DNA from: Patescibacteria group bacterium | GTDB lineage: Bacteria > Patescibacteriota > Minisyncoccia > Minisyncoccales > UBA10102 | Length of the DNA stretch: 64,000 nt | Assembly: GCA_022563395.1 (NCBI GenBank) | Contig: JADFNM010000001.1 | Location: 462,342 to 526,341 of the forward strand | Direction: 5' to 3' | Shown: positions 1 through 64,000 of the stretch, piece after piece | How the letters are laid out: each line of letters begins with the position of its first letter | How positions within the stretch are numbered: the first letter of the stretch is position 1 | Program-made: the position numbers and the translations under genes | Notes under the pieces: generated by a model | Database searches by the model: none | What the model saw: the letters and a program-made list of their open reading frames with translations, nothing else | What the model was told of the DNA's origin: nothing

Positions 1-37
1 TTTAGAGTATGCTTAAGTTATTGGGAATAAAATCACT

Positions 38-523
38 ATGATATATATAATTGGATTAAATCACGGATATCAAAGTCAAACAGATACTTGGCCTCCTATT
101 CATGGTGTCCCTCTTGAAAAGAAAAGTAAAGACCAACAACAGCCATTCTTAAGATGGCTTGAATCTCAACTATTGAGCGACCCGCTGTTAGTATGGGTAT
201 TTGAGGAATGGACTTACGGTAATAGACAAATACCAAGCATTGCTTTCACTCTGGTGGAAAAGTTAAATAACGGTATTCAACATCTACAAATTGACCCCAT
301 GGATAGACTTTTCAAAGACAAATCTGAGAGCAATGAACATCGTGAAAAGATTTGGCTTGAAAAGATTCTTGCAGAGCTTAACCCTTCTATGTCAGGAAAT
401 GCATTGTTAATAGTAGGAGATGAGCATGTTAAAACAATGGAAGAGAAATTAAAGTTGAAAGGATACGAAACTAAAACAATAAGGGAAGTAACTCTACTAG
501 AATCCATATCTAAATTATCATAA
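38..523 (+). CDS. Hypothetical protein (element-borne)
   Basis: 161-aa ORF with no motif recognised by eye. Confidence 0.35.
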   Translation: MIYIIGLNHGYQSQTDTWPPIHGVPLEKKSKDQQQPFLRWLESQLLSDPLLVWVFEEWTYGNRQIPSIAFTLVEKLNNGIQHLQIDPMDRLFKDKSESNEHREKIWLEKILAELNPSMSGNALLIVGDEHVKTMEEKLKLKGYETKTIREVTLLESISKLS

Positions 524-771
524 TCTACCCTCAAAGGTAACAATATACTTCTCACGCCTTAAACCAGCTCAAAACCGGGGTTTTATGGCCGATACGGGTG
601 GTTGTAATGGGATGTCTTGCTCTTTATACACCAAGGTTTACCAAGGTTACCTACTTTCCCCATTGAAACCTGTATTAACAAGTGTTTCTTTTCTATTAGA
701 CTTAAGAAAACTTGATTATGAGATAATTTTAAGATAAAATCAACCCATTAATTCAACAGGTTTATGACGCT

Positions 772-1398
772 ATGACGCCAGAAGAAAAAATCAATTGGCA
801 TCTTTGGTGGCTTCTTCAAAAAATAAAGGAAGAGTATTTAAGTACGCCAAAGGGAGAGCCTGTAACGCTTGAGCTCGGAAACACAGAGTCTCTGGTCAAT
901 GTTAAGTTTCCCTCAATAGACAGGAGGGAGAAGCTAATGCTCAAGCTAAGAGAACTGGGGGCGATAGAACTTTTGGGAGATAGGCGCACTATCTACGGAA
1001 AAACGTTCATACTTAAAGTTTCCCAAACAAACTTTGATAAACTCTACAAAGAATACGAGCAACGCTGTAAAGATACTGCCAAAAATGAAGCGATAACGTT
1101 TGATGACGCTACCACCTCTCTAAAGATGGGCAGGAAAAAATGTCAGTTGCCTCCTTTCAAAAATGAACATTTCTTCTGTAGAGAGCTCTTCAAGTACCTT
1201 CCTAATGAGGCAGTAGACTGGTCTCTAATCTACGAAGCAATAACTGGAAATCAAGTAGATAGTAACAAGCAAAAGCAACAGAAAAACCGAAAAATGGTTT
1301 ATGATGTCTATGAAAATCTAAACAAAAGGGGAAAAGAGTTGTTTGGGATAAAGAATTGGCTAGTATGGCAAGGTAAAACCGTAAAAAGAACCCAATAG
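772..1398 (+). CDS. Hypothetical protein (element-borne)
   Basis: 208-aa ORF followed by two stem-loops, including a T-tract terminator. Confidence 0.45.
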   Translation: MTPEEKINWHLWWLLQKIKEEYLSTPKGEPVTLELGNTESLVNVKFPSIDRREKLMLKLRELGAIELLGDRRTIYGKTFILKVSQTNFDKLYKEYEQRCKDTAKNEAITFDDATTSLKMGRKKCQLPPFKNEHFFCRELFKYLPNEAVDWSLIYEAITGNQVDSNKQKQQKNRKMVYDVYENLNKRGKELFGIKNWLVWQGKTVKRTQ

Positions 1399-1452
1399 AC
1401 CATGACATAAACGGTGAGTCACCGCAATTCTCAAGTGACTCACACCGGAAAG

Positions 1453-1482
1453 AGTAGGCTAAAAACAAAGCCTACTTTTTTT
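1453..1482 (+). terminator. Rho-independent terminator
   Basis: AGTAGGC-10 nt loop-GCCTACT followed by TTTTTT. Confidence 0.6.
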
Positions 1483-1727
1483 ATTGCCTAGATGCAAGAG
1501 AAACACAATCCAAAAGAACAAATATCAGAACTTGAAAGGGCAGCAGAAATGCTTGCTCGGATATTCCTTTCGCAATTGGAAAACACTAAAGGTCGTGGCA
1601 AGAAAAGCATTGGGGTCACCCACACACAACATGCCAAAAGTACAAAACGTAAACGAAAGAATCTCCGAGCTAGAAGAGGCCGTTGAGATTCTATGGGGCT
1701 GGATGGTTCAACAATTTGAAGAAAATA

Positions 1728-2048
1728 ATGGCAAGACCTTACGCAAAAAGGAGGTACATCCAGCATGACTGGACGACCCAAAAGGAGTTTGACCTATCCC
1801 CCACAGAGGCACTTACCATAGGACTCATTGCGGGTCTCTCTATAAATACTGGGTGGTCTTACGCCTCTAAAGTCACCTTGGCAGATATTGTAAATATTAG
1901 CGTACCAACTTTGAATAACACAATACGCAGACTCAAAGATAAAAGACTGATTGTAGAAGATATAGAAAACCGTGGACCAAAGAATGTAAAGATGTTTGCC
2001 CCAACCAATAAATGGTGGGATTCCGTATACGTAGATGAAATTCTCTAG
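1728..2048 (+). CDS. Winged-helix/HTH DNA-binding protein
   Basis: TLADIVNISVPTLNNTIRRLKDKRLI resembles an HTH plus wing. The track start at 1683 is TTG; the first in-frame ATG is at 1728. Confidence 0.4.
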   Translation: MARPYAKRRYIQHDWTTQKEFDLSPTEALTIGLIAGLSINTGWSYASKVTLADIVNISVPTLNNTIRRLKDKRLIVEDIENRGPKNVKMFAPTNKWWDSVYVDEIL

Positions 2049-2313
2049 AAGAATACAAAACCACGTATTAAAATTCTTAAAGAATCACTAAAGCTTTTTT
2101 AAAAGAAGACCTAAAGTTTCTTTTGATATGGGGCCAATTTCTTTAGACAATATTAATAAACGATACTAATAAAAGTAATAATAATAAAAATATGTTTTTA
2201 TTTTTTCCTAATCCTTACTGGCTTATAAGAAATACAGCTAGCAAAACTGTGAAGAACTTGGTTGGTAGCATCATTAACAGTAACTATAATAACCTAAACT
2301 TAATTGAAGAAAT

Positions 2314-3867
2314 ATGAAAACAGAAGACAAGCAAACAGCGCTGGTATATTGCCGAGTCTCCAGCGAGGAGCAGGTCCATGGATATTCCTTAGATGCTCAA
2401 GAAAAATCTTGTAAAAGATTTGCAGAAACCAACAAACTCAAGGTACTCAAGGTTTATAGAGACGAAGGAAAAAGTGCCACCAATCTTGATAGACCTGCTC
2501 TTCAAGATCTTCTTTCTAGATGCAAAGAAAGCAAAGGGATTGAAGCAGTGATAGTCCAAGAAACAGATCGCTTGGCAAGAAAAACCCAAGACCACCTTGC
2601 TATCAAGGCAATCCTTAAAAAAGCAGGGGTGCGTCTCATCTCTGTTGCCCAACCAATGTTAGATGAAAGTCCTGAAGGCAACATGATAGACACCATTCTT
2701 GCCTCTGTAAATCAATTTCAATCAGACCTCAATGGGAGAAAAACGAAGAAAGGATTACAAGAAAAGTTTGACTCCGGTTGGTGGCCCGGACTTGCTCCTC
2801 TCGGATATCTCAACAAGTCTGTTGGTGAAAAAAATATCATAGTTAAAGATCCTACAAGGTGGGAACTTGTTAAAGAGGCAATGGCAATGTATTTGACTGG
2901 TAGCTATTCAGCAATACAAATTTCAGATACTTTATACACAAAAGGGCTTACAGGCAGATCTGGAAGAAACATCACCAATGGCATGATGATTAGCATCCTA
3001 AAAAATCCTTTCTACTGTGGAATAATGTGTAGAGACAACCAAGAAAAAACTGGTAGACATGAGGCAATGATTTCAATTGATGAACATCAGCGAATCCTTT
3101 CAATTGCACAAGCTCATGGTCAGCATGCTTCCCGCAGAAGAAAGCATGACTTTCTCCTACGAGGATTTGCACTATGTGCCATTTGTGGCCAACGATATAC
3201 TGCAGAAAAACACCGAAACGGAAAGAATGTAGACTATTATCATTGCTCAGCTAGTATCACAAAACATAGCAACAAAGGACAAAATGTAGAAGTGGAAGAA
3301 CTTGAGAAACAAGTAGAGGAAAGGTTCCAAAGCATTCAGTTCAGCAAAGACTTTATTGACCTTGTTGTTCAAAAGGTTACAAAATTCTACCGAGAGAAGA
3401 GAGCAATAAAGGAAACTAAGAAAAGGGGATTGCTGAATAAAAAGAATGGCATTGAAAAGAAAAGAGATACAGCAGAGGAAAAGCTTATTGCTGGAACTCT
3501 TTCAGATGAAGACTTCGTAAGAATGAGGGACCGATTTAAACAGGAAATTGATGTAATTCAAAATCAAATAGATGAAATAGAAAACTGGCATGAGGTAGAT
3601 ACCGACACCATACGGGAAGTTCTCATGCTCGCAAGAAACATTTATGAAGCCTACAAGAAAGCTCCCAATGAAGTAAAGAGGCTTTATCTTGGATTCTTCT
3701 GGGATAAGTTCCTGGTAAAAAACCAAAAAATAGTAAAGGCAGAACCCACAAAACTAGTGCAGACTCTCAAGAATCAAAGGAAAATTATATTAAACCTTAA
3801 CTGGGGTGGGCGAGGGGATTCGAACCCCCGATCTTCGCTGCCACAGAGCGACGCTTTAAGCCGCTAA
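2314..3867 (+). CDS. Large serine recombinase
   Basis: The N-terminus ALVYCRVSSEEQ..YSLDAQ..RDEGKSA matches the catalytic Ser motif region of resolvase/invertase domains. 517 aa with a Cys cluster and a C-terminal coiled coil. The 3' end overlaps tRNA-His antisense. Confidence 0.85.
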   Translation: MKTEDKQTALVYCRVSSEEQVHGYSLDAQEKSCKRFAETNKLKVLKVYRDEGKSATNLDRPALQDLLSRCKESKGIEAVIVQETDRLARKTQDHLAIKAILKKAGVRLISVAQPMLDESPEGNMIDTILASVNQFQSDLNGRKTKKGLQEKFDSGWWPGLAPLGYLNKSVGEKNIIVKDPTRWELVKEAMAMYLTGSYSAIQISDTLYTKGLTGRSGRNITNGMMISILKNPFYCGIMCRDNQEKTGRHEAMISIDEHQRILSIAQAHGQHASRRRKHDFLLRGFALCAICGQRYTAEKHRNGKNVDYYHCSASITKHSNKGQNVEVEELEKQVEERFQSIQFSKDFIDLVVQKVTKFYREKRAIKETKKRGLLNKKNGIEKKRDTAEEKLIAGTLSDEDFVRMRDRFKQEIDVIQNQIDEIENWHEVDTDTIREVLMLARNIYEAYKKAPNEVKRLYLGFFWDKFLVKNQKIVKAEPTKLVQTLKNQRKIILNLNWGGRGDSNPRSSLPQSDALSR

Positions 3868-3879
3868 GCTACGCCCACC
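3802..3879 (-). tRNA. tRNA-His (anticodon GTG), G-1 and CCA encoded
   Basis: Manual cloverleaf: acceptor GTGGGCG/CGCCCAC, anticodon loop CTGTGGC, T-loop GGGGGTTCGAATCCCCT, extra 5' G, discriminator C. Confidence 0.9.
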
Positions 3880-3893
3880 ATAATCCCTCCATG

Positions 3894-3965
3894 TGCCCCC
3901 AGTAGGAATCGAACCTACATTCCCAGCTTAGAAGGCTAGTGCTCTATCCGTTGAGCTATGGGGGC
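3894..3965 (-). tRNA. tRNA-Arg (anticodon TCT)
   Basis: Manual cloverleaf: acceptor GCCCCCA/TGGGGGC, anticodon stem CTAGC/GCTGG, loop CTTCTAA, T-arm GTAGGTTCGATTCCTAC. Confidence 0.9.
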
Positions 3966-4081
3966 TTAAAACCAAACTGCTTTGGTTTTAAGGGGCATTT
4001 TCTCTGCGAGCGATCTCGCCGCAGAGGCGAGCGCGAGGCGAGAAAATGCACCGGGTCTATAATCTACCTATTCCAACTGCT
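3951..4081. repeat. Left copy of a ~130-bp inverted repeat (partner 26819-26948)
   Basis: 62 nt identical (3951-4012 vs reverse complement of 26887-26948), then a ~27-nt variable hairpin tip, then 42 nt with 1 mismatch (4040-4081 vs 26819-26860). Contains CCGGGTCTATAATCT. Confidence 0.85.
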
Positions 4082-4192
4082 TTGCTTGTGCCTAGGGCCT
4101 GCTTTGGGAAACCGCTGAAGGCAGATCGTTTTACAAAGCAGGTACATTAGCCTTCAAAATTATACCGAAAAATGCTGGTTTGGTCAATTCCT

Positions 4193-4495
4193 TTACGGAT
4201 TAAACAGATCTCGGGGATTGAGAAAATCTGCTTGCTTAACCCTTGTTTCTTCCCTTTGTAACTCAGACAAAAGCTTCTCAAACACCTCTTCTTGGAATTC
4301 AAACTCAGAAGTTACTGCTTCCTCTCCTATCTGTGGGGAGAAAACCACATACTGGTAAAAGAGGACCGCAGCAATAAGGCCGGCTCCCAACACAAAGAGC
4401 AGGATTGCGACAAATGCATGCTCACCCAGAAACCACACAGCACCGCTCAATCTTTTCCCCCATTGCATCATATCTTGTTTTAAAAACTTTCTCAT
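4193..4495 (-). CDS. Small membrane protein, last gene of the pilus operon
   Basis: 100-aa ORF with one TM helix. Its start overlaps the pilO-like stop by 4 nt. Confidence 0.5.
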   Translation of the reverse strand: MRKFLKQDMMQWGKRLSGAVWFLGEHAFVAILLFVLGAGLIAAVLFYQYVVFSPQIGEEAVTSEFEFQEEVFEKLLSELQREETRVKQADFLNPRDLFNP

Positions 4496-5055
4496 GGTGT
4501 TGATACTTTAGGCAAGGGCCCAGTAAACACTTGAACCAGCAAGGTAAAACTCACATCTTTCGCAATATTTTCTTCGTCTTCTAAAATCCGGTCTCTCGTA
4601 AGAAAGGTATTCTGTACCTTAAGAAGGTAGGGACCGTTCTCTAATTTCTCTAAAAAGCGAAGGAATACGGGATAGCTCACAGACGAAGCAAGCTGAAAAT
4701 CCATGATTGGCCAGGCAACCCCTTTTTGCTTTTTTACGGTGCCCGGCGTTATCTTTACTGTGAGATTTAAAGTTGCTGCAATCTTTTCTATAAATCGAAT
4801 AAAGCCAATGGGGGTTTCGGCATCCACAAAGATGTTCTCAATTGTCTCAAAGTCCTCTTCTTTCGCCTGAGATAATTTTAAGAACTTTGCAACCTCTGTT
4901 TCAGCCGAGCTTGCCTGAAGCACTTTTAAGTACTGATTCTCCAAATCCTTGGAATCTCTCTTGATTCCTCTAAGCAAAGGAAGTACTGCAAGAACTCCAA
5001 ACAAGAGGATGCCAACAAGGAGTGCCGCTGTTGCAATAATGGTTTTCTGTCTCAT
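4492..5055 (-). CDS. pilO: PilO-like type IV pilus assembly protein
   Basis: N-terminal TM plus coiled coil, positioned directly after pilM-pilN with overlapping stop/start. Confidence 0.55.
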   Translation of the reverse strand: MRQKTIIATAALLVGILLFGVLAVLPLLRGIKRDSKDLENQYLKVLQASSAETEVAKFLKLSQAKEEDFETIENIFVDAETPIGFIRFIEKIAATLNLTVKITPGTVKKQKGVAWPIMDFQLASSVSYPVFLRFLEKLENGPYLLKVQNTFLTRDRILEDEENIAKDVSFTLLVQVFTGPLPKVSTP

Positions 5056-5624
5056 GGCTTGTCTTGTAACTTTGCCTGAAAAGAAAAGGTAATATCACTT
5101 GGACTCACCCAGTTTGAGGGAGGAAACACAACTTCAGCAAAAAAGGGGTTGGCCTGCAAAGCGTCCTTGAAAGAAAGCAGCTGTTCTCGGGTTTGGGCTT
5201 TTCCGGTTACGGCAATGGTGGCTGGAGTTTTTTGCACTTCACCCCCCTTCTTTTCTCTTTCAAAGGCAGGAGTGTAAGAAAAAGAGAACAGGTAGAGGTC
5301 TTGGGGAAGTGAAGAGCCAACCTCATCAAACACATCTTTGAGGAAACGGCGCTCTTGCTTGAAACTTTCGATGTTCCTCAGCTTTGAGTTCCAGTTCTTA
5401 ATCTCAGTCAAGGTAGAATCTTCCTTTGTACTCTTTTCTTCAAAGGAACTGAGCTTGAATTCTTGGGACAGGCGCTCTTTGGCAAGGGAGACCTGAATAA
5501 CCAGAAGAAAAACGCTCATGGCAAGAAGGGCAATACCAAGAACAACGCCCAAGAGGAGCACAAGACGGAACCGCTCTTCCTCTCTAAGCTTCTGGCGATA
5601 TTTTGGTGGGAGTAAATTAATCAT
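5052..5624 (-). CDS. pilN: PilN-like type IV pilus assembly protein
   Basis: Starts MINLLPPKYR followed by a TM helix, typical of PilN. Lies between pilM and pilO. Confidence 0.7.
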   Translation of the reverse strand: MINLLPPKYRQKLREEERFRLVLLLGVVLGIALLAMSVFLLVIQVSLAKERLSQEFKLSSFEEKSTKEDSTLTEIKNWNSKLRNIESFKQERRFLKDVFDEVGSSLPQDLYLFSFSYTPAFEREKKGGEVQKTPATIAVTGKAQTREQLLSFKDALQANPFFAEVVFPPSNWVSPSDITFSFQAKLQDKP

Positions 5625-5627
5625 TGT

Positions 5628-6716
5628 TTACTTTGCTCCTCTCAATGCAAGCCCCAAGGCCGCCGTGTACTTTAATGATTCTCCAAAGGAGAGGAGAGGG
5701 AGTTCTTTAAGTGAGGTTTCCAAAATGTTCACCCAAGGATTTCCCAAGATAACCTCGCGTTCCAGTTCTTTTGAAAGAAACCTGGTAAACCCTCTCAGAT
5801 TTGCTCCTCCTCCAGAAACGATGACTCTCTTGATACGCTGCTGGTTTATTCCCAGATGTTGGTGAATGGTGTGGGATTCATAATAGGAAAGGTGTTTCTT
5901 GATCTGTTCCACAAGGTTCAAAAGGGGTGGCATCAAGGCCTCAAGCACCTTCTTTCCCTGTTCGTCGTCTTGTCCTTGCAAACCAAAGCTAATCTTTAAT
6001 TCCTCTGCCTTCTCTTCTGTAAGCTTTAGGGTCTCTGCAATGCTTTTTGTAAGCTGGCTTGAAGAAACAGGAATGGAGGCGGTAAAGCGCAGACTGTACC
6101 CAGAAAACACCACAAAGCTTGTTCTTGTTGCGCCAAAGTCAACCAATAACAAGGGCAGTGCAGCTGTTTCTTTTGGAACGAGGACCCGAGAAATTGCCAA
6201 GGACTCAATCTCCAGCGCCTTAACGGTCAATCCGGAATGCTCTAATGCCTCAAGGTAAGGATCCACCATGGTGCGGGGGAGGGCAGCTAACAGAACGTCT
6301 GTGTGGTCTATATAGCTGTGGAAGGGTTTTACCACTTGGTAATCTAAATATACCTTCTCAATTGAATGTGGGACATAGTTTTCTGCTTCAAAGCGCACTG
6401 CGTGTTCTAGCTCCTCTGGCTTCATGCGCGGCAACTGCATCACCTGCAAAAACGCTTGCTCTTCGGGAAGGGAAGCAACAACATATTTGGTTGAAAGTTT
6501 GCTGCCAAAACTTTTCACTGCCTCGCGGATGGTCTGTGTCAAGACATCTCCCTGTTTCACCTCCCCCCGCTCAACCACCCCGGGGGCAATGGAAAATTCT
6601 CCAAAAGCATGGAGTTGGAATCCCTTTCCCTGGCGTTTTAAGCACATAATCTTTAAAGAAAGATCTGAGATGTCTAGCCCAAAGGCTGACGGATGAAGAG
6701 TTAATGCGTTCAACAT
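5628..6716 (-). CDS. pilM: PilM, actin-like ATPase of the type IV pilus
   Basis: FGLDISDLSLK.. start, an LLVDFGATRT phosphate-binding-like motif and VSGGGANLRG. Start moved to the ATG at 6716 to avoid overlapping the upstream gene. Confidence 0.8.
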   Translation of the reverse strand: MLNALTLHPSAFGLDISDLSLKIMCLKRQGKGFQLHAFGEFSIAPGVVERGEVKQGDVLTQTIREAVKSFGSKLSTKYVVASLPEEQAFLQVMQLPRMKPEELEHAVRFEAENYVPHSIEKVYLDYQVVKPFHSYIDHTDVLLAALPRTMVDPYLEALEHSGLTVKALEIESLAISRVLVPKETAALPLLLVDFGATRTSFVVFSGYSLRFTASIPVSSSQLTKSIAETLKLTEEKAEELKISFGLQGQDDEQGKKVLEALMPPLLNLVEQIKKHLSYYESHTIHQHLGINQQRIKRVIVSGGGANLRGFTRFLSKELEREVILGNPWVNILETSLKELPLLSFGESLKYTAALGLALRGAK

Positions 6717-6733
6717 TCTTTTATTGTACCTGT

Positions 6734-7963
6734 CTATTCCACTTCTTTCCAGGACACAAGCTCCCACGCGCCTCCGGTGCCCGAACTGAAGATGGCTGAC
6801 GTAAGCTCAATTTCGTAGGTTATGACTGCGTTGTTTTCCAGGTGAACACCGTATCCTGTAACCACCCGCAGCTCGTCGTTATTCTCTATGAGAATCCAAC
6901 CAGCTGAGGTATAGAGGATATCAGCTACGGCGTTGTTCTTTATGTTTATTGCGGGATTGCCGGTGTTGGTGGAAAGATACATGAGATAGCTTCCTTCGCT
7001 TCCAGAACCAGAGGAGATGGTGATGTTCTGAAGAGTAATGACGCTGTCTGCCACAATGACTCCGCTCGTGCCCCCAAAGGAGACGTCGAGTCGCACTTGA
7101 GCATCATTCTTCACATCCACATTGCCCGTTACCCAGAGATTGCCAGTAAGGGTGAGTACTGCCTTGTCCGCCACCAACAGGTTCCCAACGATTTTTTGCG
7201 GCCCAAGGGAAGCGGTCTCGGTTTTGTCTAACTCATAATCTCCAAAGAAAACTCCACCGGCTTCGGCCGCATCCTTCCACCCCTGAATTTCTTCTGCGGT
7301 AATGGGAAGGGAAACGGGATCTGGAGGGGTTCCCAGAGAAACAAAGGCGCCAAAGGAGCACCCATCGTTGTCGTTCGCGTTCAGGGTTGCTGTAATATCG
7401 GCATCCTTACATTCATCTACAAACACATCTCCCACCACCGATATGTTAGAAAGATTACCGCCCAACCCCGCAACCCTTGCAGTTCCGGTGACGATGGCTC
7501 CAGAATTTCCTGTAATGTCTCCGTTGGAAAAGACGTCTCCTATTACCTGGCTATTGTTGTGCATAATCAATCCTCCATCACCTATATGAGCACCATAGAA
7601 GAACTCGGGGATGATGCCGGCAAGACGGTACAGAGCTTCCACCCTGCGAAATCGAGACGAATCATTTCCTTCAGCAACCACCAGCTTTCCTTGTGGAGTA
7701 TCTGTAACGGTCGTGGTGACTGTCGCATCCAGCACGTTAAGGGAACCCGGATTGCTCCAATTCAAGGAATTCTTGACGCGAAAGAGCGCATCTTCTACCC
7801 CGGCTTCTGCTCCATAGTATGCCTGCAAAGACGCTTTTGTGTTTTGAATGATGCGCTGTTGCGAGGAGGTCAAAACAAAAGCAGAAATCCCAATGCCAGA
7901 CAGCACAAACACCACCAAGAGGGTCAGATACAGGGCGACAAATCCTTGCTGTATATTGTTCAT
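6734..7963 (-). CDS. PilX-N-like pilus protein with a long Gly/Asn/Val-rich repeat (beta-helix-like) body
   Basis: Hydrophobic N-terminus QQGFVALYLTLLVVFVL then QAYYGAEAGVEDAL, as in the PilX N domain. Body has repeated GD(V/I)xxNG / VTGN-type segments. Confidence 0.55.
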   Translation of the reverse strand: MNNIQQGFVALYLTLLVVFVLSGIGISAFVLTSSQQRIIQNTKASLQAYYGAEAGVEDALFRVKNSLNWSNPGSLNVLDATVTTTVTDTPQGKLVVAEGNDSSRFRRVEALYRLAGIIPEFFYGAHIGDGGLIMHNNSQVIGDVFSNGDITGNSGAIVTGTARVAGLGGNLSNISVVGDVFVDECKDADITATLNANDNDGCSFGAFVSLGTPPDPVSLPITAEEIQGWKDAAEAGGVFFGDYELDKTETASLGPQKIVGNLLVADKAVLTLTGNLWVTGNVDVKNDAQVRLDVSFGGTSGVIVADSVITLQNITISSGSGSEGSYLMYLSTNTGNPAINIKNNAVADILYTSAGWILIENNDELRVVTGYGVHLENNAVITYEIELTSAIFSSGTGGAWELVSWKEVE

Positions 7964-7964
7964 A

Positions 7965-8495
7965 CTATCTCAAAGAAGCAGTGGAGGTTACTGGTACCAC
8001 GGCCTCCAGTTCTGGCCTGTTATTGGGATTTTTGTGGCGCACTTCCATAAATACTCTTAAGGAAGGAAAGTCTGTATCGGTGGAAATGGTGGTGAAAGAA
8101 AGGTTGGTGACCTCAACTGTGTTTGGAGTAAGGGCAAGGGTTGCTTCCCCTTCTTTTTTTATACACAGAGCTTCACCGCACAAGAAAAAATCAATGTATC
8201 CTAAAGTTTCCCCCGGAGGAATTGAGGTTTTAGTTTTAAGGGAAACCTGGGTCGCCGTAGTGGTGGGGAGATACAAGCTTTCTGCCTCTCTGATTTCATA
8301 CATTACGCGGTCCATTGCGAGCTGCGCCGAAGAGGTTGTTTCCTGCAACACTTGGGTTTTGGTATGGGCTTTTAGGGTCCACAAAAACAGCGTGGAAGTA
8401 ACTCCCCCAAGAATAGCAAGAACTGCAATGTACACCACGAATTCTATAATCGTGAACCCGCCTAAGTTTTTCTTTGAAAAATTTTGGTGGGTCAT
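7965..8495 (-). CDS. Prepilin-type pilin-like protein
   Basis: N-terminal cleavage/methylation motif G|FTIIEFVVYIAVLAIL. Confidence 0.75.
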   Translation of the reverse strand: MTHQNFSKKNLGGFTIIEFVVYIAVLAILGGVTSTLFLWTLKAHTKTQVLQETTSSAQLAMDRVMYEIREAESLYLPTTTATQVSLKTKTSIPPGETLGYIDFFLCGEALCIKKEGEATLALTPNTVEVTNLSFTTISTDTDFPSLRVFMEVRHKNPNNRPELEAVVPVTSTASLR

Positions 8496-9007
8496 CTCCA
8501 GTTAGTGAGATATGTTGTTACCTGAATGTCGTGTGTTCGCTGACGTTCCTCCCAGAAAACAGTGACCGTGACTTTTTTGGTTTGAGGGTCAAGAGTTCCT
8601 CCTGATTCTACAATATTGTCTGCCGCATCGCGCTCCACAAGATCCACCACAACCTCCCTTGTGAAGATTCCAAGGGTTTCCTGGCCCAAAAGAAGCTGCC
8701 ATCGTGGAGGGGTATCTCCTGAAAGTTCAAGGTGGAGTGATACTCCGGTAGTAACCTGCCCCAAACCATCGTAGTTGTTGCCAGGATCATCATCCGTCCA
8801 CCCCGTGTTGTCTCGATAGTTCTTTAGCGCCTCCACATATTCTTTAGCGAAAAAAGAGGCCTGGGTGGTTTGCTTAAACAGGGAAGCTGTTCTCAAAGAA
8901 AAGGTGCTAAAAGAAATCGAGGCTGAAATTGCCACTCCAATAATCATAATAACGACGAGCAACTCAATGATAGAGATTCCTCTACTGTAATTCCGGTGTT
9001 CCAGCAT
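8492..9007 (-). CDS. Prepilin-type pilin-like protein
   Basis: Motif G|ISIIELLVVIMIIGV. Start set at the ATG at 9007 (leader MLEHRNYSRG); the track start at 9085 is probably too long. Confidence 0.65.
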   Translation of the reverse strand: MLEHRNYSRGISIIELLVVIMIIGVAISASISFSTFSLRTASLFKQTTQASFFAKEYVEALKNYRDNTGWTDDDPGNNYDGLGQVTTGVSLHLELSGDTPPRWQLLLGQETLGIFTREVVVDLVERDAADNIVESGGTLDPQTKKVTVTVFWEERQRTHDIQVTTYLTNWR

Positions 9008-9854
9008 AAATGGATGTTCCTTGTGTTGTGATTCCTGTTGCATCATAGGAAATGAGGTTGCCGGTTGCGTCTCCCGACAACTCAATTTCTAGGGACTTGG
9101 TGTTTTTATCTCTCCTACGGTGCAAAGAAAACAGGGTCCCTTGCGTAACATCGTTCAAAAGGTGGGTATGGATTTTGAGATGCTGAGTTTCCCCCTCTGA
9201 TACCACATCTCCCTCCCAGAAAATCTGGTCCGCTGACATATTGTCTAGAATCGGGAAAGAAAAGGTGGTATCGGGAAATATCAGACGCACGCTTTCGGTG
9301 GTTGTGGCAATATCTCTCCCTTGGTAGGAGAGATGAACGTGTCTTGAATCCACCACCCGGTCCTCATCTGAGGGCGGGGTTGCGGTTCCCTCTTCAACTG
9401 TACCAGAAGAAAGAATACTCACGGTTTTTGTGTAAGTTGGATCTGCAATCCGGCGGAACGTAATAGTTCCTTGTACGCTCGCTTGCCCGGTCAAGCGCAA
9501 AAATACCACTTCATTTCCTCCGCCCAAGGAAATTACGGAAATCTCAATTGTCTTTGAAAGCTCTGTAACCTGGTCTTCTGCAGGATCCCTTGCTGCATAG
9601 CTTGAACCTTGAAACAGGGTATACTGGTTGGGAGTGCTCAGGGTATCAAAGTACACGCCGTACTGCAAAGCTCCCTCTGAAGCTAAGGTGCGGCTCTTTG
9701 CAAGACGCAAAGTTGCTACCACTTCCTTTCCGGTGTTTTCCAAATAAGACACCTGCTGAAAGGAACGCAACTGAGGGATACTCAGCCCCAAAAAGAGAAC
9801 AATAATCCCCACAACAACAAGTATTTCAATCAAAGTAAATCCTCTTTGTTTCAT
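8982..9854 (-). CDS. Prepilin-type pilin-like protein (GspH/FimT-like)
   Basis: MKQRG|FTLIEILVVVGII canonical prepilin N-terminus; 290 aa. Confidence 0.75.
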   Translation of the reverse strand: MKQRGFTLIEILVVVGIIVLFLGLSIPQLRSFQQVSYLENTGKEVVATLRLAKSRTLASEGALQYGVYFDTLSTPNQYTLFQGSSYAARDPAEDQVTELSKTIEISVISLGGGNEVVFLRLTGQASVQGTITFRRIADPTYTKTVSILSSGTVEEGTATPPSDEDRVVDSRHVHLSYQGRDIATTTESVRLIFPDTTFSFPILDNMSADQIFWEGDVVSEGETQHLKIHTHLLNDVTQGTLFSLHRRRDKNTKSLEIELSGDATGNLISYDATGITTQGTSIYAGTPELQ

Positions 9855-11074
9855 TATACGTTTCCCAGCATAGAGTACATTGGCTGGATCATAGAAATGG
9901 CAAAGAACCCAACGACAGCTCCAATGATAAGCATGAGCACAGGCTCAATGATAGAAGCCAAGTTCCTGGTGATGTTCGTCACCTCTTCCTCAAAAAAGTC
10001 AGCGAGCTTTGCTAAAAGCTCGGCTGTCTGTCCGGTTTCTTCTCCCACCTCAACCATCTGCACCACCACAATAGGATAGAGATTGGTGTGTTGCGAAAGA
10101 ACCTCAGAGAGTTTCACCCCCTTTCGCATTTCTTCAGCTCCTTTAAGCAGCACCTTTCTGAAATGCGTGTTCCCAAGCACGGTTGCGGTCACCTCCAAAG
10201 CGCGAACCATGGGAATGCCAGCTCCAATCAAGGAACTCATGGTGCGGGCAAAAAAAGCAGTATTCACCTTTTTAACAATGGGGCCTACTATGGGGGTTCG
10301 TAAGACCAACGTGTCCACCAGGTTCTTTCCGGCCTTGGTACGCAAGGCCAGATATCCCACAGCCATGCCCCCCAGAGCAAAGAGAATTACAAGATACCAA
10401 AAGCTTGTGAAAAAATCTGCAAAAGAAATAATCGCTCTCGTGCTGGCGGGAAGAGGAACCTGAAGTTCTTCAAACGTGGCAGCAAGATTCGGCACCACCG
10501 TAATGAGCATTAAAATCCCAATGCCAATCATGGCAACTATAATGACTGCAGGATAAACTAAGGCACCCTGAATTTTGGAGCGCAAATCGTGTTCCCGTTC
10601 CAGCTGTAAGGTGAGCTGAGAAAGCACGTTTTCGAGCGTTCCCGACTCTTCACCCGTTCTGATCATATTCACAACAAGGTCGGGGAAAATGCCTGGATAA
10701 AAACTCATGGAGTCAGACAACTGATGTCCCTGCAAAACTCGCTTTCGTATCTCTCCTAGGGCATTCTTCAGTTTCCTTGATTTTGTTTGCAAAGAGAGTA
10801 CCTCAAGAGTTTTGGGCAGGGCAATGCCCGCGACAACCATAACTTTAAGAGTACGCATGAACATGAGCTTTTCTGCCAAGGGGACTCCAAACAGCCCCGA
10901 AAATGCTCCAAGAAACTGAAAACCAGGCTTTTTTAAGCCCCTAAGGTCAGCTTTTGTGAGAATATACCCTTTCTTGCGCAGTCTCCCGGCAAGCTCGTGT
11001 TCATCTTTGGCAAACTCCTCTCCGGTGAGATATTCCCCCTGTTTTGAGATTGCAGTGTACTTGTACTTTGGCAT
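9854..11074 (-). CDS. pilC: PilC/GspF platform protein
   Basis: 406 aa with two GspF-type repeats and three TM segments. Adjacent to pilB. Confidence 0.9.
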   Translation of the reverse strand: MPKYKYTAISKQGEYLTGEEFAKDEHELAGRLRKKGYILTKADLRGLKKPGFQFLGAFSGLFGVPLAEKLMFMRTLKVMVVAGIALPKTLEVLSLQTKSRKLKNALGEIRKRVLQGHQLSDSMSFYPGIFPDLVVNMIRTGEESGTLENVLSQLTLQLEREHDLRSKIQGALVYPAVIIVAMIGIGILMLITVVPNLAATFEELQVPLPASTRAIISFADFFTSFWYLVILFALGGMAVGYLALRTKAGKNLVDTLVLRTPIVGPIVKKVNTAFFARTMSSLIGAGIPMVRALEVTATVLGNTHFRKVLLKGAEEMRKGVKLSEVLSQHTNLYPIVVVQMVEVGEETGQTAELLAKLADFFEEEVTNITRNLASIIEPVLMLIIGAVVGFFAISMIQPMYSMLGNV

Positions 11075-12822
11075 TACTCAGAAATGACTCTCAATACTTC
11101 TTCAATAGAGGTAACACCCTGCGCTGCTTTTAGAAAACCGTCTTGAACCATGGTCGTCATACCCTCTGCCACGGCTTGCTTTTGAATCTGGTCGGCTGTC
11201 GCCTTTTGTACAATGAGGGTTTTTATGGACTCGCTCACGGGAAGCACTTCATAGATTCCAATCCTTCCCTTATATCCATCTTCTGCCTCTTTGCTTGTCT
11301 TTGGCTTGTAAAACGTGATGGAAGAAAGAGTGTCATGTTGCTTGATGACTTTTTCTTCTTCAAAAAGCTTGGTAAGCTGATCAAGGTCACAATAAGAACT
11401 GAGATTCTTGAGGTTTTTGAGAGAGAGTTTGTAGGGCTCTTTTTCTTCAGCAAGTTTCCTGACCAACCGCTGGGCAACAATGACGTTGAGGATTGAGGCA
11501 ATGAGAAAGGGTTCTCCTCCCATTTCAATGAAGCGGGGAATGGCACCAGCAGCACTGTTGGTGTGCAAGGTGGAGAGTACCAGGTGTCCGGTTAAGGCAG
11601 CATTGATTGCAAGCGAGGCGGTTTCTTGGTCTCGAATTTCACCTACCATGATAATGTCTGGGTCTTGCCTCAAAAGAGAGCGGAGCCCTGAAGCAAAGGT
11701 TAGCCCTATCTTGGGGTTCACCTGCGTCTGGTTTATCCTCGGCATACGGTATTCTATCGGGTCTTCCACCGTTGAAATGTTCACATCAGGCGTGTTTAAA
11801 ATCTCCATCGCAGAATACAAGGTGGTGGTTTTCCCGGATCCCGTAGGACCCGTAACCAAGAGCATACCTACGGGTCTTTTCAGCGCATGTTCAATGTATT
11901 CTAGCGCAGCTCCCCGCAATCCCAGTTCTTCTAAGGTAAAGGCCTTTGCGGTTTCAGAAAGCAGGCGCATGACAATCTTTTCTCCGTCAAATACCGGCAA
12001 GATGGACACGCGGACAGAATACTTGTACTCTTCAGTTTTTACCTTAAACCTTCCATCTTGGGGAAGTCGGTGCTCGTCCAATTTCAAAGTGGAAAGCACC
12101 TTGATTCTCGCCACAATGCCAGCGGCTGCTGTTTTGGGAAGCACCATGGCATTTCTCAACACGCCGTCAATGCGATATCTCACCACAACTTCTTTCTCTT
12201 CTGGCTCAATGTGAATATCAGAGGCTCGCTGCAAGATGGCGTGCTTTAAAAGAGTATCGACAATTCTAATGATGGGAAGATCTTCTGCTGCCTTTTCTAA
12301 TTCCTTTGCGCCAGATCCCCGTTCTTCTGCCTTGATTGTCTTAATGTCTCCCACCTCCTTTTTAATAATATCCCCAAATTCAGCTTCCAGAGTCTTTGAA
12401 TACTGCAACAAAACCTGTTTCATGGACTCTGGGGTGGTGAGACGGGGGAGAATCTTTAAGTTTGCCTTCTTTCGAATAAAGTCAATGGTAGCTAAGTCCC
12501 CTGGGTCTAACATTGCAACCTCCAAGTTCTGGCCTGATTTGCGGAGCGCCACAATATTGTGGGACCTTGCAATGGGCTCTGGAATAATCTTTAATACTTC
12601 GGGCGCAATCTTTTCTTTTTCCAGGTTCACAAAAGGAATGCCCAAGATGTAAGCTTCCATCTTGATAACCTCTTCTTCTGATATCAATCCCTCTGCAATC
12701 AAAACATCCCCAAGGCGTTTTCCCTTTTTTACTGCCTCCTTATTTAGTTTCTGCAAAGCCTTTTTCTCAACGAGTCCTGAATCTGAGAGAAAAGCTTGGA
12801 GCTGTTGATCTTCAACCCTCAT
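11074..12822 (-). CDS. pilB: PilB/GspE-type assembly ATPase
   Basis: Walker A GPTGSGKTTT, LRQDPDIIMVGEIRD and an N-terminal GspE_N-like domain. Start set at the ATG at 12822, just after the RR stop. Confidence 0.9.
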   Translation of the reverse strand: MRVEDQQLQAFLSDSGLVEKKALQKLNKEAVKKGKRLGDVLIAEGLISEEEVIKMEAYILGIPFVNLEKEKIAPEVLKIIPEPIARSHNIVALRKSGQNLEVAMLDPGDLATIDFIRKKANLKILPRLTTPESMKQVLLQYSKTLEAEFGDIIKKEVGDIKTIKAEERGSGAKELEKAAEDLPIIRIVDTLLKHAILQRASDIHIEPEEKEVVVRYRIDGVLRNAMVLPKTAAAGIVARIKVLSTLKLDEHRLPQDGRFKVKTEEYKYSVRVSILPVFDGEKIVMRLLSETAKAFTLEELGLRGAALEYIEHALKRPVGMLLVTGPTGSGKTTTLYSAMEILNTPDVNISTVEDPIEYRMPRINQTQVNPKIGLTFASGLRSLLRQDPDIIMVGEIRDQETASLAINAALTGHLVLSTLHTNSAAGAIPRFIEMGGEPFLIASILNVIVAQRLVRKLAEEKEPYKLSLKNLKNLSSYCDLDQLTKLFEEEKVIKQHDTLSSITFYKPKTSKEAEDGYKGRIGIYEVLPVSESIKTLIVQKATADQIQKQAVAEGMTTMVQDGFLKAAQGVTSIEEVLRVISE

Positions 12823-13189
12823 TGTTCTCGAGTTCTCTTTTGACCTTTTGAACCACTTCTTCAAGATCGTAGTTGGACTTCACAAGGTAGGTGGTAGCTC
12901 CCAGGTCCGTTGCCCGTTGAACATCCTCTAGGTTTTCCAGGTTGGTCAAGACAATGACGGGAATGCCCTTTGTTTCATCATCTCCACGGAGCTGTTCTAA
13001 CACCTCAAATCCCGTTATCTTGGGAAGAACAAGGTCTAAGAGTATAAGGTCTGGGGTTTTCTCTTTTGCCAGTCTCACCCCTGCTTCTCCGTCCAAGGCA
13101 GAAAATACCTCGTATCCCTCTTGCGACAGCACGTCGCCCATGGTCTTTTGCAAAGCTGCTTCGTCTTCAATGAGTAAAATTGTTTTCAT
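12812..13189 (-). CDS. Single-domain response regulator (receiver)
   Basis: ILLIEDE..DLILLDLVLP..K receiver signature; 125 aa. Confidence 0.85.
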   Translation of the reverse strand: MKTILLIEDEAALQKTMGDVLSQEGYEVFSALDGEAGVRLAKEKTPDLILLDLVLPKITGFEVLEQLRGDDETKGIPVIVLTNLENLEDVQRATDLGATTYLVKSNYDLEEVVQKVKRELENNEG

Positions 13190-14160
13190 GATGCGTATGG
13201 TATGGTAAACCAGAATGTCGACCCTTTGTGTTCTATAGAATGAAATCCCATTTCTCCTCCAGATCTTTTAACTATAGCTCTGGCAATATATAATCCGAGG
13301 CCGGATCCTTGGGTTTCATGGCGCAGTACGTTGCCGGAACGAAAAAACTTCTGAAATAGGTACTTTTGGTCTTCTTTTGGAATGCCCACCCCTGTATCTT
13401 CAATCTCAAAACGGAGATTTTTCCCTTTGTCTTTCAGGCGCATGGTGACTAAATGTTCTCTTGCTGTGTCCTGTAAAACCGCACTCTTGGTCTTACCTGT
13501 ATATTTAATGGCATTGTCCAAAAGGTTGGAAAGAACCTGCCGAATCTGCAAGGGATCGGCAAACACCTTGGGAATCTTTTTTGGGGACTCCAAGCGTAGT
13601 GTAATGTTGGTAGCTTGTATCATGGGTTGAAAGTTTAAAACAACTTCTTTGAGCAGGTCTTCAAACGAAAACTCCTCACGTTTCGTCACCAACCCTCCTT
13701 CCTCAATGCGAGATACCATCAAGAGATTGTTCACCAGCTCTTGCATCCGAGAAGAGTTTTCTTTGAGCATTAAAAAGTATTCCTCTTGATTGGCGTTTCC
13801 TTTCCTAGACACCAAGAGGTCTGCTATCCATTTCATGTTTGAGAGGGGAGCACGGAGCTGGTGGGACACAATACTCACAAACTCGGACTTTAATCTGGAG
13901 GCTTCGGCCAGTCGCTCAAAGCTTCTTTCAATGATAAAGGCGAGAACGAGCAAAACCAAGGTTAGAACGATAATAAAAAGAGCAGCAATGTGCGGGTCTT
14001 CAATATATCTTCTCCCCAAGATGTAAGAAAGAATAGAGGAGACAACGATAATAATCCCCATGACCAGAAACAGAAACTGCGGGTGCTGCCACAAAGGAAT
14101 CCCGTATTTCCTTGCCTGCTTGACAATATTCAACTCGGCTTGCAGTTCCTTCAAACCCAT
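13186..14160 (-). CDS. Membrane sensor histidine kinase
   Basis: H-box SHQLRAPL and G2 box GSGLGLYIA, with N-terminal TM helices. Start set at the ATG at 14160, which has TATACT 6 nt upstream. Confidence 0.85.
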   Translation of the reverse strand: MGLKELQAELNIVKQARKYGIPLWQHPQFLFLVMGIIIVVSSILSYILGRRYIEDPHIAALFIIVLTLVLLVLAFIIERSFERLAEASRLKSEFVSIVSHQLRAPLSNMKWIADLLVSRKGNANQEEYFLMLKENSSRMQELVNNLLMVSRIEEGGLVTKREEFSFEDLLKEVVLNFQPMIQATNITLRLESPKKIPKVFADPLQIRQVLSNLLDNAIKYTGKTKSAVLQDTAREHLVTMRLKDKGKNLRFEIEDTGVGIPKEDQKYLFQKFFRSGNVLRHETQGSGLGLYIARAIVKRSGGEMGFHSIEHKGSTFWFTIPYAS

Positions 14161-14170
14161 TTGTGTAGTA

Positions 14171-14251
14171 TACCCCGTTAGAAGTTCCCTTCGCAAGCAA
14201 TGTTGCCCCTTTAAGGCGGTACAACCTGGATGCTTAACTTCTAACGGGGTA
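14171..14251. repeat. 16-bp perfect inverted repeat TACCCCGTTAGAAGTT / AACTTCTAACGGGGTA with a 49-nt spacer, over the HK promoter
   Basis: Arms at 14171-14186 and 14236-14251. Same arm core as the elements at 46549-46622 and 60791-60868. Confidence 0.8.
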
Positions 14252-14300
14252 TATCACGGATTGAAAAAGAAGAGCAAAAATGGTATAAGAAAATACGCTG

Positions 14301-14371
14301 CGGGGTGTCGTATAATGGTAGTATGCTTGCTTTGGGAGCATGTGGCTCAGGTTCGATTCCTGGCACCCCGA
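14301..14371 (+). tRNA. tRNA-Pro (anticodon TGG)
   Basis: Acceptor CGGGGTG/CACCCCG, anticodon loop TTTGGGA, T-arm TCAGGTTCGATTCCTGG. One T-T mismatch in the anticodon stem. Confidence 0.85.
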
Positions 14372-14407
14372 CAAGAAACGGAAACAAGTTCTCCTTAAGT
14401 TTAGAAT

Positions 14408-14481
14408 GCGGGTGTAGCACAATGGTAGTGCTTCTGGTTTCCAACCAGACTACGAGGGTTCGATTCCCTTCACCCGCTCCA
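14408..14481 (+). tRNA. tRNA-Gly (anticodon TCC), CCA encoded
   Basis: Acceptor GCGGGTG/CACCCGC, anticodon stem TCTGG/CCAGA, loop TTTCCAA, T-arm GAGGGTTCGATTCCCTT. Confidence 0.9.
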
Positions 14482-14516
14482 AGACCAAAGACAAATCTTT
14501 TTTACTTACTTCGCGG

Positions 14517-14547
14517 TGGGCATCCGCAATGGATGCCCATTGTTTTT
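14517..14547 (+). terminator. Rho-independent terminator after the tRNA pair
   Basis: TGGGCATCC-gcaat-GGATGCCCA followed by TTGTTTTT. Confidence 0.6.
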
Positions 14548-14663
14548 GAGCCAATGATTTTTTAACTTACTTGCTTACCCCACCCTTCCCGTACACGTGT
14601 TACATTTTGCCGACTTCAAATCAATGATTTCAAATCGGCAAACTCCCATTTTATTAATTTTCT

Positions 14664-15236
14664 TTATATCGTTATTATAAGCCGACGTAGTTCTTTGAAA
14701 AACTTCCCACCTAAAAGACTATCATCTACTGTATTAAGTATTTTAATTGCTTTTGCTGGTGAGGGCAGGGATTGAAAGGGAAGACTCTTAATCATTGCAT
14801 TAAAAAGGGATAGCTCTGAAACAATATCAGGGAAAAACGATTTCGTCATCGAATAAGTAAGTGCTGCGCGGTAATAAGAAAGAAAAGGAGTGACTATTAA
14901 AAACATTATTAAGAAAACAATTAAGATCTTTTTAAAATTAAGTAAAGAGAACTTCTGCATCAGAAAATAAAGAAATAAGAATAAAACCATAATAGAAACT
15001 AAAAGATATGCGGGATATAAAACTGCTTGAAGCCATAATGGAAAAAAGAGAAGTAAGCGTGATAGATCTATAAGCCAAAAAACAAAAAATCCTACTTCAT
15101 ATAAGAAAATTAATTTTAACACTGCTGAAAATTTAGCTAACCGATTAAAGAGTTTAATTAAGAGATAAAATATCCCTATATTTACTAGAAAAGCTAAAAG
15201 GATTGTAATTGCCTCTAAAATTATAAAATATGTCAT
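14664..15236 (-). CDS. Polytopic membrane protein, hypothetical (AT-rich islet)
   Basis: 190-aa ORF with 5-6 hydrophobic helices and markedly AT-rich codons. Confidence 0.5.
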   Translation of the reverse strand: MTYFIILEAITILLAFLVNIGIFYLLIKLFNRLAKFSAVLKLIFLYEVGFFVFWLIDLSRLLLFFPLWLQAVLYPAYLLVSIMVLFLFLYFLMQKFSLLNFKKILIVFLIMFLIVTPFLSYYRAALTYSMTKSFFPDIVSELSLFNAMIKSLPFQSLPSPAKAIKILNTVDDSLLGGKFFKELRRLIITI

Positions 15237-15551
15237 AATTTTTTACTCAAAAAATCTAAAGGTAGAAAGCAACTTATTTATTATTTCATCCTTCAGGGGA
15301 TCGCTTTTGGTGATTATATAAAAAGTCTGATTGTTTTCTGATATAAAAAATAATTTCAGTAGAAGAAACTTTTTCGTGTACTCTCCAGTCGTACCAGTTG
15401 TAACTGACTTTATCATCTATTTCACCGAGGGTAAAACTTCCCAATGCCGAGTTCCAAGTCTAAAATCTAGACCTGTTACATTATACAATGTCAAGAGCTA
15501 ACTAGAAAGCCGCCTTTCACGGGCGGCTTTCTGTTTCTAAGGCGCATATAT

Positions 15552-15587
15552 CCTAAATGAAATTAAAGCATCCTTAATTTCATTAAG
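15552..15587. repeat. Hairpin-repeat family copy (paired half-sites)
   Basis: CCTAAATGAAATTAAAG ... CCTTAATTTCATTAAG. Near identical to 21934-21970. Confidence 0.8.
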
Positions 15588-15590
15588 AAA

Positions 15591-17084
15591 CTAGCGCGCA
15601 TACTCTACAAATCTATTCTCCCGCACAAGGGTTACCTTAATTTCCCCTGGGTAGCGAAGCTCCTCCTCAATTCTTCCCGCAATGTCTTTTGTGAGTTTCT
15701 CTGCCTCAACGTCAGACACTTCTTTTGGTTTTACAAATACCCTGATCTCTCTTCCCGCCTGAATGGCATAGGACTTTTCAACACCCTCAAAAGAATTGGT
15801 AACGTTCTCCAATTCCGCAATCCTTTTCAGGTAGTTTTCCAAACTGTCTTTTCTTGCTCCGGGGCGGGCTGCTGAAATGGCGTCTGCTGCCTGTACCAAA
15901 ACCGCTTCAATGGTCTCATACGGATACTGCTCATGGTGAGACTTCATGGCATCAATCACTTCCTTTTCTGCTCCAAACTTCTCCAGCACGCGCATGCCAA
16001 TGTCAATGTGGGAACCTTCTACCTGGTGATCCAAGGCCTTTCCAATGTCATGAAACAGTCCTGCTTTCTTTGCAATAGCAATATTCATTCCAATCTCTGC
16101 TGCCAAAGCTCCTGCCAGATGAGCCACCTCTATGGAGTGCAAGAGAACGTTCTGGCCGTAAGAGGTTCTGAACTTGAGTCTTCCCAGCAGCTGTATAAGC
16201 TTTGGGTCGCTTCCCACAATTCCAACGTCAAAGACCGCAGCTTCTCCTGCTTCTTTAATCTGCTGCTCAATCTCCTGTTCTACCTTTTCCACTTCTTCTT
16301 CAACGCGCGTTGGATGAATCCTGCCATCTTTCATCAGGCGTTCTAAGGCAACCTTTGCAATGTGGCGGCGCAAGGGGTCAAATCCAGAGATGACCACGGC
16401 TTCTGGGGTTTCGTCAACAATGATCTCAACTCCGGCTGCCCGTTCCAAGGCACGAATATTCCTTCCTTCCTTCCCAATGATTTTTCCTTTCATGTCTTCG
16501 GAAGGCAAGGGAACCGTAGTGCTAGAAATCTCTTGCACCTGAGAAACCGCAGTCTTTTGAATAGCATACGCAAGAATCTCTTTTGCTCTGTTTTCAAAGC
16601 GTTCCTGGCCCTCGGCTTCAAGCTTCCGGATTCTGCCCAAGATATCTTTCTCGTAGCTTTCCTCAACACCTTTAAACAACTGTTCTTTTGCTTCTTCACG
16701 GGAGAGCTTTGCTACCTGCTCGAGCTTTTGCAAAGTCTCGTTCTTGCTTTCGGCTAACTTCTGTTCTTCCTTTTTGAGTTTTTCTACTTTGGCAAAAAAC
16801 TCCTGCTCCTTTTCTTCATACAAAGAAAGCTTGTCGCCTAAGGCGACCTCGCGCTTTAAGAGTAATTGTTCTGTTCCAAGCAGAGCTTTTCTGCGCTCGT
16901 CTTCTTGGCTTTTAGCTTTTGAAAGAAGTGCTTCTGCTTCTTTCTCTGCTTGAGCTACTTTCTTTTGCAGCCGCTGCTCTACGGTTCCGGCTTGGCGCTT
17001 TGCAAGGGATTGTCTCAACAAGTAGCCGAGAAAAATTCCCAGTGCCAAAGCCCCAAAGCCTGCCAAAAGGATTTGGGTTGTCAT
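15591..17084 (-). CDS. rny: Ribonuclease Y
   Basis: N-terminal TM, long coiled coil, KH domain (GKIIGKEGRNIRALE) and HD domain (LLHSIEVAH..HDIGKA). Confidence 0.9.
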   Translation of the reverse strand: MTTQILLAGFGALALGIFLGYLLRQSLAKRQAGTVEQRLQKKVAQAEKEAEALLSKAKSQEDERRKALLGTEQLLLKREVALGDKLSLYEEKEQEFFAKVEKLKKEEQKLAESKNETLQKLEQVAKLSREEAKEQLFKGVEESYEKDILGRIRKLEAEGQERFENRAKEILAYAIQKTAVSQVQEISSTTVPLPSEDMKGKIIGKEGRNIRALERAAGVEIIVDETPEAVVISGFDPLRRHIAKVALERLMKDGRIHPTRVEEEVEKVEQEIEQQIKEAGEAAVFDVGIVGSDPKLIQLLGRLKFRTSYGQNVLLHSIEVAHLAGALAAEIGMNIAIAKKAGLFHDIGKALDHQVEGSHIDIGMRVLEKFGAEKEVIDAMKSHHEQYPYETIEAVLVQAADAISAARPGARKDSLENYLKRIAELENVTNSFEGVEKSYAIQAGREIRVFVKPKEVSDVEAEKLTKDIAGRIEEELRYPGEIKVTLVRENRFVEYAR

Positions 17085-17191
17085 AGAGAATATTGAGCGA
17101 TTGGATTGTATTGTTCATCCAAGGGTCAAAGTTACCTGGTAGTTAATTCCTAAGAATACACTACCAGATTTCCCTTCCCTTGTCAAAGGCC

Positions 17192-17896
17192 TCAAAAGCT
17201 CCGAAGAATCGCGGGGAGCCCCCTGGCCAAGAGGATGATGGCAAAGGCGATGACCGCCCACAGCAGGATGGTCCTGGCCCTCAAGATCTTTTCCGGCGCG
17301 CCTCCGGCCGTAAGCAAAAGGATACCCCCATACAGGATAATGATGGGGAGGACAACCACGGCAATGCCAAAGAGGAAGTTAAGAACGTTCTCCAGCAGCT
17401 CTTGTAGGGTTTCAGAAGAGATGGGGTTAAGGTCAGACGGGCTAATGATGGGAGGCCCCCCTCCACCAGGTCCCCCTCCGCCAGGCCCCCCTCCTGGCGG
17501 CGGCTGGACTACGACCGGATCCTGCTCAGTGGAAAAGGTTGCCGGCGAGGAATCGTCAATAGGACTTCCGGCCGAATTGTAGGCGGTCACCTTCCAAGTA
17601 TAGGAATCTGCGAACTCAATCCTTCCAATGGAAAGAGCCAAGAAAGGAAAGGTACACGTGCCTCCAGCACACACCCCAGAAGAGATGTTGTCTTGAGATT
17701 CCGTAAACTTGGTTGGATTCGAGTGAAGAATATCCAAAACATACTTTGTGGCAAGTGGAATCTCCTGCCATTGGAAATGGGCGTCCACCTCCACATTTGT
17801 TGCTCCGTTCGTGGGAGCAAAGGTATCAAAGGCAAGAGCGCTGACAGGAGAGAGCAGGAGTGCGAGGGAAAACGTTAGGAGAAGAACCGGTTTCAT
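17192..17896 (-). CDS. Secreted repeat-domain protein with Gly/Pro linker and C-terminal VirB2-like two-TM pilin module
   Basis: Signal peptide; one Fn3-like repeat ending YTWKVTAYN..ATFST; GGGPGGGGPGGGGPP linker. The C-terminus NVLNFLFGIAVVVLPIIILYGGILLLTAGGAPEKILRARTILLWAVIAFAIILLA resembles 26284 and 44152. Confidence 0.6.
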   Translation of the reverse strand: MKPVLLLTFSLALLLSPVSALAFDTFAPTNGATNVEVDAHFQWQEIPLATKYVLDILHSNPTKFTESQDNISSGVCAGGTCTFPFLALSIGRIEFADSYTWKVTAYNSAGSPIDDSSPATFSTEQDPVVVQPPPGGGPGGGGPGGGGPPIISPSDLNPISSETLQELLENVLNFLFGIAVVVLPIIILYGGILLLTAGGAPEKILRARTILLWAVIAFAIILLARGLPAILRSF

Positions 17897-17920
17897 TGAT
17901 TCAGTATATCAAGCATTGAT

Positions 17921-18943
17921 TTACTCCACAATCACCCAGGCCGTAGCACACGTTGCCGTTGCCCCGCTTAAGTCTCTGACTTCAACCTTTGGCATAAACG
18001 TCCCGAGACGCGCGTAGGAATGGAACGGAGAAGAATATTGTGACGTGTCCCCATCCCCAAAACTCCAGGAAAAGGAGAGTTGGTCTCCGTCGGGGTCCGT
18101 GGCTTGCGTCTCAAACCGAAACTCGGTGGTCCGGTCCCCCCGGCCAGGGGTAACCCGACAGAAGCTGATCTCGGGGCTTTTATTCACAAACACCCGGAAC
18201 GGCACCGATTCCCCGGAAGCTACGTTTCCTGCCGCATCAGAACAGACAAAGGCGCCCCCGTACTCGCCGGGCACAGAAAAGGCGTGTAAAAAAGATACGC
18301 TGCAAGCTTCTCCCTCCTGGCAGGGCAAGGGGGAGAGAAAAACGTCTGCCTCCAGCACTTTTCTGTCTACAAAGAAGGCGCATCCCGTTATCTTGCCGTT
18401 GTCTGAAACCGTTGCTTCAATAATATACTCCTCCCCCGGCTGGACAATGGGAGGTAGGGAGGCCTTCCCCACCTCAGGACCGTTAAGGTCAATGAGGAAC
18501 ACGGCACTCTCCCAGGAAGATTCGTTCCCCGCCTTGTCGAATGCCTTGCTGGACAGCAGGCATCTTCCAGCAGAAGAGGTGGCATCAAATGTGGAGGAGC
18601 ACGTCTGCCCCTGCCCGACCGAGACAAACACCCGAACTTCCTGGCAGGGGCGGACTCCCCCAACAGCCTGCCTTGTTCCAAGGTCCTGAATGATGTACTG
18701 ACATTGGTGTTTCTCTGCGAAACCAGAATCGAGATCAGAATCAAGAATCGTGGCGAGAAATCCCTTGCTGTGCCAGGACTTGTCCTGCGGGAAGAAGATG
18801 GCCGTAAAAGGAGGAAGGGTATCACTTAAGACATCCGGCTGCTCGGCTTCTTGGGGGGATTCTCTCAGCAAGAACCCCACGGCAAACACCAGCAAAAGAA
18901 CGCCAAGTCCAACAAAGAAGAAGGCAAGGTATCGTCTTCTCAT
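17921..18943 (-). CDS. Membrane-anchored protein with C-terminal PKD domain
   Basis: N-terminal TM, and a C-terminal DPDGDQLSFSWSFGDGD..HSY..GTF..KVEVRD PKD signature. Confidence 0.7.
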   Translation of the reverse strand: MRRRYLAFFFVGLGVLLLVFAVGFLLRESPQEAEQPDVLSDTLPPFTAIFFPQDKSWHSKGFLATILDSDLDSGFAEKHQCQYIIQDLGTRQAVGGVRPCQEVRVFVSVGQGQTCSSTFDATSSAGRCLLSSKAFDKAGNESSWESAVFLIDLNGPEVGKASLPPIVQPGEEYIIEATVSDNGKITGCAFFVDRKVLEADVFLSPLPCQEGEACSVSFLHAFSVPGEYGGAFVCSDAAGNVASGESVPFRVFVNKSPEISFCRVTPGRGDRTTEFRFETQATDPDGDQLSFSWSFGDGDTSQYSSPFHSYARLGTFMPKVEVRDLSGATATCATAWVIVE

Positions 18944-19003
18944 TTCCGCATTCTACCACGAAAGAATCAAAAACGCGCAGGGTTTCCTGCGCGTCCTCTC
19001 CTC

Positions 19004-19591
19004 TCATCCCGACTTTGCCTTGATTACCTGATCAATTAAACCGTAAGTTTTTGCTTCCTCGGCTGTCATATAGTAATCGCGGTCCGTATCCTTTTCAATT
19101 TTTTCCATGGGTTGCCCCGTGTACTTTACCAGAATCTTGTTTAAGCGTTCTTTCATCCTCACGATTTCCTTGGCTGCAATCTCAATCTCAGAGGCCTGGC
19201 CCTGGGCTCCTCCTATGGGCTGGTGAATTAAAATTTGGGAGTTAGGCAGGGCAAAGCGCTTTCCTTTCTCGCCCGCTGCCAACAGCAGGGCTCCCATGGA
19301 GGCTGCCATGCCAACACATACCGTGTGTACGGGCGACTTTATATACTGCATGGTGTCATAGATGGCAAGCCCAGAGGAAATGATGCCGCCCGGGGTATTG
19401 ATGTAGAACTGAATGGGTTTTTCTGCATCACGTGAAGCCAAAAACAAGAACTGGGCAATAATGGAGTTTGCCACTACGTCGTTAATGGGGGCCCCCAAAA
19501 AAACGATGCGGTCTCGCAAAAGACGAGAATAGATGTCGTAGGCCCGCTCCCCATATTGAGTCTTTTCAATAACGGTTGGAATAAGATTCAT
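19004..19591 (-). CDS. clpP: ATP-dependent Clp protease proteolytic subunit
   Basis: [17 protein letters not shown] and the GMAASMGA active-site Ser region. Confidence 0.95.
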
Positions 19592-19600
19592 AATGTTATC

Positions 19601-20815
19601 TTACCCTTTTTCTTCTTTTGACGCAACCTCTTTGTGCCTCGTCGGCACATCCTCTGATTTCTCAACCTCCTCTTCTTCTTTTTCTAAAGAAACTCCTTTC
19701 CCTTCTGGGGTTCGAATATCTATCTTCCAACCCGTGAGTTTGGCCGCTAAGCGCACGTTCTGGCCATCCCGTCCAATGGCCAAGGACAGCTGATCTTCTG
19801 GAACAATGGCCACTGCCTTGTTCTGATCTTGAACCTCAACCTGCAGAACCTTGGCAGGGGATAGGGAATTTGCAAGATATACTTCAGAATCCTCTGCCCA
19901 TTCAATAATGTCTATCTTTTCACCCCCCAGCTCATTAATAACGGCAGAAACCCTTGTACCTCTTTGCCCTACCATGGAGCCAACCGGATCCACCCCTTCC
20001 TCCCGCGAAACCACGGCAATCTTTGACCTGGATCCGGGTTCCCTGGTAATGGCCTTAATCTCCACGCTTTCTGCTGCAATCTCTGGAACTTCCAATTCAA
20101 AAAGCTTGGAAATGAACTTGGGGTAGGCACGAGAGAGAACCACAGAAGGACCCCGGGGCTGGTCTTCTACAGACAAGAGGTAGAACTTCAATCTTTGGCC
20201 CGGACGGTAAAACTCTCCTGGAACCTGCTCTTCTTTGGGCATAATTCCTAACGTCTTTCCCAGATCCACAAATACCATTCTTCCCTCCACTCGCTGCACA
20301 ATGCCAGACACCAGCTCTCCTTCCTTTGACTGAAACTCTTCTAACACCGCCTCTCGTTCCGCCTCGCGTATCTTTTGCAAGATAACCTGCTTTGCGGTTT
20401 GAGCTGCAATCCTTCCGTAGTCGCCCTTTGACTCCAGTTTTATCTCCAGATCCTCTCCCACAGCAATCTTTTTTTGTATCTTCTTTGCGTCTGCCAAAAG
20501 AATGTGGCGCTCAGGGTGAAACCTCACCTTTTTCCCCTCTTGCGCAAGCTCTTCCTCCTCTTTTTTGTCCTTTAATTCCTCCAACTCCTCTTCTGAATAG
20601 ATCATGTCTTCGTCTACCACCTGCTTTACCTGCCAAAACTCAACCTTCCCTGTTTTGGGGTCCATTTTTGCCTTCACTATCTGTCCTCTGGTTCCGTATT
20701 CTTTTTTGTAGGCAGCGGCAACAGCCTGCTCAATTAACTCAAAGACCTTTTCCTTGGGAAGGCCTTTCTCTTCTGCAATGATCTCTACTGCCAGTAAAAA
20801 GTTTTTTAGATCCAT
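19601..20815 (-). CDS. nusA: Transcription termination/antitermination factor NusA
   Basis: N-terminal domain, S1 (GELVSGIVQRVE) and two KH domains (GQRGTRVSAV, IGRDGQNVRLAAKLTGWKIDI). Start taken at the ATG at 20815. Confidence 0.9.
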   Translation of the reverse strand: MDLKNFLLAVEIIAEEKGLPKEKVFELIEQAVAAAYKKEYGTRGQIVKAKMDPKTGKVEFWQVKQVVDEDMIYSEEELEELKDKKEEEELAQEGKKVRFHPERHILLADAKKIQKKIAVGEDLEIKLESKGDYGRIAAQTAKQVILQKIREAEREAVLEEFQSKEGELVSGIVQRVEGRMVFVDLGKTLGIMPKEEQVPGEFYRPGQRLKFYLLSVEDQPRGPSVVLSRAYPKFISKLFELEVPEIAAESVEIKAITREPGSRSKIAVVSREEGVDPVGSMVGQRGTRVSAVINELGGEKIDIIEWAEDSEVYLANSLSPAKVLQVEVQDQNKAVAIVPEDQLSLAIGRDGQNVRLAAKLTGWKIDIRTPEGKGVSLEKEEEEVEKSEDVPTRHKEVASKEEKG

Positions 20816-21026
20816 CCTTCGCTTTCTCGCTTCGCTCAAAAGCTACGGATGCCCTTCCGTAGCCTCCGGCGAAGGAGGGCTACAATTTCTATACTCTTGA
20901 TTAAAGAATGTCCGCTTTTGGCGGACACCTTCATTCACAAAGCCACTATACATCCTTTACTCCACTCTGTCAATCCCTCCTTAATAAAATTAAGGAATCG
21001 TTCTGAGCTACCACACATAACGTAGC

Positions 21027-21875
21027 TCAGTCTCCAACTCTATATTCCTCACTTTTTGGAGGTTTCACCCTTCCAGATTTTATGTCTCTTTTAAGATAAA
21101 AACGAGGCTTCCCTATGACATCAAAAATAGTCTCGTATGGTTCAAAAGAAACCATGTCCTCTCCAAAACTTAAATCATCCAGATCGCGGAGGATAAGTAA
21201 AAGGATAGCAACGGTTGAGATAAGCGTGCCAGTCAAAAAAAGAGATGGTAGGTCTGGTGTTCTGACAAAAAAGATAGAGAACACCAGGATCAAAGAAAGA
21301 AACAAAACTACCATCCACTCCAATTTACTCAACCTATCTTTGCCATACATAAATAAGCGTTCTCGTGCGGTTGTAATCTCGTTTAAAAGCGGCAAGAAGT
21401 TCGTATACGTCTCCACTTCTTTATTGGTCTTTAATTCTTTTACATCACCAAGAGATTGAATGATTGCATTAAAATGCGGGTCAATTTTTCCATAGTCCTG
21501 CCACTCAACAGCAAAGAACTCTCTTACGTATCTATCAATAAGTTCTTGCTGTTTTTTTGCCCACTCTTTGTGCTGAGGGAAGTCCCCGAGTATCTGTGTA
21601 AAAAGATAATAGGTCTGAAGACCACTGACCTCTGTTGCAACACTGTCCCTGATTTTTTGGAACCTGCTCCATAGGTCGGTAATGAAAAACCCAACCAGGA
21701 TTGCGAAAAGAAGGCCCACGACTCCCAGAATGGTGTTTATACCCTCTCCTACATCTTCCTTGGTGGGAAGCAGAAAAACCAGGAGAAACGATCCCGCTAT
21801 AACAACAGTAACAAGATATGGGAGCTTAATTTTCTTTAAGAGAGAGGCCACATATTTATAATACTGAACTAGCAC
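21027..21875 (-). CDS. Membrane protein, hypothetical (GTG start)
   Basis: 282-aa ORF with four TM helices, AT-rich, flanked by hairpin-family repeats. Confidence 0.5.
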   Translation of the reverse strand: MLVQYYKYVASLLKKIKLPYLVTVVIAGSFLLVFLLPTKEDVGEGINTILGVVGLLFAILVGFFITDLWSRFQKIRDSVATEVSGLQTYYLFTQILGDFPQHKEWAKKQQELIDRYVREFFAVEWQDYGKIDPHFNAIIQSLGDVKELKTNKEVETYTNFLPLLNEITTARERLFMYGKDRLSKLEWMVVLFLSLILVFSIFFVRTPDLPSLFLTGTLISTVAILLLILRDLDDLSFGEDMVSFEPYETIFDVIGKPRFYLKRDIKSGRVKPPKSEEYRVGD

Positions 21876-21933
21876 AATAAGACAAGAAACCCGCCTATTT
21901 GGCGCTTCTTTGTTTTGAGATAAACCGATATCT

Positions 21934-22073
21934 CCTAAATGAAATTAAAGCATTCTTAACTTCATTAGGGAATCACTAATTTCAATGAATATTGCTTAAA
22001 TCTCGTTTAGGCATGAATGATTTTTCCGATTATCTCTTAAATGAAATTAAGGATTCCTTAATTTCATTTAAGA
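21934..22073. repeat. Cluster of three hairpin-family copies
   Basis: 21934-21970 is a paired half-site copy, 21995-22011 is CTTAAATCTCGTTTAGG, and 22035-22073 is a perfect 19-bp-arm palindrome TCTTAAATGAAATTAAGGA-T-TCCTTAATTTCATTTAAGA. Confidence 0.85.
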
Positions 22074-22090
22074 ACTATTGAATTCTCACT

Positions 22091-22119
22091 TTGACCTACA
22101 AAAGGAGGTGGGGCATACT
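22091..22119 (+). promoter_or_regulatory. Promoter TTGACC-17-CATACT, -10 ends 6 nt before the ATG at 22126
   Basis: Hexamers and spacing read directly from the sequence. Confidence 0.5.
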
Positions 22120-22125
22120 TGAGAT

Positions 22126-23079
22126 ATGAGCATTATACGGCTTGCCGTCTTCTTTCTCTTTCTCTTTTTTCCTTTCTCTCTTGCTTTCGCTCAAGAGACA
22201 AACGCCGGGTTTGTACAGGGTGTTTGGTATTCAAAAACCCCCTTTTTTGCAGGGGATACGATAAGAATATACACTGCAATTCAGAACAACTCCGGCTTTG
22301 ACATTCAAGGAACCATAGAGTTTTTGGTAAACGGCAACAATATAGGTGAATCATCGTTTTCTGCTGCCAACGGAAGAATTACAGAAGCATGGAGCGATTG
22401 GAAAGTTACACAGGGAAATTACTCCGTTGCAGCTCACATTAAAGAAGCATTTAGGGTAGAGATTGGAAAAAATCCAGAGCCAATTTCCCTGGGCACTGGT
22501 GTGCTTGGAGCAAGCGAGGTGTTTATAGATGAAGATACGGATCAAGATGGAATAGGAAATATGGAGGATGACGACGATGATAACGACGGCCTCACAGATC
22601 AAGAGGAAGAAATACTTAAAACAGACCCTCTGAATCCAGATACAGACGGAGACGGAGTAAGCGACCAAGAAGAGGTAAATTCTGGGACCAACCCATTAGT
22701 AAAAGAGAATGCTTTAATAGAAACGCAGGAAAAATCAGAAAAAGAGGAAGTGGTACCAGAAGAATCCCTTTTAAAAGAGATTACTGACACAATAACCCAA
22801 GAATACCTTCCTTCTCTCGTACAAAAAGTAGATGCTCTCGCAAAAGACACAACAGAGAAACTCAAAGAGCAAAGACAGGAACTTCAAGAAAAGAAAAATG
22901 CATTTTTAGCAGGAAAAAGCCCCGAGCCCCTTTCTGTGGCAGAACAAAGCCTGGACTTTCTTTTAGCCTCAGCCATTATTGCCCTACCACAATGGCAGAT
23001 TGGTTTGTTCCTCTTTTTTGCAATTGCAGCAGCTCTCCTGTTACGCCGTCTCGCTTCTAAAGAACAAGAAAGAGGATAA
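22126..23079 (+). CDS. Secreted protein with thrombospondin-type-3-like Asp-rich Ca-binding repeats and a C-terminal TM anchor
   Basis: Signal peptide; DTDQDGIGNMEDDDDDNDGLTDQEE..DPLNPDTDGDGVSDQEE; C-terminal hydrophobic helix. Confidence 0.6.
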   Translation: MSIIRLAVFFLFLFFPFSLAFAQETNAGFVQGVWYSKTPFFAGDTIRIYTAIQNNSGFDIQGTIEFLVNGNNIGESSFSAANGRITEAWSDWKVTQGNYSVAAHIKEAFRVEIGKNPEPISLGTGVLGASEVFIDEDTDQDGIGNMEDDDDDNDGLTDQEEEILKTDPLNPDTDGDGVSDQEEVNSGTNPLVKENALIETQEKSEKEEVVPEESLLKEITDTITQEYLPSLVQKVDALAKDTTEKLKEQRQELQEKKNAFLAGKSPEPLSVAEQSLDFLLASAIIALPQWQIGLFLFFAIAAALLLRRLASKEQERG

Positions 23080-23455
23080 AGAAATTCACTAAGGCACTCA
23101 AGATACACCATTCACACCACTTTTTCAAGATGAAAGCTTGAACAAAAAGAAGGTACAAAGAAGCAAGGGAGGCTGAAATTGCAGCAAACAGCAAAAGGGA
23201 AAGAAGGGGAAGTCCCAGACCCATGGTATTGCCAAGCTGCGAGAGAACAAACAGGGCAAGAACAAAAAGGTAAAAGCCAACGCCAAACACCTCGCTGGGG
23301 ATACCAAACATGTATCCATACTCGCTCTTGCTCACTTTGTCGCAGTCATCCCCAAAAAAACACACAAGCTTTTCCTTTCGGAGTTTTTTGTACAAGAGGT
23401 AAGAGGCATCTGCCAACCCAATAAGGGCTAGAACGGGAATCCAAAAAGAAAACAT
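23057..23455 (-). CDS. VKOR (vitamin K epoxide reductase) family membrane protein
   Basis: Four TM helices, a loop Cys pair (C..DDC) and a CEWC redox motif in the last helix. Confidence 0.55.
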   Translation of the reverse strand: MFSFWIPVLALIGLADASYLLYKKLRKEKLVCFFGDDCDKVSKSEYGYMFGIPSEVFGVGFYLFVLALFVLSQLGNTMGLGLPLLSLLLFAAISASLASLYLLFVQAFILKKWCEWCILSALVNFFILFLVL

Positions 23456-23456
23456 A

Positions 23457-24374
23457 TTACAGCCAGCGGTTTTTCAAAAATAAGGTAAGAACGGCAACAG
23501 AAACTAAAATAGTGACCCCCAGCACCACCAAAAAGGCATCAGGGGAATCAGCCAGGGGAAGACGCACATTCATGCCGTAAAAAGAGGCAATAATGGTTGG
23601 AACGGTCAAAACAATGGTAAGAGCAGTTAAGATTTTTATCACCCGGTTTAAGTTGTTGCTCATGATGGTAGAGTATCCTTCCCTGACGTTGCTAATACTC
23701 CTCATGTTGGACTGGCACAGTTCAATTAACTGGCGGTTTGAAAGCGTGAGGTCTTCCACTAATTCGCGGTCTTGCTCGTAGAGCTGCAGAAATTTCCCAG
23801 ACAAAAGATTATTCAGCAAGGTGTTTGTGGGGGTCAGGGCTGCGAGAAAATCGTTCAAAGACCCTTCAAACATCACAAACTGCTTTATCTCCTTGTTTCC
23901 AATGTCTTCTAAGCGAACCGTCACTCCCCGCACATTCTTTGCAATGTTGTTGATGAAAGAAGAGTACGCGGTGTTGATTTCAGAAAAGAGCTGCAGGAAG
24001 AGTTTGGTTTTTTGCGTGGTGTAAAATTCCACCCTGCCTTCCTGAAACTTTGCTAAAAAGGGAAGAGAACGATGAGAAATCGTCAAAACAAAGTTTTTGC
24101 CAACTGCAATCATGAGAGGAGTGGTGGTCTGCACTTCTTCTTGAAGAGGCACCCTTGTGTATACATACGTCACGCCTCCTTCTCGCTCCACCCGGGGAAC
24201 CTCATAGGGATCCACAGCGTCTCGGAGAAGATCTCTATTAAGTGGCAGATCCTGTGCCAAAAAATCCAGCTCTTCCTCGGTTGGATTCTCAACTGCAACC
24301 CAAGAACCCGTCTTGAACTTTTCAAGCGTTTGGAGCTCCTGTTCTTTTAATGTTCTGTAGTAGATAGTAATCAT
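23457..24374 (-). CDS. corA: CorA-family Mg2+/Co2+ transporter
   Basis: C-terminal two TM helices with the YGMNV signature. Confidence 0.85.
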   Translation of the reverse strand: MITIYYRTLKEQELQTLEKFKTGSWVAVENPTEEELDFLAQDLPLNRDLLRDAVDPYEVPRVEREGGVTYVYTRVPLQEEVQTTTPLMIAVGKNFVLTISHRSLPFLAKFQEGRVEFYTTQKTKLFLQLFSEINTAYSSFINNIAKNVRGVTVRLEDIGNKEIKQFVMFEGSLNDFLAALTPTNTLLNNLLSGKFLQLYEQDRELVEDLTLSNRQLIELCQSNMRSISNVREGYSTIMSNNLNRVIKILTALTIVLTVPTIIASFYGMNVRLPLADSPDAFLVVLGVTILVSVAVLTLFLKNRWL

Positions 24375-24399
24375 AGAATTTTTCTATTATACCTTACGG

Positions 24400-24470
24400 T
24401 GGACCTAGGCGGAATCGAACCGCCGTCTCAGCAATGCGAATGCCGCATTCTACCATTGAACCATAGGCCC
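24400..24470 (-). tRNA. tRNA-Ala (anticodon CGC)
   Basis: Acceptor GGGCCTA/TAGGTCC with the G3:U70 identity pair, anticodon loop TTCGCAT, T-arm GGCGGTTCGATTCCGCC. Confidence 0.85.
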
Positions 24471-24545
24471 TGGTCGGGGATGTGGGAGTCGAACCCACCA
24501 TCTCACCGTCCCGAACGGTGCATGTTGCCGCTACACTAATCCCCG
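24471..24545 (-). tRNA. tRNA-Pro (anticodon CGG), CCA encoded
   Basis: Acceptor CGGGGAT/ATCCCCG, anticodon stem CACCG/CGGTG, loop TTCGGGA. Confidence 0.9.
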
Positions 24546-24579
24546 TTTGTTTTTAATGTTTGAAACCAAGCAGTTGGTT

Positions 24580-26067
24580 TCAAACCCAATACTTTTGTTT
24601 TGACATTTCATCCCGCTTCATCTCCACATGTTCGCGCTCTTTCTTTGCCTTCTTTGAAAGATGGAGGAGTTCTGCCTCCTCAAGGGGTAAGAGTTCTTTT
24701 ACTTCCCTCTCCAGATACTTTTTGGTATTCTTCTTGGGGTCTTCCAGCACCCCCGCCAACAGCACATCTAATAGGTAGCCAACCTTGGGACCAGGGGAAA
24801 GGTTTCCCAGTTTCATTACGTCCGAACCGTTGAGTTTTAACATCTTTGCTGAAATGGGGTCCTTTTGCACCCTTTCAATAACATACCGCAAGTGGCGAAG
24901 CTTGTAGGGTTCGGCCTTTGGCACCCCAGAGCCAATGCGGTCTGCCATGCGAACTTGCATTAAATCCTCCACGTTCTCTTTCCCAATATTTCGCAGTAAC
25001 CTCCGAATGGATGATTCTGTTACTTCGTCCACGTTGTAGTAAAAGAGGTGATAACGAACCAGATTCGCTATCTTCCCTGTTTGTTTTTTGGGAAACTTAA
25101 GGCGTTCTAAAATCCGTTCTGTCATTTTAGCTCCCACCACCTCATGGCCATAGAAAGTGGAGTGTAAACCTTCTCCTCTCTTTACCTTGGGCTTGCCAAC
25201 ATCATGCAGCAAAGAAGCCAGTCTCACTTCCAAACTCCAGTTGTTTTTTGCTGCGTATTGCAAAGCCAAAAGGTTGTGTTCCCACACGGTGTAAATGTGG
25301 TGCTTGTTTTGAGCGACTCCATACCCTTGCTCAAGCTCCGGAAGAATGTATTTGAGCAGGCCTAATTCTCTGAGTTCTTCAATGCCTTCCATTGCTTTTT
25401 TGCCCATGAGAAGCTTTAAGAACTCATCCCGTATTCTTTCAGCTGAAATTTCTTTTAAAAGGCTTGCATCCTTTTGAATTGCCTTTCTGGTCTTCTCTTC
25501 TATTGCAAACCCCAGGGTTGCAACAAAGCGCACTGCTCTCATCATGCGCAAGGCATCTTCTTTAAACCGTTCCTTTGGATTTCCCACTGCGCGAATGAGT
25601 TTTGCTTTTAAGTCCCTTTGTCCTTCAAAAGGGTCGTACACCTTCAGCTCTCCTAAACGAGATTTAGGAGCTCCTAAATCTCGTTTAGGAGATAAGGCAA
25701 TGGCATTTACAGTAAAGTCGCGGCGAGAAAGATCTTCGTTAAGATTATTTGCATATTCAACCCTTCCTGGCCTCCTTCGGTCTGCATACTCAAACTCAGC
25801 CCTAAAGGTGGTCACCTCAATCTCTTTTACATGGGGGTCTTTGCTGTTGGTGAGAATAGTTACCGTAAAGAACTTATTTTCATAGAAGTTGCTGGGAAAG
25901 AGTTTTTGAATCTGCTCTGGGGTGGCACTTGTCGCAATGTCCCAGTCGTTGGGCTCTTTTTTTAAGAACAGGTCCCGAACGCATCCTCCCACCACATATG
26001 CCTCAAAACCTGCTTTCTCAAGCTTTGCTACAACCTCTTTTACCTCTTTTGGAAGAGCAGTCTTCAT
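24580..26067 (-). CDS. cca: CCA-adding tRNA nucleotidyltransferase with HD domain
   Basis: GGCVRD nucleotidyltransferase motif, RRDFTVNAIA and an HD domain (LLHDVGKP). Confidence 0.85.
   Translation of the reverse strand: MKTALPKEVKEVVAKLEKAGFEAYVVGGCVRDLFLKKEPNDWDIATSATPEQIQKLFPSNFYENKFFTVTILTNSKDPHVKEIEVTTFRAEFEYADRRRPGRVEYANNLNEDLSRRDFTVNAIALSPKRDLGAPKSRLGELKVYDPFEGQRDLKAKLIRAVGNPKERFKEDALRMMRAVRFVATLGFAIEEKTRKAIQKDASLLKEISAERIRDEFLKLLMGKKAMEGIEELRELGLLKYILPELEQGYGVAQNKHHIYTVWEHNLLALQYAAKNNWSLEVRLASLLHDVGKPKVKRGEGLHSTFYGHEVVGAKMTERILERLKFPKKQTGKIANLVRYHLFYYNVDEVTESSIRRLLRNIGKENVEDLMQVRMADRIGSGVPKAEPYKLRHLRYVIERVQKDPISAKMLKLNGSDVMKLGNLSPGPKVGYLLDVLLAGVLEDPKKNTKKYLEREVKELLPLEEAELLHLSKKAKKEREHVEMKRDEMSKQKYWV
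25650..25691. repeat. Perfect 42-bp palindrome of the hairpin family, in frame inside cca
   Basis: CTCCTAAACGAGATTTAGGAG|CTCCTAAATCTCGTTTAGGAG. Encodes SPKRDLGAPKSRLG between NAIAL and ELKVYDPFEG. Confidence 0.9.
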
Positions 26068-26070
26068 CGC

Positions 26071-26099
26071 TTGAATATTAGCTTAAATTGTGGTATATT
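26071..26099 (+). promoter_or_regulatory. Promoter TTGAAT-17-TGgTATATT upstream of tRNA-Arg(TCG)
   Basis: Hexamers, 17-nt spacer and extended -10 TG read directly from the sequence. Confidence 0.5.
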
Positions 26100-26169
26100 T
26101 CAATCGAAAGCTTCCTTAATTTCATTAAGGCCTGCCTGCGCAGACAGGAGATAGACGAGTAAATGTACT

Positions 26170-26242
26170 GTCCTCGTGGTGTAATGGATAACATTTTGCG
26201 CTTCGGACGCGACGATTGCAGGTTCGAGTCCTGCCGAGGACA
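26170..26242 (+). tRNA. tRNA-Arg (anticodon TCG)
   Basis: Acceptor GTCCTCG/CGAGGAC, anticodon stem TTGCG/CGCGA, loop CTTCGGA. Flanked by hairpin-family copies at 26114-26130 and 26247-26262. Confidence 0.9.
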
Positions 26243-26283
26243 CAATCCTTAATTTCATTAAGAAAATATGGCAGAATAGAACA

Positions 26284-26676
26284 ATGAAGAAGTTTCTCCC
26301 CATAGTTCTCATCGTATTCCTGTTTTTGCCTTTGCTCATTTTTGCACAACAGGGGCTGGTTCCTTGTGGCGAAGCAGGAAACCCTTGCAAGTTGTGCCAT
26401 CTTTTTCAGCTCGTCAACAACATCTTAAATTGGGTGCTCTTTGTAATTATCCCCATTATAGCCCCTATCTTTATTGTGATTGGGGGCATCTACCTTTTGA
26501 TTGCGCGAGGCGATCCTGGGATGTTTAGTAAGGGGAAAAGCGTCTTGACTGCAACCGTTATTGGCCTTATTATCGTGTACACCGCCTATGTTCTCTTGAG
26601 CACTGTGCTCACCTCTTTGGGAGTAGCTAACTGGACCGGCCTTGGAAGCTGGTGGCAAATTGCTTGTCCGATATAA
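26284..26676 (+). CDS. VirB2/TrbC-like T4SS pilin family protein
   Basis: Signal peptide, then a GLVPCG..C..C motif, then two TM helices separated by ARGDPGMFSKGK. Confidence 0.65.
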   Translation: MKKFLPIVLIVFLFLPLLIFAQQGLVPCGEAGNPCKLCHLFQLVNNILNWVLFVIIPIIAPIFIVIGGIYLLIARGDPGMFSKGKSVLTATVIGLIIVYTAYVLLSTVLTSLGVANWTGLGSWWQIACPI

Positions 26677-26818
26677 ATGAAGAGATTATAGACCCGGGGA
26701 AACCCAAACAGTCTGCCAAAGTAGTCCCGCACAAGCGGGACCCCGGGCCGAGCTTCTTATGCCGTGCTCGCCGCTGGCTCGCACATGGCAAAATATGTTG
26801 CTCGGCCGGCAAAAGCCA

Positions 26819-26948
26819 AGCAGTTGGAATGGGTAGATTATAGACCCGGTGCATTTTCTCGGTGAGCCGAGCCTACTGGCAAACAACGCTCGCAGAGAAA
26901 ATGCCCCTTAAAACCAAAGCAGTTTGGTTTTAAGCCCCCATAGCTCAA
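26819..26948. repeat. Right copy of the ~130-bp inverted repeat (partner 3951-4081)
   Basis: See 3951-4081. Extends 15 nt into tRNA-Lys, whose 5' end equals that of tRNA-Arg(TCT). Confidence 0.85.
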
Positions 26949-27004
26949 TGGCAGAGCAGAGGACTCTTAATCCTTTGATGTAAGTTCGACTCTTACTGGG
27001 GGCA
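26934..27004 (+). tRNA. tRNA-Lys (anticodon CTT)
   Basis: Acceptor GCCCCCA/TGGGGGC, anticodon stem GAGGA/TCCTT, loop CTCTTAA. Confidence 0.9.
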
Positions 27005-27053
27005 CTATATTTATTAGTAGTATGAAAGTACCTTGAATGAAATTAAGAACGTG

Positions 27054-27081
27054 TTGATTTTTTGGCGATTCGTGATACAGT
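27054..27081 (+). promoter_or_regulatory. Promoter TTGATT-16-TACAGT, -10 ends 6 nt before the rpsO ATG
   Basis: Read directly from the sequence. Confidence 0.45.
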
Positions 27082-27087
27082 GCAGCT

Positions 27088-27354
27088 ATGCTCACTACAA
27101 AAGACAAGGAAAAACTGATTGAAAAATACAAGATTCATACCACAGACTCAGGGTCCCCCGAGGTTCAGATTGCCTTAATTACCGAGGAAATCAAGCGGCT
27201 GCTCTCACACTTAAAAAAGCATCCCAAGGACTTTCATTCAAAAAGGGGTCTTTTGAAAACCGTGGCAAAAAGGAGAACTCTCCTGGCATATCTCAAGCAG
27301 GAGAGCGTGAGACGCTACAACAGCCTTATTAAAAAGATTGGATTGAAAAAGTAA
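27088..27354 (+). CDS. rpsO: 30S ribosomal protein S15
   Basis: 88 aa; [33 protein letters not shown]. Confidence 0.95.
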
Positions 27355-27358
27355 TAGA

Positions 27359-27892
27359 ATGCCCATTAAAAACAAGGATCAGCGCGTCGCTATCTTTATT
27401 GACGTTCAGAACCTATATCATTCAGCAAAGAACCTCTATCAGGCAAGAGTGAACTTCCGGGAGATCTTGAAAACCGCAACGGCTGGCAGAATGCTCATTC
27501 GGGCCATGGCCTATGTAGTAAAAACCAAAACAGGGGAAGAAAAACCTTTTTTTGATGCCTTGCTTGGCCTTGGCATTGAAACCAGGGTAAAAGACCTTCA
27601 AGAATACTATGGGGGCTTAAAAAAGGCAGACTGGGATGTTGGTATCGCAGTAGATGCCATTAAAAACTCGGGGGGGGTAGATGTTATTGTCTTAATCTCC
27701 GGGGACGGGGACTATGTTCCTTTGGTGGAGTATCTTAAAAACCACGGCAAACGCGTGGAGGCCCTGGCTTTTGGAAAATCCACCTCCACCAAACTGCGTG
27801 AATCAGTGGATGAGTTTATCGACCTGGGAGAGGATTCTGGAAAATATCTTTTAAAGAAATCACGATGGCCAGCAATCAGGATTATAAAATAA
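27359..27892 (+). CDS. NYN/LabA-like domain protein (putative RNase)
   Basis: VAIFIDVQNLYHSAK..ISGDGDYVPLVEYLK pattern of NYN/LabA domains. Confidence 0.7.
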   Translation: MPIKNKDQRVAIFIDVQNLYHSAKNLYQARVNFREILKTATAGRMLIRAMAYVVKTKTGEEKPFFDALLGLGIETRVKDLQEYYGGLKKADWDVGIAVDAIKNSGGVDVIVLISGDGDYVPLVEYLKNHGKRVEALAFGKSTSTKLRESVDEFIDLGEDSGKYLLKKSRWPAIRIIK

Positions 27893-30000
27893 AACTCGGA
27901 GAAAAGGAGATTTCTTTTGAATTAACCTCCCTTGCTGAGCAGGCAAACGGGAAGGTTTTGGTCAGAATGGGAGATACCGTGGCTTTGGTAACAGCTGTCA
28001 TGTCCCGCCAATCCTTAGACAATCTCCCCTTTTTCCCCTTAACCGTAGAGTATGAAGAGCGATTCTACGCTGCAGGGAAAATCCTGGGTTCGCGCTACAT
28101 GCGAAGGGAAGGAAGGCCCTCGGATGAGGCGGTGATTACGGCCCGCTTAATTGACCGCGCCATTCGCCCCTTGTTCCCCAAAGGATTCAACCGCGAAGTT
28201 CAGGTTATCTGCACCGTGCTTTCCTGGGACGCAACAAACGACCCCGACGTTATGGGGTTAATGGGAGCTTCCTTGGCGCTTTCAACTTCTAACATTCCTT
28301 TTGCAGGACCTGTTGGAGTTGTTCGTATTGGCAACATAGATGGAAAGTTTGTCTTGAACCCAACCTATGAAGAACGCTCAAAGAGCGACCTCGACTTTGT
28401 GTTGGCAGCTACAGCTAAAAAGGGAGAAGTTCTCTTTAATATGATAGAGGCAGAGGGGCAGGAGGTGCCAGAAGACGTATTTCAAGAAGCCCTGGAGTTT
28501 GCAGAGCCCCACCTGTTGTCGCAAATTGAGTTTCAGGAAAAGATTGCAAAAGAACAAGGAAAAGAAAAAGTGCCTTTTGAGGCACCGGGAAGCGATAACG
28601 AACTTGTCCGGGAATGCAAAGAGTTTCTAGGAGAAAAGTTAAAAGAAGCTTTGTTTACAGGAGAAAAGCCTTTACGAATGGAAGCTGTCAATGATCTAAA
28701 GGCAGAGCTCGCCTACTATATTGAGGGCAAGTTTCCAGGACAGGAAAAGGCAAACCCTGCAAAGGACTACTTTGAGTCTGAAATTGACGCCGCGGTTCAC
28801 GAAGCAGCACTCAAGGAAGGAAAGCGCGTAGATGACAGAAAGTTAGATGAAGTAAGAGAGCTTTCAGGAGAGGTTGGGCTTCTCCCCCGCACTCACGGCT
28901 CAGGACTCTTTGTGCGCGAGCGCACCAAAACCCTCTCCATTCTCACCCTGGGAGCGCCCGGAGACCAGAGGCTTATGGAAGGCATGGAGTTTATTGGAAA
29001 GAAACGCTTCATGCACCATTACAACTTTCCTCCGTATGCGCCAGGCGAGGTAAAACCCATGCGGGGCCCCGGAAGACGAGATATTGGCCACGGCTTGCTG
29101 GCTGAAAAAGCCCTCCTTCCCATTATTCCTTCTGTTGACCAGTTCCCCTATACCATTCGCATTGTGACAGAGGTTGTCTCCTCCAACGGCTCCACCTCCA
29201 TGGCTGCGGTCTGCTCCTCCGCGCTTGCCTTGTTGGATGCCGGAGTTCCCATCAAAAGACCGGTTGCCGGCATCTCAATGGGAGTAATGATGGCAGAAAA
29301 CGGCAAGGGTTACGCACTCTTAACTGACATTCAAGGGCCAGAAGACCACCATGGAGACATGGACTTTAAGGTGGCAGGAACCAAAGAAGGAATTACTGCA
29401 ATTCAGATGGACGTGAAAGTACAAGGCATTAGCAAACAAATATTTAAGGAAGCCCTGGCTGCTGCAAAAGAAGTCAGGTTTAAGATTTTAGATAATGTTA
29501 TTGAAAAACTGCTGCCCGAGCAAAGAAGGGAGCTTTCACCCTTTGCCCCTCGCATTATTATTCTTAAAATTAAGCCTGAAAAAATTGGCATGGTTATTGG
29601 CCCTGGAGGAAAAACCATCAACAAGATTATGGACGAAACCGGAGTAGAAATTGACATTGACGATTCGGGCGAAGTTTTCATTACGACAGACGACCCAGAA
29701 ATGGCAAAAAAGGCCTCTGACATGGTACAAGGTATTGTAAAAGAGGTTGAGGTGGGAGAACTGTATGAAGGAAAAGTAAAGAAGATAATGGACTTTGGCG
29801 CATTCGTTGAAATACTTCCGGGTCACGATGGCTTGGTCCACATTTCCCAACTTGCCAATGAACGAGTTGAGAAGGTGACCGACGTGGTAAACGTGGGAGA
29901 CAGTATCACCGTAAAGGTTATCAAGATAGATGACCTCGGGAGAATTGATCTTTCTTTGAAAGAGGCAAAAAAAGCGAGTAGCAAAATGCCAGCACAATAG
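27865..30000 (+). CDS. pnp: Polynucleotide phosphorylase
   Basis: Two RNase PH domains, KH (IGPGGKTINKI) and S1 (GELYEGKVKKIMDFGAFVEI). Confidence 0.95.
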   Translation: MASNQDYKIKLGEKEISFELTSLAEQANGKVLVRMGDTVALVTAVMSRQSLDNLPFFPLTVEYEERFYAAGKILGSRYMRREGRPSDEAVITARLIDRAIRPLFPKGFNREVQVICTVLSWDATNDPDVMGLMGASLALSTSNIPFAGPVGVVRIGNIDGKFVLNPTYEERSKSDLDFVLAATAKKGEVLFNMIEAEGQEVPEDVFQEALEFAEPHLLSQIEFQEKIAKEQGKEKVPFEAPGSDNELVRECKEFLGEKLKEALFTGEKPLRMEAVNDLKAELAYYIEGKFPGQEKANPAKDYFESEIDAAVHEAALKEGKRVDDRKLDEVRELSGEVGLLPRTHGSGLFVRERTKTLSILTLGAPGDQRLMEGMEFIGKKRFMHHYNFPPYAPGEVKPMRGPGRRDIGHGLLAEKALLPIIPSVDQFPYTIRIVTEVVSSNGSTSMAAVCSSALALLDAGVPIKRPVAGISMGVMMAENGKGYALLTDIQGPEDHHGDMDFKVAGTKEGITAIQMDVKVQGISKQIFKEALAAAKEVRFKILDNVIEKLLPEQRRELSPFAPRIIILKIKPEKIGMVIGPGGKTINKIMDETGVEIDIDDSGEVFITTDDPEMAKKASDMVQGIVKEVEVGELYEGKVKKIMDFGAFVEILPGHDGLVHISQLANERVEKVTDVVNVGDSITVKVIKIDDLGRIDLSLKEAKKASSKMPAQ

Positions 30001-30026
30001 TTTCTTCATTAAATTAAAGAGATAGC

Positions 30027-31220
30027 ATGGACGCACCAAAACAGCCAGCATCCCAGCCAAATCAACAACCCCCTGACGAGAAGTTGGAGTTTTTAAAAAG
30101 AGAAGAGGTTCGCACCATGGCAAAGGACATTGCCAAGGTCAGAGAAGTGGAGGCGAAAAAAGAGCAAGAGCGCATAGCAAACTTTAAAAAAGAAGCGAAA
30201 CTGCCAAAGAAGCCTCAAGTGGTACTCTCCCAACACCCCGAAGGAAAACTCAGGACGATTTCTAACGGCTCCGCAGGAACTCCGCCTGCCCTGGGTACTT
30301 TCCAACGGCTCCGCGGCCTGCCTGCGCAGGCAGGGAGCTCCGCCGAAAGTGCCCGTCCAAGTCAAGCAGTTGACTCGGACCCCGGGGGAACAACGCAGCT
30401 GACTCCAGCCCCAGAACAGCCTTTGATGCAAAGACGTCATCCCAGGCGCTCCGAAAAGCTGTTCATTCGCCTGGTGCTAGGTGGGATTATCTTGTTTCTG
30501 CTCTTTAATGCGGTGGCCTTTGGGTTCTGGTACTTTTTTCAGAAAGAGGCGGAGCCAAGGCTCGAACCAACGAGTGAACAGGTTGAAGAGCCCACTCTGG
30601 CGGAACCAACACCCCCACCTCCCCCCCAGCCAGAGGCTGGTCCGTCTCAGGCGGAACCCCCAATATCCTTTTTTGAAGCGCCAGAGCAAGAACTCTTAAT
30701 TGAGTCCCCAGGAGAGCTCCTTTCCAAACTTCAGGACTTTCTTGGTGGAGTCCCAGCTCTCGGGTTCACCAATCTTGCGGTAAAAACACAAGGGGATATT
30801 CTTTCTCTTAAAGACTTCCTGCAGGGAGCGGAGATCACAATACCCCAAGAACTCAAAGGAAAGCTCGCAGAAAACCTCATGCTCTTTTCCTACGTTGCAG
30901 AAGACAAAAAGCGCCTTGGATTTGTTGCAAAGCTTAAAGAAACAGAGGGTGTATCAGGACTTTTGCAGTCATGGGAGCAAAGCAACATGGAGCAGGACCT
31001 GGCTTCTTTCTTTGACATTATTGAAAGAAAGGGGTCAGCCTACACTCCCTTCTTTCGTTCCGCCACTTACCAGGGAGTGCAAGTTCGCTTTCAGACCTTT
31101 TCTGTGACAGACTTTGGGATTGTGTATGGTGTTCTCGATAACAAATTACTACTCACCAGCTCATTTGAGAGTTTCCAGAGGGCGGTTGACCAACTTAAGG
31201 CATCAAGACCAGAACCTTAG
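30027..31220 (+). CDS. Hypothetical membrane protein with a Pro-rich region
   Basis: 397-aa ORF with one central TM helix, a low-complexity N-terminal half and a PPPPQPE tract. Confidence 0.5.
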   Translation: MDAPKQPASQPNQQPPDEKLEFLKREEVRTMAKDIAKVREVEAKKEQERIANFKKEAKLPKKPQVVLSQHPEGKLRTISNGSAGTPPALGTFQRLRGLPAQAGSSAESARPSQAVDSDPGGTTQLTPAPEQPLMQRRHPRRSEKLFIRLVLGGIILFLLFNAVAFGFWYFFQKEAEPRLEPTSEQVEEPTLAEPTPPPPPQPEAGPSQAEPPISFFEAPEQELLIESPGELLSKLQDFLGGVPALGFTNLAVKTQGDILSLKDFLQGAEITIPQELKGKLAENLMLFSYVAEDKKRLGFVAKLKETEGVSGLLQSWEQSNMEQDLASFFDIIERKGSAYTPFFRSATYQGVQVRFQTFSVTDFGIVYGVLDNKLLLTSSFESFQRAVDQLKASRPEP

Positions 31221-31294
31221 GATATAAACCACCATATTAATAAATCAATAATTTCATCAAGGTGCGCTGCGCACATTGATTTATTAGTACCAGG

Positions 31295-31657
31295 GTGAAC
31301 AAGAAATCAATTACAAAAACACAGCAGAAGTTAGAAGAGAAAAAGAAACAGCTGGAGCAAGAGCTGTCTTCTTTTGCTACCAAAGACCCCAATGTGAAAG
31401 GGGACTGGGACACCAAGTACCCCCGTGTTCCAGAGGGGGACCTAGAGGATGCTGCAGGAGAAGTAGAAGAATACTCCACCAAGCTTCACATTGAGTTTAG
31501 TTTAGAAAAGCAGCTTAAAGAGGTGAACAACGCTTTGGAGCGCATTGCAAAAGGGCAGTATGGAATGTGTGAGAACTGCAGCAAGGAAATTCCAGAAGAA
31601 CGGCTCCTTGCCATACCAGAATCACGGCATTGCACGGAGTGTACAGCAAAGCAATAA
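31295..31657 (+). CDS. DksA/TraR-family C4 zinc-finger protein (GTG start)
   Basis: Coiled-coil N-terminus, and C-terminal CENC..(17 aa)..CTEC. Confidence 0.7.
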   Translation: MNKKSITKTQQKLEEKKKQLEQELSSFATKDPNVKGDWDTKYPRVPEGDLEDAAGEVEEYSTKLHIEFSLEKQLKEVNNALERIAKGQYGMCENCSKEIPEERLLAIPESRHCTECTAKQ

Positions 31658-31692
31658 CAAAAAAGACCCTGGGTTTTGCCCGGGGCCTTGTT

Positions 31693-32658
31693 TTATCGGA
31701 ATGGATTCGCTGCGCCTCTCACCTCAAAGTGAACGTGGCATCCCGTGGCATACCCAGTGCGCCCCGTATATCCAACAAGCTGCCCTTGGTATACTTTTGT
31801 TCCGGGGGTTGTGAGAATTGCTGAAAGATGCCCATAATAGGTCACCACGCCGTTGGGATGAATGATGCGAACATAGTTTCCTCCCAAGGATGTATATCCG
31901 GTTCTCTGCACGGTTCCTCCAGCTGCTGCATACACCGATTCCCCGCATATTCCGTTGGAAAAGTCCACTGCATTAAAGGCGTGCAGTCCTTGGGTGATGT
32001 GGTAGGGGGAAGGAACCGGGTAGATGAAGTAGGAGTTGGCAAGAGGAGTGAGTCTGCCTTGGGGAAGAACCGAGGGTTGAATACCGTCTGGAATAATCAA
32101 GAAGTCTCCTGCAAAAATGGCAGAAGAGGATTCCAGGGCATTAAAGGAAACAATCTCTTTAACTTCAGCTTGGTACCAGCTTGCAATCTCGCTTAAAGTA
32201 TCGTTGGGGCGCACCAGGTGCAGAGCACCGATGGTGGGCAGGATTACAAGCTCATGGCCTGGTTTTAATGTGGAGCTTTGAGACAGGTCGTTTGCCCAGA
32301 GAATGGTGTTCAAAGAAACCCCAAACTGCTCTGCCACGCTTGCCGTGGTATCTTCTTTCTGTACAATATATCTTGCAACCTCGGGGCGAATATCAGCTTC
32401 CAGTTGCCCCATAATGGCTCCTAGCACCTGAGGAGTTATGGTCAAAGGAGGGGTGGCGGCCCGAAGGGTATTGTGCGCCACAAACATTAACTCGGGGGTT
32501 TCTGGAGCCGGAGCCTGCTTAGAAGAAAGTTCAAAAGCAGAAAGAACATTGGATCTAAGGCCTAGGTCTCCTGGCCCCTCTATGGTGCGAAAACTCAATA
32601 TGAGCAACAAAAAAGTAGCGATCACAGCTACATATAAAAGAGGGCTAGCGGTTTTCAT
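31693..32658 (-). CDS. LysM-domain M23 metallopeptidase
   Basis: Two LysM-like segments (YIVQKEDT..; HLVRPNDTLSEIA), and M23 motifs HxxxD-like AVDF plus YGHL..GCHVHFEV. Confidence 0.85.
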   Translation of the reverse strand: MKTASPLLYVAVIATFLLLILSFRTIEGPGDLGLRSNVLSAFELSSKQAPAPETPELMFVAHNTLRAATPPLTITPQVLGAIMGQLEADIRPEVARYIVQKEDTTASVAEQFGVSLNTILWANDLSQSSTLKPGHELVILPTIGALHLVRPNDTLSEIASWYQAEVKEIVSFNALESSSAIFAGDFLIIPDGIQPSVLPQGRLTPLANSYFIYPVPSPYHITQGLHAFNAVDFSNGICGESVYAAAGGTVQRTGYTSLGGNYVRIIHPNGVVTYYGHLSAILTTPGTKVYQGQLVGYTGRTGYATGCHVHFEVRGAANPFR

Positions 32659-32723
32659 ACCTATTGTCCCATGTTACGCTCACTGACCTCAAAGTCAATA
32701 TCTGTATCCACACCCCTAAAACA

Positions 32724-33548
32724 ATGGATTTATACTCAATAAAAACTATAAAAGAGCTTCTAAGAGCATACAATACAATCCCAAAGGAACGCCTTGGTCA
32801 GAACTTCTTGTTGGAAAAAAGGGTGGCTTCAAAGATGCTCAAGGCAACAGAGATCTCTCAAAAAGACATCGTTCTTGAGATAGGGCCGGGGATTGGGACT
32901 TTAACCCAAGAACTCGCTCAAAAAGCAAAACGAGTCATTGCCGTAGAAAAAGACCCTACCATGGTAAAGATTCTCAGGGAAACCACCGGAGCCCTCCCCA
33001 ATATAGAGATTATCCAAGCTGACATCCTCAAGCTAAACTTAGCTAGACTAAGTTACTCAAAGGTGGTGGCAAACCTTCCTTATTATATTACCTCGCCTGT
33101 AATACGCATGTTCCTTGAAGCAAAGAACAAGCCAGAGCTCATGGTGTTTATGGTGCAAAAAGAGGTTGCGCAAAGGATTTGTGCCAAGCCCCCAGACATG
33201 AATCTGCTGGCTGTGTCCGTACAGTTTTACGCTGAACCAAAAATCGTTTCCTTTGTGCGCAAGGGTGCTTTTTGGCCTCAGCCTAAGGTGGATTCTGCTA
33301 TTGTAAAGATTGTGCCAAAAAATGAGTTACCTTTTGTGGATCCTGGTCTTTTCTTTCGTATTGTGAAAGCGGGCTTTAAACAACCAAGAAAGCAGCTAGG
33401 AAACAACCTCGCGCAAGGACTCAAACTTTCAAGAGAAGAAATAGAAACTTGGCTTAACCAAGGGGATATTCAACCAACGCAGAGGGCCGAAACCCTTTCA
33501 CTTACAGACTGGGTAGTGCTCGCAAAATCTCTTCCAAAGTCTACCTAA
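32724..33548 (+). CDS. rsmA: 16S rRNA (adenine1518/1519-N6)-dimethyltransferase
   Basis: LGQNFL and VLEIGPGIGTLT SAM motifs. Start at the ATG at 32724. Confidence 0.9.
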   Translation: MDLYSIKTIKELLRAYNTIPKERLGQNFLLEKRVASKMLKATEISQKDIVLEIGPGIGTLTQELAQKAKRVIAVEKDPTMVKILRETTGALPNIEIIQADILKLNLARLSYSKVVANLPYYITSPVIRMFLEAKNKPELMVFMVQKEVAQRICAKPPDMNLLAVSVQFYAEPKIVSFVRKGAFWPQPKVDSAIVKIVPKNELPFVDPGLFFRIVKAGFKQPRKQLGNNLAQGLKLSREEIETWLNQGDIQPTQRAETLSLTDWVVLAKSLPKST

Positions 33549-33585
33549 ACGAGATTTAGGTGTGGATAACTAAATCTCGTTTAGG
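33544..33585. repeat. Hairpin-family copy (paired, CCTAAACGAGATTTAGG .. CTAAATCTCGTTTAGG)
   Basis: Same sequence as the in-frame palindrome in cca, with a 9-nt spacer. Overlaps the rsmA stop. Confidence 0.85.
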
Positions 33586-33615
33586 CAGAACGGGAGAATC
33601 TGGTACAATAAAACA

Positions 33616-36249
33616 ATGCGATTTATTGTAATTGGTTTGGTATTGAGCGTTCTTGTTTTTGTTCCTCAATTTGCTGTTGCAAACACAGCTCCGGTGGCAA
33701 ATGCAAATGGGCCCTATGAAGAGACGATAGGAAAACCTATTATATTTGATGGCTCAGCTTCCTCTGACGCAGACGGGGATTTCTTGACGTCGTATAGCTG
33801 GGACTTTGGGGATGAAGCTACAGGAACTGGCAGATTTTCTTTTCATGTATACGCTGCCCCCGGAATCTATACAGTAACTCTTGTAGTACATGACGGCACA
33901 GAAAACTCGGCCCCTGCAACAACAGAAGCAGTAATAGGGTTGGCTCCGCCAAGCAACCCGGTCTTGCCTAAAGAGGATGCGGGCTCGGTGGCGTTCCCCT
34001 TAATTCTTGAATGGGAAGAGGTAGAAAATGCCAAGTCGTATTTCTATAACATTTTCCCCATGGAAGAGGCCTTTTCGGTCTCAGATACAAAAAGCGGACC
34101 CCTGCCAAACGAGGTTTTGGAGTTCCTCTCCCCAAAAATCTATGAGGAGTACAAAAGGCAGTGCAAGCAAGAAAAAGGAGGGGCATGCTCAGATGAAGAC
34201 ATCCAGCGGGTTATTGTAAGGGAGCAAACCTACCCTTGGAGGGTAAAGGCGTGCACCGTTCCAAATCCTTCCGCCCCAGACGACGCCTCTTGCGGGCCCT
34301 ACAGCGATCCACCTTGGAGTTTTGTATATATCCCCCAACCCCCAGAAAACTTAGAAGAACCGAGCCCAGGTTCTTCGGGCGTTACCCTGCCCGTAAAGCT
34401 GGGGTGGACAGGAGTTGAGAATGTAGGTTCCTATGTTATTGATGTGCGGCTTGACATTGGCTGCAGCGTTATAGACAACATTGTAGGGTTCTTTACTGGA
34501 GGAGATTGCGACCCTCTGAACTTCTTTATAGAATCGGTCCTTGACTGGTTTGGGTTTGGAGAAAACTATGACCCATCCTGCCCTTGGAATTTGTGGAATA
34601 AGAACACGCAAGAATGCGTGCCCCTGCCCATCCTCCCTCGACTCAACAATGAAGACCCTCCAGTAGAAGAGTTGACCCCTCAATACCAAGATGCGGAACA
34701 AAAAATCTTGAAGATAAAAATTCCGGGGGTAGGTGATGTAGGAGATACGGTAGAAGGCCAATGCGTGTTTCCCAAAAATGCATCCTATAAAATCACCATC
34801 GCAAGTTGTCTGGATAAACAGGCACAAATCTGTGGGGAGTGGAGCGATGAATGGAAGTTTTCAACCGGAGCCAACAGAGAAGACGGTTCTTCATACGAAT
34901 TGCCGACTCCCACCCATATTGAACCAGAGTACGAACTGGGCAAACCCTTGCCTGTTGTAGGCAAAAACGCCTTGCTCAAATGGGAGGCGCAGAATTGTGT
35001 GCATTACGTGCGCCTCTTCGTTTCTCCTGTTGGGGGCAGTCCCATCATTAAAGAAATCTTGCCAAACTTTGAAAGCGCAGACCTTTCCCGAGAACAGTTT
35101 AAAAAGCTTTGGGACGAACCTTCCGACTTAGACAAAGAGTATGTATGGAATCTAGAGCCTTGCTGGCGAGTAGTGGATGATATATTTTGTGAAGGAGTGT
35201 TTAGCAACGAGTGGTATTTTAAAACCATTGGAGAACCACCTCTCCTTGAAACTCCAGAGAATGGCGAGTTTATGAAAGTTCCAAGTCAACTTTCTTGGAA
35301 AGGCATTGGCGGAGTAGAATCCTACAAAATAGAGATTGCTTCTGATGAAGAATTTGAAAACATTGTAAAGGAAGAAAGTGTGATACTGGGGAACACCTTT
35401 GTTGTTCTTTTTGAAGATGGTTTTCGACCAGACAACCAGTATTGGTGGCATGTGGCATCCTGCGCAGATACAGAGGGGGAAGTATGTGGAAACAACTGGA
35501 GCGAAGAAAGAAGCTTTCGTACTCATCCCTTACTTCCTCCTACCAATCCAAACCCGGGGGACGAAGGAGAAATGTTAATCCCAGGAAGCATCTCGTGGCA
35601 GCCAGATCCCGGAGCTTCCTATTATCAATACCAAATCTCGTATGCCTTACTCGCTCCAGACGAAACGCTTGAGGGGTGCGCAGAAAAAGAAGGGACGCAA
35701 ATTATTCCAAGACCAGGGGATACTCCTCCTATCACAAACCAAACTTCCTTTTATTTGAGTGAGCGCTGTACCGGAGAATACAATTGGAAAGTTCAATCTT
35801 GTGCGGATAAAGATTGCGCTATAAACAGTGACGATACCGAGGATTGGACAGCAACCCCGCTCTGGAGCTTTACTGCACAAGAACTCCCCGTGGAAGAACG
35901 CTTTGGTTTGGTCCCTTGCGGAAGAAACTCCAACAACCCCAAAACTCCGTACAATGAAAAAGAAGCATGTGGGGTAAAACACGTGGGCTTTCTTCTGCAA
36001 AACATCTTGGACTTTGTGCTATGGAAACTGTCTCTCATTATTCTTGCCGTCTTGGCGGTGTTTGTGGCAGCATCAACTTACTTCTCTTTTGGAAGGCCTG
36101 ATGTCATAACGCGTATTCGCTCTGTGTTTCGCTCTTACTTCTATGGTGTTCTCATTCTTCTCTTTGCCTGGCTCATTGTGAATATCATCATGGCGGTGCT
36201 TGGCTTTAACGTTAACTTCTTTGGCAATTGGTATGAAATACCATTTTAA
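33616..36249 (+). CDS. Giant secreted PKD/repeat protein ending in a VirB2-like pilin module
   Basis: Signal peptide; PKD signature (SWDFGDE..YTVTLVVHDG); at least 5 Cys/Trp repeats ending W.F(K/R/S)T. C-terminus is GLVPCG plus two TM helices. TGgTACAAT -10 lies 6 nt before the ATG. Confidence 0.65.
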   Translation: MRFIVIGLVLSVLVFVPQFAVANTAPVANANGPYEETIGKPIIFDGSASSDADGDFLTSYSWDFGDEATGTGRFSFHVYAAPGIYTVTLVVHDGTENSAPATTEAVIGLAPPSNPVLPKEDAGSVAFPLILEWEEVENAKSYFYNIFPMEEAFSVSDTKSGPLPNEVLEFLSPKIYEEYKRQCKQEKGGACSDEDIQRVIVREQTYPWRVKACTVPNPSAPDDASCGPYSDPPWSFVYIPQPPENLEEPSPGSSGVTLPVKLGWTGVENVGSYVIDVRLDIGCSVIDNIVGFFTGGDCDPLNFFIESVLDWFGFGENYDPSCPWNLWNKNTQECVPLPILPRLNNEDPPVEELTPQYQDAEQKILKIKIPGVGDVGDTVEGQCVFPKNASYKITIASCLDKQAQICGEWSDEWKFSTGANREDGSSYELPTPTHIEPEYELGKPLPVVGKNALLKWEAQNCVHYVRLFVSPVGGSPIIKEILPNFESADLSREQFKKLWDEPSDLDKEYVWNLEPCWRVVDDIFCEGVFSNEWYFKTIGEPPLLETPENGEFMKVPSQLSWKGIGGVESYKIEIASDEEFENIVKEESVILGNTFVVLFEDGFRPDNQYWWHVASCADTEGEVCGNNWSEERSFRTHPLLPPTNPNPGDEGEMLIPGSISWQPDPGASYYQYQISYALLAPDETLEGCAEKEGTQIIPRPGDTPPITNQTSFYLSERCTGEYNWKVQSCADKDCAINSDDTEDWTATPLWSFTAQELPVEERFGLVPCGRNSNNPKTPYNEKEACGVKHVGFLLQNILDFVLWKLSLIILAVLAVFVAASTYFSFGRPDVITRIRSVFRSYFYGVLILLFAWLIVNIIMAVLGFNVNFFGNWYEIPF

Positions 36250-36255
36250 ACACAT

Positions 36256-36272
36256 CCTTAATTTCATTTAGG
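36256..36272. repeat. Hairpin-family copy CCTTAATTTCATTTAGG
   Basis: Lies 51-67 nt upstream of the ATG at 36323. Confidence 0.8.
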
Positions 36273-36322
36273 AACTATGGCTTTCCATTTTCACCCTCTC
36301 TGGGATATAATATAATAACCAT

Positions 36323-39300
36323 ATGTACAAACGAGTTGTAGATTTCATGCGCGCTCTACCCCCGCACAAAGGAATGCTCTTTGGCATAACATTTTTTATA
36401 GTACTTTTTTCTATTGTTCCTCTGCGGTTTGCTGAGGCAAACATCTTTTCTGACATCTTTGGGCTAATCAGCAACCTTTGGATTGGCTGGGCGTTTGGAA
36501 TACCGCTTGCCATAATCACCGCCCTGCTGGTCATTGGCGCGCTTTTGGCTGTCTGGCTGTCTGCAGTCCTGGTAACCATCATCAAGTTCTTTATCATATC
36601 CTCTCTTAGCGTACCGATTCTCCCCGGATCTGGGATTGAGGTGGTAACTGTGGGATGGGAGTTCTCACGAGACTTGGTGAATCTTGTCTTTATCCTTATT
36701 CTTGTTTTTATTGGGCTTGCAACTATTTTGCGTATTCAAAATTACCAAGCGCAGCGAGCCCTTCCTCTTTTAATTGTCGTTGCACTTCTTGTGAACTTTA
36801 GCGGTGTGTTTGTTGCTTTCATCGTAGATATTGCCAACCTTGTCACCAATGCCTTTGTGGCAAAACTGGGTGGATTTCATATGGCAGTCGCGGGATCTAA
36901 GGCGATTCTCGAATCTTTAGCAACGGGCCTCGTCGGCATTGTCACCAACCTTACAGACTTTGGCGCCATTCTAGTCCCCCCGATAACGGCAGCAATTTAT
37001 CTTATTTTCTACCTTGTATTTGCGATTATAATGTTTTTGGTCGCCCTTCTCATTATTGTGCGTGTGGGCATTTTGTGGGCACTTACGATTTTAGCACCCC
37101 TTGCATTTGCATCTTACATTCTGCCTGCCACCAGAGGCTTGTGGAATCAGTGGCTCAAACAGCTTATCCAGTGGTCCATTATTGGCATACCCATAGCATT
37201 TTTCCTCTGGCTTGCCCAAACCGCTGCAGCCGGTGCTACAAACATTAAAAATGCGTTCATGCTGGGGATTAGACCTGAGTGCTATAACCCTGCCTCCGAA
37301 GAATTCTTGAATGGGGCAGGATGCCTTAATGGGGCGGATCCTGGACTGATGAATGTTATCGCAAACCTTATGGGTCCTATGGTTGCTCTTCTCTTGGTTG
37401 TAATGGGAATTATAGTGGCGATGCAGTTTGCTCCTGCTGGAGCAAACCAGGTTATTAACCTTGGAAAGAAATGGGGGCCGAAGGGCGGAGCTGCTCTTGG
37501 AACTTTTGCATGGAGAAGAATGGGGGCTGGTATAGAAAAGTTTGGGGGGAATATCAGGAAGCGGGCACAAGGCACATGGGATGTTGAAAAAGACACGCTT
37601 ACTAGGGGCGAAAAAGTTCTTGGGGCAATAGGAAGAACAACACGCCTTGAAAAAATTAACTTGGGCCGCTTTGGAAAAAGGGGGGCAGAGATTTTTGGCA
37701 CGGTTATTGAGACTGGGAGTAGAAAAACAACTGCCCAAATGCACAAACGGGATGACGCTGAAATAGCTAAAGCATTAAAAGCAGGCACAAACCAAGATTT
37801 CAATGACAACTTCGGCGATATGACAATCGCTGCAAAAAGAAAAGATTGGAATACCTATCTTGGGAAGCTGGTTGCTACCATAGATAAAAATGGAGACACC
37901 GATGAAGTCAGAAAGGCAGCAAACTCTGGAAAACTGAGCTGGAAAGATATTGATGCAGCCCTACAGCATGCAGAGCACCATGGGAATCCTGATTACTTCC
38001 GTCCTATTATAAAGGGGCTACGCGGTAAAATGCAGGATGGCACAAAAACGGAAGATGGCACCTTGCTACATCCACAGGAATCAAACCTTGCAACTATTGA
38101 TGAAAAAACGAAAGTTCGAGACATTACAGAAAAAGTTGTAGACCTAGAAAGTATTATGGGCACACCCGAAGGAGAGGAGGTACTAAACGGATATTTCTTA
38201 AATGCTGATTCTAACATTACAACGGCAGTGATGCGACATCCGAACAGAGCGGTGCGGGAATGGGCAGTGCAACATGCAGAATCGCTGGGCGCAGACTGGT
38301 TTCTTGAGAACAACAGGCGAGATACACTTGAAACGATTGTCAGCTCGGGAGGAAGAAGCATGGGCGTGCCTGTGTTTGGCGGACTAGCTCGCGACGGGAT
38401 TCGCCGAATGGCGGTTGAAAGAACAGGGCGTATGAGCGACGAGGAGCTTGAACAAAAAATTGAGAGGACGAATGATCAAATAGGGGGATTGAGGGTGCGC
38501 GAAGAAGAAGAACGGGCGGCTGGAAGAAAACCAGGAACAATCAAAAATCAGAGAGGGCAGCTTGAGAAAGAACGTACGGAAGCCCAGGAGGCGCTCCGCC
38601 TGCGCAGACTTTCTCCAGAGGATTTGCAACAAGAAAGAGTGGATCGCCAGTCCGAGATTGGCAACATAGACCAACAATTTGCCGCCAAAACGATAGACGG
38701 GGATGAATACTACCGTCAAAAAGCACAGCCACAGCGAAACCTTGAGCGCACGGAACAAGAGCTAGAAAGGAGGGGAGTTGCTACGCCCGAAAAAGAACCG
38801 GTCTCAGGGGAAAGAGCAAAACTCCAAGAATCTACCGGCCCCATAGGAAAGACTTACCAGCAATGGACGAAACAAATACAGCGAGCGAGAGAGCTCGGGG
38901 CTTCGCTTCCAGAACTTCATGCGCGTGTTATGGGTCTAAGAGACGAAAAGGAGCGTGATCGCGCATCAAATATGCTTATAGAGCTTGGAACTAAGGCCGA
39001 AGCGGAACAAGAAGTTGCACAGGAATTCATTGCTTCAATTCTTACAGTATCAAAAGAATCTGAAGGTCTTTCAGTAAAAGAACAAAGAGAGGCGATAAAC
39101 CCCCTCAAGCTTGACGCCGAACGAAGTTCCGCAATGAACGAAGTAAAAAACACGCTGAAAAAGCTTCGAGCAAACTTAGAGAAGGCAGAAAGCAAACAAC
39201 GCGATGAAGAACCCCCAGCTCCTCCCGGAGAAACCCCTGGAGGCCCCATTCCGCCGCCTTCTCCGCCACCACCACCGCCTAACACAGGAAGGGCCCCAGT

Positions 39301-39589
39301 ACCTCCTCCGTCTCCTCCGCCCCCAGGGGGGAGTCCTGCTGTGCCTCGTCCCCCACAACCACCAACAAGAGGAGGTGGGGAAGCTAAAATTACCGTAGAA
39401 CGAAAACAGGGGACGCCAGCATGGCTGAGAAAAGGTCTTGCGGACTTGGAGGATGGACAGGCAGTACCAACGATGATATCAAAGCCTCTTCAAAAATACC
39501 TGCACAGCAGAGGAATCACCAAGGAAGAAATGGGTCGCATGAACCCACAACAAGCTTGGGAAAGGGTTGATGAATTATCAAAGGAATGA
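36323..39589 (+). CDS. Polytopic membrane protein (VirB6/TrbL-like by topology and context) with a ~700-aa charged, coiled-coil and polyproline C-terminal extension
   Basis: About 8-9 TM helices in the first ~380 aa, then Glu/Arg/Lys-rich helices and PPPSPPPPPPNTGRAPVPPPSPPPPGG. TATAAT lies 6 nt before the ATG. Confidence 0.5.
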   Translation: MYKRVVDFMRALPPHKGMLFGITFFIVLFSIVPLRFAEANIFSDIFGLISNLWIGWAFGIPLAIITALLVIGALLAVWLSAVLVTIIKFFIISSLSVPILPGSGIEVVTVGWEFSRDLVNLVFILILVFIGLATILRIQNYQAQRALPLLIVVALLVNFSGVFVAFIVDIANLVTNAFVAKLGGFHMAVAGSKAILESLATGLVGIVTNLTDFGAILVPPITAAIYLIFYLVFAIIMFLVALLIIVRVGILWALTILAPLAFASYILPATRGLWNQWLKQLIQWSIIGIPIAFFLWLAQTAAAGATNIKNAFMLGIRPECYNPASEEFLNGAGCLNGADPGLMNVIANLMGPMVALLLVVMGIIVAMQFAPAGANQVINLGKKWGPKGGAALGTFAWRRMGAGIEKFGGNIRKRAQGTWDVEKDTLTRGEKVLGAIGRTTRLEKINLGRFGKRGAEIFGTVIETGSRKTTAQMHKRDDAEIAKALKAGTNQDFNDNFGDMTIAAKRKDWNTYLGKLVATIDKNGDTDEVRKAANSGKLSWKDIDAALQHAEHHGNPDYFRPIIKGLRGKMQDGTKTEDGTLLHPQESNLATIDEKTKVRDITEKVVDLESIMGTPEGEEVLNGYFLNADSNITTAVMRHPNRAVREWAVQHAESLGADWFLENNRRDTLETIVSSGGRSMGVPVFGGLARDGIRRMAVERTGRMSDEELEQKIERTNDQIGGLRVREEEERAAGRKPGTIKNQRGQLEKERTEAQEALRLRRLSPEDLQQERVDRQSEIGNIDQQFAAKTIDGDEYYRQKAQPQRNLERTEQELERRGVATPEKEPVSGERAKLQESTGPIGKTYQQWTKQIQRARELGASLPELHARVMGLRDEKERDRASNMLIELGTKAEAEQEVAQEFIASILTVSKESEGLSVKEQREAINPLKLDAERSSAMNEVKNTLKKLRANLEKAESKQRDEEPPAPPGETPGGPIPPPSPPPPPPNTGRAPVPPPSPPPPGGSPAVPRPPQPPTRGGGEAKITVERKQGTPAWLRKGLADLEDGQAVPTMISKPLQKYLHSRGITKEEMGRMNPQQAWERVDELSKE

Positions 39590-39622
39590 AGAAAAGAATG
39601 GAAAGTACCTTAAAATAAGAAA

Positions 39623-39673
39623 AAGGAGAGAAGGTACTCATGACATTGTGGTGTCATTTTCCCCTCTCTCCTT
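39623..39673. terminator. Long hairpin between convergent genes; T-tract on the minus-strand side
   Basis: AAGGAGAGAAGG..ATGACA-ttgtgg-TGTCAT..CCCTCTCTCCTT. On the minus strand it is followed by TTTTTCTTATTTT. Confidence 0.5.
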
Positions 39674-39703
39674 GCTTGAGCGAGGTGCCCCTAGCTTTGT
39701 TTG

Positions 39704-40012
39704 CTAGGGGAGCTGCAGACCCGGAGGCGGGTCGCCAGACGCATCCTCCTCAAAGATCTCCAGGAGGCGCTTGGCAAGCTCTTTCGCCTGCCTCGCTTCC
39801 TCAGCCTGTGCCTCGGCCTGCATGATCTTGACCCGGGCCTCCACCACCACCCCCGCCTTGTTATAGGCGGCGGCGACCAGTGCCCTGTTGGCGCCTTCAA
39901 GACGCCTCTTCCCTTTGCCGTGCCACCATCCGACGACGATCTTGACCAGCAAGATGACCGCCAGTACGATGGCGAACGCCACTGCCAGCCAGAATGCCCA
40001 CGCTTCAATCAT
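39704..40012 (-). CDS. Small single-TM protein in a GC-rich cassette, hypothetical
   Basis: 102-aa ORF with a canonical SD GGAGGA 8 nt upstream, an N-terminal TM and an Ala/Glu-rich helix. About 60% GC against about 40-45% in the flanks. Confidence 0.45.
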   Translation of the reverse strand: MIEAWAFWLAVAFAIVLAVILLVKIVVGWWHGKGKRRLEGANRALVAAAYNKAGVVVEARVKIMQAEAQAEEARQAKELAKRLLEIFEEDASGDPPPGLQLP

Positions 40013-40236
40013 GACGTCTTTCCTCCCCGAAGATGTGTGATCGGACTAGGAATCTTCCGCCCTCATCGCCTTGCTCAGTGGCTGAAGCGGCCTGTGGGCG
40101 CTCCAGAGAGCCTGCGGCGTAGAGTCTGCTGCCGCGCGTTCCTCCTTCTTCTATTCTCTCCTTTCTGGTCACTTTGGAATTTTAACTAGGAGGGCTGGTG
40201 CCATCTCCTATCCATCTCCTCATGAACTTCGCCCAT

Positions 40237-40265
40237 AGTATACACTAAAACGTTAAAAATGTCAA
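40237..40265 (-). promoter_or_regulatory. Near-consensus promoter TTGACA-17-TATACT on the minus strand
   Basis: Read from the reverse complement. Would give a ~220-nt leader before the ATG at 40012. Confidence 0.45.
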
Positions 40266-40274
40266 GCGCCTATC

Positions 40275-40706
40275 ATGCCCCCCAAATACACCCAAGAACA
40301 ACTAGATAAAATCTATGAAAAGCTCCCAGAAGAGCTTAAGGAAGCCATCTTCTCCGTGGAGACAGCACAAGATATTGGAGAGGTCGGCGACAGCTATGGG
40401 GTGACCGACGAGCGTCTCAACAAAATCTCTGAATATGTCGGACATGTCTTGATGGGGCTCTTGCTTCCTCAAGAGTTTGCCGGAGTGCTGGAAAAAGACG
40501 TAAAACTTCCTAAGGTATTGGCCAAGGCCATTGCTCGAGATTTGAACAGGCTGGTATTCTATCCGGTAAAACCAGCTTTAGAAGAGCTCCACCAAATGGA
40601 AATTAAGGTTACAGCCAAGGTTGTTACTCCAAAACCAGAGGAAGAAGAAAAACCACCAGAAGAACCAGGAAGAGAAGATAAGTATAGAGAATCGTTGGAA
40701 CAATAA
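40275..40706 (+). CDS. Hypothetical protein of the T4SS-like module
   Basis: 143-aa ORF with an acidic C-terminus. Its stop abuts the next start (TAAATG). Confidence 0.5.
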   Translation: MPPKYTQEQLDKIYEKLPEELKEAIFSVETAQDIGEVGDSYGVTDERLNKISEYVGHVLMGLLLPQEFAGVLEKDVKLPKVLAKAIARDLNRLVFYPVKPALEELHQMEIKVTAKVVTPKPEEEEKPPEEPGREDKYRESLEQ

Positions 40707-41141
40707 ATGAGATTTCAGGTACCACAATTCATAGAGCATGAGGCCAAGGTAATAGGGCCTCTCACCTTCCGTCAGTTTATTTACATAGGCATTCCAGCTG
40801 CCGTTGCATTCTTTTTATATTTTTTAGTCACCTTTTTTGTATTTATTGTAGCCGCTGTTTTTCTGGGAGCTCTTGGCTTCATGTTCGCCTTTATAAAAAT
40901 AGGGGGAAGAAGCTTACCCAGCATCTTGCTAAACTTCTTTAACTTTACCATTGCCCCAAAAAGATACATCTGGCGCAAAGGTCAAGCCCCACTACCAACA
41001 TCCGTTGGCATGGGGATAGCCTCACACCTTGGCAAGGTGGCGGGGGAACAATCCTCTCAAGAAACCCCCAAGCGAGAAATTAAGCTTGTCCAAAAGAGTA
41101 AGATAAAAGACCTCGCAACAAGAGTAGAAACCAACCGTTAA
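40707..41141 (+). CDS. PrgI/VirB3-like small membrane protein
   Basis: MRFQVPQFIEHEAKVIGPLTFRQFIY followed by two TM helices, as in PrgI-family proteins that precede VirB4. Confidence 0.55.
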   Translation: MRFQVPQFIEHEAKVIGPLTFRQFIYIGIPAAVAFFLYFLVTFFVFIVAAVFLGALGFMFAFIKIGGRSLPSILLNFFNFTIAPKRYIWRKGQAPLPTSVGMGIASHLGKVAGEQSSQETPKREIKLVQKSKIKDLATRVETNR

Positions 41142-41143
41142 AT

Positions 41144-41185
41144 ATGAACCACTCGCTTTGCTCAGAACCATATATTTCTCACTAA
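41144..41185 (+). promoter_or_regulatory. 13-codon mini-ORF cassette (MNHSLCSEPYISH) between the PrgI-like and VirB4-N-like genes
   Basis: About 80% nt identity to 62624-62665 (MNHSRSLKPYISY). Stop lies 10 nt before the ATG at 41196. Confidence 0.5.
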
Positions 41186-41195
41186 CGTTCAAAAT

Positions 41196-41834
41196 ATGGT
41201 GAACGCATCTACGCAAAACTTTTTGGAGATTGATGAGATTAAAGAGGGAATGTTGGTATTAAAAACCCGCCAGCTCCGGGGCGTATTAATGGTGTCTTCT
41301 GCAAACTTTGCGTTAAAGTCAGCAGAAGAACAGCAGGCCATTATCTTTCAGTTTCAGAACTTTTTAAACTCCTTGGACTTTTCTTTGCAGATTGTGGTGC
41401 AGTCCAGAAGGTTGAACATTACAGGATACCTGGACGCCTTAAAAAATCTTGAGCAAAACCAGCAAAACGAGCTGCTCCGCGCACAGACCGCAGACTACCG
41501 GGCATTTGTAGAACAGCTTATTAAGGGGAGTTCTATCATGGCAAAGAACTTCTTTGTGGTAGTCCCCTTTTCTTTAGGTGAGGTAATTGGAGGAGTACAG
41601 AAGGAAAAACAGCAAGAGAAAAAAACCGGAAAGCTTTCTGAAAGCCAATTCCAAAGAATGAAGAACCAGTTGTGGCAAAGAATGGAGTTTGCTGCCCTGG
41701 GCTTGCGCAGAACAGGACTTCAGGTAGTTCCCTTAAACACAGAAGAGTTAATTGAGCTTTTCTGGAGTTGGCACCACCCACAGGAAGCAGAGGTTGGATA
41801 TTACCCAGAAATACCCCCCGAAGTACTGAAATGA
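41196..41834 (+). CDS. VirB4 N-terminal-domain-like protein
   Basis: IDEIKEGMLVLKTRQLRGVLMVSSANFALKSAEEQQAII..FLNSL resembles the N-terminal region of Gram-positive-type VirB4. ATGA overlap with the next gene. Confidence 0.45.
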   Translation: MVNASTQNFLEIDEIKEGMLVLKTRQLRGVLMVSSANFALKSAEEQQAIIFQFQNFLNSLDFSLQIVVQSRRLNITGYLDALKNLEQNQQNELLRAQTADYRAFVEQLIKGSSIMAKNFFVVVPFSLGEVIGGVQKEKQQEKKTGKLSESQFQRMKNQLWQRMEFAALGLRRTGLQVVPLNTEELIELFWSWHHPQEAEVGYYPEIPPEVLK

Positions 41835-43615
41835 TAAACATTCCTTTTTTCAAAAAGAAACAGCAGGTTCCAGAAAGAATTTTTGAAACCGCAGTCACCA
41901 CCGCAATAGACATCATTGCGCCGGCTTCGGTCCAGATAAACCCTGGGTATTTAGACATGTCGGGGAGAATGGCAAAGTCCTTCTTTGTGTTTTCTTACCC
42001 CCGCTACCTTTCTGCCGCCTGGCTCTCTTCTGTTATTAACCTGGATGTACCAATGGAAATCTCCATGTTTATACATCCTATAGACACTGGCTACATCTTA
42101 AAACGACTAAGGCGCAGTGTGACCGAGGTGCAGTCAGAATTAATGGAGAAACAAGAAAAGGGGCTGGTGCGTGATCCAGAGCTTGAAACCGCATTCCAGG
42201 ACCTGGAAGGATTGAGAGACCGCTTGCAAACAGCTCAGGAGAAAATGTTTCGCTTTGGCTTGTATCTCACCATTTACGGAGAAACGCAAGAGGAACTGAG
42301 ATCGATTGAGACAACACTGCGTTCTATTTTTGAGTCCCGCTTAATTTACATTAAACCTGCCTTGTACCAGCAAAAAGAGGGATTTAACTCCTGCCTGCCC
42401 TACGGAAGAGACCTTTTGCAGGTGCACACTCCCCTAAACACAGAGCCCTTATCTTCTACTTTTCCCTTTGTTTCATTTGACTTAAGCTCCAACGAAGGAA
42501 TCTTGTACGGCATTAACCGCCACAACAATTCCTTGATTCTGTTTGACAGGTTTTCTTTGGAAAACGCCAACGAGGTTATCTTTGCAAAGTCTGGCTCTGG
42601 GAAATCATATGCGATAAAGCTAGAAATTCTGCGTTCTTTAATGACCGGCGTAGACGTGGTAGTCTTGGATCCAGAAAATGAGTACAAACCTTTGGCAGAA
42701 GCCGTGGGGGGGAGCTTCTTTGACATCTCTCTTGGTTCCGAAAACCACATTAACCCCTTTGACCTGCCACCCCCAAGGGAAGACGAAAAGCCAGAAGACG
42801 TCCTGCGTTCAAACATCATTAACTTAGTGGGATTAATGCGTTTAATGCTTGGCGGTCTAACCCCAGAAGAAGACGCCATTATGGATCGGGCTTTAACGGA
42901 GACGTATGCTGCAAAAGACATCACCCTTGAATCTGACCCTGCCTTGTGGGAGCAAAACATCCCCTTAATGGAAGACTTGGAGCAGGTATTGGGGGGCATG
43001 GAGGGAACAGAATCCTTGGTGCGAAGAATTAGAAAGTTCACCAAGGGAACCTATGCCAATTTCTTTAACCAGCCCACCAACATCTCTTTGGATAAGTCCC
43101 TTATTTCCTTTGGCATTCGAGACATGGAAGAAGGCCTTCGTCCCATGGCAATGTATATTATCATGCGCTACATCTGGAACATTGTAAAATCTAAATTAAA
43201 GCGCAGATTATTTGTGTTGGATGAAGCCTGGTGGATCATGCAGTCAGAAGACGGGGCCTCTTTCTTGTACGGCATTGCAAAGCGGGCAAGGAAATACTAC
43301 CTGGGGGTTACCACCATTACGCAAGATGTGGGGGATTTCTTGAGATCTAAATACGGAAAGCCAATTATTACCAACTCTTCTATCCAGATTTTAATGAAGC
43401 AGTCTCCTGCTAGCATTGAGGTGGTGCAAAAGGCATTTAATCTTACCAATGAAGAAAAGATGCTGTTGCTGGAAACCGAGGTGGGAGAGGGCATATTCTT
43501 TGCGGGGCAAAAGCATGTTGCCATAAAGGTGGTGGCCTCTCCCAAAGAACACGAGATTATTACCACCTCCCCAGAAGAGTTGCTGCGAAGAAAACAACAA
43601 CAATCAAACGCATAG
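41831..43615 (+). CDS. virB4: VirB4-family T4SS ATPase
   Basis: Walker A FAKSGSGKSY and Walker B-like RRLFVLDEAW, with a conserved N-terminal YPRYLSAAWLSSVI region. Start at the ATG at 41831. Confidence 0.85.
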   Translation: MINIPFFKKKQQVPERIFETAVTTAIDIIAPASVQINPGYLDMSGRMAKSFFVFSYPRYLSAAWLSSVINLDVPMEISMFIHPIDTGYILKRLRRSVTEVQSELMEKQEKGLVRDPELETAFQDLEGLRDRLQTAQEKMFRFGLYLTIYGETQEELRSIETTLRSIFESRLIYIKPALYQQKEGFNSCLPYGRDLLQVHTPLNTEPLSSTFPFVSFDLSSNEGILYGINRHNNSLILFDRFSLENANEVIFAKSGSGKSYAIKLEILRSLMTGVDVVVLDPENEYKPLAEAVGGSFFDISLGSENHINPFDLPPPREDEKPEDVLRSNIINLVGLMRLMLGGLTPEEDAIMDRALTETYAAKDITLESDPALWEQNIPLMEDLEQVLGGMEGTESLVRRIRKFTKGTYANFFNQPTNISLDKSLISFGIRDMEEGLRPMAMYIIMRYIWNIVKSKLKRRLFVLDEAWWIMQSEDGASFLYGIAKRARKYYLGVTTITQDVGDFLRSKYGKPIITNSSIQILMKQSPASIEVVQKAFNLTNEEKMLLLETEVGEGIFFAGQKHVAIKVVASPKEHEIITTSPEELLRRKQQQSNA

Positions 43616-43636
43616 TGCCTTAACTAAATTATGGAT

Positions 43637-43655
43637 TCCTTAATCTCGTTAAGGA
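43637..43655. repeat. Hairpin-family copy TCCTTAATCTCGTTAAGGA
   Basis: Lies 20-38 nt upstream of the ATG at 43675. Confidence 0.8.
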
Positions 43656-43674
43656 AACGCCCAAGGTATATACA

Positions 43675-44127
43675 ATGGCAGAAGCTGTAAGCATAACGTC
43701 CCAAGAGCTGGAGCATCCTCAAGGTGAGGATGTAGAGCAGCAGCAAGCTGAATCCCGGGCAAGCTTTCTGGACCCAGATGTGTTGCTGTTTGCCCTCCCC
43801 TTTGCTGTAATCATTGATATCCTCGACGTTGTCTTGGCTATTGGGGTAATTGTAAACCTCTTCATCGGTCTCCCCCTCCTTGCCTGGATGGTATGGAAAA
43901 CAGGACGAATAGAGGCCGGGAAAGAGCAGGTTGAGAGGGTTCGCCAGGGACCTCAGATGAGAGAAAGATTTCGCCAAAGACAACAAGCACGACTTTCTGC
44001 ACGGCGCGCTGCAACTCGCCGTGCCCTGAGACGAGGCCTTCTCTACTTTCTCGCCGGACTAATCCCGATTGTAAGCATCTTTGTTCTTTGGACATGGGCA
44101 GTGATTTCCACCATAAGAGGAAAATGA
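43675..44127 (+). CDS. Membrane protein, hypothetical (T4SS-like module)
   Basis: 150-aa ORF with three TM helices and an Arg-rich loop. Confidence 0.5.
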   Translation: MAEAVSITSQELEHPQGEDVEQQQAESRASFLDPDVLLFALPFAVIIDILDVVLAIGVIVNLFIGLPLLAWMVWKTGRIEAGKEQVERVRQGPQMRERFRQRQQARLSARRAATRRALRRGLLYFLAGLIPIVSIFVLWTWAVISTIRGK

Positions 44128-44151
44128 TACACTAAGCTTAGCTAAGAAACC

Positions 44152-44532
44152 ATGAAGCATACAAAGAAAATTATCCTTGCGATGCTGCTTTTAGCCCTTA
44201 TCGTTCCTGTTGCTGTAGATGCAGTCAGGCTCAACTTAACCTATCCGACTTTCCCCGGGGCTCCTGACATTAACCTAGAAGAGAACCAAAGTCTTTCTAG
44301 CATCGTAGCCTGGCTCTACACCATGATTGTTGGCATTTCTGGGTTAGCTGCCTTTGTCATGATTGTGTGGGGTGGGGTGCAGTGGATGACGTCAGCTGGC
44401 AACCCTACAAAAACCTCTGACGCAAAAGACAGGATACAAAAAGCCCTGCTGGGGCTCTTGCTTATCTTGGCTTCCTTCTTGATTCTACAGGTGATTAACC
44501 CAGAGCTTACGTTACTCCGAGAGCCTGGATGA
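44152..44532 (+). CDS. VirB2/TrbC-like T4SS pilin family protein
   Basis: Signal peptide, then two TM helices separated by TSAGNPTKTSDAKDR. Confidence 0.6.
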   Translation: MKHTKKIILAMLLLALIVPVAVDAVRLNLTYPTFPGAPDINLEENQSLSSIVAWLYTMIVGISGLAAFVMIVWGGVQWMTSAGNPTKTSDAKDRIQKALLGLLLILASFLILQVINPELTLLREPG

Positions 44533-44533
44533 T

Positions 44534-44998
44534 CTACAGCTTCTCCTTAATCTTTATCACCACTCTTCTGTCTTCCCCTTCTCCTGCGCTTTCGGTTTCA
44601 ATGTCACTTCTTTCCTGAAGCTCCATATGAACCAGCCTTCTTTCGGCCGGCGACATGGGGGGAAGCTCCTTTGGAGTCTTTAAAAGAGTTACCTCGTCTG
44701 CCGTGGTTCTTGCAAGCTCTCTTACATAGTGCTCTTTGTTCTTTCTATAATCATTAATGTCTAATGCTACGTATACCGGCTCCCCGAACTTCTTTCTCAA
44801 TAGGGACTTTAAGATATACAGAATCTCTGATAAGGTCTGGCCTTTCTCTCCAATATAGAGCTGGGGGTCCTGGCAGGTAACGTCTATTGCAAAACTTCCT
44901 TCTTCTTTTTTAGAAACCCGAATGTCCCCCTCAAGCCCTATTTTGCGCAAGAGCTCTTTTGATGTTTGCTCAATTGTTTCTAATGTTTCGTGTTTCAT
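44534..44998 (-). CDS. jag: Jag-like KH/R3H RNA-binding protein
   Basis: C-terminal R3H motif (ERRLVHMELQ..), positioned after yidC. Confidence 0.8.
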   Translation of the reverse strand: MKHETLETIEQTSKELLRKIGLEGDIRVSKKEEGSFAIDVTCQDPQLYIGEKGQTLSEILYILKSLLRKKFGEPVYVALDINDYRKNKEHYVRELARTTADEVTLLKTPKELPPMSPAERRLVHMELQERSDIETESAGEGEDRRVVIKIKEKL

Positions 44999-45708
44999 GT
45001 TTCAGGATTCGTGCGTTTAATATACCACTGCTGGCCAATGGAAAACAAAGACGTTGTTATCCAATACAAACCAATGGCAGAGGGCAGTTGAGACACAATA
45101 ACCAGGGTTAAAATGGGAAAGAAATATAGGGCTTGCTTTTGGAAGGTCACAGCAAAGCTCTTTTGGTCTCCTGCTGGGCGCTTTTGTACCATCTGCTTTC
45201 CCTGGACAAACTGGAAGACCGCTGCTACAGCTGCCATGGCAAGAGACTGCTCCCCCAGGTTTATCATGCCAAGAAAGGTTGGGTCAATGAGCCCCGGGTT
45301 TGCAACAAAACTATACAGAAACTGCAGCTGTTCTACCGCAAGCCCTTTCCAGAACACCTGGTATAGGGCAATGAGAAAGGGAATCTGCAAAAGAATGGGC
45401 AGGATGCCAGCAAGGGGATTGACCTTCTCTTTTTTGTAGAGCTCTAAAAGTTCTTTTGCCTGCCTATCCCGGTCCTTTTTAAAACGCTCTTGGATTTCCT
45501 TTGCTTTGGGCTGCAAAGCCGTGAGCTTTCGCTGCGCCACCACTGCTTTAGCTGACATGGGGGCAAAGGCAAAACGCACGAGCAGGGTTACCAAGATAAC
45601 CGCAATCCCAAAGTCCTGGCCCGGAACAAGGTTATACAAAATAACCAGGGTATTAAAAAGGGGTTCAAAAAGAACGGTGTGGTAGATTGAGAAAAGGAAA
45701 TCTATCAT
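44995..45708 (-). CDS. yidC: Membrane protein insertase YidC (short form)
   Basis: Five TM helices with conserved NPLAGILPILLQIPF and PSAIGLYW segments. Confidence 0.9.
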   Translation of the reverse strand: MIDFLFSIYHTVLFEPLFNTLVILYNLVPGQDFGIAVILVTLLVRFAFAPMSAKAVVAQRKLTALQPKAKEIQERFKKDRDRQAKELLELYKKEKVNPLAGILPILLQIPFLIALYQVFWKGLAVEQLQFLYSFVANPGLIDPTFLGMINLGEQSLAMAAVAAVFQFVQGKQMVQKRPAGDQKSFAVTFQKQALYFFPILTLVIVSQLPSAIGLYWITTSLFSIGQQWYIKRTNPET

Positions 45709-46055
45709 GAAATACGAGTAAGTTTTGCCTTCAAAAAGAGTTTTTCAATGATGCTTTGGGCCTCGTTGAGATCTTTCAATGAAAATCCTGGGAGCGCAAC
45801 CAGGACAATATCGTATGGGCCTCGCAAAGAATCTTGCTGTGCCCCGAGAGCCTCTGAAAGGAGCCTCCTCATGCGATTTCTGTGCACTGCCTTCTTTGCG
45901 ACGCTTTTTGGCACCACGATTCCAAAACGGGAAGAGTTCTTTTGCGACGCTTTTGCCTTGAGGAGCAGCGCCCCTTCCTTGACGCTGCGCTTACTGCGAG
46001 AAACCGCACGGAAATCTCTTGTAAGCTTGAGGCGTTTTTCTGCGGGGAGGGCCAT
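45705..46055 (-). CDS. rnpA: Ribonuclease P protein component
   Basis: Basic 116-aa protein with RNRMRR(L) (the RNR motif). Lies between rpmH and yidC. Confidence 0.8.
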   Translation of the reverse strand: MALPAEKRLKLTRDFRAVSRSKRSVKEGALLLKAKASQKNSSRFGIVVPKSVAKKAVHRNRMRRLLSEALGAQQDSLRGPYDIVLVALPGFSLKDLNEAQSIIEKLFLKAKLTRIS

Positions 46056-46060
46056 TGCGT

Positions 46061-46195
46061 TTACGGCGTCAGGCGCTTTCTGCCTTTCTTTCTTCTGCGG
46101 GACAACACCCTTTTGCCGTTCTTGGTTTTGCTGCGCTTGAGAAACCCGTGGGTTCTAGCCCTCTTTTTCTTTTTTGGCTGATACGTTATGCTCAT
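46061..46195 (-). CDS. rpmH: 50S ribosomal protein L34 (not in ORF track, 44 aa)
   Basis: Manual translation: [50 protein letters not shown] lies 7 nt upstream. Confidence 0.9.
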
Positions 46196-46548
46196 AAAAG
46201 AAAGTATACTACAAAAGGAGCTCGGTGTCTATTTGGGGCTCGACATAAGGTTTTCCGCGACCACCTCGTCCCGCCCCCAGCGAGGCGGGCGGGTTGCCCT
46301 CTCGGTCTGCCACCCTTCGGGACCATGCTGGCAGACCTGCGAGAGCTCGCAAAAACCTTAATGTCTTGCCCATCTCATTCTTCACATATTTTCCACAGGT
46401 TTTGCACACTAGGACACATTTTAACCTTAACTTTACCCCTCCCCTTGTCATTGTGTATAATGATGGCGTACTATACAGAATTACTGGTGCCATCATTTGT
46501 GCCGGCGGGCACATAATGATGACGTATCATGATGTTGCTCCCGTGAAT

Positions 46549-46622
46549 CCCGTTAGAAGTCCAGCCCACAAACGTAGAAACCATCCATGAACAACAATGC
46601 TAACAATTTTAACTTCTAACGG
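46549..46622 (+). promoter_or_regulatory. dnaA leader element: 11-bp stem arms flanking a 10-codon mini-ORF (46587-46619, MNNNANNFNF)
   Basis: CCGTTAGAAGT ... ACTTCTAACGG. About 80% identical over ~78 nt to 60790-60868. The mini-ORF stop lies 4 nt before the dnaA ATG. Confidence 0.6.
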
Positions 46623-46623
46623 C

Positions 46624-47982
46624 ATGAATAAAGATGAACTCTGGCAGGCTGCCTTAGCCCAGCTCCAATTCAAAATCTCCCCCGCCAACTTTGCAACCTG
46701 GCTTAAAAACACCTTCATCCTCTCAAAAAAAGAAGGGACTCTTTTTGTTTCTGTCCCCAACAACTTCTCAAAAGAATGGCTGGAACACAAGTACAACAAA
46801 ATTATCTTTCATGCGATCCGAAGCCTGGACAACGAGATTCGGGAAATCCGCTACACCGTAGAGAGGACGCAGCCAAAACCCAAGGAAACTCCTCCTCAAC
46901 CAACGAGCCAAGTCCAAGAAGACCAGATGGAGTTTCCGGAGTTTAAGGTAGACCGCTCCACCAATCTCAACCCCCGCTATGCCTTTGACAACTTTATTGT
47001 AGGGGCCTTTAACGAACTGGCGCATGCGGCCTCCTTGGCTGTTGTAAAAACCCCCGGCAGCGTATACAACCCCCTCTTTGTCTACGGCGGCGTAGGACTT
47101 GGAAAAACTCACTTGCTTCAAGCGATTGGCAACCAGATTATAAAAGAATTTCCTCAAAAGAAGTTAAAATATATTTCCTCGGAGCGTTTCACGTCCGGGG
47201 TAGTGTCTGCCATCCGAAACAAGAACATGGATGCCTTGCGCTTAATGTACCGAGAGCTTGATGTCCTGATTGTTGACGACGTACAGTTTTTGGCAGGAAA
47301 GGATAAAACCCAAGAAGAACTCTTCCACACCTTCAACACCCTTTACGAAGCAGGAAAGCAGATTATCTTTTCCTCAGACCGTCCCCCAAAGGCCATTCCT
47401 GCTTTAGAAGAGCGTCTGAGGTCTCGGTTTGAGGGCGGCATGGTAGCTGACATCTCCTCGCCAGACTACGAAACCAGAATAGCAATCTTGCGAGCCAAGA
47501 TGCAAGAAAAAGAGCTTGCTTTGGACGATGAGGTCTTGGACTATATCGCCTCCCACATTCAAAGGAATATACGGGAGCTGGAAGGGGCCCTGAACCGACT
47601 TGCTGCTTTCTCGCGTCTCAACTCGGGCAAGACTCCGGCCTTTGGGGAAGCAAAAACCCTGCTGCGTACGGTCATTCAAAACCCAAACAGGGTGGCTAAC
47701 CCAAAGAAAATCCTTCAGGTGGTAGCTGAGTTCTACGACTTAAGAGAAAAAGATATACTGGCCCTGTCTCGAAAAAAAGAGGTGGTGAGACCCCGCCAGA
47801 TTGCAATGTACCTTTTAAGAGAGGAACTTAAGGGTTCCTACCCTTTTATTGGGAAGAGGTTTGGTGGTAAAGATCATACCACCGCCATCTACGCTTGTGC
47901 AAAAATTGCAAAAGAACTTCAGGTCTCTGAGGTTTTGGTTGATGAAATCGCGTTAATACGCCAGCGCATATACAGTGGATAG
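46624..47982 (+). CDS. dnaA: Chromosomal replication initiator DnaA
   Basis: Walker A GGVGLGKTHL, box VII and a C-terminal DNA-binding helix (DHTTAIYA). Start at the ATG at 46624 (MNKDELWQAALAQL). Confidence 0.95.
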   Translation: MNKDELWQAALAQLQFKISPANFATWLKNTFILSKKEGTLFVSVPNNFSKEWLEHKYNKIIFHAIRSLDNEIREIRYTVERTQPKPKETPPQPTSQVQEDQMEFPEFKVDRSTNLNPRYAFDNFIVGAFNELAHAASLAVVKTPGSVYNPLFVYGGVGLGKTHLLQAIGNQIIKEFPQKKLKYISSERFTSGVVSAIRNKNMDALRLMYRELDVLIVDDVQFLAGKDKTQEELFHTFNTLYEAGKQIIFSSDRPPKAIPALEERLRSRFEGGMVADISSPDYETRIAILRAKMQEKELALDDEVLDYIASHIQRNIRELEGALNRLAAFSRLNSGKTPAFGEAKTLLRTVIQNPNRVANPKKILQVVAEFYDLREKDILALSRKKEVVRPRQIAMYLLREELKGSYPFIGKRFGGKDHTTAIYACAKIAKELQVSEVLVDEIALIRQRIYSG

Positions 47983-48123
47983 ATTGGGGAGAGCTTTTGC
48001 CCTCCTCTTGACGCCGCCCCGCCCCTGCTTTTCTCCACAATATTTCCCGAACAATCCACAAGAACAAATAGAAGGTATAATAAAATAATCCACACCAGTA
48101 AGTATAATAAAGATATTATACTA
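47983..48123. promoter_or_regulatory. Candidate oriC segment: three DnaA-box-like 9-mers plus an AT-rich tract
   Basis: TTCTCCACA (48031-48039), CAATCCACA (48052-48060) and TAATCCACA (48086-48094), then an AT-rich run at 48095-48123. Confidence 0.5.
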
Positions 48124-49251
48124 ATGAAAACCCAGATATTAAAAGAAGGTTTAAAACGAGCCATAGCGATTGTGGAAAGAGCAACAGCCAAAACCCCAAC
48201 ATTACTGACGCTGGGGGCAATCTCGCTTGTCGCCGATAAAAACACTCTTGAGTTGTCGTCCACAGACCTTGAAATGGGCATTCGCTACAAGTTGTTGGCA
48301 AAGACAGAGAAAGAAGGGGGCATTGCTGTGCCCTCGCGGCTCTTCTCCCAGCTTGTGGGCGTACTGCCAGAAAAAGAAATTAACCTAAGTTTGGTGGGGG
48401 GAGAACTGAGGATTGAATCCAAAGAACACCAAACCAGCCTAAAAACCCTTTCTTTGGATGATTTCCCCATTATTCCTTCTCTTAAGGAGGGAGAGGAGGG
48501 AGTGGAGGTTGAAACCAAGGTTTTTTGTGCGGGGCTCAGCCAGGTTGTTTCAATCCCTGGGCAAAATCAGACGCGACCTGAAATCTCAGGAGTTCTCATT
48601 TCTATTCAAAAAGATGGGATGAGGATTGTTGCAACAGACAGCTTTAGGTTGGCAGAAAAAATCCTGAGTTTTAGCAAGCCCCAGCACATAGAAACCTCCT
48701 TTATCCTCCCCCAAAAGACAGCCAGAGAACTTGTTGCTATCTTTTCAGATCTCCCCGGGAAGATGAAACTCTATGTATCTCCGACCCAGGCCCTGTTTGA
48801 CTATTCTACAAAAGAAGAGGTTGGACACCCCTCATTGCAGGTTGTCTCGCGTCTCATTGAAGGGGAATACCCCCACTACCAAGACGTTATCCCGCGAAAC
48901 TTTGTCACAAAGGTGCGGGCCTTAAGACAAGAACTTATATCCTGCATTAAGGCAGCAGCGGTTTTTTCTGGCAAGATGCAAGATACCAAGCTGGTAGCTG
49001 ACCCAAAAAAGAAAGGACTTGAGATCTCCGCAGAAAGCGCAGATGTTGGGAGACACAGCTCCTTTCTTTCGGCCGATGTAACAGGGGAGCACCTGGAGAT
49101 TTCCTTTAACTGGAGGTTTTTATTGGAGGGACTTTCGAATATCAAAGGGGAGGAGGTAGAGATTGGATTTGGAGGAGAAGACGCACCAGTCCTTATGCGT
49201 CCTTTGGGCAAGGAACAGTATCTCTACGTTGTGATGCCCGTTAAGGCATAG
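48124..49251 (+). CDS. dnaN: DNA polymerase III beta sliding clamp
   Basis: 375 aa with three-domain clamp length and position after dnaA. C-terminal motif MRPL..YLYVVMPV. Confidence 0.95.
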   Translation: MKTQILKEGLKRAIAIVERATAKTPTLLTLGAISLVADKNTLELSSTDLEMGIRYKLLAKTEKEGGIAVPSRLFSQLVGVLPEKEINLSLVGGELRIESKEHQTSLKTLSLDDFPIIPSLKEGEEGVEVETKVFCAGLSQVVSIPGQNQTRPEISGVLISIQKDGMRIVATDSFRLAEKILSFSKPQHIETSFILPQKTARELVAIFSDLPGKMKLYVSPTQALFDYSTKEEVGHPSLQVVSRLIEGEYPHYQDVIPRNFVTKVRALRQELISCIKAAAVFSGKMQDTKLVADPKKKGLEISAESADVGRHSSFLSADVTGEHLEISFNWRFLLEGLSNIKGEEVEIGFGGEDAPVLMRPLGKEQYLYVVMPVKA

Positions 49252-49320
49252 ACTGCGTTTTGAGTAAAACAGGTTCTAACATCGTCCATGAGGCGGAACC
49301 CGTAAAGCCGGATCAAAGAA

Positions 49321-49348
49321 TTGTCATCAGGCCGACTTCTGCTATAAT
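49321..49348 (+). promoter_or_regulatory. Promoter TTGTCA-16-TATAAT, -10 ends 6 nt before the ATG at 49355
   Basis: Read directly from the sequence. Confidence 0.5.
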
Positions 49349-49354
49349 CTAAAT

Positions 49355-49663
49355 ATGGACACTTTTACTCTTATAATTCTCGGTTTAGCCAGTTTGCCCA
49401 TAGCCGGTTTCATTTTTGTTTATATTGGACAAAAGCATGGACATAAATACAAAAGTTATTTGGGCAGTACTATTCTCTTAGGAGTAGGCGGGTTGGTTAT
49501 TGGAGCTATTTCTTCTTTTGCTGTCATTTATTTGCTGTGTGCAAATGAGCCGCCTTCAAGCTTTTGTGGGCTTGAGATATTCTTCTGGTTTCCTCCTTTA
49601 ACTATCCTTGGGACTAGCATAGGAGTTATTATTGGAATTATACGATGGAAAAGAGGCCCTTAA
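49355..49663 (+). CDS. Small membrane protein, hypothetical
   Basis: 102-aa ORF with three TM helices. Confidence 0.5.
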   Translation: MDTFTLIILGLASLPIAGFIFVYIGQKHGHKYKSYLGSTILLGVGGLVIGAISSFAVIYLLCANEPPSSFCGLEIFFWFPPLTILGTSIGVIIGIIRWKRGP

Positions 49664-49772
49664 GGAAGAACAAGTTTTCCGAACTCTGAATATTTTCAAC
49701 TCACCCAAAAGCCCAAAAGCTTGAAGGCCGTCCCACCCGGGGAGTCGTTACTGCTTAAACGAAATTTAAGCA

Positions 49773-51695
49773 CTATTTATTGAAGCCAGTAGTTATGAGG
49801 GGGAGCGCCTCTTTCATGAACTGGTTCCAGATGGGAGAGGCAACAACAACCCCAGGAGCCTCTCGCATTGCCGTGTTATCATTGTTGCCGACCCACACGC
49901 CAGCAACGAGAGCGCTGGTGTACCCTATCGTCCAGGCATCTCGGTACTCTTGGGTGGTGCCGGTTTTTACTGCGGTTTCAAACCCCGGGACCAAGAGCCA
50001 AGACTTGCTTCCAAACACCGGGGCCCGTGTCTCATTGTCTGAAAGGATATTGGTAATGAGCCTTGCAACCTCAGGCTCCATAATCTGGAATGCCCCGTTC
50101 TCGTTGCGTAAAAGCTCTCTTCCCCTAGAATCTTCCACCCAAAGAATGCTCAAGGGGTATACCCTTTTTCCCTCGGAAGCGAAGACGCTGTAGGCTACTA
50201 CCATGTCTAGTAAATACACCTCACCTCCTCCCAGCACCAAAGAAGGCCCATAGTTTGAGGGATCTTTGAGTGTGGTAATGCCGAGTTCTTTTGCCCTGGC
50301 AATAGCATCCTCCAATCCAGCCAATCCAAGCAGCACCTTTACGGAAGGAACATTCAAAGACTGTGCTAGGGCCTGCCTCAGAGTCACTGTGCCCCGAAAC
50401 AGCCCGTCATAGTTTTGTGGGATGTATTCTTCGTTTCCCCATACTCCAAAGTTGGTTTCCACGTCTTCTACAACAGTTTCGTCGTCAGCGCCTTTTTCAA
50501 AGGCAACAGCGTACACAAAGGGTTTGAACGCAGACCCGGGCTGGCGCCCTTGAAGATACATTGCAACATTTACCTTTGGGTCAAACAGGCAGTTCTTCCC
50601 CGGAGCACATCCTTTAGGATATGGCTCCCCCGACCAGTTCTTGGAGCCCACCAGAGAGAGGATTTCTCCCGTAGAGGGGTTTATTGCAACCAAGGCTGCG
50701 TTGTACGCGTTAAAAAACTCGTTTCTTGCGGTATATGCATCCACCGCGTCCTCTGCTGTCTTTTGAAGCTCCCAGTCCAGGGTTGTTATAACTCTCAAGC
50801 CGTTCTCTCGCAAAAACTCTTCCCCATACCTTGAAAGCAGGGAGTCTAACACGGAAAGCACAAAGTGGGGGGCCTTAATACTGGCTCTCGATTCCGCAAA
50901 CGCAACCTCTTTGCTCCTTGCTTTTAAAAGCTCCTCTTTTGAAACAAGATCAAGCTCTGCCATGCGAGAGAGCACAAAGTCCTTTCTCAAGAGAAGCTCG
51001 TCTTGGTGAGGGCCAAAGGGGGAGTAATAGGTGGGAGCCTTGATCATGGCAGCAAGCACCGCAGACTCTTCTAAGGTAAGGTCTGAGGCCGGCTTCTCAA
51101 AGTATGCTTGAGCTGCCGCTCCCACCCCGTAGGAGTTTCCTCCCCAGGGAATCTGGTTTAAGTAGAACTCCATGATTTCATGTTTGGAATACCGGCGCTC
51201 CAACTCCAAAGTTAAGATAAGTTCTCGCACCTTTCTGCCCAATGTTTTCTCTCTGCTCAAAAGGGTAGAGCGTGCTAACTGCTGGGTGATGGTAGAAGCC
51301 CCCTGAGCAGGTTTAAGCAAGGAAAGGTTTCGCAGCACGGCCCGCACCACGGCCTTCATGTCTACCCCAAAGTGAGAATAGAAGTTCTGGTCTTCAGCGG
51401 CAATGACGGCCACGGAGAGAAAGGGAGAAATATCATTGAGGGGGACAAACTCCCGCTTTTCATCTCCGTGTATTTCATACAAGAGTACTTTTCCTGTTCG
51501 GTCGTAGATTTTGGTTGGCCTCGCAAAGGAAACCTCGCTTAAGTTCTCTGGCCGAGGCAAATCTTTTGCGTAGTACAAAAAGACTCCACCCCCCAAGAGT
51601 AAAAGCAAAAGAAGAGAAAAAAAGAGTACCTTCCCAATGCGGAGAGCAAGAGAGGAGTTTTTTTGGTATGTTTTTTTGTAGTGGCGCTTTGCCAT
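49773..51695 (-). CDS. Class A penicillin-binding protein (glycosyltransferase plus transpeptidase)
   Basis: GT51 motifs EDQNFYSHFG and RKVRE..LE..YSK, and transpeptidase motifs SAFKPF and KTGTT. Confidence 0.9.
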   Translation of the reverse strand: MAKRHYKKTYQKNSSLALRIGKVLFFSLLLLLLLGGGVFLYYAKDLPRPENLSEVSFARPTKIYDRTGKVLLYEIHGDEKREFVPLNDISPFLSVAVIAAEDQNFYSHFGVDMKAVVRAVLRNLSLLKPAQGASTITQQLARSTLLSREKTLGRKVRELILTLELERRYSKHEIMEFYLNQIPWGGNSYGVGAAAQAYFEKPASDLTLEESAVLAAMIKAPTYYSPFGPHQDELLLRKDFVLSRMAELDLVSKEELLKARSKEVAFAESRASIKAPHFVLSVLDSLLSRYGEEFLRENGLRVITTLDWELQKTAEDAVDAYTARNEFFNAYNAALVAINPSTGEILSLVGSKNWSGEPYPKGCAPGKNCLFDPKVNVAMYLQGRQPGSAFKPFVYAVAFEKGADDETVVEDVETNFGVWGNEEYIPQNYDGLFRGTVTLRQALAQSLNVPSVKVLLGLAGLEDAIARAKELGITTLKDPSNYGPSLVLGGGEVYLLDMVVAYSVFASEGKRVYPLSILWVEDSRGRELLRNENGAFQIMEPEVARLITNILSDNETRAPVFGSKSWLLVPGFETAVKTGTTQEYRDAWTIGYTSALVAGVWVGNNDNTAMREAPGVVVASPIWNQFMKEALPLITTGFNK

Positions 51696-51797
51696 GGGGG
51701 TTTTAAGATGTAAGATAGCATGAAATTGCCTCTTTTACAACGAGAAAAAGTATCCTACAATAAGAGAACAAGGCCACACAGCTTCCAAAGAAATTTT

Positions 51798-52967
51798 ATG
51801 AAAAAACTGACAACAAACGAAGTGCTCACGCGGCAGGTGGCAGAGATTCTTCCTACCAAGAAAGGCCTCGCAGCTGTAATGAAAAAGAGAAAGATTCGCC
51901 TCTATCTCGGTATTGATCCTACCGGGGGGAACCTTCACTTGGGGCATGCCATTGCTTTAAGAAAGCTCCAGCAATTTGCAGACCTTGGGCATGAGGCAAT
52001 CCTGCTTGTGGGGACCGGGACCGTTCTTGCAGGAGACCCTTCCCAGCGGGATACTGCCCGCCCAACGCTTACAAAAAAAGAAATAGAGAAGAACACGAGA
52101 GATTGGAAGAAACAGGCGGGAAAGGTAATTGATTTTTCCAAGGTAAAGATGAGATACAACGGGGATTGGTTGCTTAGGCTTAAGCTTTCGGATATTTTAG
52201 AGATAGCGTCCAATATTTCTGCGGTGCAGCTGTTTCAGCGAGATATGTTCCAGCGAAGAATCAAAAGAGGAGACACCGTATGGATGCATGAAACCTTGTA
52301 CCCCCTGCTGCAGGGGTATGATTCCGTTGCCTTAAATGTGGACCTGGAAATCGGAGGAACCGATCAGGTGTTTAACATGCTCATTGGGAGGGAACTTGAG
52401 CGAAAGATGAAAAACAAAGAAAAGTTTGTACTCACAGTTTCTATGATCCTTGGGTTAGACGGAAGAACCATGAGCAAGACCTCGGGCAACACAGTGAACA
52501 TTGCAGACCCCCCAAAGGAAATGTACGGCAAGTTAATGACCCTGCGAGACGAGCTTGTATCGCAGTACTTTGAGTTGGCAGCCGATGTCTCGCAAAAAGA
52601 AATCACGAAGCTTAAGAAAAGACTTTCTCCGAGAGACTTTAAAGCTCGCCTTGCCAAGGAAATCGTAGCCCTGTACCACGGGGTGAAAAAGGCACAAGGA
52701 GCAGAAAAAGAGTTTGTGCGGGTGTTTCAAAAAAAGCAGCTGCCTTTACGCATACAGAAGGCAAAAATAAGCCGCCAAGGGCCCCTTCCCCTGTACAAAG
52801 CCACAGCAGAATTGTTTTCTATTTCTGGGTCAGAGGCGCGTAGAGTCATAGAGCAGGGTGGAGTAAAGATTGACGGTATGGTACAAAGAGATCCCAGCCT
52901 GGTTCTCAAGCCAAGATCCGGAATGATTATTCAACTGGGAAAAAGAAGAACTTTTCAAATTATGTAG
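51798..52967 (+). CDS. tyrS: Tyrosyl-tRNA synthetase (type with C-terminal S4 domain)
   Basis: HIGH-type motif NLHLGH and a KMSKS-type motif (TMSKTSGN), with a C-terminal S4-like segment. Start at the ATG at 51798. Confidence 0.9.
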   Translation: MKKLTTNEVLTRQVAEILPTKKGLAAVMKKRKIRLYLGIDPTGGNLHLGHAIALRKLQQFADLGHEAILLVGTGTVLAGDPSQRDTARPTLTKKEIEKNTRDWKKQAGKVIDFSKVKMRYNGDWLLRLKLSDILEIASNISAVQLFQRDMFQRRIKRGDTVWMHETLYPLLQGYDSVALNVDLEIGGTDQVFNMLIGRELERKMKNKEKFVLTVSMILGLDGRTMSKTSGNTVNIADPPKEMYGKLMTLRDELVSQYFELAADVSQKEITKLKKRLSPRDFKARLAKEIVALYHGVKKAQGAEKEFVRVFQKKQLPLRIQKAKISRQGPLPLYKATAELFSISGSEARRVIEQGGVKIDGMVQRDPSLVLKPRSGMIIQLGKRRTFQIM

Positions 52968-53235
52968 GAGTGTAGGATCCGAACAAAATCAATTGAGCGG
53001 AACGAATTTGGTCAAGCTTCAAGGCACGAGGAGCGATGCGTATCTTTAGATACATGAGCGACGAGAAACGCAGAAGATTGGTCAAATTCGCCCGCCCTGC
53101 GGGAAGCTCGGAAATGGCCGATTTCTTCGTTGCTCCTCCTCAACGTACCTTATAGGTACACTTTTGTCGTCGCGCCTTGAAATCGTCTCATTTCCGAGCT
53201 TCTCAAGCTGATTTGTGTTCGGATCCTACACTCCA
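52968..53235. repeat. 268-nt highly structured element with 19-nt perfect (about 30-nt imperfect) terminal inverted repeats: MITE or structured RNA
   Basis: GGAGTGTAGGATCCGAACA at 52967-52985 vs its reverse complement at 53215-53233, with several nested internal hairpins. Lies between the tyrS stop and the terminator. Confidence 0.75.
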
Positions 53236-53245
53236 GGCGTTGAAC

Positions 53246-53274
53246 AAAAAACCCCGGAAAATCCGGGGTTTTTT
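53246..53274. terminator. Bidirectional rho-independent terminator
   Basis: AAAAAA-CCCCGG-aaaat-CCGGGG-TTTTTT between convergent genes. Confidence 0.8.
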
Positions 53275-53277
53275 GTG

Positions 53278-53514
53278 TTAGTTAGCCTCTCCTCCTTCCT
53301 TGGGAGACTCAGATCCTTCCTTGGGAGACTCAGAAGAGTCGTCGCCGTTCTTGTCCTCTTGCGTGGACGTTTCGGCGTCTCCATCTCCGTCGCCATCCAA
53401 CAGGGTGGCAGAAGCTGAGGATTCCTCAGAAGAAGAAGGAGTTTCCCCTTCGGGCTTCTCTTTTTCCTCTCCGTCCAAGACGGTGGAAGCCAATTTTGTT
53501 TCGTCGAGAATCAT
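53278..53514 (-). CDS. Small acidic low-complexity protein, hypothetical
   Basis: 78-aa ORF, Asp/Glu/Ser-rich, with a tandem SESPKEG repeat. Downstream of ruvC. Confidence 0.35.
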   Translation of the reverse strand: MILDETKLASTVLDGEEKEKPEGETPSSSEESSASATLLDGDGDGDAETSTQEDKNGDDSSESPKEGSESPKEGGEAN

Positions 53515-53602
53515 GTTTTTTTCGGTTTCCGTTTTTAGTTTTTATTAAAAGGGGCATAGCCCCCAATGTAAACGGTCAGACCTTTCACCGTCCTAGTGTA
53601 TG

Positions 53603-54079
53603 CTATTTGTCCTTCCTTGTCAAGACTGACGAGGCAATAGCAAGGGATAGGGCATCGGCAGCATCATCTGGCCGGGGCAGGGTGTTTAACCCCAGGATGT
53701 ACTGCACCATGCGCTGCACCTGTTTTTTTTGCGCCCTCCCATACCCGGTCACCGCCATCTTAGCCTGCAAAGGGGTGAGTTCTTCTAAAAGAACCTTGTT
53801 TTTGGCAGCTAGCAAAAGCACAATGCCCCTGGCTTCAGATACTGGGAGAGCAGTCTTGATATTTTTGAAAAAGTACAGTCGCTCAACACATAGGAGTTCC
53901 GGCTTGTATTTCTTGAATAACTTTTTTAGTCCCTGCTCCAAAAGCAAAAGGCGTTCCTGGCTGGGCTTGTCTTTGGGAGTATCAATGGTTCCGTGGGCGA
54001 CCCAACACAACTTTGGAGTTGTTTGCACAACACCAAACCCCGTGGTCGCTGTTCCTGGGTCTATGCCAAGTATTATCAT
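53603..54079 (-). CDS. ruvC: Holliday junction resolvase RuvC
   Basis: MIILGIDPGTATTGFGVV catalytic Asp motif. Start at the ATG at 54079. Confidence 0.9.
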   Translation of the reverse strand: MIILGIDPGTATTGFGVVQTTPKLCWVAHGTIDTPKDKPSQERLLLLEQGLKKLFKKYKPELLCVERLYFFKNIKTALPVSEARGIVLLLAAKNKVLLEELTPLQAKMAVTGYGRAQKKQVQRMVQYILGLNTLPRPDDAADALSLAIASSVLTRKDK

Positions 54080-54140
54080 GAAACGCACAACGTAAAACGC
54101 GCAATATGAAAGCAATCAACAAGGTTTTGCGTTCCAGGTT

Positions 54141-54863
54141 TCATGTTGCGAGGTTTGCGTAGATTTCCTGTACCGTATCGCTTTCGTCTAAGGCCAAAAA
54201 CAGCTTTTCTGCGGATGCCGTGTCTTTCTCTGAAAGGGCGACCCGCTCTTTAGGAACCCATTGGAGCGAGGCAGATTCTACCAGAATACCCCGCTCTTCC
54301 AACACTTTTTTTACCTGTTCTACTTGAGTGGGTTTTGTATAAATCTCAAGCGTACCATCTTCTCGCCAGTACATATCTTCTGCACCAGCTTCAATAGAGA
54401 GGAGCTCAAGGGCATCTTTGGGTTTATCTCCCGGGGGGAGGCTGAGGGTTCCTCTCCTTGCGAACATCCAGCGTACAGCTCCTTCTCCTGCAAGCTTTCC
54501 CTGGTTTTTCTCAAATGCCCGCTTTACCTCTCCTAAGGTTCTGTTCTTGTTGTCGGTGATGCCCTCTACCAAAACAGCAATGCCGCCCGGGCCATATCCC
54601 TCAAAGAGCACCTCTTCTAAAGCAGCTCCTTTTTCTTCCCCGGTTCCTCGTTTTATTGACCGCTCAATATTGGCGGTGGGCATGTTAACTGCGCGCGCCC
54701 TGTCTAAAATGTGCCGGAGTCGGGGATTTGTTCCAGGATCTCCGCCCCCCTCTTTTGCCGCAATATACAGTTCACTTCCAAGCTTGGAAAATATCTTTGA
54801 GCGCTGCGCCGCGGTAGCCTCTTTCTGATGCTTTACTTTTTTTGCGTGAGAATGACCGCTCAT
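54141..54863 (-). CDS. yebC: YebC/PmpR-family transcriptional regulator
   Basis: MSGHSHAKKVKHQK..R.KIFSK start, typical of the family. Confidence 0.9.
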   Translation of the reverse strand: MSGHSHAKKVKHQKEATAAQRSKIFSKLGSELYIAAKEGGGDPGTNPRLRHILDRARAVNMPTANIERSIKRGTGEEKGAALEEVLFEGYGPGGIAVLVEGITDNKNRTLGEVKRAFEKNQGKLAGEGAVRWMFARRGTLSLPPGDKPKDALELLSIEAGAEDMYWREDGTLEIYTKPTQVEQVKKVLEERGILVESASLQWVPKERVALSEKDTASAEKLFLALDESDTVQEIYANLAT

Positions 54864-54938
54864 GTTTGTAGTTTGTATTCTGTAGTTTTTAGCTTGTATT
54901 CAGAGCTAGTATACAAGATATGAGATACAAAATACAGG

Positions 54939-55928
54939 CTAAAGAAGACCTTTTTGAGGCAGGGCAATGTTAAGGTGTTGGTATGCTCTCTTGGTAGCAA
55001 TCCTCCCGCGTGGGGTTCGCTCCAGAAATCCCAGCTGCAGGAGATAGGGTTCGTACACATCCAGAATGGTTTCTTGCTCTTCTGCAACCATGGCGGCTAA
55101 TGCCTGGATGCCAACCGGCCCCCCAGAGAACTTCTGGATAATGGCCCGCAGAATCTTTCGGTCGTCCGGCTCCAGCCCCAGCTCATCAATCTCAAGGAAG
55201 CCAAAAGCTTGCTCTGCAACCTTTTCATCAACCATTGGAATGTTTTTAACGGTCGCAACGTCTCTCACCCTCTTGAGTATTCTGTTCGCCACTCTTGGGG
55301 TAAAGCGGGAACGTGAAGCAATGGCAGCTATTGCCTGCGGGGAAAGCTGAACCCTAAGAATGGCAGCAGATCTTTCCACAATCCTTTCAATGTCTTTTTG
55401 CTCGTAGAAGTTGAGCTGGAAAATGGCGCCAAAGCGGTTGCGAAAAGGAGAGGGGAGCTGCGCCATCTTAGTGGTTGCAGCAATCAGTGTAAAGCGGGGG
55501 AGAGAAAGCTCCATGGTTCTTGCCATGGGGCCCTTCCCCAAGACCAAGTGAAGTTTGTAGTCTTCCATGGCAGAGTATAGGGTTTCTAGGGTTGCTCTTG
55601 GCAGGCGATGGCATTCGTCAATAAACAATACTTCTTTGTCTTGAAGATTGGTGAGCAACGAAGCAACGTCTCCCGCGCGTTCCAAAGAGGTCCCAGAGCA
55701 GAAGGTCATCTTGGCTCCCATTTCCCTTGCTATCACCTGGGCAAGCGAGGTTTTCCCAAGGCCAGAGTTGCCGTACAGTAAAAGGTGTTCTAAGGACTCC
55801 CCTCGTTTCTTTGCAGCTTCAATAATCACCCGAAGTGTTGTCTTGAGCTTTTCTTGGCCAATGTAATCTGACCACGTCTGGGGGCGGAGCGTGGTGTCGA
55901 GAAATTGTTCGTTGTCGTGTTTTTCCAT
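54939..55928 (-). CDS. ruvB: Holliday junction helicase RuvB
   Basis: LRPQTWSDYIGQ, Walker A GNSGLGKTS and Walker B FIDECHRL. Confidence 0.95.
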   Translation of the reverse strand: MEKHDNEQFLDTTLRPQTWSDYIGQEKLKTTLRVIIEAAKKRGESLEHLLLYGNSGLGKTSLAQVIAREMGAKMTFCSGTSLERAGDVASLLTNLQDKEVLFIDECHRLPRATLETLYSAMEDYKLHLVLGKGPMARTMELSLPRFTLIAATTKMAQLPSPFRNRFGAIFQLNFYEQKDIERIVERSAAILRVQLSPQAIAAIASRSRFTPRVANRILKRVRDVATVKNIPMVDEKVAEQAFGFLEIDELGLEPDDRKILRAIIQKFSGGPVGIQALAAMVAEEQETILDVYEPYLLQLGFLERTPRGRIATKRAYQHLNIALPQKGLL

Positions 55929-55966
55929 ATCTCTTGACCCCGCACATAACTTGTTTATATGCGGGG

Positions 55967-55995
55967 TTGACAGTCATTACATTATATATTATACT
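55967..55995 (+). promoter_or_regulatory. Near-consensus promoter TTGACA-17-TATACT on the plus strand in the ruvB/ATPase spacer
   Basis: Read directly from the sequence. The AT-rich context also gives TATAAT on the minus strand, so the orientation is uncertain. Confidence 0.4.
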
Positions 55996-56045
55996 AGATT
56001 CGATAAAGAAACAGAAGAATCTAGATATTTATATCCATACGACCA

Positions 56046-56176
56046 GAATGTCAATTCAGCTGGGGACCTGGAGTTATCCGTCTTGGAGGGTGGCTCGGGT
56101 CATGCTGAACCATACCCCGGGGTAATTTCACATTTGCGTTCCAAACACCAAATGGTCCCCAGCTGAGATGACATTC
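56046..56176. repeat. 131-nt long hairpin (8 bp + 3x3 loop + 12 bp closing stem around ~85 nt)
   Basis: GAATGTCA-att-CAGCTGGGGACC ... GGTCCCCAGCTG-aga-TGACATTC. The 3' arm overlaps the ATPase stop codon. Confidence 0.75.
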
Positions 56177-57491
56177 ATTCTGCAGTCACGCGCTCCACCT
56201 CCTGGAGCGTTGTTGTTTTCTCCAACACTTTAAGCAGGCCGTCTTGGTACATGGTCACCATTCCGGCTTTTTCTGCATACATCCGGAGTTCTGCGATGGA
56301 AGGTGACTTTGTCACAAAGGTTTCTAGGGCGTCATCTGCCACAATTGCTTCAAAGATGCCAACCCTACCTTTGTACCCGGTATTGTTGCATTCTCTGCAT
56401 CCTTTGGGTTCTGACACCTCAAAAGCCGCAGGAATCTTTGGCCTAATCTCCTTGGGGAGATTTTTTAATCCCTTCTTTACTGCATCAAGTTCTTTTGCAC
56501 TCGCCTTCCTGGTTTTGCTGCATGCACCGCACACTTTTCTCACCAAACGCTGGGCAATGATAAGGTTTAAGGCGGCAGAAACATTTGCTGCATTTGCCCT
56601 AAGAGAAAGAAGCCTGGCAATGGTTCCGGCAGCATCGTTCGTGTGCAGAGTGGAAAAAACCAGATGCCCCGTTAATGCTGCCTGAACGGCAATGGCAGCG
56701 GTCTCTTCGTCTCGAATCTCACCCACCAAGATAACGTCTGGGTCTTGGCGCACAATGGCTCGAAGCCCCAAAGCAAACGTGTATTGCTTGCCGGACGAAA
56801 CCTGGGTTTGAGAGATTCCCCCCAAACGGTATTCAATAGGGTCTTCAATGGTAATAATCTTGATCTTGGGACTCTGCACTTCTTTTAAAAAGGCATAGAG
56901 GGTAGTGGTTTTCCCAGAGCCCGTTGGCCCAGTTACCAAAATCATGCCGTTTGGTTTTTTGATTTCTTTTTGAAACAGCAAAAGCAGATCCTCTCTTAGC
57001 CCAAGGTCTTTGACGGTTTTTAAACTCTTTGGGTTGAGCAGGCGAAGCACCAGGGATTCTCCGTGTTCAGATGGCAGAGAAGAAACCCTGATCTCAACAG
57101 GCAGAGTTTCTTTAAAAAGAAAGGTGAATCTTCCGTCTTGGGGACGGTCTGAAACATTGAGTTTAATCCCCGACAGCAGCTTGATGCGAGAAAGCAGGGC
57201 TTCATAGGTGGTTTGTGAAAGTTCAGCCACGTCGTGCAGCATGCCGTCAATCCTTGCCCGGAGTTTTGCACCCTGTTCCTCTGCCTCCAGATGAAGGTCT
57301 GAAACCGCAAGAAAGACAGCTGAGCCCAACAAGGTCATGACAAGGTGGCTTGTGTCGGCCGTTTCCCAGGAGGGGAGCTTTTCAGCTAGGTCTTTTAAGT
57401 TTTGTACTTCCTTTTGAAGTTTAAGGGCAAGTTCTTTGGGGAGAGAGATTTCCCCGGTAATCTTTTTTCGAGTTCCTACAGACGGACTCAT
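56175..57491 (-). CDS. GspE/PilB-family secretion ATPase (short, lacks N-terminal domain)
   Basis: Walker A GPTGSGKTTT, VRQDPDVILVGEIRD and a tetra-Cys motif CGAC..CRECNNTGYKGR. Confidence 0.85.
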   Translation of the reverse strand: MSPSVGTRKKITGEISLPKELALKLQKEVQNLKDLAEKLPSWETADTSHLVMTLLGSAVFLAVSDLHLEAEEQGAKLRARIDGMLHDVAELSQTTYEALLSRIKLLSGIKLNVSDRPQDGRFTFLFKETLPVEIRVSSLPSEHGESLVLRLLNPKSLKTVKDLGLREDLLLLFQKEIKKPNGMILVTGPTGSGKTTTLYAFLKEVQSPKIKIITIEDPIEYRLGGISQTQVSSGKQYTFALGLRAIVRQDPDVILVGEIRDEETAAIAVQAALTGHLVFSTLHTNDAAGTIARLLSLRANAANVSAALNLIIAQRLVRKVCGACSKTRKASAKELDAVKKGLKNLPKEIRPKIPAAFEVSEPKGCRECNNTGYKGRVGIFEAIVADDALETFVTKSPSIAELRMYAEKAGMVTMYQDGLLKVLEKTTTLQEVERVTAE

Positions 57492-58021
57492 AGCTTTGCC
57501 TTGAACGTTTCCCGCAGAGAAGCAAGGGTACCCGTGGCCGCAAACAGTACCCAGTTCCCCTTCTCTGTTCCTTTGTTGAGCGCTTTTACTTTCTCTCTGA
57601 TCTCAGGCCTCTTTGACCACAGGAGCCCCCGAGTTCCCCCAGCTGCTTCAAAAAGTATGAGCAGAGAAGAGTTTTCTCCTCCACATTGTTTGAGCTCTTC
57701 CACAGCGCCCTTTAAAGCAAGAGAGGTTGCGCGGCATTCTTCAAAGTCTTTTCTTTGAAGCGAGGTAATGTACAGGTCTGAGTTTGGTTTGTATTCAACG
57801 TTGGAGATGAGTTTTTGCGAAAGAGGAGCTAAAGGAGCTGCAATCGGAGAAAGCAGCTTGCCCCTTGTCTTGCCATCTTCTACAATAATGTTGACTTCAG
57901 CATTTTTCTTGAGCGTAAAGTAGAGGGTAAGGTCCAACTCCTCTTTTTCGTACTGGATTTCAGAAATCCAAGGAGCCAAACCCTTGAGTTTTACCGCAAA
58001 TGTTTTCTTTTGCTGCCCCAT
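57488..58021 (-). CDS. Hypothetical protein translationally coupled to the GspE-like ATPase
   Basis: About 177-aa ORF whose stop overlaps the ATPase ATG by 4 nt. The track start at 58033 is TTG; the first ATG is at 58021. Confidence 0.45.
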   Translation of the reverse strand: MGQQKKTFAVKLKGLAPWISEIQYEKEELDLTLYFTLKKNAEVNIIVEDGKTRGKLLSPIAAPLAPLSQKLISNVEYKPNSDLYITSLQRKDFEECRATSLALKGAVEELKQCGGENSSLLILFEAAGGTRGLLWSKRPEIREKVKALNKGTEKGNWVLFAATGTLASLRETFKAKL

Positions 58022-58047
58022 AATATATTCCAAACTAGCTTGTTTTC

Positions 58048-58554
58048 ATGAAAAAGTCAATCCAAACCTTGAAACATAAAACGCAAAACATGAAACGTCC
58101 CACAAGGCATAAATCCTTTCAGAGCGTTTCTGTCCAGCAGACAAAAAAACGCGCAGCTGAGCTGGGGCGCAGAATTCTGCAGGGGCCTCTGGGCAATCAC
58201 GCTCTGGTCATTGCGCTGCGGGGGAATTTGGGTAGCGGCAAGACAACGTTTGTACAAGGACTTGCAAGGGAGTTTGGGATAAAAGAAAAAGTTTTAAGCC
58301 CAACGTTTCTTATCATTAAGAGGTTTCACGTTTCACGTTCCAGGTTTCGGGAATTTTATCATATTGATTGCTATCGTTTAAAAAGCGCAAAAGAGCTTCT
58401 GGGGCTTGAGTGGAAGGAAATCATACAGAATCCCAATAATATTGTGGCAGTAGAGTGGGCAGACCACGTAAAATCCATCATTCCCAAACACGCCCTCTGG
58501 ATTTCTTTCTCCCACGGAGGGAGAGAGAAGAGAACAATTCGTTTCGGACTATGA
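58048..58554 (+). CDS. tsaE: tRNA t6A37 biosynthesis ATPase TsaE
   Basis: P-loop GNLGSGKTTFVQG and SPTF.I..HIDCYRL. Start uncertain (58048 or 58090). Confidence 0.8.
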   Translation: MKKSIQTLKHKTQNMKRPTRHKSFQSVSVQQTKKRAAELGRRILQGPLGNHALVIALRGNLGSGKTTFVQGLAREFGIKEKVLSPTFLIIKRFHVSRSRFREFYHIDCYRLKSAKELLGLEWKEIIQNPNNIVAVEWADHVKSIIPKHALWISFSHGGREKRTIRFGL

Positions 58555-58572
58555 GAATGGTAGAATGAATCC

Positions 58573-60789
58573 ATGGCACAAAAGAAGCGTCTGCTTATCA
58601 TTGACGCAAACTCCTTAATTCACAGGGCTTTTCATGCCCTGCCTCCTTTAAGCACAAGCAAAGGGGAGATGGTAAATGCGGTGTATGGCTTTTTGCTGGC
58701 TTTTTTTAAGGCCATCAATGAGTTTCATCCAGACTATATTGCAGCTGCCTTTGACCACCCTGCTGTAACGAAGCGAGAAAAGAAATTCAAGGAATACAAG
58801 GCAAAGCGGGAGAAAGCGCCAGATGAGCTGTATGATCAGATTCCCAGGGTAAAAGAGGTGTTGGAAGCATTTCACGTCCCTGTGTTTGAGAAAGCAGGAT
58901 TTGAGGCAGACGATATCATTGGAACCGTGGCAAAACTCGCCCCCCAAAGGCAAGCAGTTCCTCCATTGGAAACCATAATTCTTTCCGGAGACATGGATTT
59001 GCTGCAGTTGGTTGATAAAAACACCAAGGTGTACGCCATGCGAAAAGGGATTCAGGATTCTGTGCTCTTTGACATTAAAAAGGTGCAAGAACGCTTTGGT
59101 GTGGGCCCCGAGTTGGTTGCAGACTGGAAGGGGCTACGCGGAGATCCTTCAGATAACATTCCGGGTGTAAGGGGAGTAGGAGAAAAAACCGCAACCCAAC
59201 TGCTTTCTTCTTTGGGCTCTTTGGAATCTTTGTACTCTGCCTTGAAAGCAAAAGAAGAGATTCCCGGTGTTTCTGCAAAGCTTAGAGAAACTCTTTTGGG
59301 AGAGAAAGACATTGCTTTTTTAAGCAAGGAGTTGGCCATCATTGAACGGGACGTTCCCCTGGATTTTAGCTTGCCGGATCTTGCCTGGCAGGGGTTTGAC
59401 AAAAAAGAAGCAGAAAAGGTTCTGTTACGTTTTGAATTCCGCACGTTAGCCTTGCGCATACCAGACGTTGGAGAAAAAATAGAGAAACAAAAAGAAGCTT
59501 CAGAAGAGGACCGCGTTGAAGAGAAGCTCAAGCGCTTGTATGAGGAAGGCGTCTTTTCAGAAAAGGTGTATGAAATGGAGCAGGAACTTTCTCCGGTACT
59601 CCGAATGATGGAGAAAACCGGAATTCAAATTGACAAGAAGTTCTTTGAAAAGCTTTCAAAAGAGTTAGATAAGAATTTGCAGAAGCTGGAAGCCAGCATC
59701 ACAAAAAAAGCAAGAACTGCGTTTAACATCAACTCCCCAAAGCAGCTGTCTGAAGTATTGTTTGAAAAACTCGGGCTTTCTCCGAGAGGATTGCACAAAA
59801 CTCCAGGCGGGGTTGTTTCCACTGCATCCTCTGAGTTAGAGAAACTCAGAGACAGCCATCCTGTGGTGGCAGAAATCCTCAGCTACCGGGAGTTAGCAAA
59901 GCTCCAGAATACGTACGTTGTTCCTTTGCCTCAGCTAGCTGACAAGCAGTCGAGAGTGCACACGCATTTTGACCAGCTGGGAGCTGCAACCGGGAGATTG
60001 TCTTCTGCCAACCCAAATCTCCAGAACGTTCCTTTGCAGGGAGAATGGGGGCAGAAGATACGTCGCGGCTTTGTTGCAAAGAAGGGATTTGAGCTTGTTT
60101 CCCTGGACTATTCTCAGGTAGAGCTTCGCATTGCATCTCACATTGCAGGAGAGGAGAAGATGCAGAACGCCTTTCTGGAGGGGAGAGACATTCACCGGGA
60201 AACCGCCGCAGCGGTGTTTGGAGTAAAAGACAAGGATGTTACTCATCAAATGAGATTTAAGGCAAAGGCCTTAAACTTTGGGGTTCTCTACGGCATGGGG
60301 GCCCGCGGCTTTTCCCAATCAGCCGGCATCCCATTTGAGGAGGCGCAGGATTTCATTGAAAACTACTTTGTGCAGTTTCCCCACATTGCAAAGTACATGC
60401 AAGATACCATTGAGTCAACACGAGAGCTCGGGTATGCAGAAACCCTGTTTGGCAGGAAGCGCTATCTTCCCGACATTCATTCCAACACTCCGCATATTCG
60501 TGCTGCTGCAGAACGGGTTGCCATCAACCACCCGATTCAAGGAAGCCAAGCCGACGTCATTAAGATGGCCATGGTGAAGATTGTAAAAGAGCTCTCTTTG
60601 CAACAAGAAGAATGCCGCATGCTCCTGCAGATTCATGATGAATTGTTGTTTGAGATACGCAGTGATATAGTAAGAAAGCGAGCAAAAGAGATTAAAGCGC
60701 TCATGGAAAAAATAGTTTCCCTCAAGGTCCCGTTGGTAGTAAAGGCAAGTTCGGGGCAAAGCTGGGGAGCCCAAAAAAGCATTCCATGA
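58573..60789 (+). CDS. polA: DNA polymerase I (5' nuclease plus polymerase; short or absent 3'-5' exo region)
   Basis: 5' nuclease motifs (LLIIDANSLIHRAF), polymerase motif A (LVSLDYSQVELRI), motif B (RFKAKALNFGVLYG) and motif C (QIHDEL). TGgTAGAAT lies 6 nt before the ATG. Confidence 0.95.
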   Translation: MAQKKRLLIIDANSLIHRAFHALPPLSTSKGEMVNAVYGFLLAFFKAINEFHPDYIAAAFDHPAVTKREKKFKEYKAKREKAPDELYDQIPRVKEVLEAFHVPVFEKAGFEADDIIGTVAKLAPQRQAVPPLETIILSGDMDLLQLVDKNTKVYAMRKGIQDSVLFDIKKVQERFGVGPELVADWKGLRGDPSDNIPGVRGVGEKTATQLLSSLGSLESLYSALKAKEEIPGVSAKLRETLLGEKDIAFLSKELAIIERDVPLDFSLPDLAWQGFDKKEAEKVLLRFEFRTLALRIPDVGEKIEKQKEASEEDRVEEKLKRLYEEGVFSEKVYEMEQELSPVLRMMEKTGIQIDKKFFEKLSKELDKNLQKLEASITKKARTAFNINSPKQLSEVLFEKLGLSPRGLHKTPGGVVSTASSELEKLRDSHPVVAEILSYRELAKLQNTYVVPLPQLADKQSRVHTHFDQLGAATGRLSSANPNLQNVPLQGEWGQKIRRGFVAKKGFELVSLDYSQVELRIASHIAGEEKMQNAFLEGRDIHRETAAAVFGVKDKDVTHQMRFKAKALNFGVLYGMGARGFSQSAGIPFEEAQDFIENYFVQFPHIAKYMQDTIESTRELGYAETLFGRKRYLPDIHSNTPHIRAAAERVAINHPIQGSQADVIKMAMVKIVKELSLQQEECRMLLQIHDELLFEIRSDIVRKRAKEIKALMEKIVSLKVPLVVKASSGQSWGAQKSIP

Positions 60790-60790
60790 C

Positions 60791-60868
60791 CCCTGTTAGA
60801 AGTTCAGCCACAAAAACACAGAGACCATCTATGAACAACAATACTAACAGTTTTAACTTCTAACAGGG
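60791..60868 (+). promoter_or_regulatory. Leader element: 14-bp perfect stem arms flanking a 10-codon mini-ORF (60831-60863, MNNNTNSFNF)
   Basis: CCCTGTTAGAAGTT ... AACTTCTAACAGGG. Homologous to the dnaA leader. The mini-ORF stop lies 4 nt before the GTG at 60868. Confidence 0.6.
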
Positions 60869-61473
60869 TGAAATTCTCCATTCAACTTGCAGTCATCCTC
60901 ATCATCGGCCTGTTGTTCTTGGCCTCGTTAATTTCCATCTACTTTGCCCTGGGCGAAGAACAGACCATACCCCTGATCTTAGTGGCATCAGCCAACATCG
61001 TGGCCGTCATTTTTCTTACTTTTTTGATTACCAGGGGGATCATGCAGCCCTTAAAGCACATTCGGGAAATTATGAAACGGGTAGGAGAGGGAGATCTCAC
61101 CAAGCGTATTAACTTTAGGGCCACAAAGGAGATGGAGCAGGTTGGAGGGGCCTTCAACGACATGATCTCCAGGCTCTCCAACGCGAGGCAAGAAATTGAA
61201 GATGCTAACAAGATTTTAGAACAGCGGGTAAAGGAGCGCACCCGGCAGCTCCGAGAGCTCGCCCTTTCCTTAGAAGGAAAAGTGCAAGAGCGCACCAAAG
61301 AACTTGAAGAGAAGGTAAAGCAGCTTGAGCGCTTCCAAAAGCTTGCCGTGGGGAGAGAGCTGCGCATGGTGGAGCTTAAAGACGAAATTCGCGCGCTTGA
61401 AGAGCAGCGCTTAAAACACAAACCTTCAAATAATGGTTCAGCAACAAGAAAAAGAGAACCCAAAAACACTTAA
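60868..61473 (+). CDS. TM plus HAMP plus coiled-coil protein (sensor-kinase N-terminal module, GTG start)
   Basis: Two TM helices, HAMP (PLKHIREIMKRVGEGDLTKRI) and a long heptad region. Overlaps the next ORF by 41 nt in another frame. Confidence 0.65.
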   Translation: MKFSIQLAVILIIGLLFLASLISIYFALGEEQTIPLILVASANIVAVIFLTFLITRGIMQPLKHIREIMKRVGEGDLTKRINFRATKEMEQVGGAFNDMISRLSNARQEIEDANKILEQRVKERTRQLRELALSLEGKVQERTKELEEKVKQLERFQKLAVGRELRMVELKDEIRALEEQRLKHKPSNNGSATRKREPKNT

Positions 61474-62620
61474 GGACCAGACAAAAGAGCTTGAGGAAAC
61501 CAGGGCTGCCCTCCTTAATATGTTAGAGGACACCGAGGAGGCTAGGCGTGAGGCCGAGGAGGGCAAGAAGCGAACGGAACTCATTATTAAGAATCTGTCT
61601 GACGGGCTTTTGGTATTTGACGCAAAAGGCACCCTGGAGATTATGAACCCCTATGCAGAGCACCTTTTTAAAACAGAACAGGCAGCAGTCCTTCAAAAGA
61701 GCGTACAAGACCTCAAAACCTTCCCTGCCTTCAAGGAGTTAGCAGAGCTCTTAGGGGAGAAGCGAGGCCAGATTTTCAGAAAGGCGCTGAACATTGGAGA
61801 ACAGACCGTAGTTGAGGCAACAAGCACTCCTTTTCAGCTAGGAAGAAGAGCTCCTGGCGTCATGGTTACGCTTCACGATATAACCCGCGAGCGCGAGATT
61901 GAGAGAATGAAAAGCGATTTCGTGTCTCTGGCAGCCCACCAGCTTAGAACCCCACTGACCGCCATTAAGTGGTCGACGCAGATGCTCTTGGACGGAGATG
62001 CAGGCAAGCTTGCAAGAGAGCAAGAAGAACTTTTGAGAAAGTCCTCTCAGTCAACAGACCGTATGATTCACCTAATCAACGATCTCTTGAATGTGACAAG
62101 GATTGAGGAAGGCCGCTATCTCTACCAGCCCTCATTTGAGCAGCTAGGCGACATTGTCAAAAGTATGGTACGATCATATCGGGACACGGCAAAACAAAAA
62201 AAGATACGTCTTGAGCTTAAACTCCCCAAAAAAGAGATTCCTCTAATCTTGCTGGACGTGGAGAAAATCCGGCTGGCAGTGCAAAACCTTTTGGAAAATG
62301 CCCTCCACTACACCCTTCCAGGGGGCAGGGTGACAGTACGGGTTTCGCATGATACAAAAGAAGTGCTGGTTTCTTTAACGGACACGGGTATTGGTATCCC
62401 CCAAAAGCAGCAGCCTCGGGTTTTTGAGAAGTTCTTTCGGGCAGCCAATGCGCGCAAGGTAGATACGGAGGGCTCGGGCCTCGGGCTCTACCTGGTGCAC
62501 AACATCGTGGAGGCGCATGGAGGAACAATATGGTTTGAATCAGAGGAAGGGAAGGGAACCACCTTTACCTTTTCTTTGCCCATCAAAGAAGAGACTACTA
62601 AGTTTAAAAAAAAGTTTTAA
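61433..62620 (+). CDS. PAS-like plus HisKA plus HATPase histidine kinase (no TM)
   Basis: H-box AAHQLRTPL, N-box LLENALHYT and G-boxes DTGIGIP / GSGLGLYLV. Confidence 0.85.
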   Translation: MVQQQEKENPKTLKDQTKELEETRAALLNMLEDTEEARREAEEGKKRTELIIKNLSDGLLVFDAKGTLEIMNPYAEHLFKTEQAAVLQKSVQDLKTFPAFKELAELLGEKRGQIFRKALNIGEQTVVEATSTPFQLGRRAPGVMVTLHDITREREIERMKSDFVSLAAHQLRTPLTAIKWSTQMLLDGDAGKLAREQEELLRKSSQSTDRMIHLINDLLNVTRIEEGRYLYQPSFEQLGDIVKSMVRSYRDTAKQKKIRLELKLPKKEIPLILLDVEKIRLAVQNLLENALHYTLPGGRVTVRVSHDTKEVLVSLTDTGIGIPQKQQPRVFEKFFRAANARKVDTEGSGLGLYLVHNIVEAHGGTIWFESEEGKGTTFTFSLPIKEETTKFKKKF

Positions 62621-62623
62621 CAT

Positions 62624-62665
62624 ATGAACCATTCGCGTAGCTTAAAACCATATATTTCTTACTAG
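62624..62665 (+). promoter_or_regulatory. 13-codon mini-ORF cassette (MNHSRSLKPYISY) between the HK and RR genes
   Basis: Homologous to 41144-41185. Stop lies 9 nt before the ATG at 62675. Confidence 0.5.
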
Positions 62666-62674
62666 CGCGCAAAT

Positions 62675-63043
62675 ATGGCAAAGATTCTCATTATTGAGGA
62701 CGACAGGTTTTTGAAAGAACTCATCACGCAAAAGGTGAGGCAAGCAGGGTATGAGGTGGTGGGAGCAATGGATGGGGAAGAGGGGCTTACATTGGCAGGT
62801 GAAGAGCTTCCCAACCTCATTCTTTTAGACCTTATCTTACCTACCATGGATGGGTTTGAGGTATTGCGTAAACTCAAGGAGCAGGAAGCCACAAAAAACA
62901 TTCCTGTCATTATCCTTTCTAACCTGGGACAGAAAGAAGATATTGATAAAGGAATGCAGCTTGGGGCTATAGACTATATGGTAAAAGCGCACTTCACTCC
63001 TGGGGAAATCACTGAAAAGATAAAAAGCATTGTGAAGCAGTAG
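62675..63043 (+). CDS. Single-domain response regulator (receiver)
   Basis: ILIIEDD..LILLDLILPTMDG..K receiver signature; 122 aa. Confidence 0.85.
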   Translation: MAKILIIEDDRFLKELITQKVRQAGYEVVGAMDGEEGLTLAGEELPNLILLDLILPTMDGFEVLRKLKEQEATKNIPVIILSNLGQKEDIDKGMQLGAIDYMVKAHFTPGEITEKIKSIVKQ

Positions 63044-63052
63044 ATAGATTCC

Positions 63053-64000
63053 ATGCTTCTCTTGCTGTATGGTCCCGAGACCTATCTTGCCAGAATAAGA
63101 CTCCAGGAACTCAAGGAACAGGCTCGGGCCCAGGGCGCATTCATTTTTAACATTGACTGCAAGGAAGCTAATCTAAGAGAGGTATTCCAAGAATTGAATA
63201 CCCCTTCTCTTTTTGATTCTAAAAAGTTCCTGGTGCTGCGACATCCTTTTGGACTAAGCCAATGGGGAGAAAAAGAATTTCAAGATGCTCTTTTAAAAAC
63301 AGATCCTCATACCCTAGTTTTTATGGCAAGAGAGGAGAAGAGGACCGACCCCTTATTCAAGTTTCTTTTAAAGCACGGGAAACTTGAGGAATTCCCAAAG
63401 CTCAAGGGTTCACAACTCAAGAGTTGGATAGCAGGCGAGCTTAAAAAACATACGGTCTCTTTTGCACCCGGAGTAGATGATCTTTTGCTGTTCTCTTGCG
63501 GGGATGATTTGGAGCGCCTTTCCAGGGAAGTTGCAAAGCTCGCAGCTTTCAGGCGTTTCTCTTTAAAAAAGCAGATAACGAAAGACGATGTGCTATTGCT
63601 TGTAAGCCAACAGCTAGAACCGAAGATTTTTTCCACCATTGATGCGATTTCAGCAAAAGACAAAAAAGGTGCAACCAAGCTACTCCAAGAGCACTTGAAC
63701 AAGGGAGAGGCGCCCCTCCAACTCCTTTCGATGTTTGCCTGGCAGTTTCGCCTGCTTCTTTCCATAAAAGACTTGGAGGCAAGGGGAGTTTCAAGACAGG
63801 AGATTACAAGGAAACTCAAACTTCAAGCATTTGTGGCTCAAAAGAGCTTTGCTGCAACACAACGTTTTTCTTTAGAAGAATTAAAAGAGTTATACAAAAA
63901 AGTATTCTCCTTGGATCTGGCATTTAAAACCAGCAAGGGGAATCCAGACCAGTTGCTCTATCTATTCGTAGCAAGCGCTGGTGCAAAAGAAAAACAGCGG
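63053..64000 (+). CDS. holA: DNA polymerase III delta subunit (3' end outside window; not in ORF track)
   Basis: Manual translation is open for 316 codons to the window edge. MLLLLYGPETYL.., SLFDSKKFLVLR, IFSTIDAISAKDKKGATKLLQEHLNKGEAPLQLLSMFAWQFRLLL. Confidence 0.8.
   Translation, partial: MLLLLYGPETYLARIRLQELKEQARAQGAFIFNIDCKEANLREVFQELNTPSLFDSKKFLVLRHPFGLSQWGEKEFQDALLKTDPHTLVFMAREEKRTDPLFKFLLKHGKLEEFPKLKGSQLKSWIAGELKKHTVSFAPGVDDLLLFSCGDDLERLSREVAKLAAFRRFSLKKQITKDDVLLLVSQQLEPKIFSTIDAISAKDKKGATKLLQEHLNKGEAPLQLLSMFAWQFRLLLSIKDLEARGVSRQEITRKLKLQAFVAQKSFAATQRFSLEELKELYKKVFSLDLAFKTSKGNPDQLLYLFVASAGAKEKQR

Follow-up and report, generated by a model that had tools for sequence, protein, structure and literature searches.

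The whole stretch of DNA analysed here (64 kb, hereafter the window) belongs to a Patescibacteria (Paceibacteria-like) genome of ~0.67 Mb that is 92% coding. It holds rnpA-yidC-jag together with dnaA-dnaN at 44.5-49.3 kb, and the presence of dnaA-dnaN indicates that the window presumably contains oriC. A GC-skew minimum at ~25 kb was also considered as the origin and rejected, since the skew follows gene strand and dnaA-dnaN is found at 46.6-49.3 kb. Additionally, the window encodes a type IV pilus cluster, a T4SS-like cluster, an HTH protein and response regulators. The relatives of its CCA-adding enzyme are Paceibacteria and Wildermuthbacteria. In the region at 21934-22073, a degenerate doublet is accompanied by a singlet and by a perfect 39-nt palindrome, each of them derived from the same 17-nt unit, which recurs elsewhere in the window. 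A TIGR-Tas guide-RNA array was rejected as an explanation for the repeats, since the copies are dispersed and do not form a regular tandem array; the genes flanking the cluster at 21.9-22.1 kb match only Bestrophin-like and TSP3-repeat domains (Pfam).

The basic unit is a 17-nt near-palindrome, CCTWAA-YGARA-TTWAGG (full consensus CCTWAAYGARATTWAGG), with a dyad symmetry of 7+3+7. Its five core nucleotides are conserved and asymmetric, reading YGARA on one strand (as TGAAA or CGAGA) and TYTCR on the opposite one (as TTTCA or TCTCG). Two inverted units form a doublet of 37-55 nt, in which the spacer measures either 3-4 nt or, in type II doublets, 8 nt (TGTGGATA). An outer flank of ~9 nt, ARMTATGSG, is conserved around the units, and a full doublet thus reaches ~55 nt. 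Doublets form hairpins of 17-22 bp and include, in the window, perfect palindromes of 39 nt and 44 nt. The copies found in the window and the features that accompany them are the following:

15552..15588: inverted doublet with a 3-nt spacer, 2 nt past the RNase Y stop (minus strand); hairpin of -22.9 kcal/mol
20979..20995: singlet CCTTAATAAAATTAAGG, 31 nt past the bestrophin-like stop and preceding the nusA -35 by 5 nt
21934..21970: degenerate doublet in a divergent spacer; -10 kcal/mol
21995..22011: singlet CTTAAATCTCGTTTAGG, sharing its divergent spacer with the doublet at 21934
22035..22073: doublet forming a perfect 39-nt palindrome; the TSP3-repeat protein gene starts 53 nt further on, at 22126
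25649..25692: doublet that makes up a perfect 44-nt palindrome with centre GGAGCTCC and lies in frame in the CCA-adding enzyme gene 24580..26067 (minus strand)
26114..26130: singlet CCTTAATTTCATTAAGG, between the start of the CCA gene and tRNA-Arg(TCG)
26131..26148: palindrome of a second family, CCTGCCTGCGCAGACAGG, directly abutting the unit at 26114
26247..26263: singlet, 3 nt past the 3' end of tRNA-Arg; the T4SS-pilin gene starts 20 nt later
27032..27048: degenerate singlet, 26 nt past tRNA-Lys and preceding the rpsO -35 (TTGATT) by 5 nt
30317..30334: family-2 palindrome CCTGCCTGCGCAGGCAGG, in frame in gene 30027..31220, encoding LPAQAG
33037..33053: dialect unit ACTTAGCTAGACTAAGT, in frame in ksgA, within the variable loop that follows DILKL
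33544..33585: type II doublet in which 8 nt separate the two units, the first of them containing the ksgA stop TAA; -25.9 kcal/mol
33561..33569 (minus strand): perfect DnaA box TTATCCACA, forming the loop of the type II doublet
36256..36272: singlet, 6 nt past the PKD-adhesin stop and 50 nt before a gene earlier called VirB6-like
43618..43654: doublet, 2 nt past the TraG/VirB4-like ATPase stop; the start at 43675 follows after 20 nt
49754..49770: singlet in a convergent spacer, 2 nt past the PBP gene stop (minus strand); -9.4 kcal/mol on the minus strand

All 13 copies listed in the original prediction are present, one of them in a corrected register (27032-27048 instead of 27031-27047), and that list is here extended by the units at 21954-21970, 43618-43634 and 33037-33053, the last one inside ksgA. 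The pairing of units in inverted orientation was confirmed at 15552, 21934, 22036, 25652, 33544 and 43618, and two copies do bracket tRNA-Arg(TCG) as had been described. The doublet at 22035..22073 is 100% complementary and folds at -21.9 kcal/mol (z -7.1). At RNase Y, conserved flanks stretch the doublet to about 15541-15599; it is located between the stop codon and a conserved canonical terminator and is missing in the relatives L001 and L089.

The exact pattern CCTWAA-N5-TTWAGG occurs seven times in the 64-kb window when 0.06 occurrences are expected, and 18 times against 1.07 expected when up to one mismatch is allowed; none of 100 shuffles gave counts as high in either case. A looser pattern that accommodates dialects, MCTWAR-N5-YTWAGK, has nine exact matches for 0.35 expected. 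With a position weight matrix we scored 72.6 kb, that is the window plus an extension of 8.6 kb from the same genome in another assembly, together ~11% of the 671-kb genome. This detected 29 units where 0.75 are predicted from the rate in distant Paceibacteria (1.15 Mb of loci at ≤60% CCA-enzyme identity), a comparison that is partly circular, and hence supportive rather than independent, because the matrix was trained on the same copies. The extension carries five further clusters, showing that the family extends past the window. The possibility, raised initially, that the repeats are absent outside the window can be set aside, the family continuing both beyond the window and in relatives, with a positional bias. 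Overall, the elements occupy about one tenth of intergenic DNA at a density of about one cluster per 5 kb. All copies in the window lie at 15-50 kb, with dnaA at 46.6 kb, and clustering around the origin was therefore considered; given the five clusters of the extension, we found no evidence for it.

The placement of the repeats relative to genes is strongly biased. Of the units in the 72.6 kb, ~23 fall into non-coding DNA, which makes up 7.8% of the sequence, and six into coding sequence, an intergenic bias of ~50-fold. A gene 3' end borders the spacer in 11 of the 15 intergenic clusters, and eight of these 11 sites lie ≤6 nt from, or overlap, a stop codon or tRNA end (p=0.0026 under random placement within each spacer), namely those at RNase Y, tRNA-Arg, ksgA, the PKD adhesin, the TraG/VirB4-like ATPase, the PBP gene, ruvA and one more in the extension. 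Even where there is room to spare, in spacers of 354 nt and 109 nt, the element lies 2 nt from the gene 3' end, and several genes take their stop codon from the unit (CC-TAA) or from its flank (CATAG/CTAG). The copies had been described as promoter-proximal, which captures half of the picture: several indeed precede seemingly leaderless starts by 20-60 nt (TGGTACAAT-N6-ATG at 33616 is kept in relatives), but the tighter association is with the stop codon of the upstream gene. Occupied spacers comprise 9 of 39 codirectional, 2 of 5 convergent and 2 of 5 divergent ones; the convergent spacers, devoid of promoters, carry the copies at 49754 and, in the extension, at 71475. Between a unit and the downstream start or -35, distances vary from overlap to >300 nt. 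An apparent helical phasing (unit centre to start 19, 29, 29, 39, 49 and 59 nt) was dropped, the Rayleigh test on independent sites giving p=0.17-0.6. Likewise, the motif AGGA-N3-ATG in the flank was rejected as a ribosome-binding site with start codon, since its spacing is too short and the resulting ORFs comprise ~12 codons.

The units could be binding sites of one dimeric DNA-binding or nucleoid protein, functioning as operators, activator sites or UP-like elements; doublets would then bind a dimer of dimers, and copies in coding sequence or convergent spacers would be tolerated by-products. The dyad symmetry of the unit suits such a protein, and so does the conservation of singlets in sequence and not just in structure, singlets being poor hairpins. 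An HTH protein and response regulators are also encoded in the window. Furthermore, the unit is found exactly 5 nt upstream of the -35 at both nusA (promoter TTGACA-17-TATAGT, minus strand) and rpsO. The position at nusA is kept in L001, there as a doublet, and in L003, and the rpsO-upstream unit is kept in the same two genomes. This common spacing and the retention at nusA suggest that some copies may be co-opted, for example as AT-rich upstream DNA. However, the best-scoring and perfect copies lie within coding sequence, other copies occupy convergent spacers, and the distance to start or -35 varies in the range given above without helical phasing. No functional theme emerges among the flanking genes (RNase Y, ksgA, PBP, ruvA, pilins, tRNAs), the cluster density is far above that of a local regulon, and nesting and turnover between singlets and doublets are not properties of operators. 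Operators of one regulator, one of the three options initially offered, are thus not supported as the primary function, and we regard the binding-site explanation as unlikely.

A second option was that the elements are selected RNA hairpins, acting as 3' stabilisers, as terminators lacking a U-tract or as RNase III sites between cistrons. The abutment of eight of 11 sites on a stop codon or tRNA 3' end fits this proposal, as do the 17-22 bp stems of the doublets, which fold at about -21 to -36 kcal/mol (z -4 to -8), except for the degenerate doublet at 21934 (-10 kcal/mol). The pyrimidine-rich core (UYUCR) lies in the sense of transcription in seven of eight singlets, albeit with a weak two-sided p of ~0.07, and REP and Correia elements have such effects on RNA (PMC10969869). 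In contrast, the folding of singlets is weak (-2.4 to -9.4 kcal/mol) and, for two of three examined, no better than that of shuffles. The stems are AT-rich and no T-run follows the elements, a composition that differs from that of intrinsic terminators, and canonical GC-rich terminators are in use at 53244-53276, at 18969-18998 and immediately behind the RNase Y doublet. Copies in divergent promoter spacers and in coding sequence have no obvious RNA role, and in an Rfam scan of the window only tRNAs reached the gathering score. Together with G-U pairs that are not enriched among non-Watson-Crick positions (see below), the weak folding of singlets argues against RNA structure as the selected feature, and we consider this explanation distinctly unlikely.

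Units are found in frame in three genes, encoding the CCA-adding enzyme, KsgA and, just outside the window, a Mur ligase that carries one doublet and one singlet. Those in the CCA-adding enzyme and ksgA are insertions relative to homologues. In the former, the 44-nt palindrome encodes SPKRDLGAPKSRLG, and the 14-residue insert is located at the tip of a beta-hairpin with a pLDDT <50 in the predicted structure. We compared the orthologous loop of the CCA-adding enzyme in nine genomes. At the codon position concerned, L140 lacks a unit, L001 and L141 carry a single one, and in L142 a single unit is directly followed by the second-family palindrome CCTGCCTGCGCAGGCAGG; L089 and L090 carry perfect doublets with the same centre GGAGCTCC as the window and other arms. 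The ksgA loop after DILKL is hypervariable, and every lineage fills it with units, doublets or other palindromes. Five of the six coding units (those of the CCA-adding enzyme and the Mur ligase) share one frame relative to the CCT codon, which is the sole stop-free frame of the CCTAAA-type unit (CCT AAA ... TTA GG, encoding PKxxLG). The sixth unit, in ksgA, belongs to a different dialect and a different register, and is also in frame.

The arrangement of doublets provides information on how the repeats are copied. The composite unit-TGTGGATA-unit is found at the ksgA stop in the window, L001 and L091, in the internal loop of ksgA in L141, L142 and L003, the last with another palindrome nested in its spacer, and at two further sites in L091. 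Since doublets with their asymmetric spacer recur at non-orthologous sites, we conclude that they are copied as whole entities. The ksgA-stop doublet is flipped in orientation between the window and L001/L091, and singlet and doublet states interchange at the same orthologous site. Other small palindromes insert beside or into units, and the adjacency of a unit and a family-2 palindrome is also seen in the CCA gene of L142. In type II doublets, the 8-nt spacer and the next base make up a perfect DnaA box, and the sole perfect box of the window is of this origin. Six perfect boxes were counted across the window genome and close relatives, and five of them abut a unit in the same register.

When nine such doublets were aligned, 12 of the 17 arm pairs were found to have changed on both sides while 90% of the cells remained paired, a result reached by none of 500 shuffles, and the core columns covaried only under doublet-level pairing. 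G-U pairs account for three of the 18 non-Watson-Crick cells, which is the chance proportion. Arms that diverge between lineages and yet stay complementary, without an excess of G-U, point to palindromy at the DNA level, and it is to be noted that this symmetry is also in line with the binding-site explanation. A clear target-site duplication did not emerge, the flanks of the RNase Y doublet (TATGCGCGCTAG / TATGCGCCTTAG) being readable as direct or as inverted repeats. A clean pair of empty and filled sites was not found either, and no gene for RAYT/Y1 or another obvious mobilising protein was detected among the Pfam matches in the 72.6 kb (~11% of the genome) and in the relatives' loci.

Relatives at 68-88% CCA-enzyme identity carry the family at the same and at other sites, in altered dialects: CCTAAACCAGGTTTAGG in L001, CCTAAGCTNAGCTTAGG in L089 and ACTTAA-N5-TTAAGT in L091. 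The repeats had been called genome-specific, which calls for correction; they are specific to a lineage. More distant relatives, in the genome collection (≤60% identity among the matches listed), had no copy of the family and served as the background set mentioned above. In the metagenome collection, where relatives reached ≤66% identity only, other palindromes were present and this unit was absent, and in viral contigs the two commonest 17-mers matched once per contig, as expected by chance. Orthologous sites are kept across 68-88% protein identity at the ksgA stop, in the CCA loop and upstream of nusA and rpsO, and the singlet at 26114 has orthologous copies in L001 (9938) and L141 (6676). 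This conservation indicates long persistence rather than recent mobility, and a functional site would show the same; no recent insertion polymorphism between strains was observed. Additionally, changes in the core are common to different sites within one genome: CGAGA is the core in the genome of the window at the CCA gene, the ksgA stop and the Mur ligase, and CCAGG that in L001 at both the CCA gene and the ksgA stop. Such shared changes suggest gene conversion or a co-evolving trans-acting factor and are not predicted by simple transposition. Dialects of this kind would also fit a co-evolving binding protein.

These observations raise the possibility that the units are a lineage-specific recognition word for a co-evolving trans-acting protein, foremost a signal for DNA uptake or recombination, which would explain the joint core changes across sites, the dialects and the inverted pairs behind genes and in permissive loops. 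In a related reading, type II doublets would disperse perfect DnaA boxes near the origin and thereby titrate or position DnaA. We hold a recognition word of either kind to be very unlikely. Old orthologous sites and shared core changes nevertheless keep both the operator and the recognition-word readings in contention at low probability.

In its most specific form, this proposal equates the units with DNA uptake sequences of the kind represented by the DUS of Neisseria and the USS of Pasteurellaceae, gained through biased uptake and recombination by an organism that depends on imported DNA. DUS and USS are known for inverted pairs just downstream of genes and for coding copies located in permissive loops and in one frame. 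The present family resembles them in its dialects, in its inverted pairs downstream of genes and in its coding copies in permissive frames and loops; its high density, the core changes shared at orthologous sites within a genome and the type IV pilus cluster encoded in the window would also be expected. On the other hand, the unit is itself palindromic, unlike known uptake sequences, and one genome contains two core variants as well as variation at the W positions. The ~50-fold intergenic bias is extreme and far exceeds that of DUS/USS, and the stretch at 50-64 kb has spacers and zero copies. Moreover, whole composite doublets with their asymmetric spacer have been copied, which argues for insertion and not for point-mutational drive. 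We found no published link of uptake sequences to this phylum, and uptake sequences in the strict sense appear highly improbable.

Several families of small repeats offer closer terms of comparison. In BIME-1/RIP, an IHF site lies between two inverted REPs, and the type II doublet with its DnaA box resembles this arrangement; SMAG elements are known from Stenotrophomonas. As in REP, BIME, REPIN and SMAG elements, the repeats described here are short imperfect palindromes of ~20-40 nt that are highly repeated and strongly intergenic, and, as REPs do, they occur as singlets and inverted hairpin doublets, often after stops or between convergent genes. REPINs are doublets of which singlets are remnants, and they insert into or next to existing copies (PMC3116915). 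The insertion of new copies beside or into old ones and the restriction of families to lineages are likenesses to REPs in general (PMC3116915). There are also differences. REPs are extragenic by definition, whereas copies are found in frame here; the 5' GTAG/GTGG tetranucleotide, the cleavage site of RAYT, is absent, the flank reading ARMTATGSG and the unit beginning with CCT; spacers measure 3-8 nt and not tens of nucleotides; and no RAYT gene was detected in the 72 kb examined, the host being a Patescibacteria genome of ~0.67 Mb.

Cyanobacterial SDRs were reportedly described by Elhai et al. in 2008 as mobile repeats of ~21-27 nt with conserved ends and variable interiors, often nested and in hairpins. 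The present repeats are similarly very small and often nested, with a different sequence and host; to our knowledge, coding-frame insertions, DnaA-box loops and adjacency to stop codons have not been described for SDRs. Rickettsia palindromic elements (RPEs) are a further counterpart, being palindromic repeats of a reduced genome that occur in frame in unrelated housekeeping genes as well as in spacers. In-frame insertion is documented for RPEs, as are inversion, promoters and RNase III cleavage for Correia elements, and peptides added by RPEs fit the protein fold (PMC10969869), as the CCA-enzyme insert appears to do at the disordered tip of its beta-hairpin. RPEs differ in measuring ~100-150 bp against 17-55 nt here, in belonging to a different phylum and in sharing no apparent sequence similarity; besides, only one frame of the A-type unit is open here, and most copies are intergenic. 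With Correia, NEMIS and MITE elements the family shares a palindromic body that in effect consists only of terminal inverted repeats, and a location near genes. Correia elements can invert, as the flipped ksgA-stop doublet may have done, may carry protein-binding sites and promoters, and form hairpins that are substrates of RNase III. They measure 100-200 bp with a TA target duplication, in contrast to the present repeats, for which no duplication was demonstrated, and the units are far smaller than any defined MITE. As three defining features of these groups are missing (strictly extragenic location, GTAG and a length of 100-150 bp), we do not count the family as a REP or an RPE. We found no published description of such repeats in this phylum.

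Taken together, we interpret the repeats, with a probability of roughly 0.6, as a lineage-specific family of miniature palindromic repeats that is REP/REPIN-like in its organisation and resembles Rickettsia palindromic elements in its coding insertions. Of the three options in the original prediction, a REP/MITE-like selfish repeat is thus the best fit. Such copies would spread by copy-and-paste through a putative enzyme and would survive only where a compact genome tolerates them, that is after or overlapping stop codons, where the unit can supply TAA or TAG, immediately before promoters, and in the stop-free frame at surface-loop tips. Strand switching templated by the hairpin may keep the arms identical and convert singlets into doublets. 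Strong hairpins at mRNA 3' ends, AT-rich DNA upstream of some -35s and dispersed DnaA boxes would then be likely side effects.

Patescibacterial genomes, usually called streamlined, rank among the smallest and most compact of bacteria, and these organisms are thought to live on imported DNA. Under the interpretation as miniature selfish repeats, active-looking palindromes remodel essential enzymes (CCA-adding enzyme, KsgA, Mur ligase) at their C-termini and in surface loops, and selfish or self-propagating DNA can thus persist under extreme reduction, as in Rickettsia. As the repeats supply stop codons and inserts, they call for caution in gene calling. They also constitute a practical marker for typing strains and lineages among uncultured genomes. 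If functional, the DnaA box predicted in one doublet subtype may link the repeats to replication control. Finally, the perfect palindromes of 40-46 nt found at the same codon position in three lineages, with other arms in each, represent a natural experiment on palindrome symmetry.

The sequence TTATCCACA, a perfect DnaA box, was found either as the loop of type II doublets, in which two units flank an 8-nt spacer, or directly adjoining single units. Five of the six perfect DnaA boxes counted across the window genome and the genomes closely related to it are unit-associated, and the register of the unit-linked boxes is constant, TGTGGATAA being followed by CTWAA. The window itself carries a single perfect DnaA box, listed here with those at loci of relatives that carry the unit family.

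Locations of the perfect DnaA box
33561-33569, window
2615, L001
2675, 15038 and 16011, L091
~175-183, L141

A composite repeat of about 70 nt, in which a DnaA box and a unit are combined with a terminator hairpin of canonical type (CCTCTCTTCAC..GAGAGGTTTTTT), is present in two copies in L091 (15030-15100 and 16003-16075), downstream of ClpP and AbiEii genes. Canonical GC-rich terminators with T-runs also occur in the window, at 53244-53276 (bidirectional) and 18969-18998, so intrinsic terminators of the ordinary kind are in use in this organism.

Window positions 44534-49251 form a classic origin neighbourhood, with the minus-strand genes jag, yidC and rnpA followed by dnaA and dnaN on the + strand; DnaA boxes with one mismatch are present at 46389, 46452, 48031 and 48086. 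For genes at 26-44.5 kb, a fork setting out from this presumed origin would encounter head-on transcription. Several T4SS-pilin (PF18895) genes are situated no more than about 13 kb from the origin, accompanied by a PrgI and TraG/VirB4-like cluster that includes large membrane proteins without assigned identity (26284-26676, 17192-17896 and 33616-44532 for pilin genes and cluster together).

Several window genes look leaderless, the ATG lying 6 nt past the end of a -10 element, and this arrangement is kept in relatives at 33616 and rpsO.

Leaderless-looking starts in the window
33582-33618, start 33616, TGGTACAAT-N6-ATG
27060-27090, rpsO start, TGATACAGT-N6-ATG
22091-22128, start 22126, CATACT-N6-ATG

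A second small palindrome family, CCTGCCTGCGCAGGCAGG, reads LPAQAG in frame and has copies at 26131-26148 and 30317-30334 of the window, at 8724-8741 of L142 and in proteins P0007 and P0013. At two sites that are not orthologous, a spacer in the window and the CCA gene of L142, it directly abuts a family-1 unit; in the CCA enzymes of relatives it occurs at two positions. Unrelated perfect palindromes were found in other lineages: the ksgA loop of L001 contains an in-frame one of 44 nt (3118-3161), and GCCCCGCCCGCCAGCTGGCGGGCGGGGC occurs twice per locus in L128, L132, L133 and L134 (in L133, for example, at 8061-8088 and 9626-9653). The group may thus be prone to palindromic insertion in general.

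At the window start, a large serine recombinase gene (2314-3867) overlaps the end of tRNA-His and is preceded upstream by an HTH protein and unknown ORFs; in one related assembly a contig ends about 600 nt short of the window start. Positions 1-3965 are probably an integrated element, and no units were found within them. Hairpins of 28 nt, CTTAAAACCAAA-N4-TTTGGTTTTAAG or the variant GTTTGAAACCAA-N4-TTGGTTTCAAAC, are located in the window (3965-3992, 26907-26934 and 24558-24585) where tRNA-Arg(TCT), tRNA-Lys and tRNA-Pro have their 5' ends or a short way upstream, and may represent tRNA leader or processing structures.

Follow-up and report, generated by a model that had tools for sequence, protein, structure and literature searches.

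The best-known palindromic repeats in frame in essential genes are those of Rickettsia and a few proteobacteria. Quasipalindrome template-switch mutagenesis, described by the Ripley model, is a mutational process and defines no family of elements. The Rickettsia palindromic elements (RPEs) are palindromic and lie in frame in ORFs (Ogata et al. 2000, as summarised in PMC10969869 and PMC3733652); they measure about 100-150 bp, and the conserved peptide that they encode has 30-50 aa (PMC10969869). REPs are found 3' of ORFs, to which their ends can supply stop codons, and intragenic REPs, often dimers, occur in tRNA-related genes among others; the REP superfamilies carry a GTAG or CGTC tag (Di Nocera et al. 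2013, PMC3733652).

The repeats described here were found in a window of 64,000 nucleotides (the whole stretch of DNA that was analysed) from a genome of the Patescibacteria. They are the same kind of thing as the in-frame repeats known in Rickettsia and some proteobacteria, in a new phylum. The one on which our analysis is centred lies within the gene for the CCA-adding enzyme. We consider it probable that it is a REP-like dispersed palindromic repeat which is tolerated in frame in cca, and which belongs neither to the RPEs nor to the intragenic REPs. The gene and its repeat are as follows:

24580-26067, minus strand: cca, class II CCA-adding enzyme, 495 aa, intact (Pfam and PDB matches).
25649-25692, minus strand: cca palindrome, a 44-bp perfect dimer of 21-bp units, translated in frame.

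The host gene has the PolyA_pol head and the RNA-binding neck of class II CCA-adding enzymes (PF01743 and PF12627), and its Pfam domains are the PolyA_pol head (4.6e-36), PolyA_pol_RNAbd, HD and tRNA_NucTran2_2. The conserved sequences GGCVRD, DWD, RRDF and EDALR are all present, and the residues GGxVRD, DxD, RRD and EDxxR are invariant across 120 cca orthologues. The first-pass annotation of this DNA had placed the repeat in frame in cca. Indeed, the ORF of 495 aa is intact and retains all of its domains around an in-frame insert at a structurally permissive site, the arrangement by which RPEs are recognised. Among PDB structures, cca matches 6ibp (E = 1e-49) and 1miv (E = 6e-47). In the alignment with 6ibp, the one of the two that was inspected, a gap of 12 residues lies opposite the insert, in agreement with the claim that this segment is only a few residues long in other CCA enzymes. 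The AF2 model of cca (pLDDT 86 overall) has a loop at residues 130-139 with pLDDT below 50, flanked by the strands 124-127 and 141-144, and the insert peptide PKRDLGAPKSRLG sits at the tip of this beta-hairpin. The insert, which had been proposed to lie in a surface loop, is thus predicted to be a disordered surface loop at the beta-hairpin tip of the catalytic head domain. Across the 120 orthologues the length of this loop ranges from 3 to 35 aa; the site is permissive for extra residues.

The palindrome itself had been reported at 25650-25691, reading CTCCTAAACGAGATTTAGGAG|CTCCTAAATCTCGTTTAGGAG. The sequence is exactly as claimed, and the symmetry extends by one base on each side, so that 25649-25692 forms on the minus strand a perfect 44-bp palindrome with arms of 22 nt that are 100% complementary and have zero spacer. 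Two 21-bp hairpin units, 25650-25670 and 25671-25691, meet head to head in it, and each 21-nt half also folds on itself as CTCCTAAA-5 nt-TTTAGGAG. Translated in frame from the minus strand, it gives SPKRDLGAPKSRLG(E) between NAIAL and ELKVYDPFEG. The antisense ORF 25544-25885 of the plus strand gives the identical peptide across the palindrome, as had been pointed out; this follows trivially from the symmetry. The RNA of 62 nt around the palindrome folds into a 20-bp helix (-35.7 kcal/mol, z = -8.2).

That all this could be native protein sequence with DNA that is palindromic by chance, or an artefact of assembly, we regard as refuted, and we give this reading next to no probability. Nothing favours it except that the loop is translated. 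A perfect match of 22-bp arms would arise by chance with a probability of about 4^-22, and, as shown below, it is the symmetry that is conserved and not the peptide. The cca gene with its loop DNA is identical in three independent metagenome assemblies, whose neighbourhoods are 99.9% identical to the window; therefore, the palindrome is no assembly artefact. In the presence or absence of repeats, the three other assemblies of the species (at least 99.9% identical) do not differ from the window. Moreover, the same residues were not seen without the palindrome: the distant orthologue P0026, with nearly the same 14 residues, has a palindrome too, with compensatory base changes.

Comparison with orthologues changed the picture of a single 42-bp insertion private to this genome. 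One unit is present at exactly the same site in many cca orthologues of 78-88% identity, and a pair of units in an orthologue of 70% identity, which implies long residence of the repeat in the cca loop. Accordingly, the earlier count of 14 added codons applies to the comparison with canonical enzymes, as in the 6ibp gap, whereas the difference from the nearest orthologues is 7 codons, because these already hold one unit. Orthologues with short loops read QKGKE, not QKGKE followed by a unit; the monomer seems to have replaced sequence there, not simply to have been added. In some lineages, L028 (LTKKAG) among them, the loop holds a decayed unit, and the hairpin is absent altogether from cca of many close orthologues (P0003/L031, P0013/L050 and P0014).

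The pair-bearing lineages L001, L025, L026 and L048 differ from one another in both DNA and peptide. In the alignment of the four dimers, 95% of cells are paired; the inner 18 of the 20 pairs are perfect in every sequence, and unpaired cells occur only in the outer two. In ten of the 20 arm pairs both partners have changed, and in no pair has just one. To judge from this alignment, what is conserved in the cca dimers is the symmetry of the DNA and not the peptide. Every lineage has a perfectly symmetric sequence of its own around the same GGAG|CTCC centre, and L026 and L027 combine a perfect dimer with a single unit that is an imperfect hairpin. The perfect co-variation of the arms in four lineages, against a changing peptide, could also mean that the hairpin is a functional nucleic-acid element under selection and the peptide its by-product. 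The cca mRNA and various 3' UTRs would then carry a long dsRNA stem, read by an RNase III-type RNase or by an RNA- or DNA-binding protein, and cca would belong to a hairpin-marked regulon. The 20-bp helix of the cca dimer fits this. However, a hairpin that is missing or decayed in the close orthologues named above is dispensable, and the re-making of dimers by inverted duplication would yield the same co-variation without selection. We regard selection on the hairpin as unlikely, although the perfect complementarity of arms across lineages could reflect a selected function instead of neutral mechanics.

Outside cca, the unit belongs to a dispersed AT-rich family. The degenerate unit CCTAAAYGARATTTAGG occurs in the 64-kb window at 16 places with at most three mismatches, versus 0.4 in shuffled sequences. 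Units have a length of 21 nt, with stems of 6-8 bp and a loop of 3-5 nt. All of those in the window except the cca pair are intergenic, most of them just 3' of genes; for those at 15552, 20978, 33541, 36256, 43636 and 49752, a stop codon is no more than a few tens of nt away. Inverted pairs are present at four loci (15552-15588, 22035-22073, 25649-25692 in cca, and 33541-33589). The units outside cca are the following:

15552-15588, unstranded: inverted pair directly 3' of the RNase Y gene (minus strand, stop 15591).
20978-20996, unstranded: lone unit 3' of a bestrophin-like gene.
21934-22011, unstranded: more degenerate units (21934-21950, about 21955-21975, and 21995-22011) in the divergent intergenic region shared with 22035-22073.
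22035-22073, unstranded: perfect 39-bp intergenic palindrome, formed as a dimer from the unit of the TGAAA-loop subfamily (CTTAAATGAAATTAAGG).
26113-26148, plus strand: just upstream of tRNA-Arg, a composite in which an AT-rich unit (CCTTAATTTCATTAAGG) directly adjoins a GC-rich palindrome (CCTGCCTGCGCAGACAGG).
26247-26263, unstranded: lone unit right behind tRNA-Arg (26170-26243), oriented like the unit at 26113.
33541-33589, plus strand: inverted dimer 3' of ksgA, with arms 33544-33560 and 33569-33585 and a 10-nt spacer.
36256-36272, unstranded: lone unit just past the stop codon of an 877-aa PKD-domain gene.
43636-43656, unstranded: lone unit between a TraG-like gene and the next gene, TTCCTTAA tctcg TTAAGGAA.
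49752-49772, unstranded: lone unit between convergent genes, TGCTTAAA cgaaa TTTAAGCA.

The cca copy shares its core with the dimer 3' of ksgA, as the first-pass annotation had recognised in equating the cca half-sites with the intergenic hairpin units of 33544-33585. The 17-nt core CCTAAACGAGATTTAGG of cca matches 17/17 at 33544-33560 and, inverted, 16/17 at 33569-33585. The ksgA stop codon (TAA, 33546-33548) falls within the first arm, the spacer includes TGTGGATAA, and the RNA of the dimer folds with -25.9 kcal/mol (z = -6.9). At least five genomes retain an element at this position, its stems differing by compensatory changes; between the window and L024 its spacer is inverted. In L024, the cca unit and the syntenic ksgA-3' unit are both CCTAAACCAGGTTTAGG, while in the window both are CCTAAACGAGATTTAGG. 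The retention of the ksgA-3' copy in place with compensatory stem changes, and the joint change of the cca and ksgA-3' copies between genomes, would also suit the functional element considered above. Together with the composite of AT and GC units at two loci (see below), the variants shared by cca and ksgA-3' support spread or homogenisation between loci.

Two results speak against a selected hairpin element. There were zero matches to Rfam families, and the known RNA families found were tRNAs only. The units were also considered as intrinsic terminators and rejected as such: they have AT-rich stems (CCTAAA/TTTAGG) with no T tract following, and none of them appears in the list of terminator-like structures for 20000-37000. 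As a separate matter, the ksgA-3' dimer has a perfect TTATCCACA as its spacer, which raised the idea of a DnaA box, but box-like 9-mers number 15 in the window versus 12.5 expected; we dismissed the idea and claim no origin function for the spacer. In a 596-Gb contig collection that lacked the source genome, the core CCTAAACGAGATTTAGG had 16 single matches in unrelated taxa, consistent with chance, and the AT unit had 3 stray matches in viral collections.

A second family, which is GC-rich, also has copies in frame:

30317-30334, plus strand: GC-rich 18-bp perfect palindrome CCTGCCTGCGCAGGCAGG, in frame in ORF 30027-31220, read LPAQAG.

This palindrome is translated as LPAQAG in cca (at two sites), in ksgA, and in the window ORF 30027-31220. 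We also observed that ksgA has a hot spot similar to the cca loop. At the second cca site of L030 and L050, the 18-bp GC palindrome is a precise insertion, the removal of which restores ACC CTR GGG; in the alignment of the 32 closest orthologues, the LPAQAG insert at this site occurs only in P0007 and P0013. Within 9.9 kb of L030, the identical 18-bp GC palindrome is present at five sites. The cca loop of L030 has an AT unit abutting a GC unit, the same arrangement as in the window at 26113-26148. Among IMG/VR contigs, 25 contain the GC-rich 18-mer; almost all of them have 58-67% GC, and they share no context. These matches are uninformative.

Palindromes in the cca loop are not restricted to these two families. 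In other Patescibacteria the loop holds palindromes unrelated to the window unit, as was seen in the orthologues found in metagenomes, which all had 53-66% identity; the distant orthologues L007/L008 have a perfect 23-nt palindrome there. A second copy of the cca palindrome was not found within 10 kb on either side in L025, L026 and L027, and the flanks of L004, L006, L007 and L008 contained no further copies of their loop palindromes. Given the lack of nearby copies in L025-L027 and L007/L008, it is only for the window genome, L024 and L030 that colonisation by a genome-wide family is shown. Unrelated palindromes in the same loop without nearby copies would be compatible with selection for a hairpin at this position.

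Among the described systems, the window units are most like REPs, BIMEs and REPINs: they are short imperfect palindromes (20-40 bp) dispersed in many copies, mostly downstream of ORFs near their 3' ends, and they form inverted doublets. The head-to-head or tail-to-tail dimers with longer hairpins have their counterparts in the four pair loci, the repeat end that provides a stop codon to the upstream gene has its counterpart in ksgA, and the occasional in-frame intragenic copies, often dimers, in cca. In contrast to REPs, the units have no consistent GTAG or CGTC tag, their flanks being CTCC, CTACC, CTGCC, ATGCC, TTCC, etc. REPs and REPINs are mobilised by a cognate RAYT, a single-copy Y1 transposase gene that the repeats flank; Y1_Tnp had no match among 35 window ORFs scanned against Pfam or in a pre-computed Pfam list for 21 kb, a search confined to the 64-kb window, whereas the longest contig that carries the gene is 671 kb. 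The host also differs, being a patescibacterium with a genome of at least about 0.67 Mb rather than a proteobacterium with a large one, and so does the occupation of one protein loop, across a wide radiation, by palindromic cassettes of several unrelated sequences. The likeness to Rickettsia that had been suggested holds for the kind of element, i.e., a dispersed palindrome in frame in housekeeping ORFs of a reduced genome, translated, compatible with the fold, and present between genes as well. It does not extend to identity with RPEs: the units are 21 bp (7 aa) or 18 bp (6 aa) and the dimer 42-44 bp, well outside the RPE size, the phylum is different, and a sequence relationship is neither claimed nor expected. 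MITEs, too, are non-coding, repeated, hairpin-folding and able to insert in frame. However, they are 70-300 bp long with IS-derived terminal inverted repeats and target-site duplications, whereas here the size is far below this range, the precise 18-bp GC insertion has no target-site duplication, and there are no common flanks.

The template-switch process of the Ripley model would explain the arm symmetry and how a 21-bp hairpin became a 42-bp palindrome by inverted duplication, as well as the inverted ksgA-3' spacer and the absence of target-site duplications. One could go further and suppose that no mobile family is involved at all, and that a relaxed loop gathers quasi-palindromes which template switching perfects and duplicates in place, their likeness to intergenic units being secondary. 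The lineage-specific, perfectly symmetric sequences that share the GGAG|CTCC centre, the perfect dimers of L026/L027 built on an imperfect single hairpin, and the missing target-site duplications would all agree with that. Yet template switching alone moves no sequence between distant loci, and an origin in place leaves unexplained the 17/17 identity with the ksgA-3' copy, which holds in two genomes with two variants, the shared composite of an AT unit and a GC unit, and the identical GC palindrome at five sites in L030. We find such an origin improbable.

In the reading that we prefer, of a tolerated REP-like repeat, the cca palindrome is a head-to-head dimer of a 21-bp unit from a dispersed REP-like family of this Patescibacteria genome. 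Elsewhere, units of this family lie between genes, mostly just past stops, alone or in inverted pairs with long hairpin folds, and one copy is resident in cca at a beta-hairpin tip that tolerates added residues. As the unit is exactly 21 bp, i.e., 7 codons, monomer and dimer both preserve the reading frame of cca; the units are translated as a short surface loop, predicted to be disordered, and the enzyme stays intact. Monomer and dimer forms may interconvert through hairpin-mediated replication errors, with fold-back or template-switch copying duplicating the unit in inverted form, while slippage of one direct repeat CTCCTAAA on the other would remove one half. The same fold-back and slippage process might keep or restore the perfect symmetry of the arms. 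The copy in cca is, most plausibly, tolerated rather than useful.

A more far-reaching and rather doubtful idea is that Patescibacteria of this group actively maintain perfect hairpin cassettes at surface loops of housekeeping proteins (cca, ksgA) and at gene ends. Possible routes are a dedicated hairpin-recognising enzyme other than a RAYT, or stems that serve as RNA or DNA signals (processing, decay, protein binding) shared by a regulon. If true, it would explain why the arms stay perfect despite drift of sequence and peptide, why the cca and ksgA-3' copies change jointly between genomes, and why distant lineages converge on this one loop with palindromes of unrelated sequence.

The ultra-small, streamlined genomes of Patescibacteria hold in-frame palindromic repeats, which have thus not been purged by genome reduction. 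Such repeats make conserved proteins vary in length, as in the cca loop, and those who annotate or align these proteins should expect it. The 7-aa and 6-aa cassettes PK(RD/SR)LG and LPAQAG can be used as markers of these repeats in protein databases. With its 21-bp units, its monomers and dimers and its many natural variants, this compact system is well suited to the question of selection versus replication mechanics.

The first-pass annotation had described a perfect 42-bp palindrome at 25650-25691, and the window sequence there is indeed CTCCTAAACGAGATTTAGGAG followed directly by CTCCTAAATCTCGTTTAGGAG. A repeat finder extended it by one base per side, to an inverted repeat at 25649-25692 with 22-nt arms that are 100% complementary and a spacer of 0, and a separate hairpin scan agreed. 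Each 21-nt half is a small hairpin of its own, in which an 8-bp stem (CTCCTAAA/TTTAGGAG) closes a loop of 5 nt, CGAGA for one half and TCTCG for the other. The host ORF is cca (24580-26067, minus strand, 495 aa), whose product contains a PolyA_pol head (E = 4.6e-36), an RNA-binding neck, HD and tRNA_NucTran2_2 domains, and whose best matches among solved structures come from bacterial CCA-adding enzymes (6ibp, 1e-49; 1miv, 6e-47). As claimed earlier, the palindrome is in frame (S-PKRDLG-A-PKSRLG-E) and encodes the same peptide on both strands; an antisense ORF (25544-25885) contains it, which follows trivially from the symmetry. The identical cca protein occurs on contigs of several independent metagenome assemblies. 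In the three that were fetched, the loop DNA was identical and the 17-21 kb neighbourhoods were at least 99.9% identical to the window, which rules out an assembly artefact and identifies this as real Patescibacteria sequence.

The 21-bp hairpin unit (AT unit) is dispersed in the window. The 15-mer CTAAACGAGATTTAG gave 6 matches at up to 2 mismatches against 0.14 expected, and the degenerate unit CCTAAAYGARATTTAGG gave 16 matches at up to 3 mismatches against 0.4 in shuffles. The proposed identity of the palindrome halves with intergenic hairpins holds, the cca core and the arm of the pair 3' of ksgA (rRNA dimethyltransferase) both being CCTAAACGAGATTTAGG. Only the two cca units lie inside a gene; every other copy is intergenic:

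15552-15588, inverted pair immediately 3' of RNase Y
20978-20996, unit 3' of a bestrophin-like gene
21934-22073, several units, among them one perfect 39-bp palindrome
26113-26130 and 26247-26263, co-oriented units (TCCTTAATTTCATTAAGG and TCCTTAATTTCATTAAGA) bracketing tRNA-Arg(TCG) at 26170-26243
33541-33589, inverted pair with a 10-nt spacer, the ksgA TAA stop lying inside the first arm (CCTAAA)
36256-36272, unit directly past a stop codon
43636-43656, unit between two genes
49752-49772, unit with convergent genes on both sides

Two subfamilies were distinguished, one with CGAGA loops and CCTAAA stems and the other with TGAAA loops and CTTAA stems, and the stem differences are compensatory. 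As RNA, dimers (two inverted units) fold into long hairpins (cca, -35.7 kcal/mol, z = -8.2; ksgA-3', -25.9; 22035-22073, -21.9). The units matched no Rfam family, and a role as intrinsic terminators was rejected, as they do not look terminator-like.

The segment that carries the palindrome is short in solved CCA enzymes, in line with the first-pass annotation: the HMMER alignment to 6ibp has a 12-residue gap exactly there, between NAMAMTE and DLKIIDPF. AlphaFold2, given 42 orthologues, produced a model (mean pLDDT 86) in which residues 124-127 and 141-144 form strands and pLDDT falls below 50 at 130-139 between them. Flanked in this way by two strands with low pLDDT between, the insert is predicted to extend a beta-hairpin tip of the head domain. 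None of the 120 cca orthologues departs from the conserved residues of GGCVRD, DWD, RRDF and EDALR.

The idea of a single 14-codon insertion was not borne out by the closest orthologues (78-88% identity), which are mostly 486-489 aa long and not 481. In the alignment, most of them already carry one unit at the site (PKSRLG, PKPRLG, PRSRLG, PKSDLG or PKPGLG), and in a few the loop is short (TQKGKE, RQKGKE, KNGE). Two units are present in several scattered lineages, represented by the orthologues P0010 (PKLSLGAPKLSLG), P0011 (PWLGLGAPRPSQG), P0026 (70% identity, PKRDLGEPKSRLG), P0027 (PKSDLGTPKSDLG), P0030 (PRPGLGVTPRPGLG) and P0075 (PKPGLGREHPRPGLG). The cca loop DNA at loci from relatives' genomes (L numbers) ranges from monomers to dimers and decayed copies:

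L024, monomer with an 11-bp stem (TCTCCTAAACC a GGTTTAGGAGA)
L049, monomer TCTCCTAAG tctcg CTTAGGAGA
L025, 46-bp perfect palindrome of other sequence
L026, 40-bp perfect palindrome of again another sequence
L048, perfect 18-bp arms, 4-nt spacer
L027, perfect 17-bp arms, 10-nt spacer
L029, perfect 15-bp arms, 3-nt spacer, different sequence (GGAAACCAGGTTTCC)
L028, same length, decayed, palindrome gone
L031 and L050, short loop, QKGKE

Judged from these sequences, the unit is a long-term resident of the cca loop and not a simple insertion.

When the four equal-length cca dimers from L001, L025, L026 and L048 were aligned, 95% of cells were paired (100% in the inner 18 bp), both sides had changed in 10/20 pairs and one side only in 0/20, and the pairing score collapsed once the partner was slid by one column or more. 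As pairing is near-complete and changes are two-sided, it is the symmetry of the DNA that is kept, and not the peptide. This pattern can arise if dimers are re-made again and again from monomers via inverted duplication, or if arm complementarity is maintained through homogenisation or selection. As the unit is 21 bp, every monomer-dimer switch keeps the reading frame. Both loop orientations occur among monomers (CGAGA in L030, TCTCG in L049), and slippage between the direct repeats CTCCTAAG, deleting either dimer half, would yield both. The main rival explanation takes the hairpins for functional signals in RNA or DNA. It gains from the perfect co-variation of the arms and from how long the ksgA-3' element has been conserved, and it loses from the fact that close relatives do fine without a hairpin in cca or with a decayed one.

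A purely in-place origin through template switching accounts for the symmetry, but it fails on sequences common to several loci. L024 has CCTAAACCAGGTTTAGG as its cca core and again as the syntenic ksgA-3' arm, so that the cca and ksgA-3' loci vary in parallel between this genome and the window. The ksgA-3' spacer has opposite orientations in the two (TGTGGATAA in the window, TTATCCACA in L024), which shows flip-flop inversion of the element; in L024, the ksgA reading frame runs on across the first arm and then the spacer. This spacer, counted as 9 nt, also matches the DnaA-box consensus perfectly, reading TTATCCACA on the minus strand (stop codon and spacer within window 33546-33569; L024:2598-2639); it is kept in L024 and L029 and has 1 mismatch in L030; DnaA-box-like 9-mers are not enriched across the window. 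A conserved extended -10 element, TGGTACAAT, lies just downstream.

The cca loop of L030 consists of an AT unit and then a different, GC-rich palindrome (CCTAAGCGAGACTTAGG-CCTGCCTGCGCAGGCAGG-AGA), and the same composite is intergenic in the window at 26113-26148 (CCTTAATTTCATTAAGG-CCTGCCTGCGCAGACAGG-AGA), evidence, alongside the parallel variation of cca and ksgA-3', that such sequences probably move or homogenise between loci. The perfect 18-bp GC palindrome CCTGCCTGCGCAGGCAGG forms a second repeat family, with these copies:

window, 30317-30334 (in ORF 30027-31220) and 26131-26148
L030, 927, 2249, 3726, 8724 and 8877 (five in 9.9 kb: ksgA 1, intergenic 1, 414-aa ORF 1, cca 2)
L050, 1942

At a second cca site, past RAVRFVAT, L030 and L050 carry the same 18 bp, placed at exactly the same point. 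Among the 32 closest orthologues aligned, only P0007 and P0013 have LPAQAG there, and deleting the 18 bp gives back ACC CTR GGG; no convincing target-site duplication was seen at this site. All in-ORF copies (both cca sites, ksgA and a 397/414-aa ORF that has no Pfam match) use the same one of three possible frames, LPAQAG.

Across 120 orthologues, the cca loop varies from 3 to about 35 aa, and distant branches reuse cassettes (RLAPLAQGKP in at least 5 lineages, GKPGFPRKPGF in 2 clades, KSKIQN-type repeats, CSTLKVEQ). Unrelated palindromes occupy the loop at distant loci (L007 and L008, TGTTCAACCTT g AAGGTTGAACA; L004, TTGTTGAGGCC a GGCCTAAACAA), with no second copies in the surrounding 11-14 kb. 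The loop of another distant orthologue (L010:5291-5380) has grown by a direct tandem repeat, CAGAAAATAGAAAA..., with the peptide QKIENRKQKIE and no palindrome. A separate hypervariable loop of ksgA, after DILKL, holds perfect or near-perfect palindromes of 34-44 bp in relatives; the window ksgA (32664-33548) has no insert there:

L024:3118-3161, perfect palindrome, 44 bp
L029:3202-3245, 19-bp arms of CTTAATGAAATTAAG-type units, which are intergenic in the window
L030:704-737, 14-bp arms

Other repeats were seen in the neighbourhood. A third hairpin family, with 11-12-bp stems of variable sequence that co-vary, a kept structure and a conserved ...CAA-GCAG/CTGC-TTG... apex, lies in several genomes immediately 5' of tRNA genes (tRNA-Arg 3893-3965, tRNA-Lys 26934-27005) or at the cca stop codon:

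window, 3965-3992, 24558-24585 and 26907-26934
relatives, L024:9156, L025:11556, L026:7686 and 7807, L027:8945, L029:11484, L030:3651 and 6787, L031:1515, L050:154

Related imperfect inverted repeats at 3992-4052 and 26848-26907 (GGGGCATTTTCTC...GAGAAAATGC), each adjoining a CAA-GCAG-TTG hairpin and a tRNA gene, resemble a module that recurs as leader or promoter of tRNA genes. Just upstream of tRNA-Pro (14301-14372), a perfect 18-nt inverted repeat (TATACCCCGTTAGAAGTT/AACTTCTAACGGGGTATA, 14169-14253) has 49 nt between its arms. An origin-type chromosomal cluster occupies 44534-49251 (minus-strand jag/R3H, yidC and rnpA, then plus-strand dnaA, 46597-47982, and dnaN, 48124-49251); cumulative GC skew, however, reaches its minimum near 24-28 kb, where genes also switch strand, at the cca/tRNA-Arg/pilin junction. 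Positions 1-4000 are low in GC (0.39), encode an HTH protein and a large serine recombinase (2314-3867), and abut tRNA-His and tRNA-Arg; the segment resembles one end of an integrated element.

REPs are 20-40-bp palindromes found 3' of ORFs and as dimers of opposite orientation; their ends supply stop codons, and some lie within genes, tRNA-related ones among them, more than half of these intragenic REPs being dimers (PMC3733652). The present family agrees with them in size, 3' location, inverted dimers, stop-codon ends and intragenic copies, and resembles Rickettsia palindromic elements (RPEs) in its in-frame placement. However, its units lack the GTAG/CGTC tag, no RAYT was found within the 64-kb window, and RPEs are 5-7 times longer. 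The family works like REPs and RPEs but is not classed as either, membership of those families not being established. The observation of the first-pass annotation is confirmed and its interpretation partly supported: it was right about the kind of element, and wrong as to a single 14-codon insertion or a relationship to RPEs. The most economical reading is a REP-like family of short-hairpin repeats, of which the permissive cca loop tolerates one in-frame copy. This is a known kind of repeat, here in a phylum from which the literature searched holds no earlier report.

Follow-up and report, generated by a model that had tools for sequence, protein, structure and literature searches.

The stem and mini-ORF in front of a Patescibacteria dnaA gene: very probably one copy of a small mobile element that rebuilds the start codon

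Results

The dnaA locus

The analyzed stretch of Patescibacteria DNA (64,000 nt, hereafter the window) carries dnaA at positions 46624-47982 of the plus strand. The gene encodes 452 aa, and its start at 46624 is backed by both the gene caller and the N-termini of relatives, in which M(N/T)K(D/E)ELW is conserved. Its first base is also the last base of a palindromic element of 77 nt (copy 1, 46548-46624, no strand assigned), which is present or absent among relatives. The 5' arm (46548-46560) reads T-CCC-GTTAGAAGT and the 3' arm (46612-46624) reads ACTTCTAAC-GGC-A. The first-pass annotation had described an 11-bp stem with its 5' arm ~50 nt upstream; indeed, CCGTTAGAAGT (46550-46560) and ACTTCTAACGG (46612-46622) are perfect reverse complements separated by a loop of 51 nt. 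The predicted RNA fold has an energy of -13.4 kcal/mol, with z = -2.8 relative to shuffled sequences. Only a single outer stem is predicted, and the A/C-rich interior has no structure (z = +0.97).

A promoter-like site, TTTACC-18-TATAAT (46432-46461, plus strand), lies 5' of copy 1; it is a consensus match only, and its TATAAT block is kept in relatives. If this site is used, copy 1 would be part of the dnaA 5' leader. No terminator-like site was found between copy 1 and dnaA. The Rfam scan of the whole window at the gathering threshold returned tRNAs only, and a permissive scan (E <= 10) around 46300-46800 returned nothing relevant.

Copy 1 is flanked by TGAA duplicates (46544-46547 and 46625-46628, plus strand), assigned from empty and filled relatives and from the flank analysis of the family. 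G46543 and the left duplicate form GTGAAT, the leftover of an ancestral dnaA start ATGAAT, while the present ATG (46624-46626) consists of the last base A of copy 1 and the TG of the right duplicate.

Two short ORFs precede dnaA. The mini-ORF MNNNANNFNF (46587-46619, plus strand) spans part of the interior and the 3' arm; Asn occupies six of its 10 codons, its stop TAA (46617-46619) is the TAA of the arm ACTTCTAAC, and the spacer CGGC separates this stop from the dnaA ATG. The mini-ORF, the position of its stop in the 3' arm and the dnaA ATG 4 nt further on had all been described correctly at first pass. An upstream ORF of 15 codons (46543-46590, plus strand; VNPVRSPAHKRRNHP followed by a stop) is opened by the ancestral start, now GTG. 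It shares the dnaA frame (81 nt, 27 codons) and is closed by TGA 46588-46590, which overlaps the ATG of the mini-ORF (ATGA). A second in-frame ATG lies within copy 1 at 46597. The first-pass annotation had missed this ATG, the upstream ORF, the flanking direct repeats and a third copy of the element.

Other copies in the window

The window holds three copies (14173-14249, 46548-46624 and 60790-60868), all flanked by short direct repeats, and the arm pair occurs three times, compared with no occurrence in 100 shuffles. The ~78-nt element with a second copy near 60790 that had been noted initially is thus real, with 77 nt at dnaA and a 79-nt paralog. This paralog, copy 2 (60790-60868, no strand assigned; arms CCCCTGTTAGAAGTT / AACTTCTAACAGGG), is 84-87% identical to copy 1 and interrupts the ATGA in which the polA stop and the start of a HAMP-domain gene overlap. 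Both flanks carry the duplicated TGA (60787-60789 and 60869-60871), and the new start of the HAMP-domain gene, GTG 60868-60870, is composed of the last G of copy 2 and the duplicated TG. Here, the ancestral ATG opens a frame that continues through that of the mini-ORF and ends at a TAA 5 nt 5' of the rebuilt GTG. The mini-ORF half of the interior is alike at 31 of 33 nt between copies 1 and 2, whereas the left half reaches only ~70%, and judging by this similarity some constraint on the mini-ORF half may exist.

Copy 3 (14173-14249, 77 nt, no strand assigned; arms CCCCGTTAGAAGTT / AACTTCTAACGGGG) is flanked by TATA duplicates (14169-14172 and 14250-14253), with a minus-strand sensor-kinase gene (start codon 14158-14160) on one side and tRNA genes (from 14301) on the other. 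It has the same arms as copies 1 and 2 but an unrelated interior.

Empty and filled sites in relatives

The dnaA site is empty in five lineages (L122/L123, L124, L127, L253 and L254), where it reads ..CC ATGAAT/ATGACN AAAGA.., and filled in L125/L126, with ATGAAT on either side. L251 and L252 lack copy 2 (empty site ..CC ATGA AATTC..) and have an uninterrupted polA/HAMP overlap. At both loci, empty and filled orthologous sites differ by exactly the element plus one duplicate. In L125, whose DnaA is 90% identical to that of the window, the mini-ORF is intact and the arms are decaying; the upstream ORF there ends in TAA after 11 codons, 13 nt 5' of the mini-ORF ATG. The filled dnaA sites are not monophyletic in a neighbor-joining tree of DnaA, so precise loss, repeated insertion or recombination is needed; seamless excision, if it occurs, would explain the patchy distribution. 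Compensatory change in the stem, which had been suggested as a check, is found in copy 2, whose arms carry a matching T/A insertion (CCTGTTAG / CTAACAGG), but the element is not present at the dnaA starts of all relatives.

These data raise a key question: does the mini-ORF sense charged tRNA-Asn, with melting or preservation of the stem setting DnaA synthesis, as the first-pass annotation had proposed? The Asn content and the placement of the stop in the 3' arm, 4 nt ahead of the dnaA ATG, are what such a leader peptide would have, and the mini-ORF is whole in three closely related copies (copy 1; copy 2, MNNNTNSFNF; L125, MSNNANSFNF). However, it is limited to these three, and all three substitutions among them are nonsynonymous; copy 3 and ~190 other family members, whose arms enclose unrelated interiors, lack it, and a subfamily-specific metagenome scan for its sequence gave no matches. 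The same mini-ORF precedes the unrelated HAMP-domain gene, the insertion at dnaA is recent, and the richness in Asn follows from the A/C-rich interior. Leader-peptide attenuators and uORF coupling likewise involve a short ORF over a stem with its stop beside the main start, and ATGA stop/start overlaps are shared as well. Unlike in these systems, the peptide at dnaA is not conserved, being absent from the five orthologous leaders with empty sites, there are no mutually exclusive structures of the terminator/antiterminator type, and the mini-ORF has no link to an amino-acid pathway and is carried on a mobile element missing from relatives. We therefore give almost no credence to a purpose-built, Asn-sensing regulator: the mini-ORF is very probably an accidental ORF of the A/C-rich interior of a local subfamily.

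The element family

Scans of genome and metagenome collections yielded at least 193 non-identical copies, which were taken as the family set. Approximately half of the first genome-collection matches were heptamer tandem repeats (GTTAGAA-like) and were removed by requiring CC/GG flanks. The hosts include Patescibacteria, Planctomycetota, Nitrospirota and others; no matches were obtained in the scanned viral contigs. The copies are dispersed and have no transposase ORF, and most are 60-90 nt long. Conserved terminal inverted repeats (13-14 bp; Y-CCCGTTAGAAGT … ACTTCTAACGGG-R) bound the copies, which share the architecture 5'-Y CCC GTTAGAAGT … ACTTCTAAC GGG R-3' around a variable interior of ~30-60 nt. 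Copies from several phyla have identical 12-nt arms, and the interiors of the ~190 copies outside the window are unrelated. Arm variants compensate each other (GAAGT/ACTTC, GAAAT/ATTTC and GAGGT/ACCTC). Each arm contains a stop codon in one reading frame, namely, TAG in GTTAGAAGT and TAA in ACTTCTAAC.

The target-site duplication is 4 bp with the consensus TNNA. Per position, flanks -6..-3 equal +3..+6 in 80-84% of copies (29-64% expected), positions -2/+2 are complementary in 95% (193 copies among the matches listed), and the 4-bp duplication is perfect in 131 of 188 copies, with TGAA, TCAA and TAAA being the most frequent. A 6-bp duplication RTNNRY was considered and rejected; the per-position analysis resolves it into 4 bp plus element-borne Y/R bases. 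Inspection of the sequence likewise led us to reject integron attC sites: attC core sites run RYYYAAC…GTTRRRY, whereas the present element has GTT… in its 5' arm and …AAC in its 3' arm, and each copy has its own target duplication.

In approximately one-third of the members, perfectly paired, sequence-variable internal hairpins give the element a T-shape, with 653 Watson-Crick and 27 G-U pairs in the interior stems; a simple deletion-derivative MITE does not account for such hairpins. Arm-only minimal hairpins also occur. GGCGTC is frequent in hairpin 1, and the CGTC motif is limited to one subfamily.

Gene starts, reading frames and copies inside genes

Among the matches listed, an ORF of at least 70 codons begins exactly at position +2 in 54 copies (28%), and in 42 of these 54 start-codon insertions ATG/GTG is also kept in the left duplicate. 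A long ORF starts from RTG at +2 in 64% of cases, compared with 23.6% for background RTG. The rebuilding of start codons is thus a trait of the family. A hairpin bridging the Shine-Dalgarno sequence to the start codon was rejected as a reading because SD-like motifs lie 5' of only 4 of the 54 start-codon insertions.

Of the 193 copies, 115 have an insert length divisible by 3 (length classes 115/39/39), whereas at gene borders, where frame is irrelevant, the classes are 23/24/24. Thirty-six copies among the matches listed lie in frame inside long ORFs. The host proteins include SecA, DnaE, UvrC, HypD, PepA and RibD, and in comparison with the solved structure 9no2, the RibD insert appears as a gap. 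In either orientation the encoded insert reads x-PVRS-(14-20 aa)-TSNG-x. Removal at the RNA level (intron-like or by translational bypass) was rejected, as the ORFs remain open and the preference for multiples of 3 is seen in coding contexts only.

Further copies lie between convergent or divergent genes and in ribosomal-protein operons of streamlined CPR genomes. The first-pass annotation had held that copies not adjacent to starts would speak against its reading; they occur, both at 14173-14249, off protein starts, and inside ORFs.

Another question is whether the hairpins are structured RNAs of 5' leaders, acting in cis or bound by a protein, such as an RNase III or processing site or a translational operator. 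The stability of the stem, the compensatory arm variants and the share of copies adjoining start codons agree with such a role. However, both orientations are used equally relative to transcription, with no bias against gene strand, and G-U pairs are few. Copies inside ORFs and between convergent or divergent genes, near-identical loci that are either empty or filled, and the lack of relevant Rfam matches also argue against it, and we regard this explanation as very improbable.

Mobilization and comparison with known elements

A search of the window and of 1.75 Mb of fetched loci turned up no autonomous copy that carries a transposase between these inverted repeats, which leaves the mobilization mechanism putative. 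Within the 1.75 Mb, no ORF is enclosed by inverted-repeat pairs 0.8-4 kb apart, the window has no DDE or Y1 transposase, and the search for unpaired arms or autonomous copies gave only degenerate, variant-arm, minimal or nested elements.

With its small size (~60-90 bp), lack of coding capacity, terminal inverted repeats, fixed-length target-site duplication, multi-copy dispersal and presence/absence polymorphism, the family resembles MITEs such as Correia/NEMIS, RUP, Nezha and QMITE. According to a review (PMC10969869), MITEs can change the expression of their neighbors and become fused in frame to ORFs. The family differs from them in several respects: the fetched loci and the window yielded no parent insertion sequence whose ends match, the arms are identical across phyla around unrelated interiors, many members have two perfect internal hairpins, and insertions are strongly associated with start and stop codons, with multiple-of-3 lengths being favored. 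In a literature search, we found no description of the arm strings or of MITEs in CPR/Planctomycetota, and the family appears to be undescribed.

The same kind of element might instead be moved as single-stranded DNA by an HUH/Y1 transposase (REP/RAYT or 'TIRYT') rather than by DDE cut-and-paste. The T-shaped hairpins can be read as a recognition structure, many members have an outer stem around two perfect hairpins that are strictly Watson-Crick and hypervariable in sequence, and the arm-only minimal hairpins and the frequent GGCGTC fit as well; moreover, REP-type palindromes inside ORFs and CGTC-type repeats without a known transposase have been described (PMC3733652). Against this stand the variable 4-bp duplication of a pre-existing target, as seen at empty and filled sites, the absence of a Y1 transposase from the window, and copies 1 and 2, which are polymorphic as insertions though devoid of internal hairpins. 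IS200/IS605-type insertion makes no target duplication. REP/REPIN-RAYT systems are characterized by a lack of target duplication, a GTAG/CGTC tag and a single-copy RAYT flanked by repeats, whereas here the duplication is present, the window contains no RAYT, and CGTC is restricted to one subfamily. We consider this route unlikely.

In-frame insertion into conserved genes with the ORF kept open is also seen in RPEs, palindromic selfish DNA that lies in frame in conserved functional genes, including those for DNA replication and repair (PMC10969869). Intragenic REP palindromes lie in ORFs, encode 20-30 aa and are embedded in longer palindromes (PMC3733652). As in RPEs and intragenic REP dimers, ~20-30 aa are added here and the ORF is not destroyed. 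Unlike RPEs, which are found in Rickettsiales, the present elements are hosted by Patescibacteria, Planctomycetota and Nitrospirota; their sequences are not related to those of RPEs, and RPE-1, at ~100-150 bp, is larger. NCBIfam includes RPE domain models, and five encoded peptides scanned against NCBIfam gave no match; the arm sequence is absent from the searched literature. To our knowledge, neither RPE nor REP elements show a clear target duplication, while this family has a demonstrated 4-bp duplication and empty sites.

The 4-bp T..A duplication and (Y)CCC-initiated ends are shared with piggyBac/IS1380 elements. IS1380 family members have CC(t/c) ends and 4-5 bp duplications. The duplication is TTAA in piggyBac and TNNA, including TTAA, in the family, and both ends start with CCC followed by a TAGAA motif: in piggyBac, TTAA is followed by CCCTAGAAAGATA, also given as CCCTAGAAAG (PMC7351741), and in the family, TNNA is followed by Y-CCCGTTAGAAGT. 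This short resemblance could be due to chance. The family differs in having an extra Y/R base between the duplication and CCC, in the lack of a transposase gene in the window and the fetched loci, and in its loose target specificity, with CTGC/CCAG-type duplications in a GC-rich host.

Discussion

With the inverted repeats, target duplications, empty and filled sites, rebuilt starts, frame bias and in-ORF copies observed across the family, we consider it very probable that the stem and mini-ORF at dnaA are one copy of a small non-coding MITE-type mobile element that rebuilt the start codon. The insertion occurred into A/TGAA/T at the dnaA start, either in an ancestor of the lineage or independently of L125, presumably by mobilization in trans through a putative transposase making 4-nt staggered cuts. 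The stem represents the inverted repeats of the element. The left duplicate retains the old start codon, now GTG 46543, and on the right the terminal A of the element and the duplicated TG form ATG 46624. With the start codon rebuilt on the right, dnaA is intact behind a hairpin-forming leader of ~80 nt.

A termination-reinitiation relay from the old to the rebuilt start is plausible. Ribosomes entering at the old start could melt the stem, stop at the TGA/ATG overlap and then stop at the TAA of the arm, 4 nt before the new ATG, thereby sustaining dnaA translation; alternatively, initiation may occur directly at ATG 46624 or 46597. The reinitiation coupling suggested at first pass thus fits the geometry of copies 1 and 2, but this geometry looks like the result of where and how the element inserts rather than like a sensing device, and we see no sign of a dedicated regulatory role for the dnaA copy.

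It might still be that an insertion of mobile origin is now kept since the uORF relay and the stem tune the DnaA level. Its retention in two diverged lineages (the window and L125), with the mini-ORF intact in spite of arm decay in L125, the relay geometry common to copies 1 and 2, and the better conserved right half of the interior point in this direction. However, most relatives fare well without the element, the L125 upstream ORF ends elsewhere, and the argument draws on three copies; such domestication seems improbable to us.

More broadly, and tentatively, the mobile-element reading may be extended to a cross-phylum, gene-tolerant DNA parasite that lands on starts, on stops and inside ORFs without killing the gene and that is moved, and perhaps seamlessly excised, by a putative piggyBac/IS1380-like or T-hairpin-acting enzyme. 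In such a parasite, the TNNA duplication and the terminal R/Y bases would rebuild ATG/GTG, the stop codons of the arms would be confined to one frame, multiple-of-3 lengths would be favored among retained copies, and read-through would yield x-PVRS…TSNG-x. If this is true, the family would be a tractable counterpart of the Rickettsia RPEs, and the dnaA copy would make a natural uORF-relay leader. We know of no explanation for the mobility of Rickettsia RPEs and, apart from these and some REPs, of few bacterial elements lying in frame in essential genes and none with clear insertion signatures.

A tempting amino-acid-sensing story at the replication initiator is thus removed as unsupported: the inverted repeats of a transposon and a target duplication can mechanically yield a stem and a mini-ORF beside a start codon. 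For annotation, such inserts shift predicted starts, e.g., ATG 46597 versus 46624, and put spurious peptide segments into conserved proteins. With its defined ends, duplication and natural empty and filled alleles, the family makes it possible to investigate the invasion of compact genomes by selfish DNA, the tolerance of 80-nt hairpins at start codons and operon junctions, and the enzyme that mobilizes such elements.

Insertion of a palindromic element at the dnaA start codon

Judging from DnaA homologues, the window comes from a Candidatus Wildermuthbacteria-like member of the Patescibacteria (CPR), and the neighbourhood is typical of an origin region: minus-strand jag, yidC, rnpA and a 44-codon ORF, which we take to occupy the position of rpmH, are followed by dnaA and dnaN. 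The first-pass annotation had described a stem enclosing an Asn-rich mini-ORF immediately upstream of dnaA, and this observation is real. The arm CCGTTAGAAGT (46550-46560) is perfectly complementary to ACTTCTAACGG (46612-46622) across a 51-nt loop; the mini-ORF runs from ATG 46587 to TAA 46619 (MNNNANNFNF), and the spacer CGGC separates its stop from the dnaA ATG at 46624. In the RNA fold of this copy (46548-46624), the arm stem is dominant (-13.4 kcal/mol, z = -2.8). A second copy (~ 60790-60868) shares 84-87% identity with it and carries a T/A insertion matched in both arms (CCTGTTAG/CTAACAGG), a compensatory change in the stem. The window contains three such arm pairs, compared with 0 in 100 shuffles; the third copy (14173-14249) has the same arms lengthened to CCCCGTTAGAAGTT/AACTTCTAACGGGG and TATA on each side, with an interior that is unrelated to the others and lacks a comparable mini-ORF. 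No Rfam family matched the element. The regulatory function proposed for the feature is unsupported; the feature represents the footprint of a transposon whose insertion rebuilt the start codon of dnaA.

The dnaA loci of close relatives were fetched and aligned or read for empty and filled sites. In five lineages with DnaA 87-93% identical to that of the window, the site is empty (...CC ATGAAT AAAGA... or ATGACC/ATGACA). In the fetched loci L125/L126 (DnaA 90% identical) it is filled, reading ...TTCC ATGAAT CCCGCTAGAAGTT...AACTTCTAAACGGG ATGAAT AAAGAC..., with an insertion of the same subfamily and orientation as in the window and slightly decayed arms. Counted as 4 bp, the target was A-TGAA-T. 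The window reads G-TGAA-(T CCC...GGC A)-TGAA-T; therefore, the dnaA ATG (46624-46626) consists of the last base of the element and the duplicated TG, while the old start persists as GTG 46543. The start at 46624 is that of the public gene call, and ~ 40 relatives start with M(N/T)K(D/E)ELW at the equivalent position. An in-frame ATG within the element (46597), chosen by longest-frame ORF listing, would make DnaA nine residues longer (MLTILTSNG-MNKDELW); the start at 46624 is favoured because the frame of 46597 is not kept in L125.

A neighbour-joining DnaA tree does not pair the filled alleles (the window and P0006): empty alleles fall between them, and both outgroups are empty. Precise loss, recurrent insertion into one site or recombination is needed to produce this pattern, which is only suggestive, since the tree carries no support values. 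A promoter-like TTTACC-18-TATAAT (46432-46461), conserved in relatives, lies upstream of the element, which is thus probably part of the dnaA leader. The promoter region also contains a ~ 57-nt segment (46463-46520) that is present in the window and two relatives (L124, L127) and missing in three others (L122, L123, L125). It is flanked by repeated ATAATGATGRCGTA, so that a -10-like block occurs twice (TATAAT 46456-46461 and CATAAT ~ 46513). This is apparently another polymorphism of the indel or duplication type, separate from the palindromic element.

In two relatives, the site of the second copy is empty and the polA stop overlaps the start of a HAMP-domain gene (...CC ATGA AATTC...). The window has 82 additional bases at this junction with TGA duplicated, and the new GTG start of the HAMP gene (60868) is the last G of the element plus TG.

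Extent of the family and target duplication

Searching one genome per species for the exact arms gave at least 120 loci, as did a metagenome scan with a CC/GG-extended pattern (at least 120); the viral contigs scanned contained 0 copies. About half of the exact-arm genome matches listed were heptamer-repeat noise: the arm 9-mer also occurs in inverted blocks of tandem heptamer repeats (GTTAGAA/AGTTAGA-type; e.g., L005, L020, L023, L058 and L101) in Bacteroidota, Cyanobacteria, Acidobacteriota and others, which are unrelated to the element. The remaining matches listed have the form flank-CCC(C)GTTAGAAGT-variable interior-ACTTCTAACGGG(G)-flank, in which the flanks repeat each other. Their hosts include the CPR lineages Saccharibacteria, Yanofsky-, Nomura-, Falkow-, Kaiser-, Buchanan-, Terry- and Doudnabacteria, as well as Planctomycetota (Pirellulales, Phycisphaerae), Nitrospirota, Ratteibacteria and a few proteobacterial MAGs.

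Removal of identical copies left 193 members among the matches listed. In these, positions -6 to -3 equal +3 to +6 in 80-84% of cases versus 29-64% expected, flank positions outside that register show chance-level identity, and positions -2 and +2 are complementary in 95% versus 48% expected. These figures define the element as Y-CCCGTTAGAAGT...ACTTCTAACGGG-R, flanked by a 4-bp duplication (consensus TNNA). Both duplicates agree perfectly in 131 of 188 copies among the matches listed, where TGAA/TTCA (36), TCAA/TTGA (25) and TAAA/TTTA (24) are commonest. A GC-rich contig (L227, 12905-13580) carries four copies within 700 bp with the duplications CTGC, CCAG and CTGG, so the duplication length is fixed and the sequence preference is loose. 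Variant arms co-vary on the two sides (GAAAT/ATTTC, GAGGT/ACCTC); one copy is an arm-only hairpin with a 3-nt loop (CCCCGTTAGAGGT-TCA-ACCTCTAACGGGG; L183, 4800-4830), and another is nested within an element with variant arms (L242, 5093-5290).

Interior structure

About a third of the interiors among the matches listed are far more highly structured than their shuffled versions (z < -2 in 34%). The largest subfamily (44 copies listed) has the architecture arm-A-(hairpin AGNCNCC...)-G-(hairpin CCG...CGG)-arm with hardly any unpaired junction bases; its stems show 3-5 Watson-Crick pair types at every position and 27 G-U versus 653 Watson-Crick pairs. Copies show no preferred orientation with respect to the host gene (9 vs 5 within ORFs, 4 vs 7 at starts). 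These data indicate constraint or a templated correction process on DNA; a strand-specific RNA function is unlikely because both strands are equivalent. The dnaA and polA/HAMP copies belong to a local A/C-rich subfamily with unstructured interiors (z ~ +1); neither the fetched loci nor a dedicated metagenome scan yielded more copies of this subfamily.

Position of copies relative to genes

Among the matches listed, long ORFs run in frame through 36 copies, a gene stop falls in the left duplicate of 29, and 54 have an ORF of at least 70 codons starting exactly at +2 (the R of the element plus TG). The left duplicate also keeps an ATG or GTG in 42 of these 54 start-codon copies, for which ATGAAT is by far the commonest site listed. 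Where RTG stands at +2 among the matches listed, a long ORF begins there in 64% of cases, versus 23.6% for other RTGs of these loci. Counted as element plus duplication, the insert length is a multiple of three in 115 of the 193 copies listed, the other classes holding 39 each. Gene-border copies listed are unbiased (23/24/24); nearly all in-ORF copies are multiples of three, an expected result of demanding an open frame in the test, and the unclassified copies listed are also biased (57/15/14). We read this bias as selection for frame preservation and not as an intrinsic length rule.

Since the arms are palindromic, x-PVRS-(14-20 residues)-TSNG-x is encoded in either orientation. One host gene encodes RibD, in which the 24-residue insert is a clean gap against a solved RibD structure; from their translations, we take others to be SecA, DnaE, UvrC, HypD, leucyl aminopeptidase, a glycosyltransferase and a sulfatase. 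In L183, two related copies (6852-6928 and 9242-9318) each lie on the start codon of the downstream gene, their neighbours presumably encoding ribosomal proteins L14/L24 and S19/L22.

Other repeats also occur in the window. At 41142-41193 (PrgI-like/TraC-like) and 62622-62673 (histidine kinase/response regulator), the space between two adjacent genes is taken up exactly by a 52-nt repeat (83% identical); its edges are (A)TATG direct repeats, the right one providing the downstream start codon, and it may be a second small family of inserts duplicating start codons. A separate palindromic family, ...AAATGAAATTAAGG-N-CCTTAATTTCATTT..., lies mostly near gene ends (15547-15601, 21929-21983, 22031-22085, 26102-26132, 26246-26276, 36244-36285 and 43618-43656) and could represent terminator-like hairpins or a further repeat element.

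Relationship to known mobile elements

The element has the defining features of a MITE, save for a parent element or transposase, neither of which was found in 1.75 Mb of loci. The sole recombinase-type gene in the window encodes a large serine recombinase (Resolvase/Recombinase/Zn-ribbon; 2314-3867) beside a tRNA pair (3805-3965). A hairpin, CTTAAAACCAAA-NNNN-TTTGGTTTTAAG, adjoins tRNA gene 5' ends at 3965-3992 and 26907-26934, with the loop inverted between the two; these hairpins and the recombinase may mark an integrated element.

The T-shaped hairpins would suit movement by a single-strand mechanism of the REP/RAYT type. The target duplication conflicts with it, since IS200/IS605-type insertion does not generate one. 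Rickettsia palindromic elements and intragenic REP dimers are known for their in-frame habit (PMC10969869; PMC3733652). The element shares this habit but has no sequence relationship to them. To our knowledge, no target duplication has been demonstrated for either. The piggyBac end is TTAA followed by CCCTAGAAAG (PMC7351741). The likeness to the element lies in its 4-bp T..A duplication and in ends starting CCC...TAGAA. The duplication and ends of the bacterial IS1380 family are similar as well; the resemblance is a lead and not evidence of membership.

The mini-ORF and expression of the interrupted genes

The mini-ORF is limited to three related copies (MNNNANNFNF, MNNNTNSFNF and MSNNANSFNF), among which 3 of 3 substitutions are nonsynonymous; one copy lies upstream of the HAMP-domain gene, not dnaA, and the stop is the TAA carried in the arm sequence ACTTCTAAC. 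The proposal of an Asn-sensing leader therefore finds no support.

Reinitiation coupling at dnaA, which had also been proposed, is plausible from the arrangement of reading frames. At dnaA, GTG 46543 opens a 15-codon ORF that closes at a TGA overlapping the start codon of the mini-ORF (ATGA), and 4 nt separate the mini-ORF stop from ATG 46624; at polA/HAMP, the old ATG reads via the mini-ORF frame to a TAA 5 nt before GTG 60868. When the consensus ACTTCTAAC-GGG-R-TGAA was read by hand in each frame, an ORF entering the right arm at a TGAA target stayed in frame, stopped at the arm TAA or ended at a TGA overlapping the rebuilt ATG. With these three outcomes, ribosomes from the old start would reach the new one, and their delivery to the rebuilt start would sustain expression.

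Rfam, NCBIfam and the searched literature gave no match for the family, which appears to be undescribed. It is a frame-preserving, start-codon-regenerating palindromic element present in several phyla and of moderate interest.
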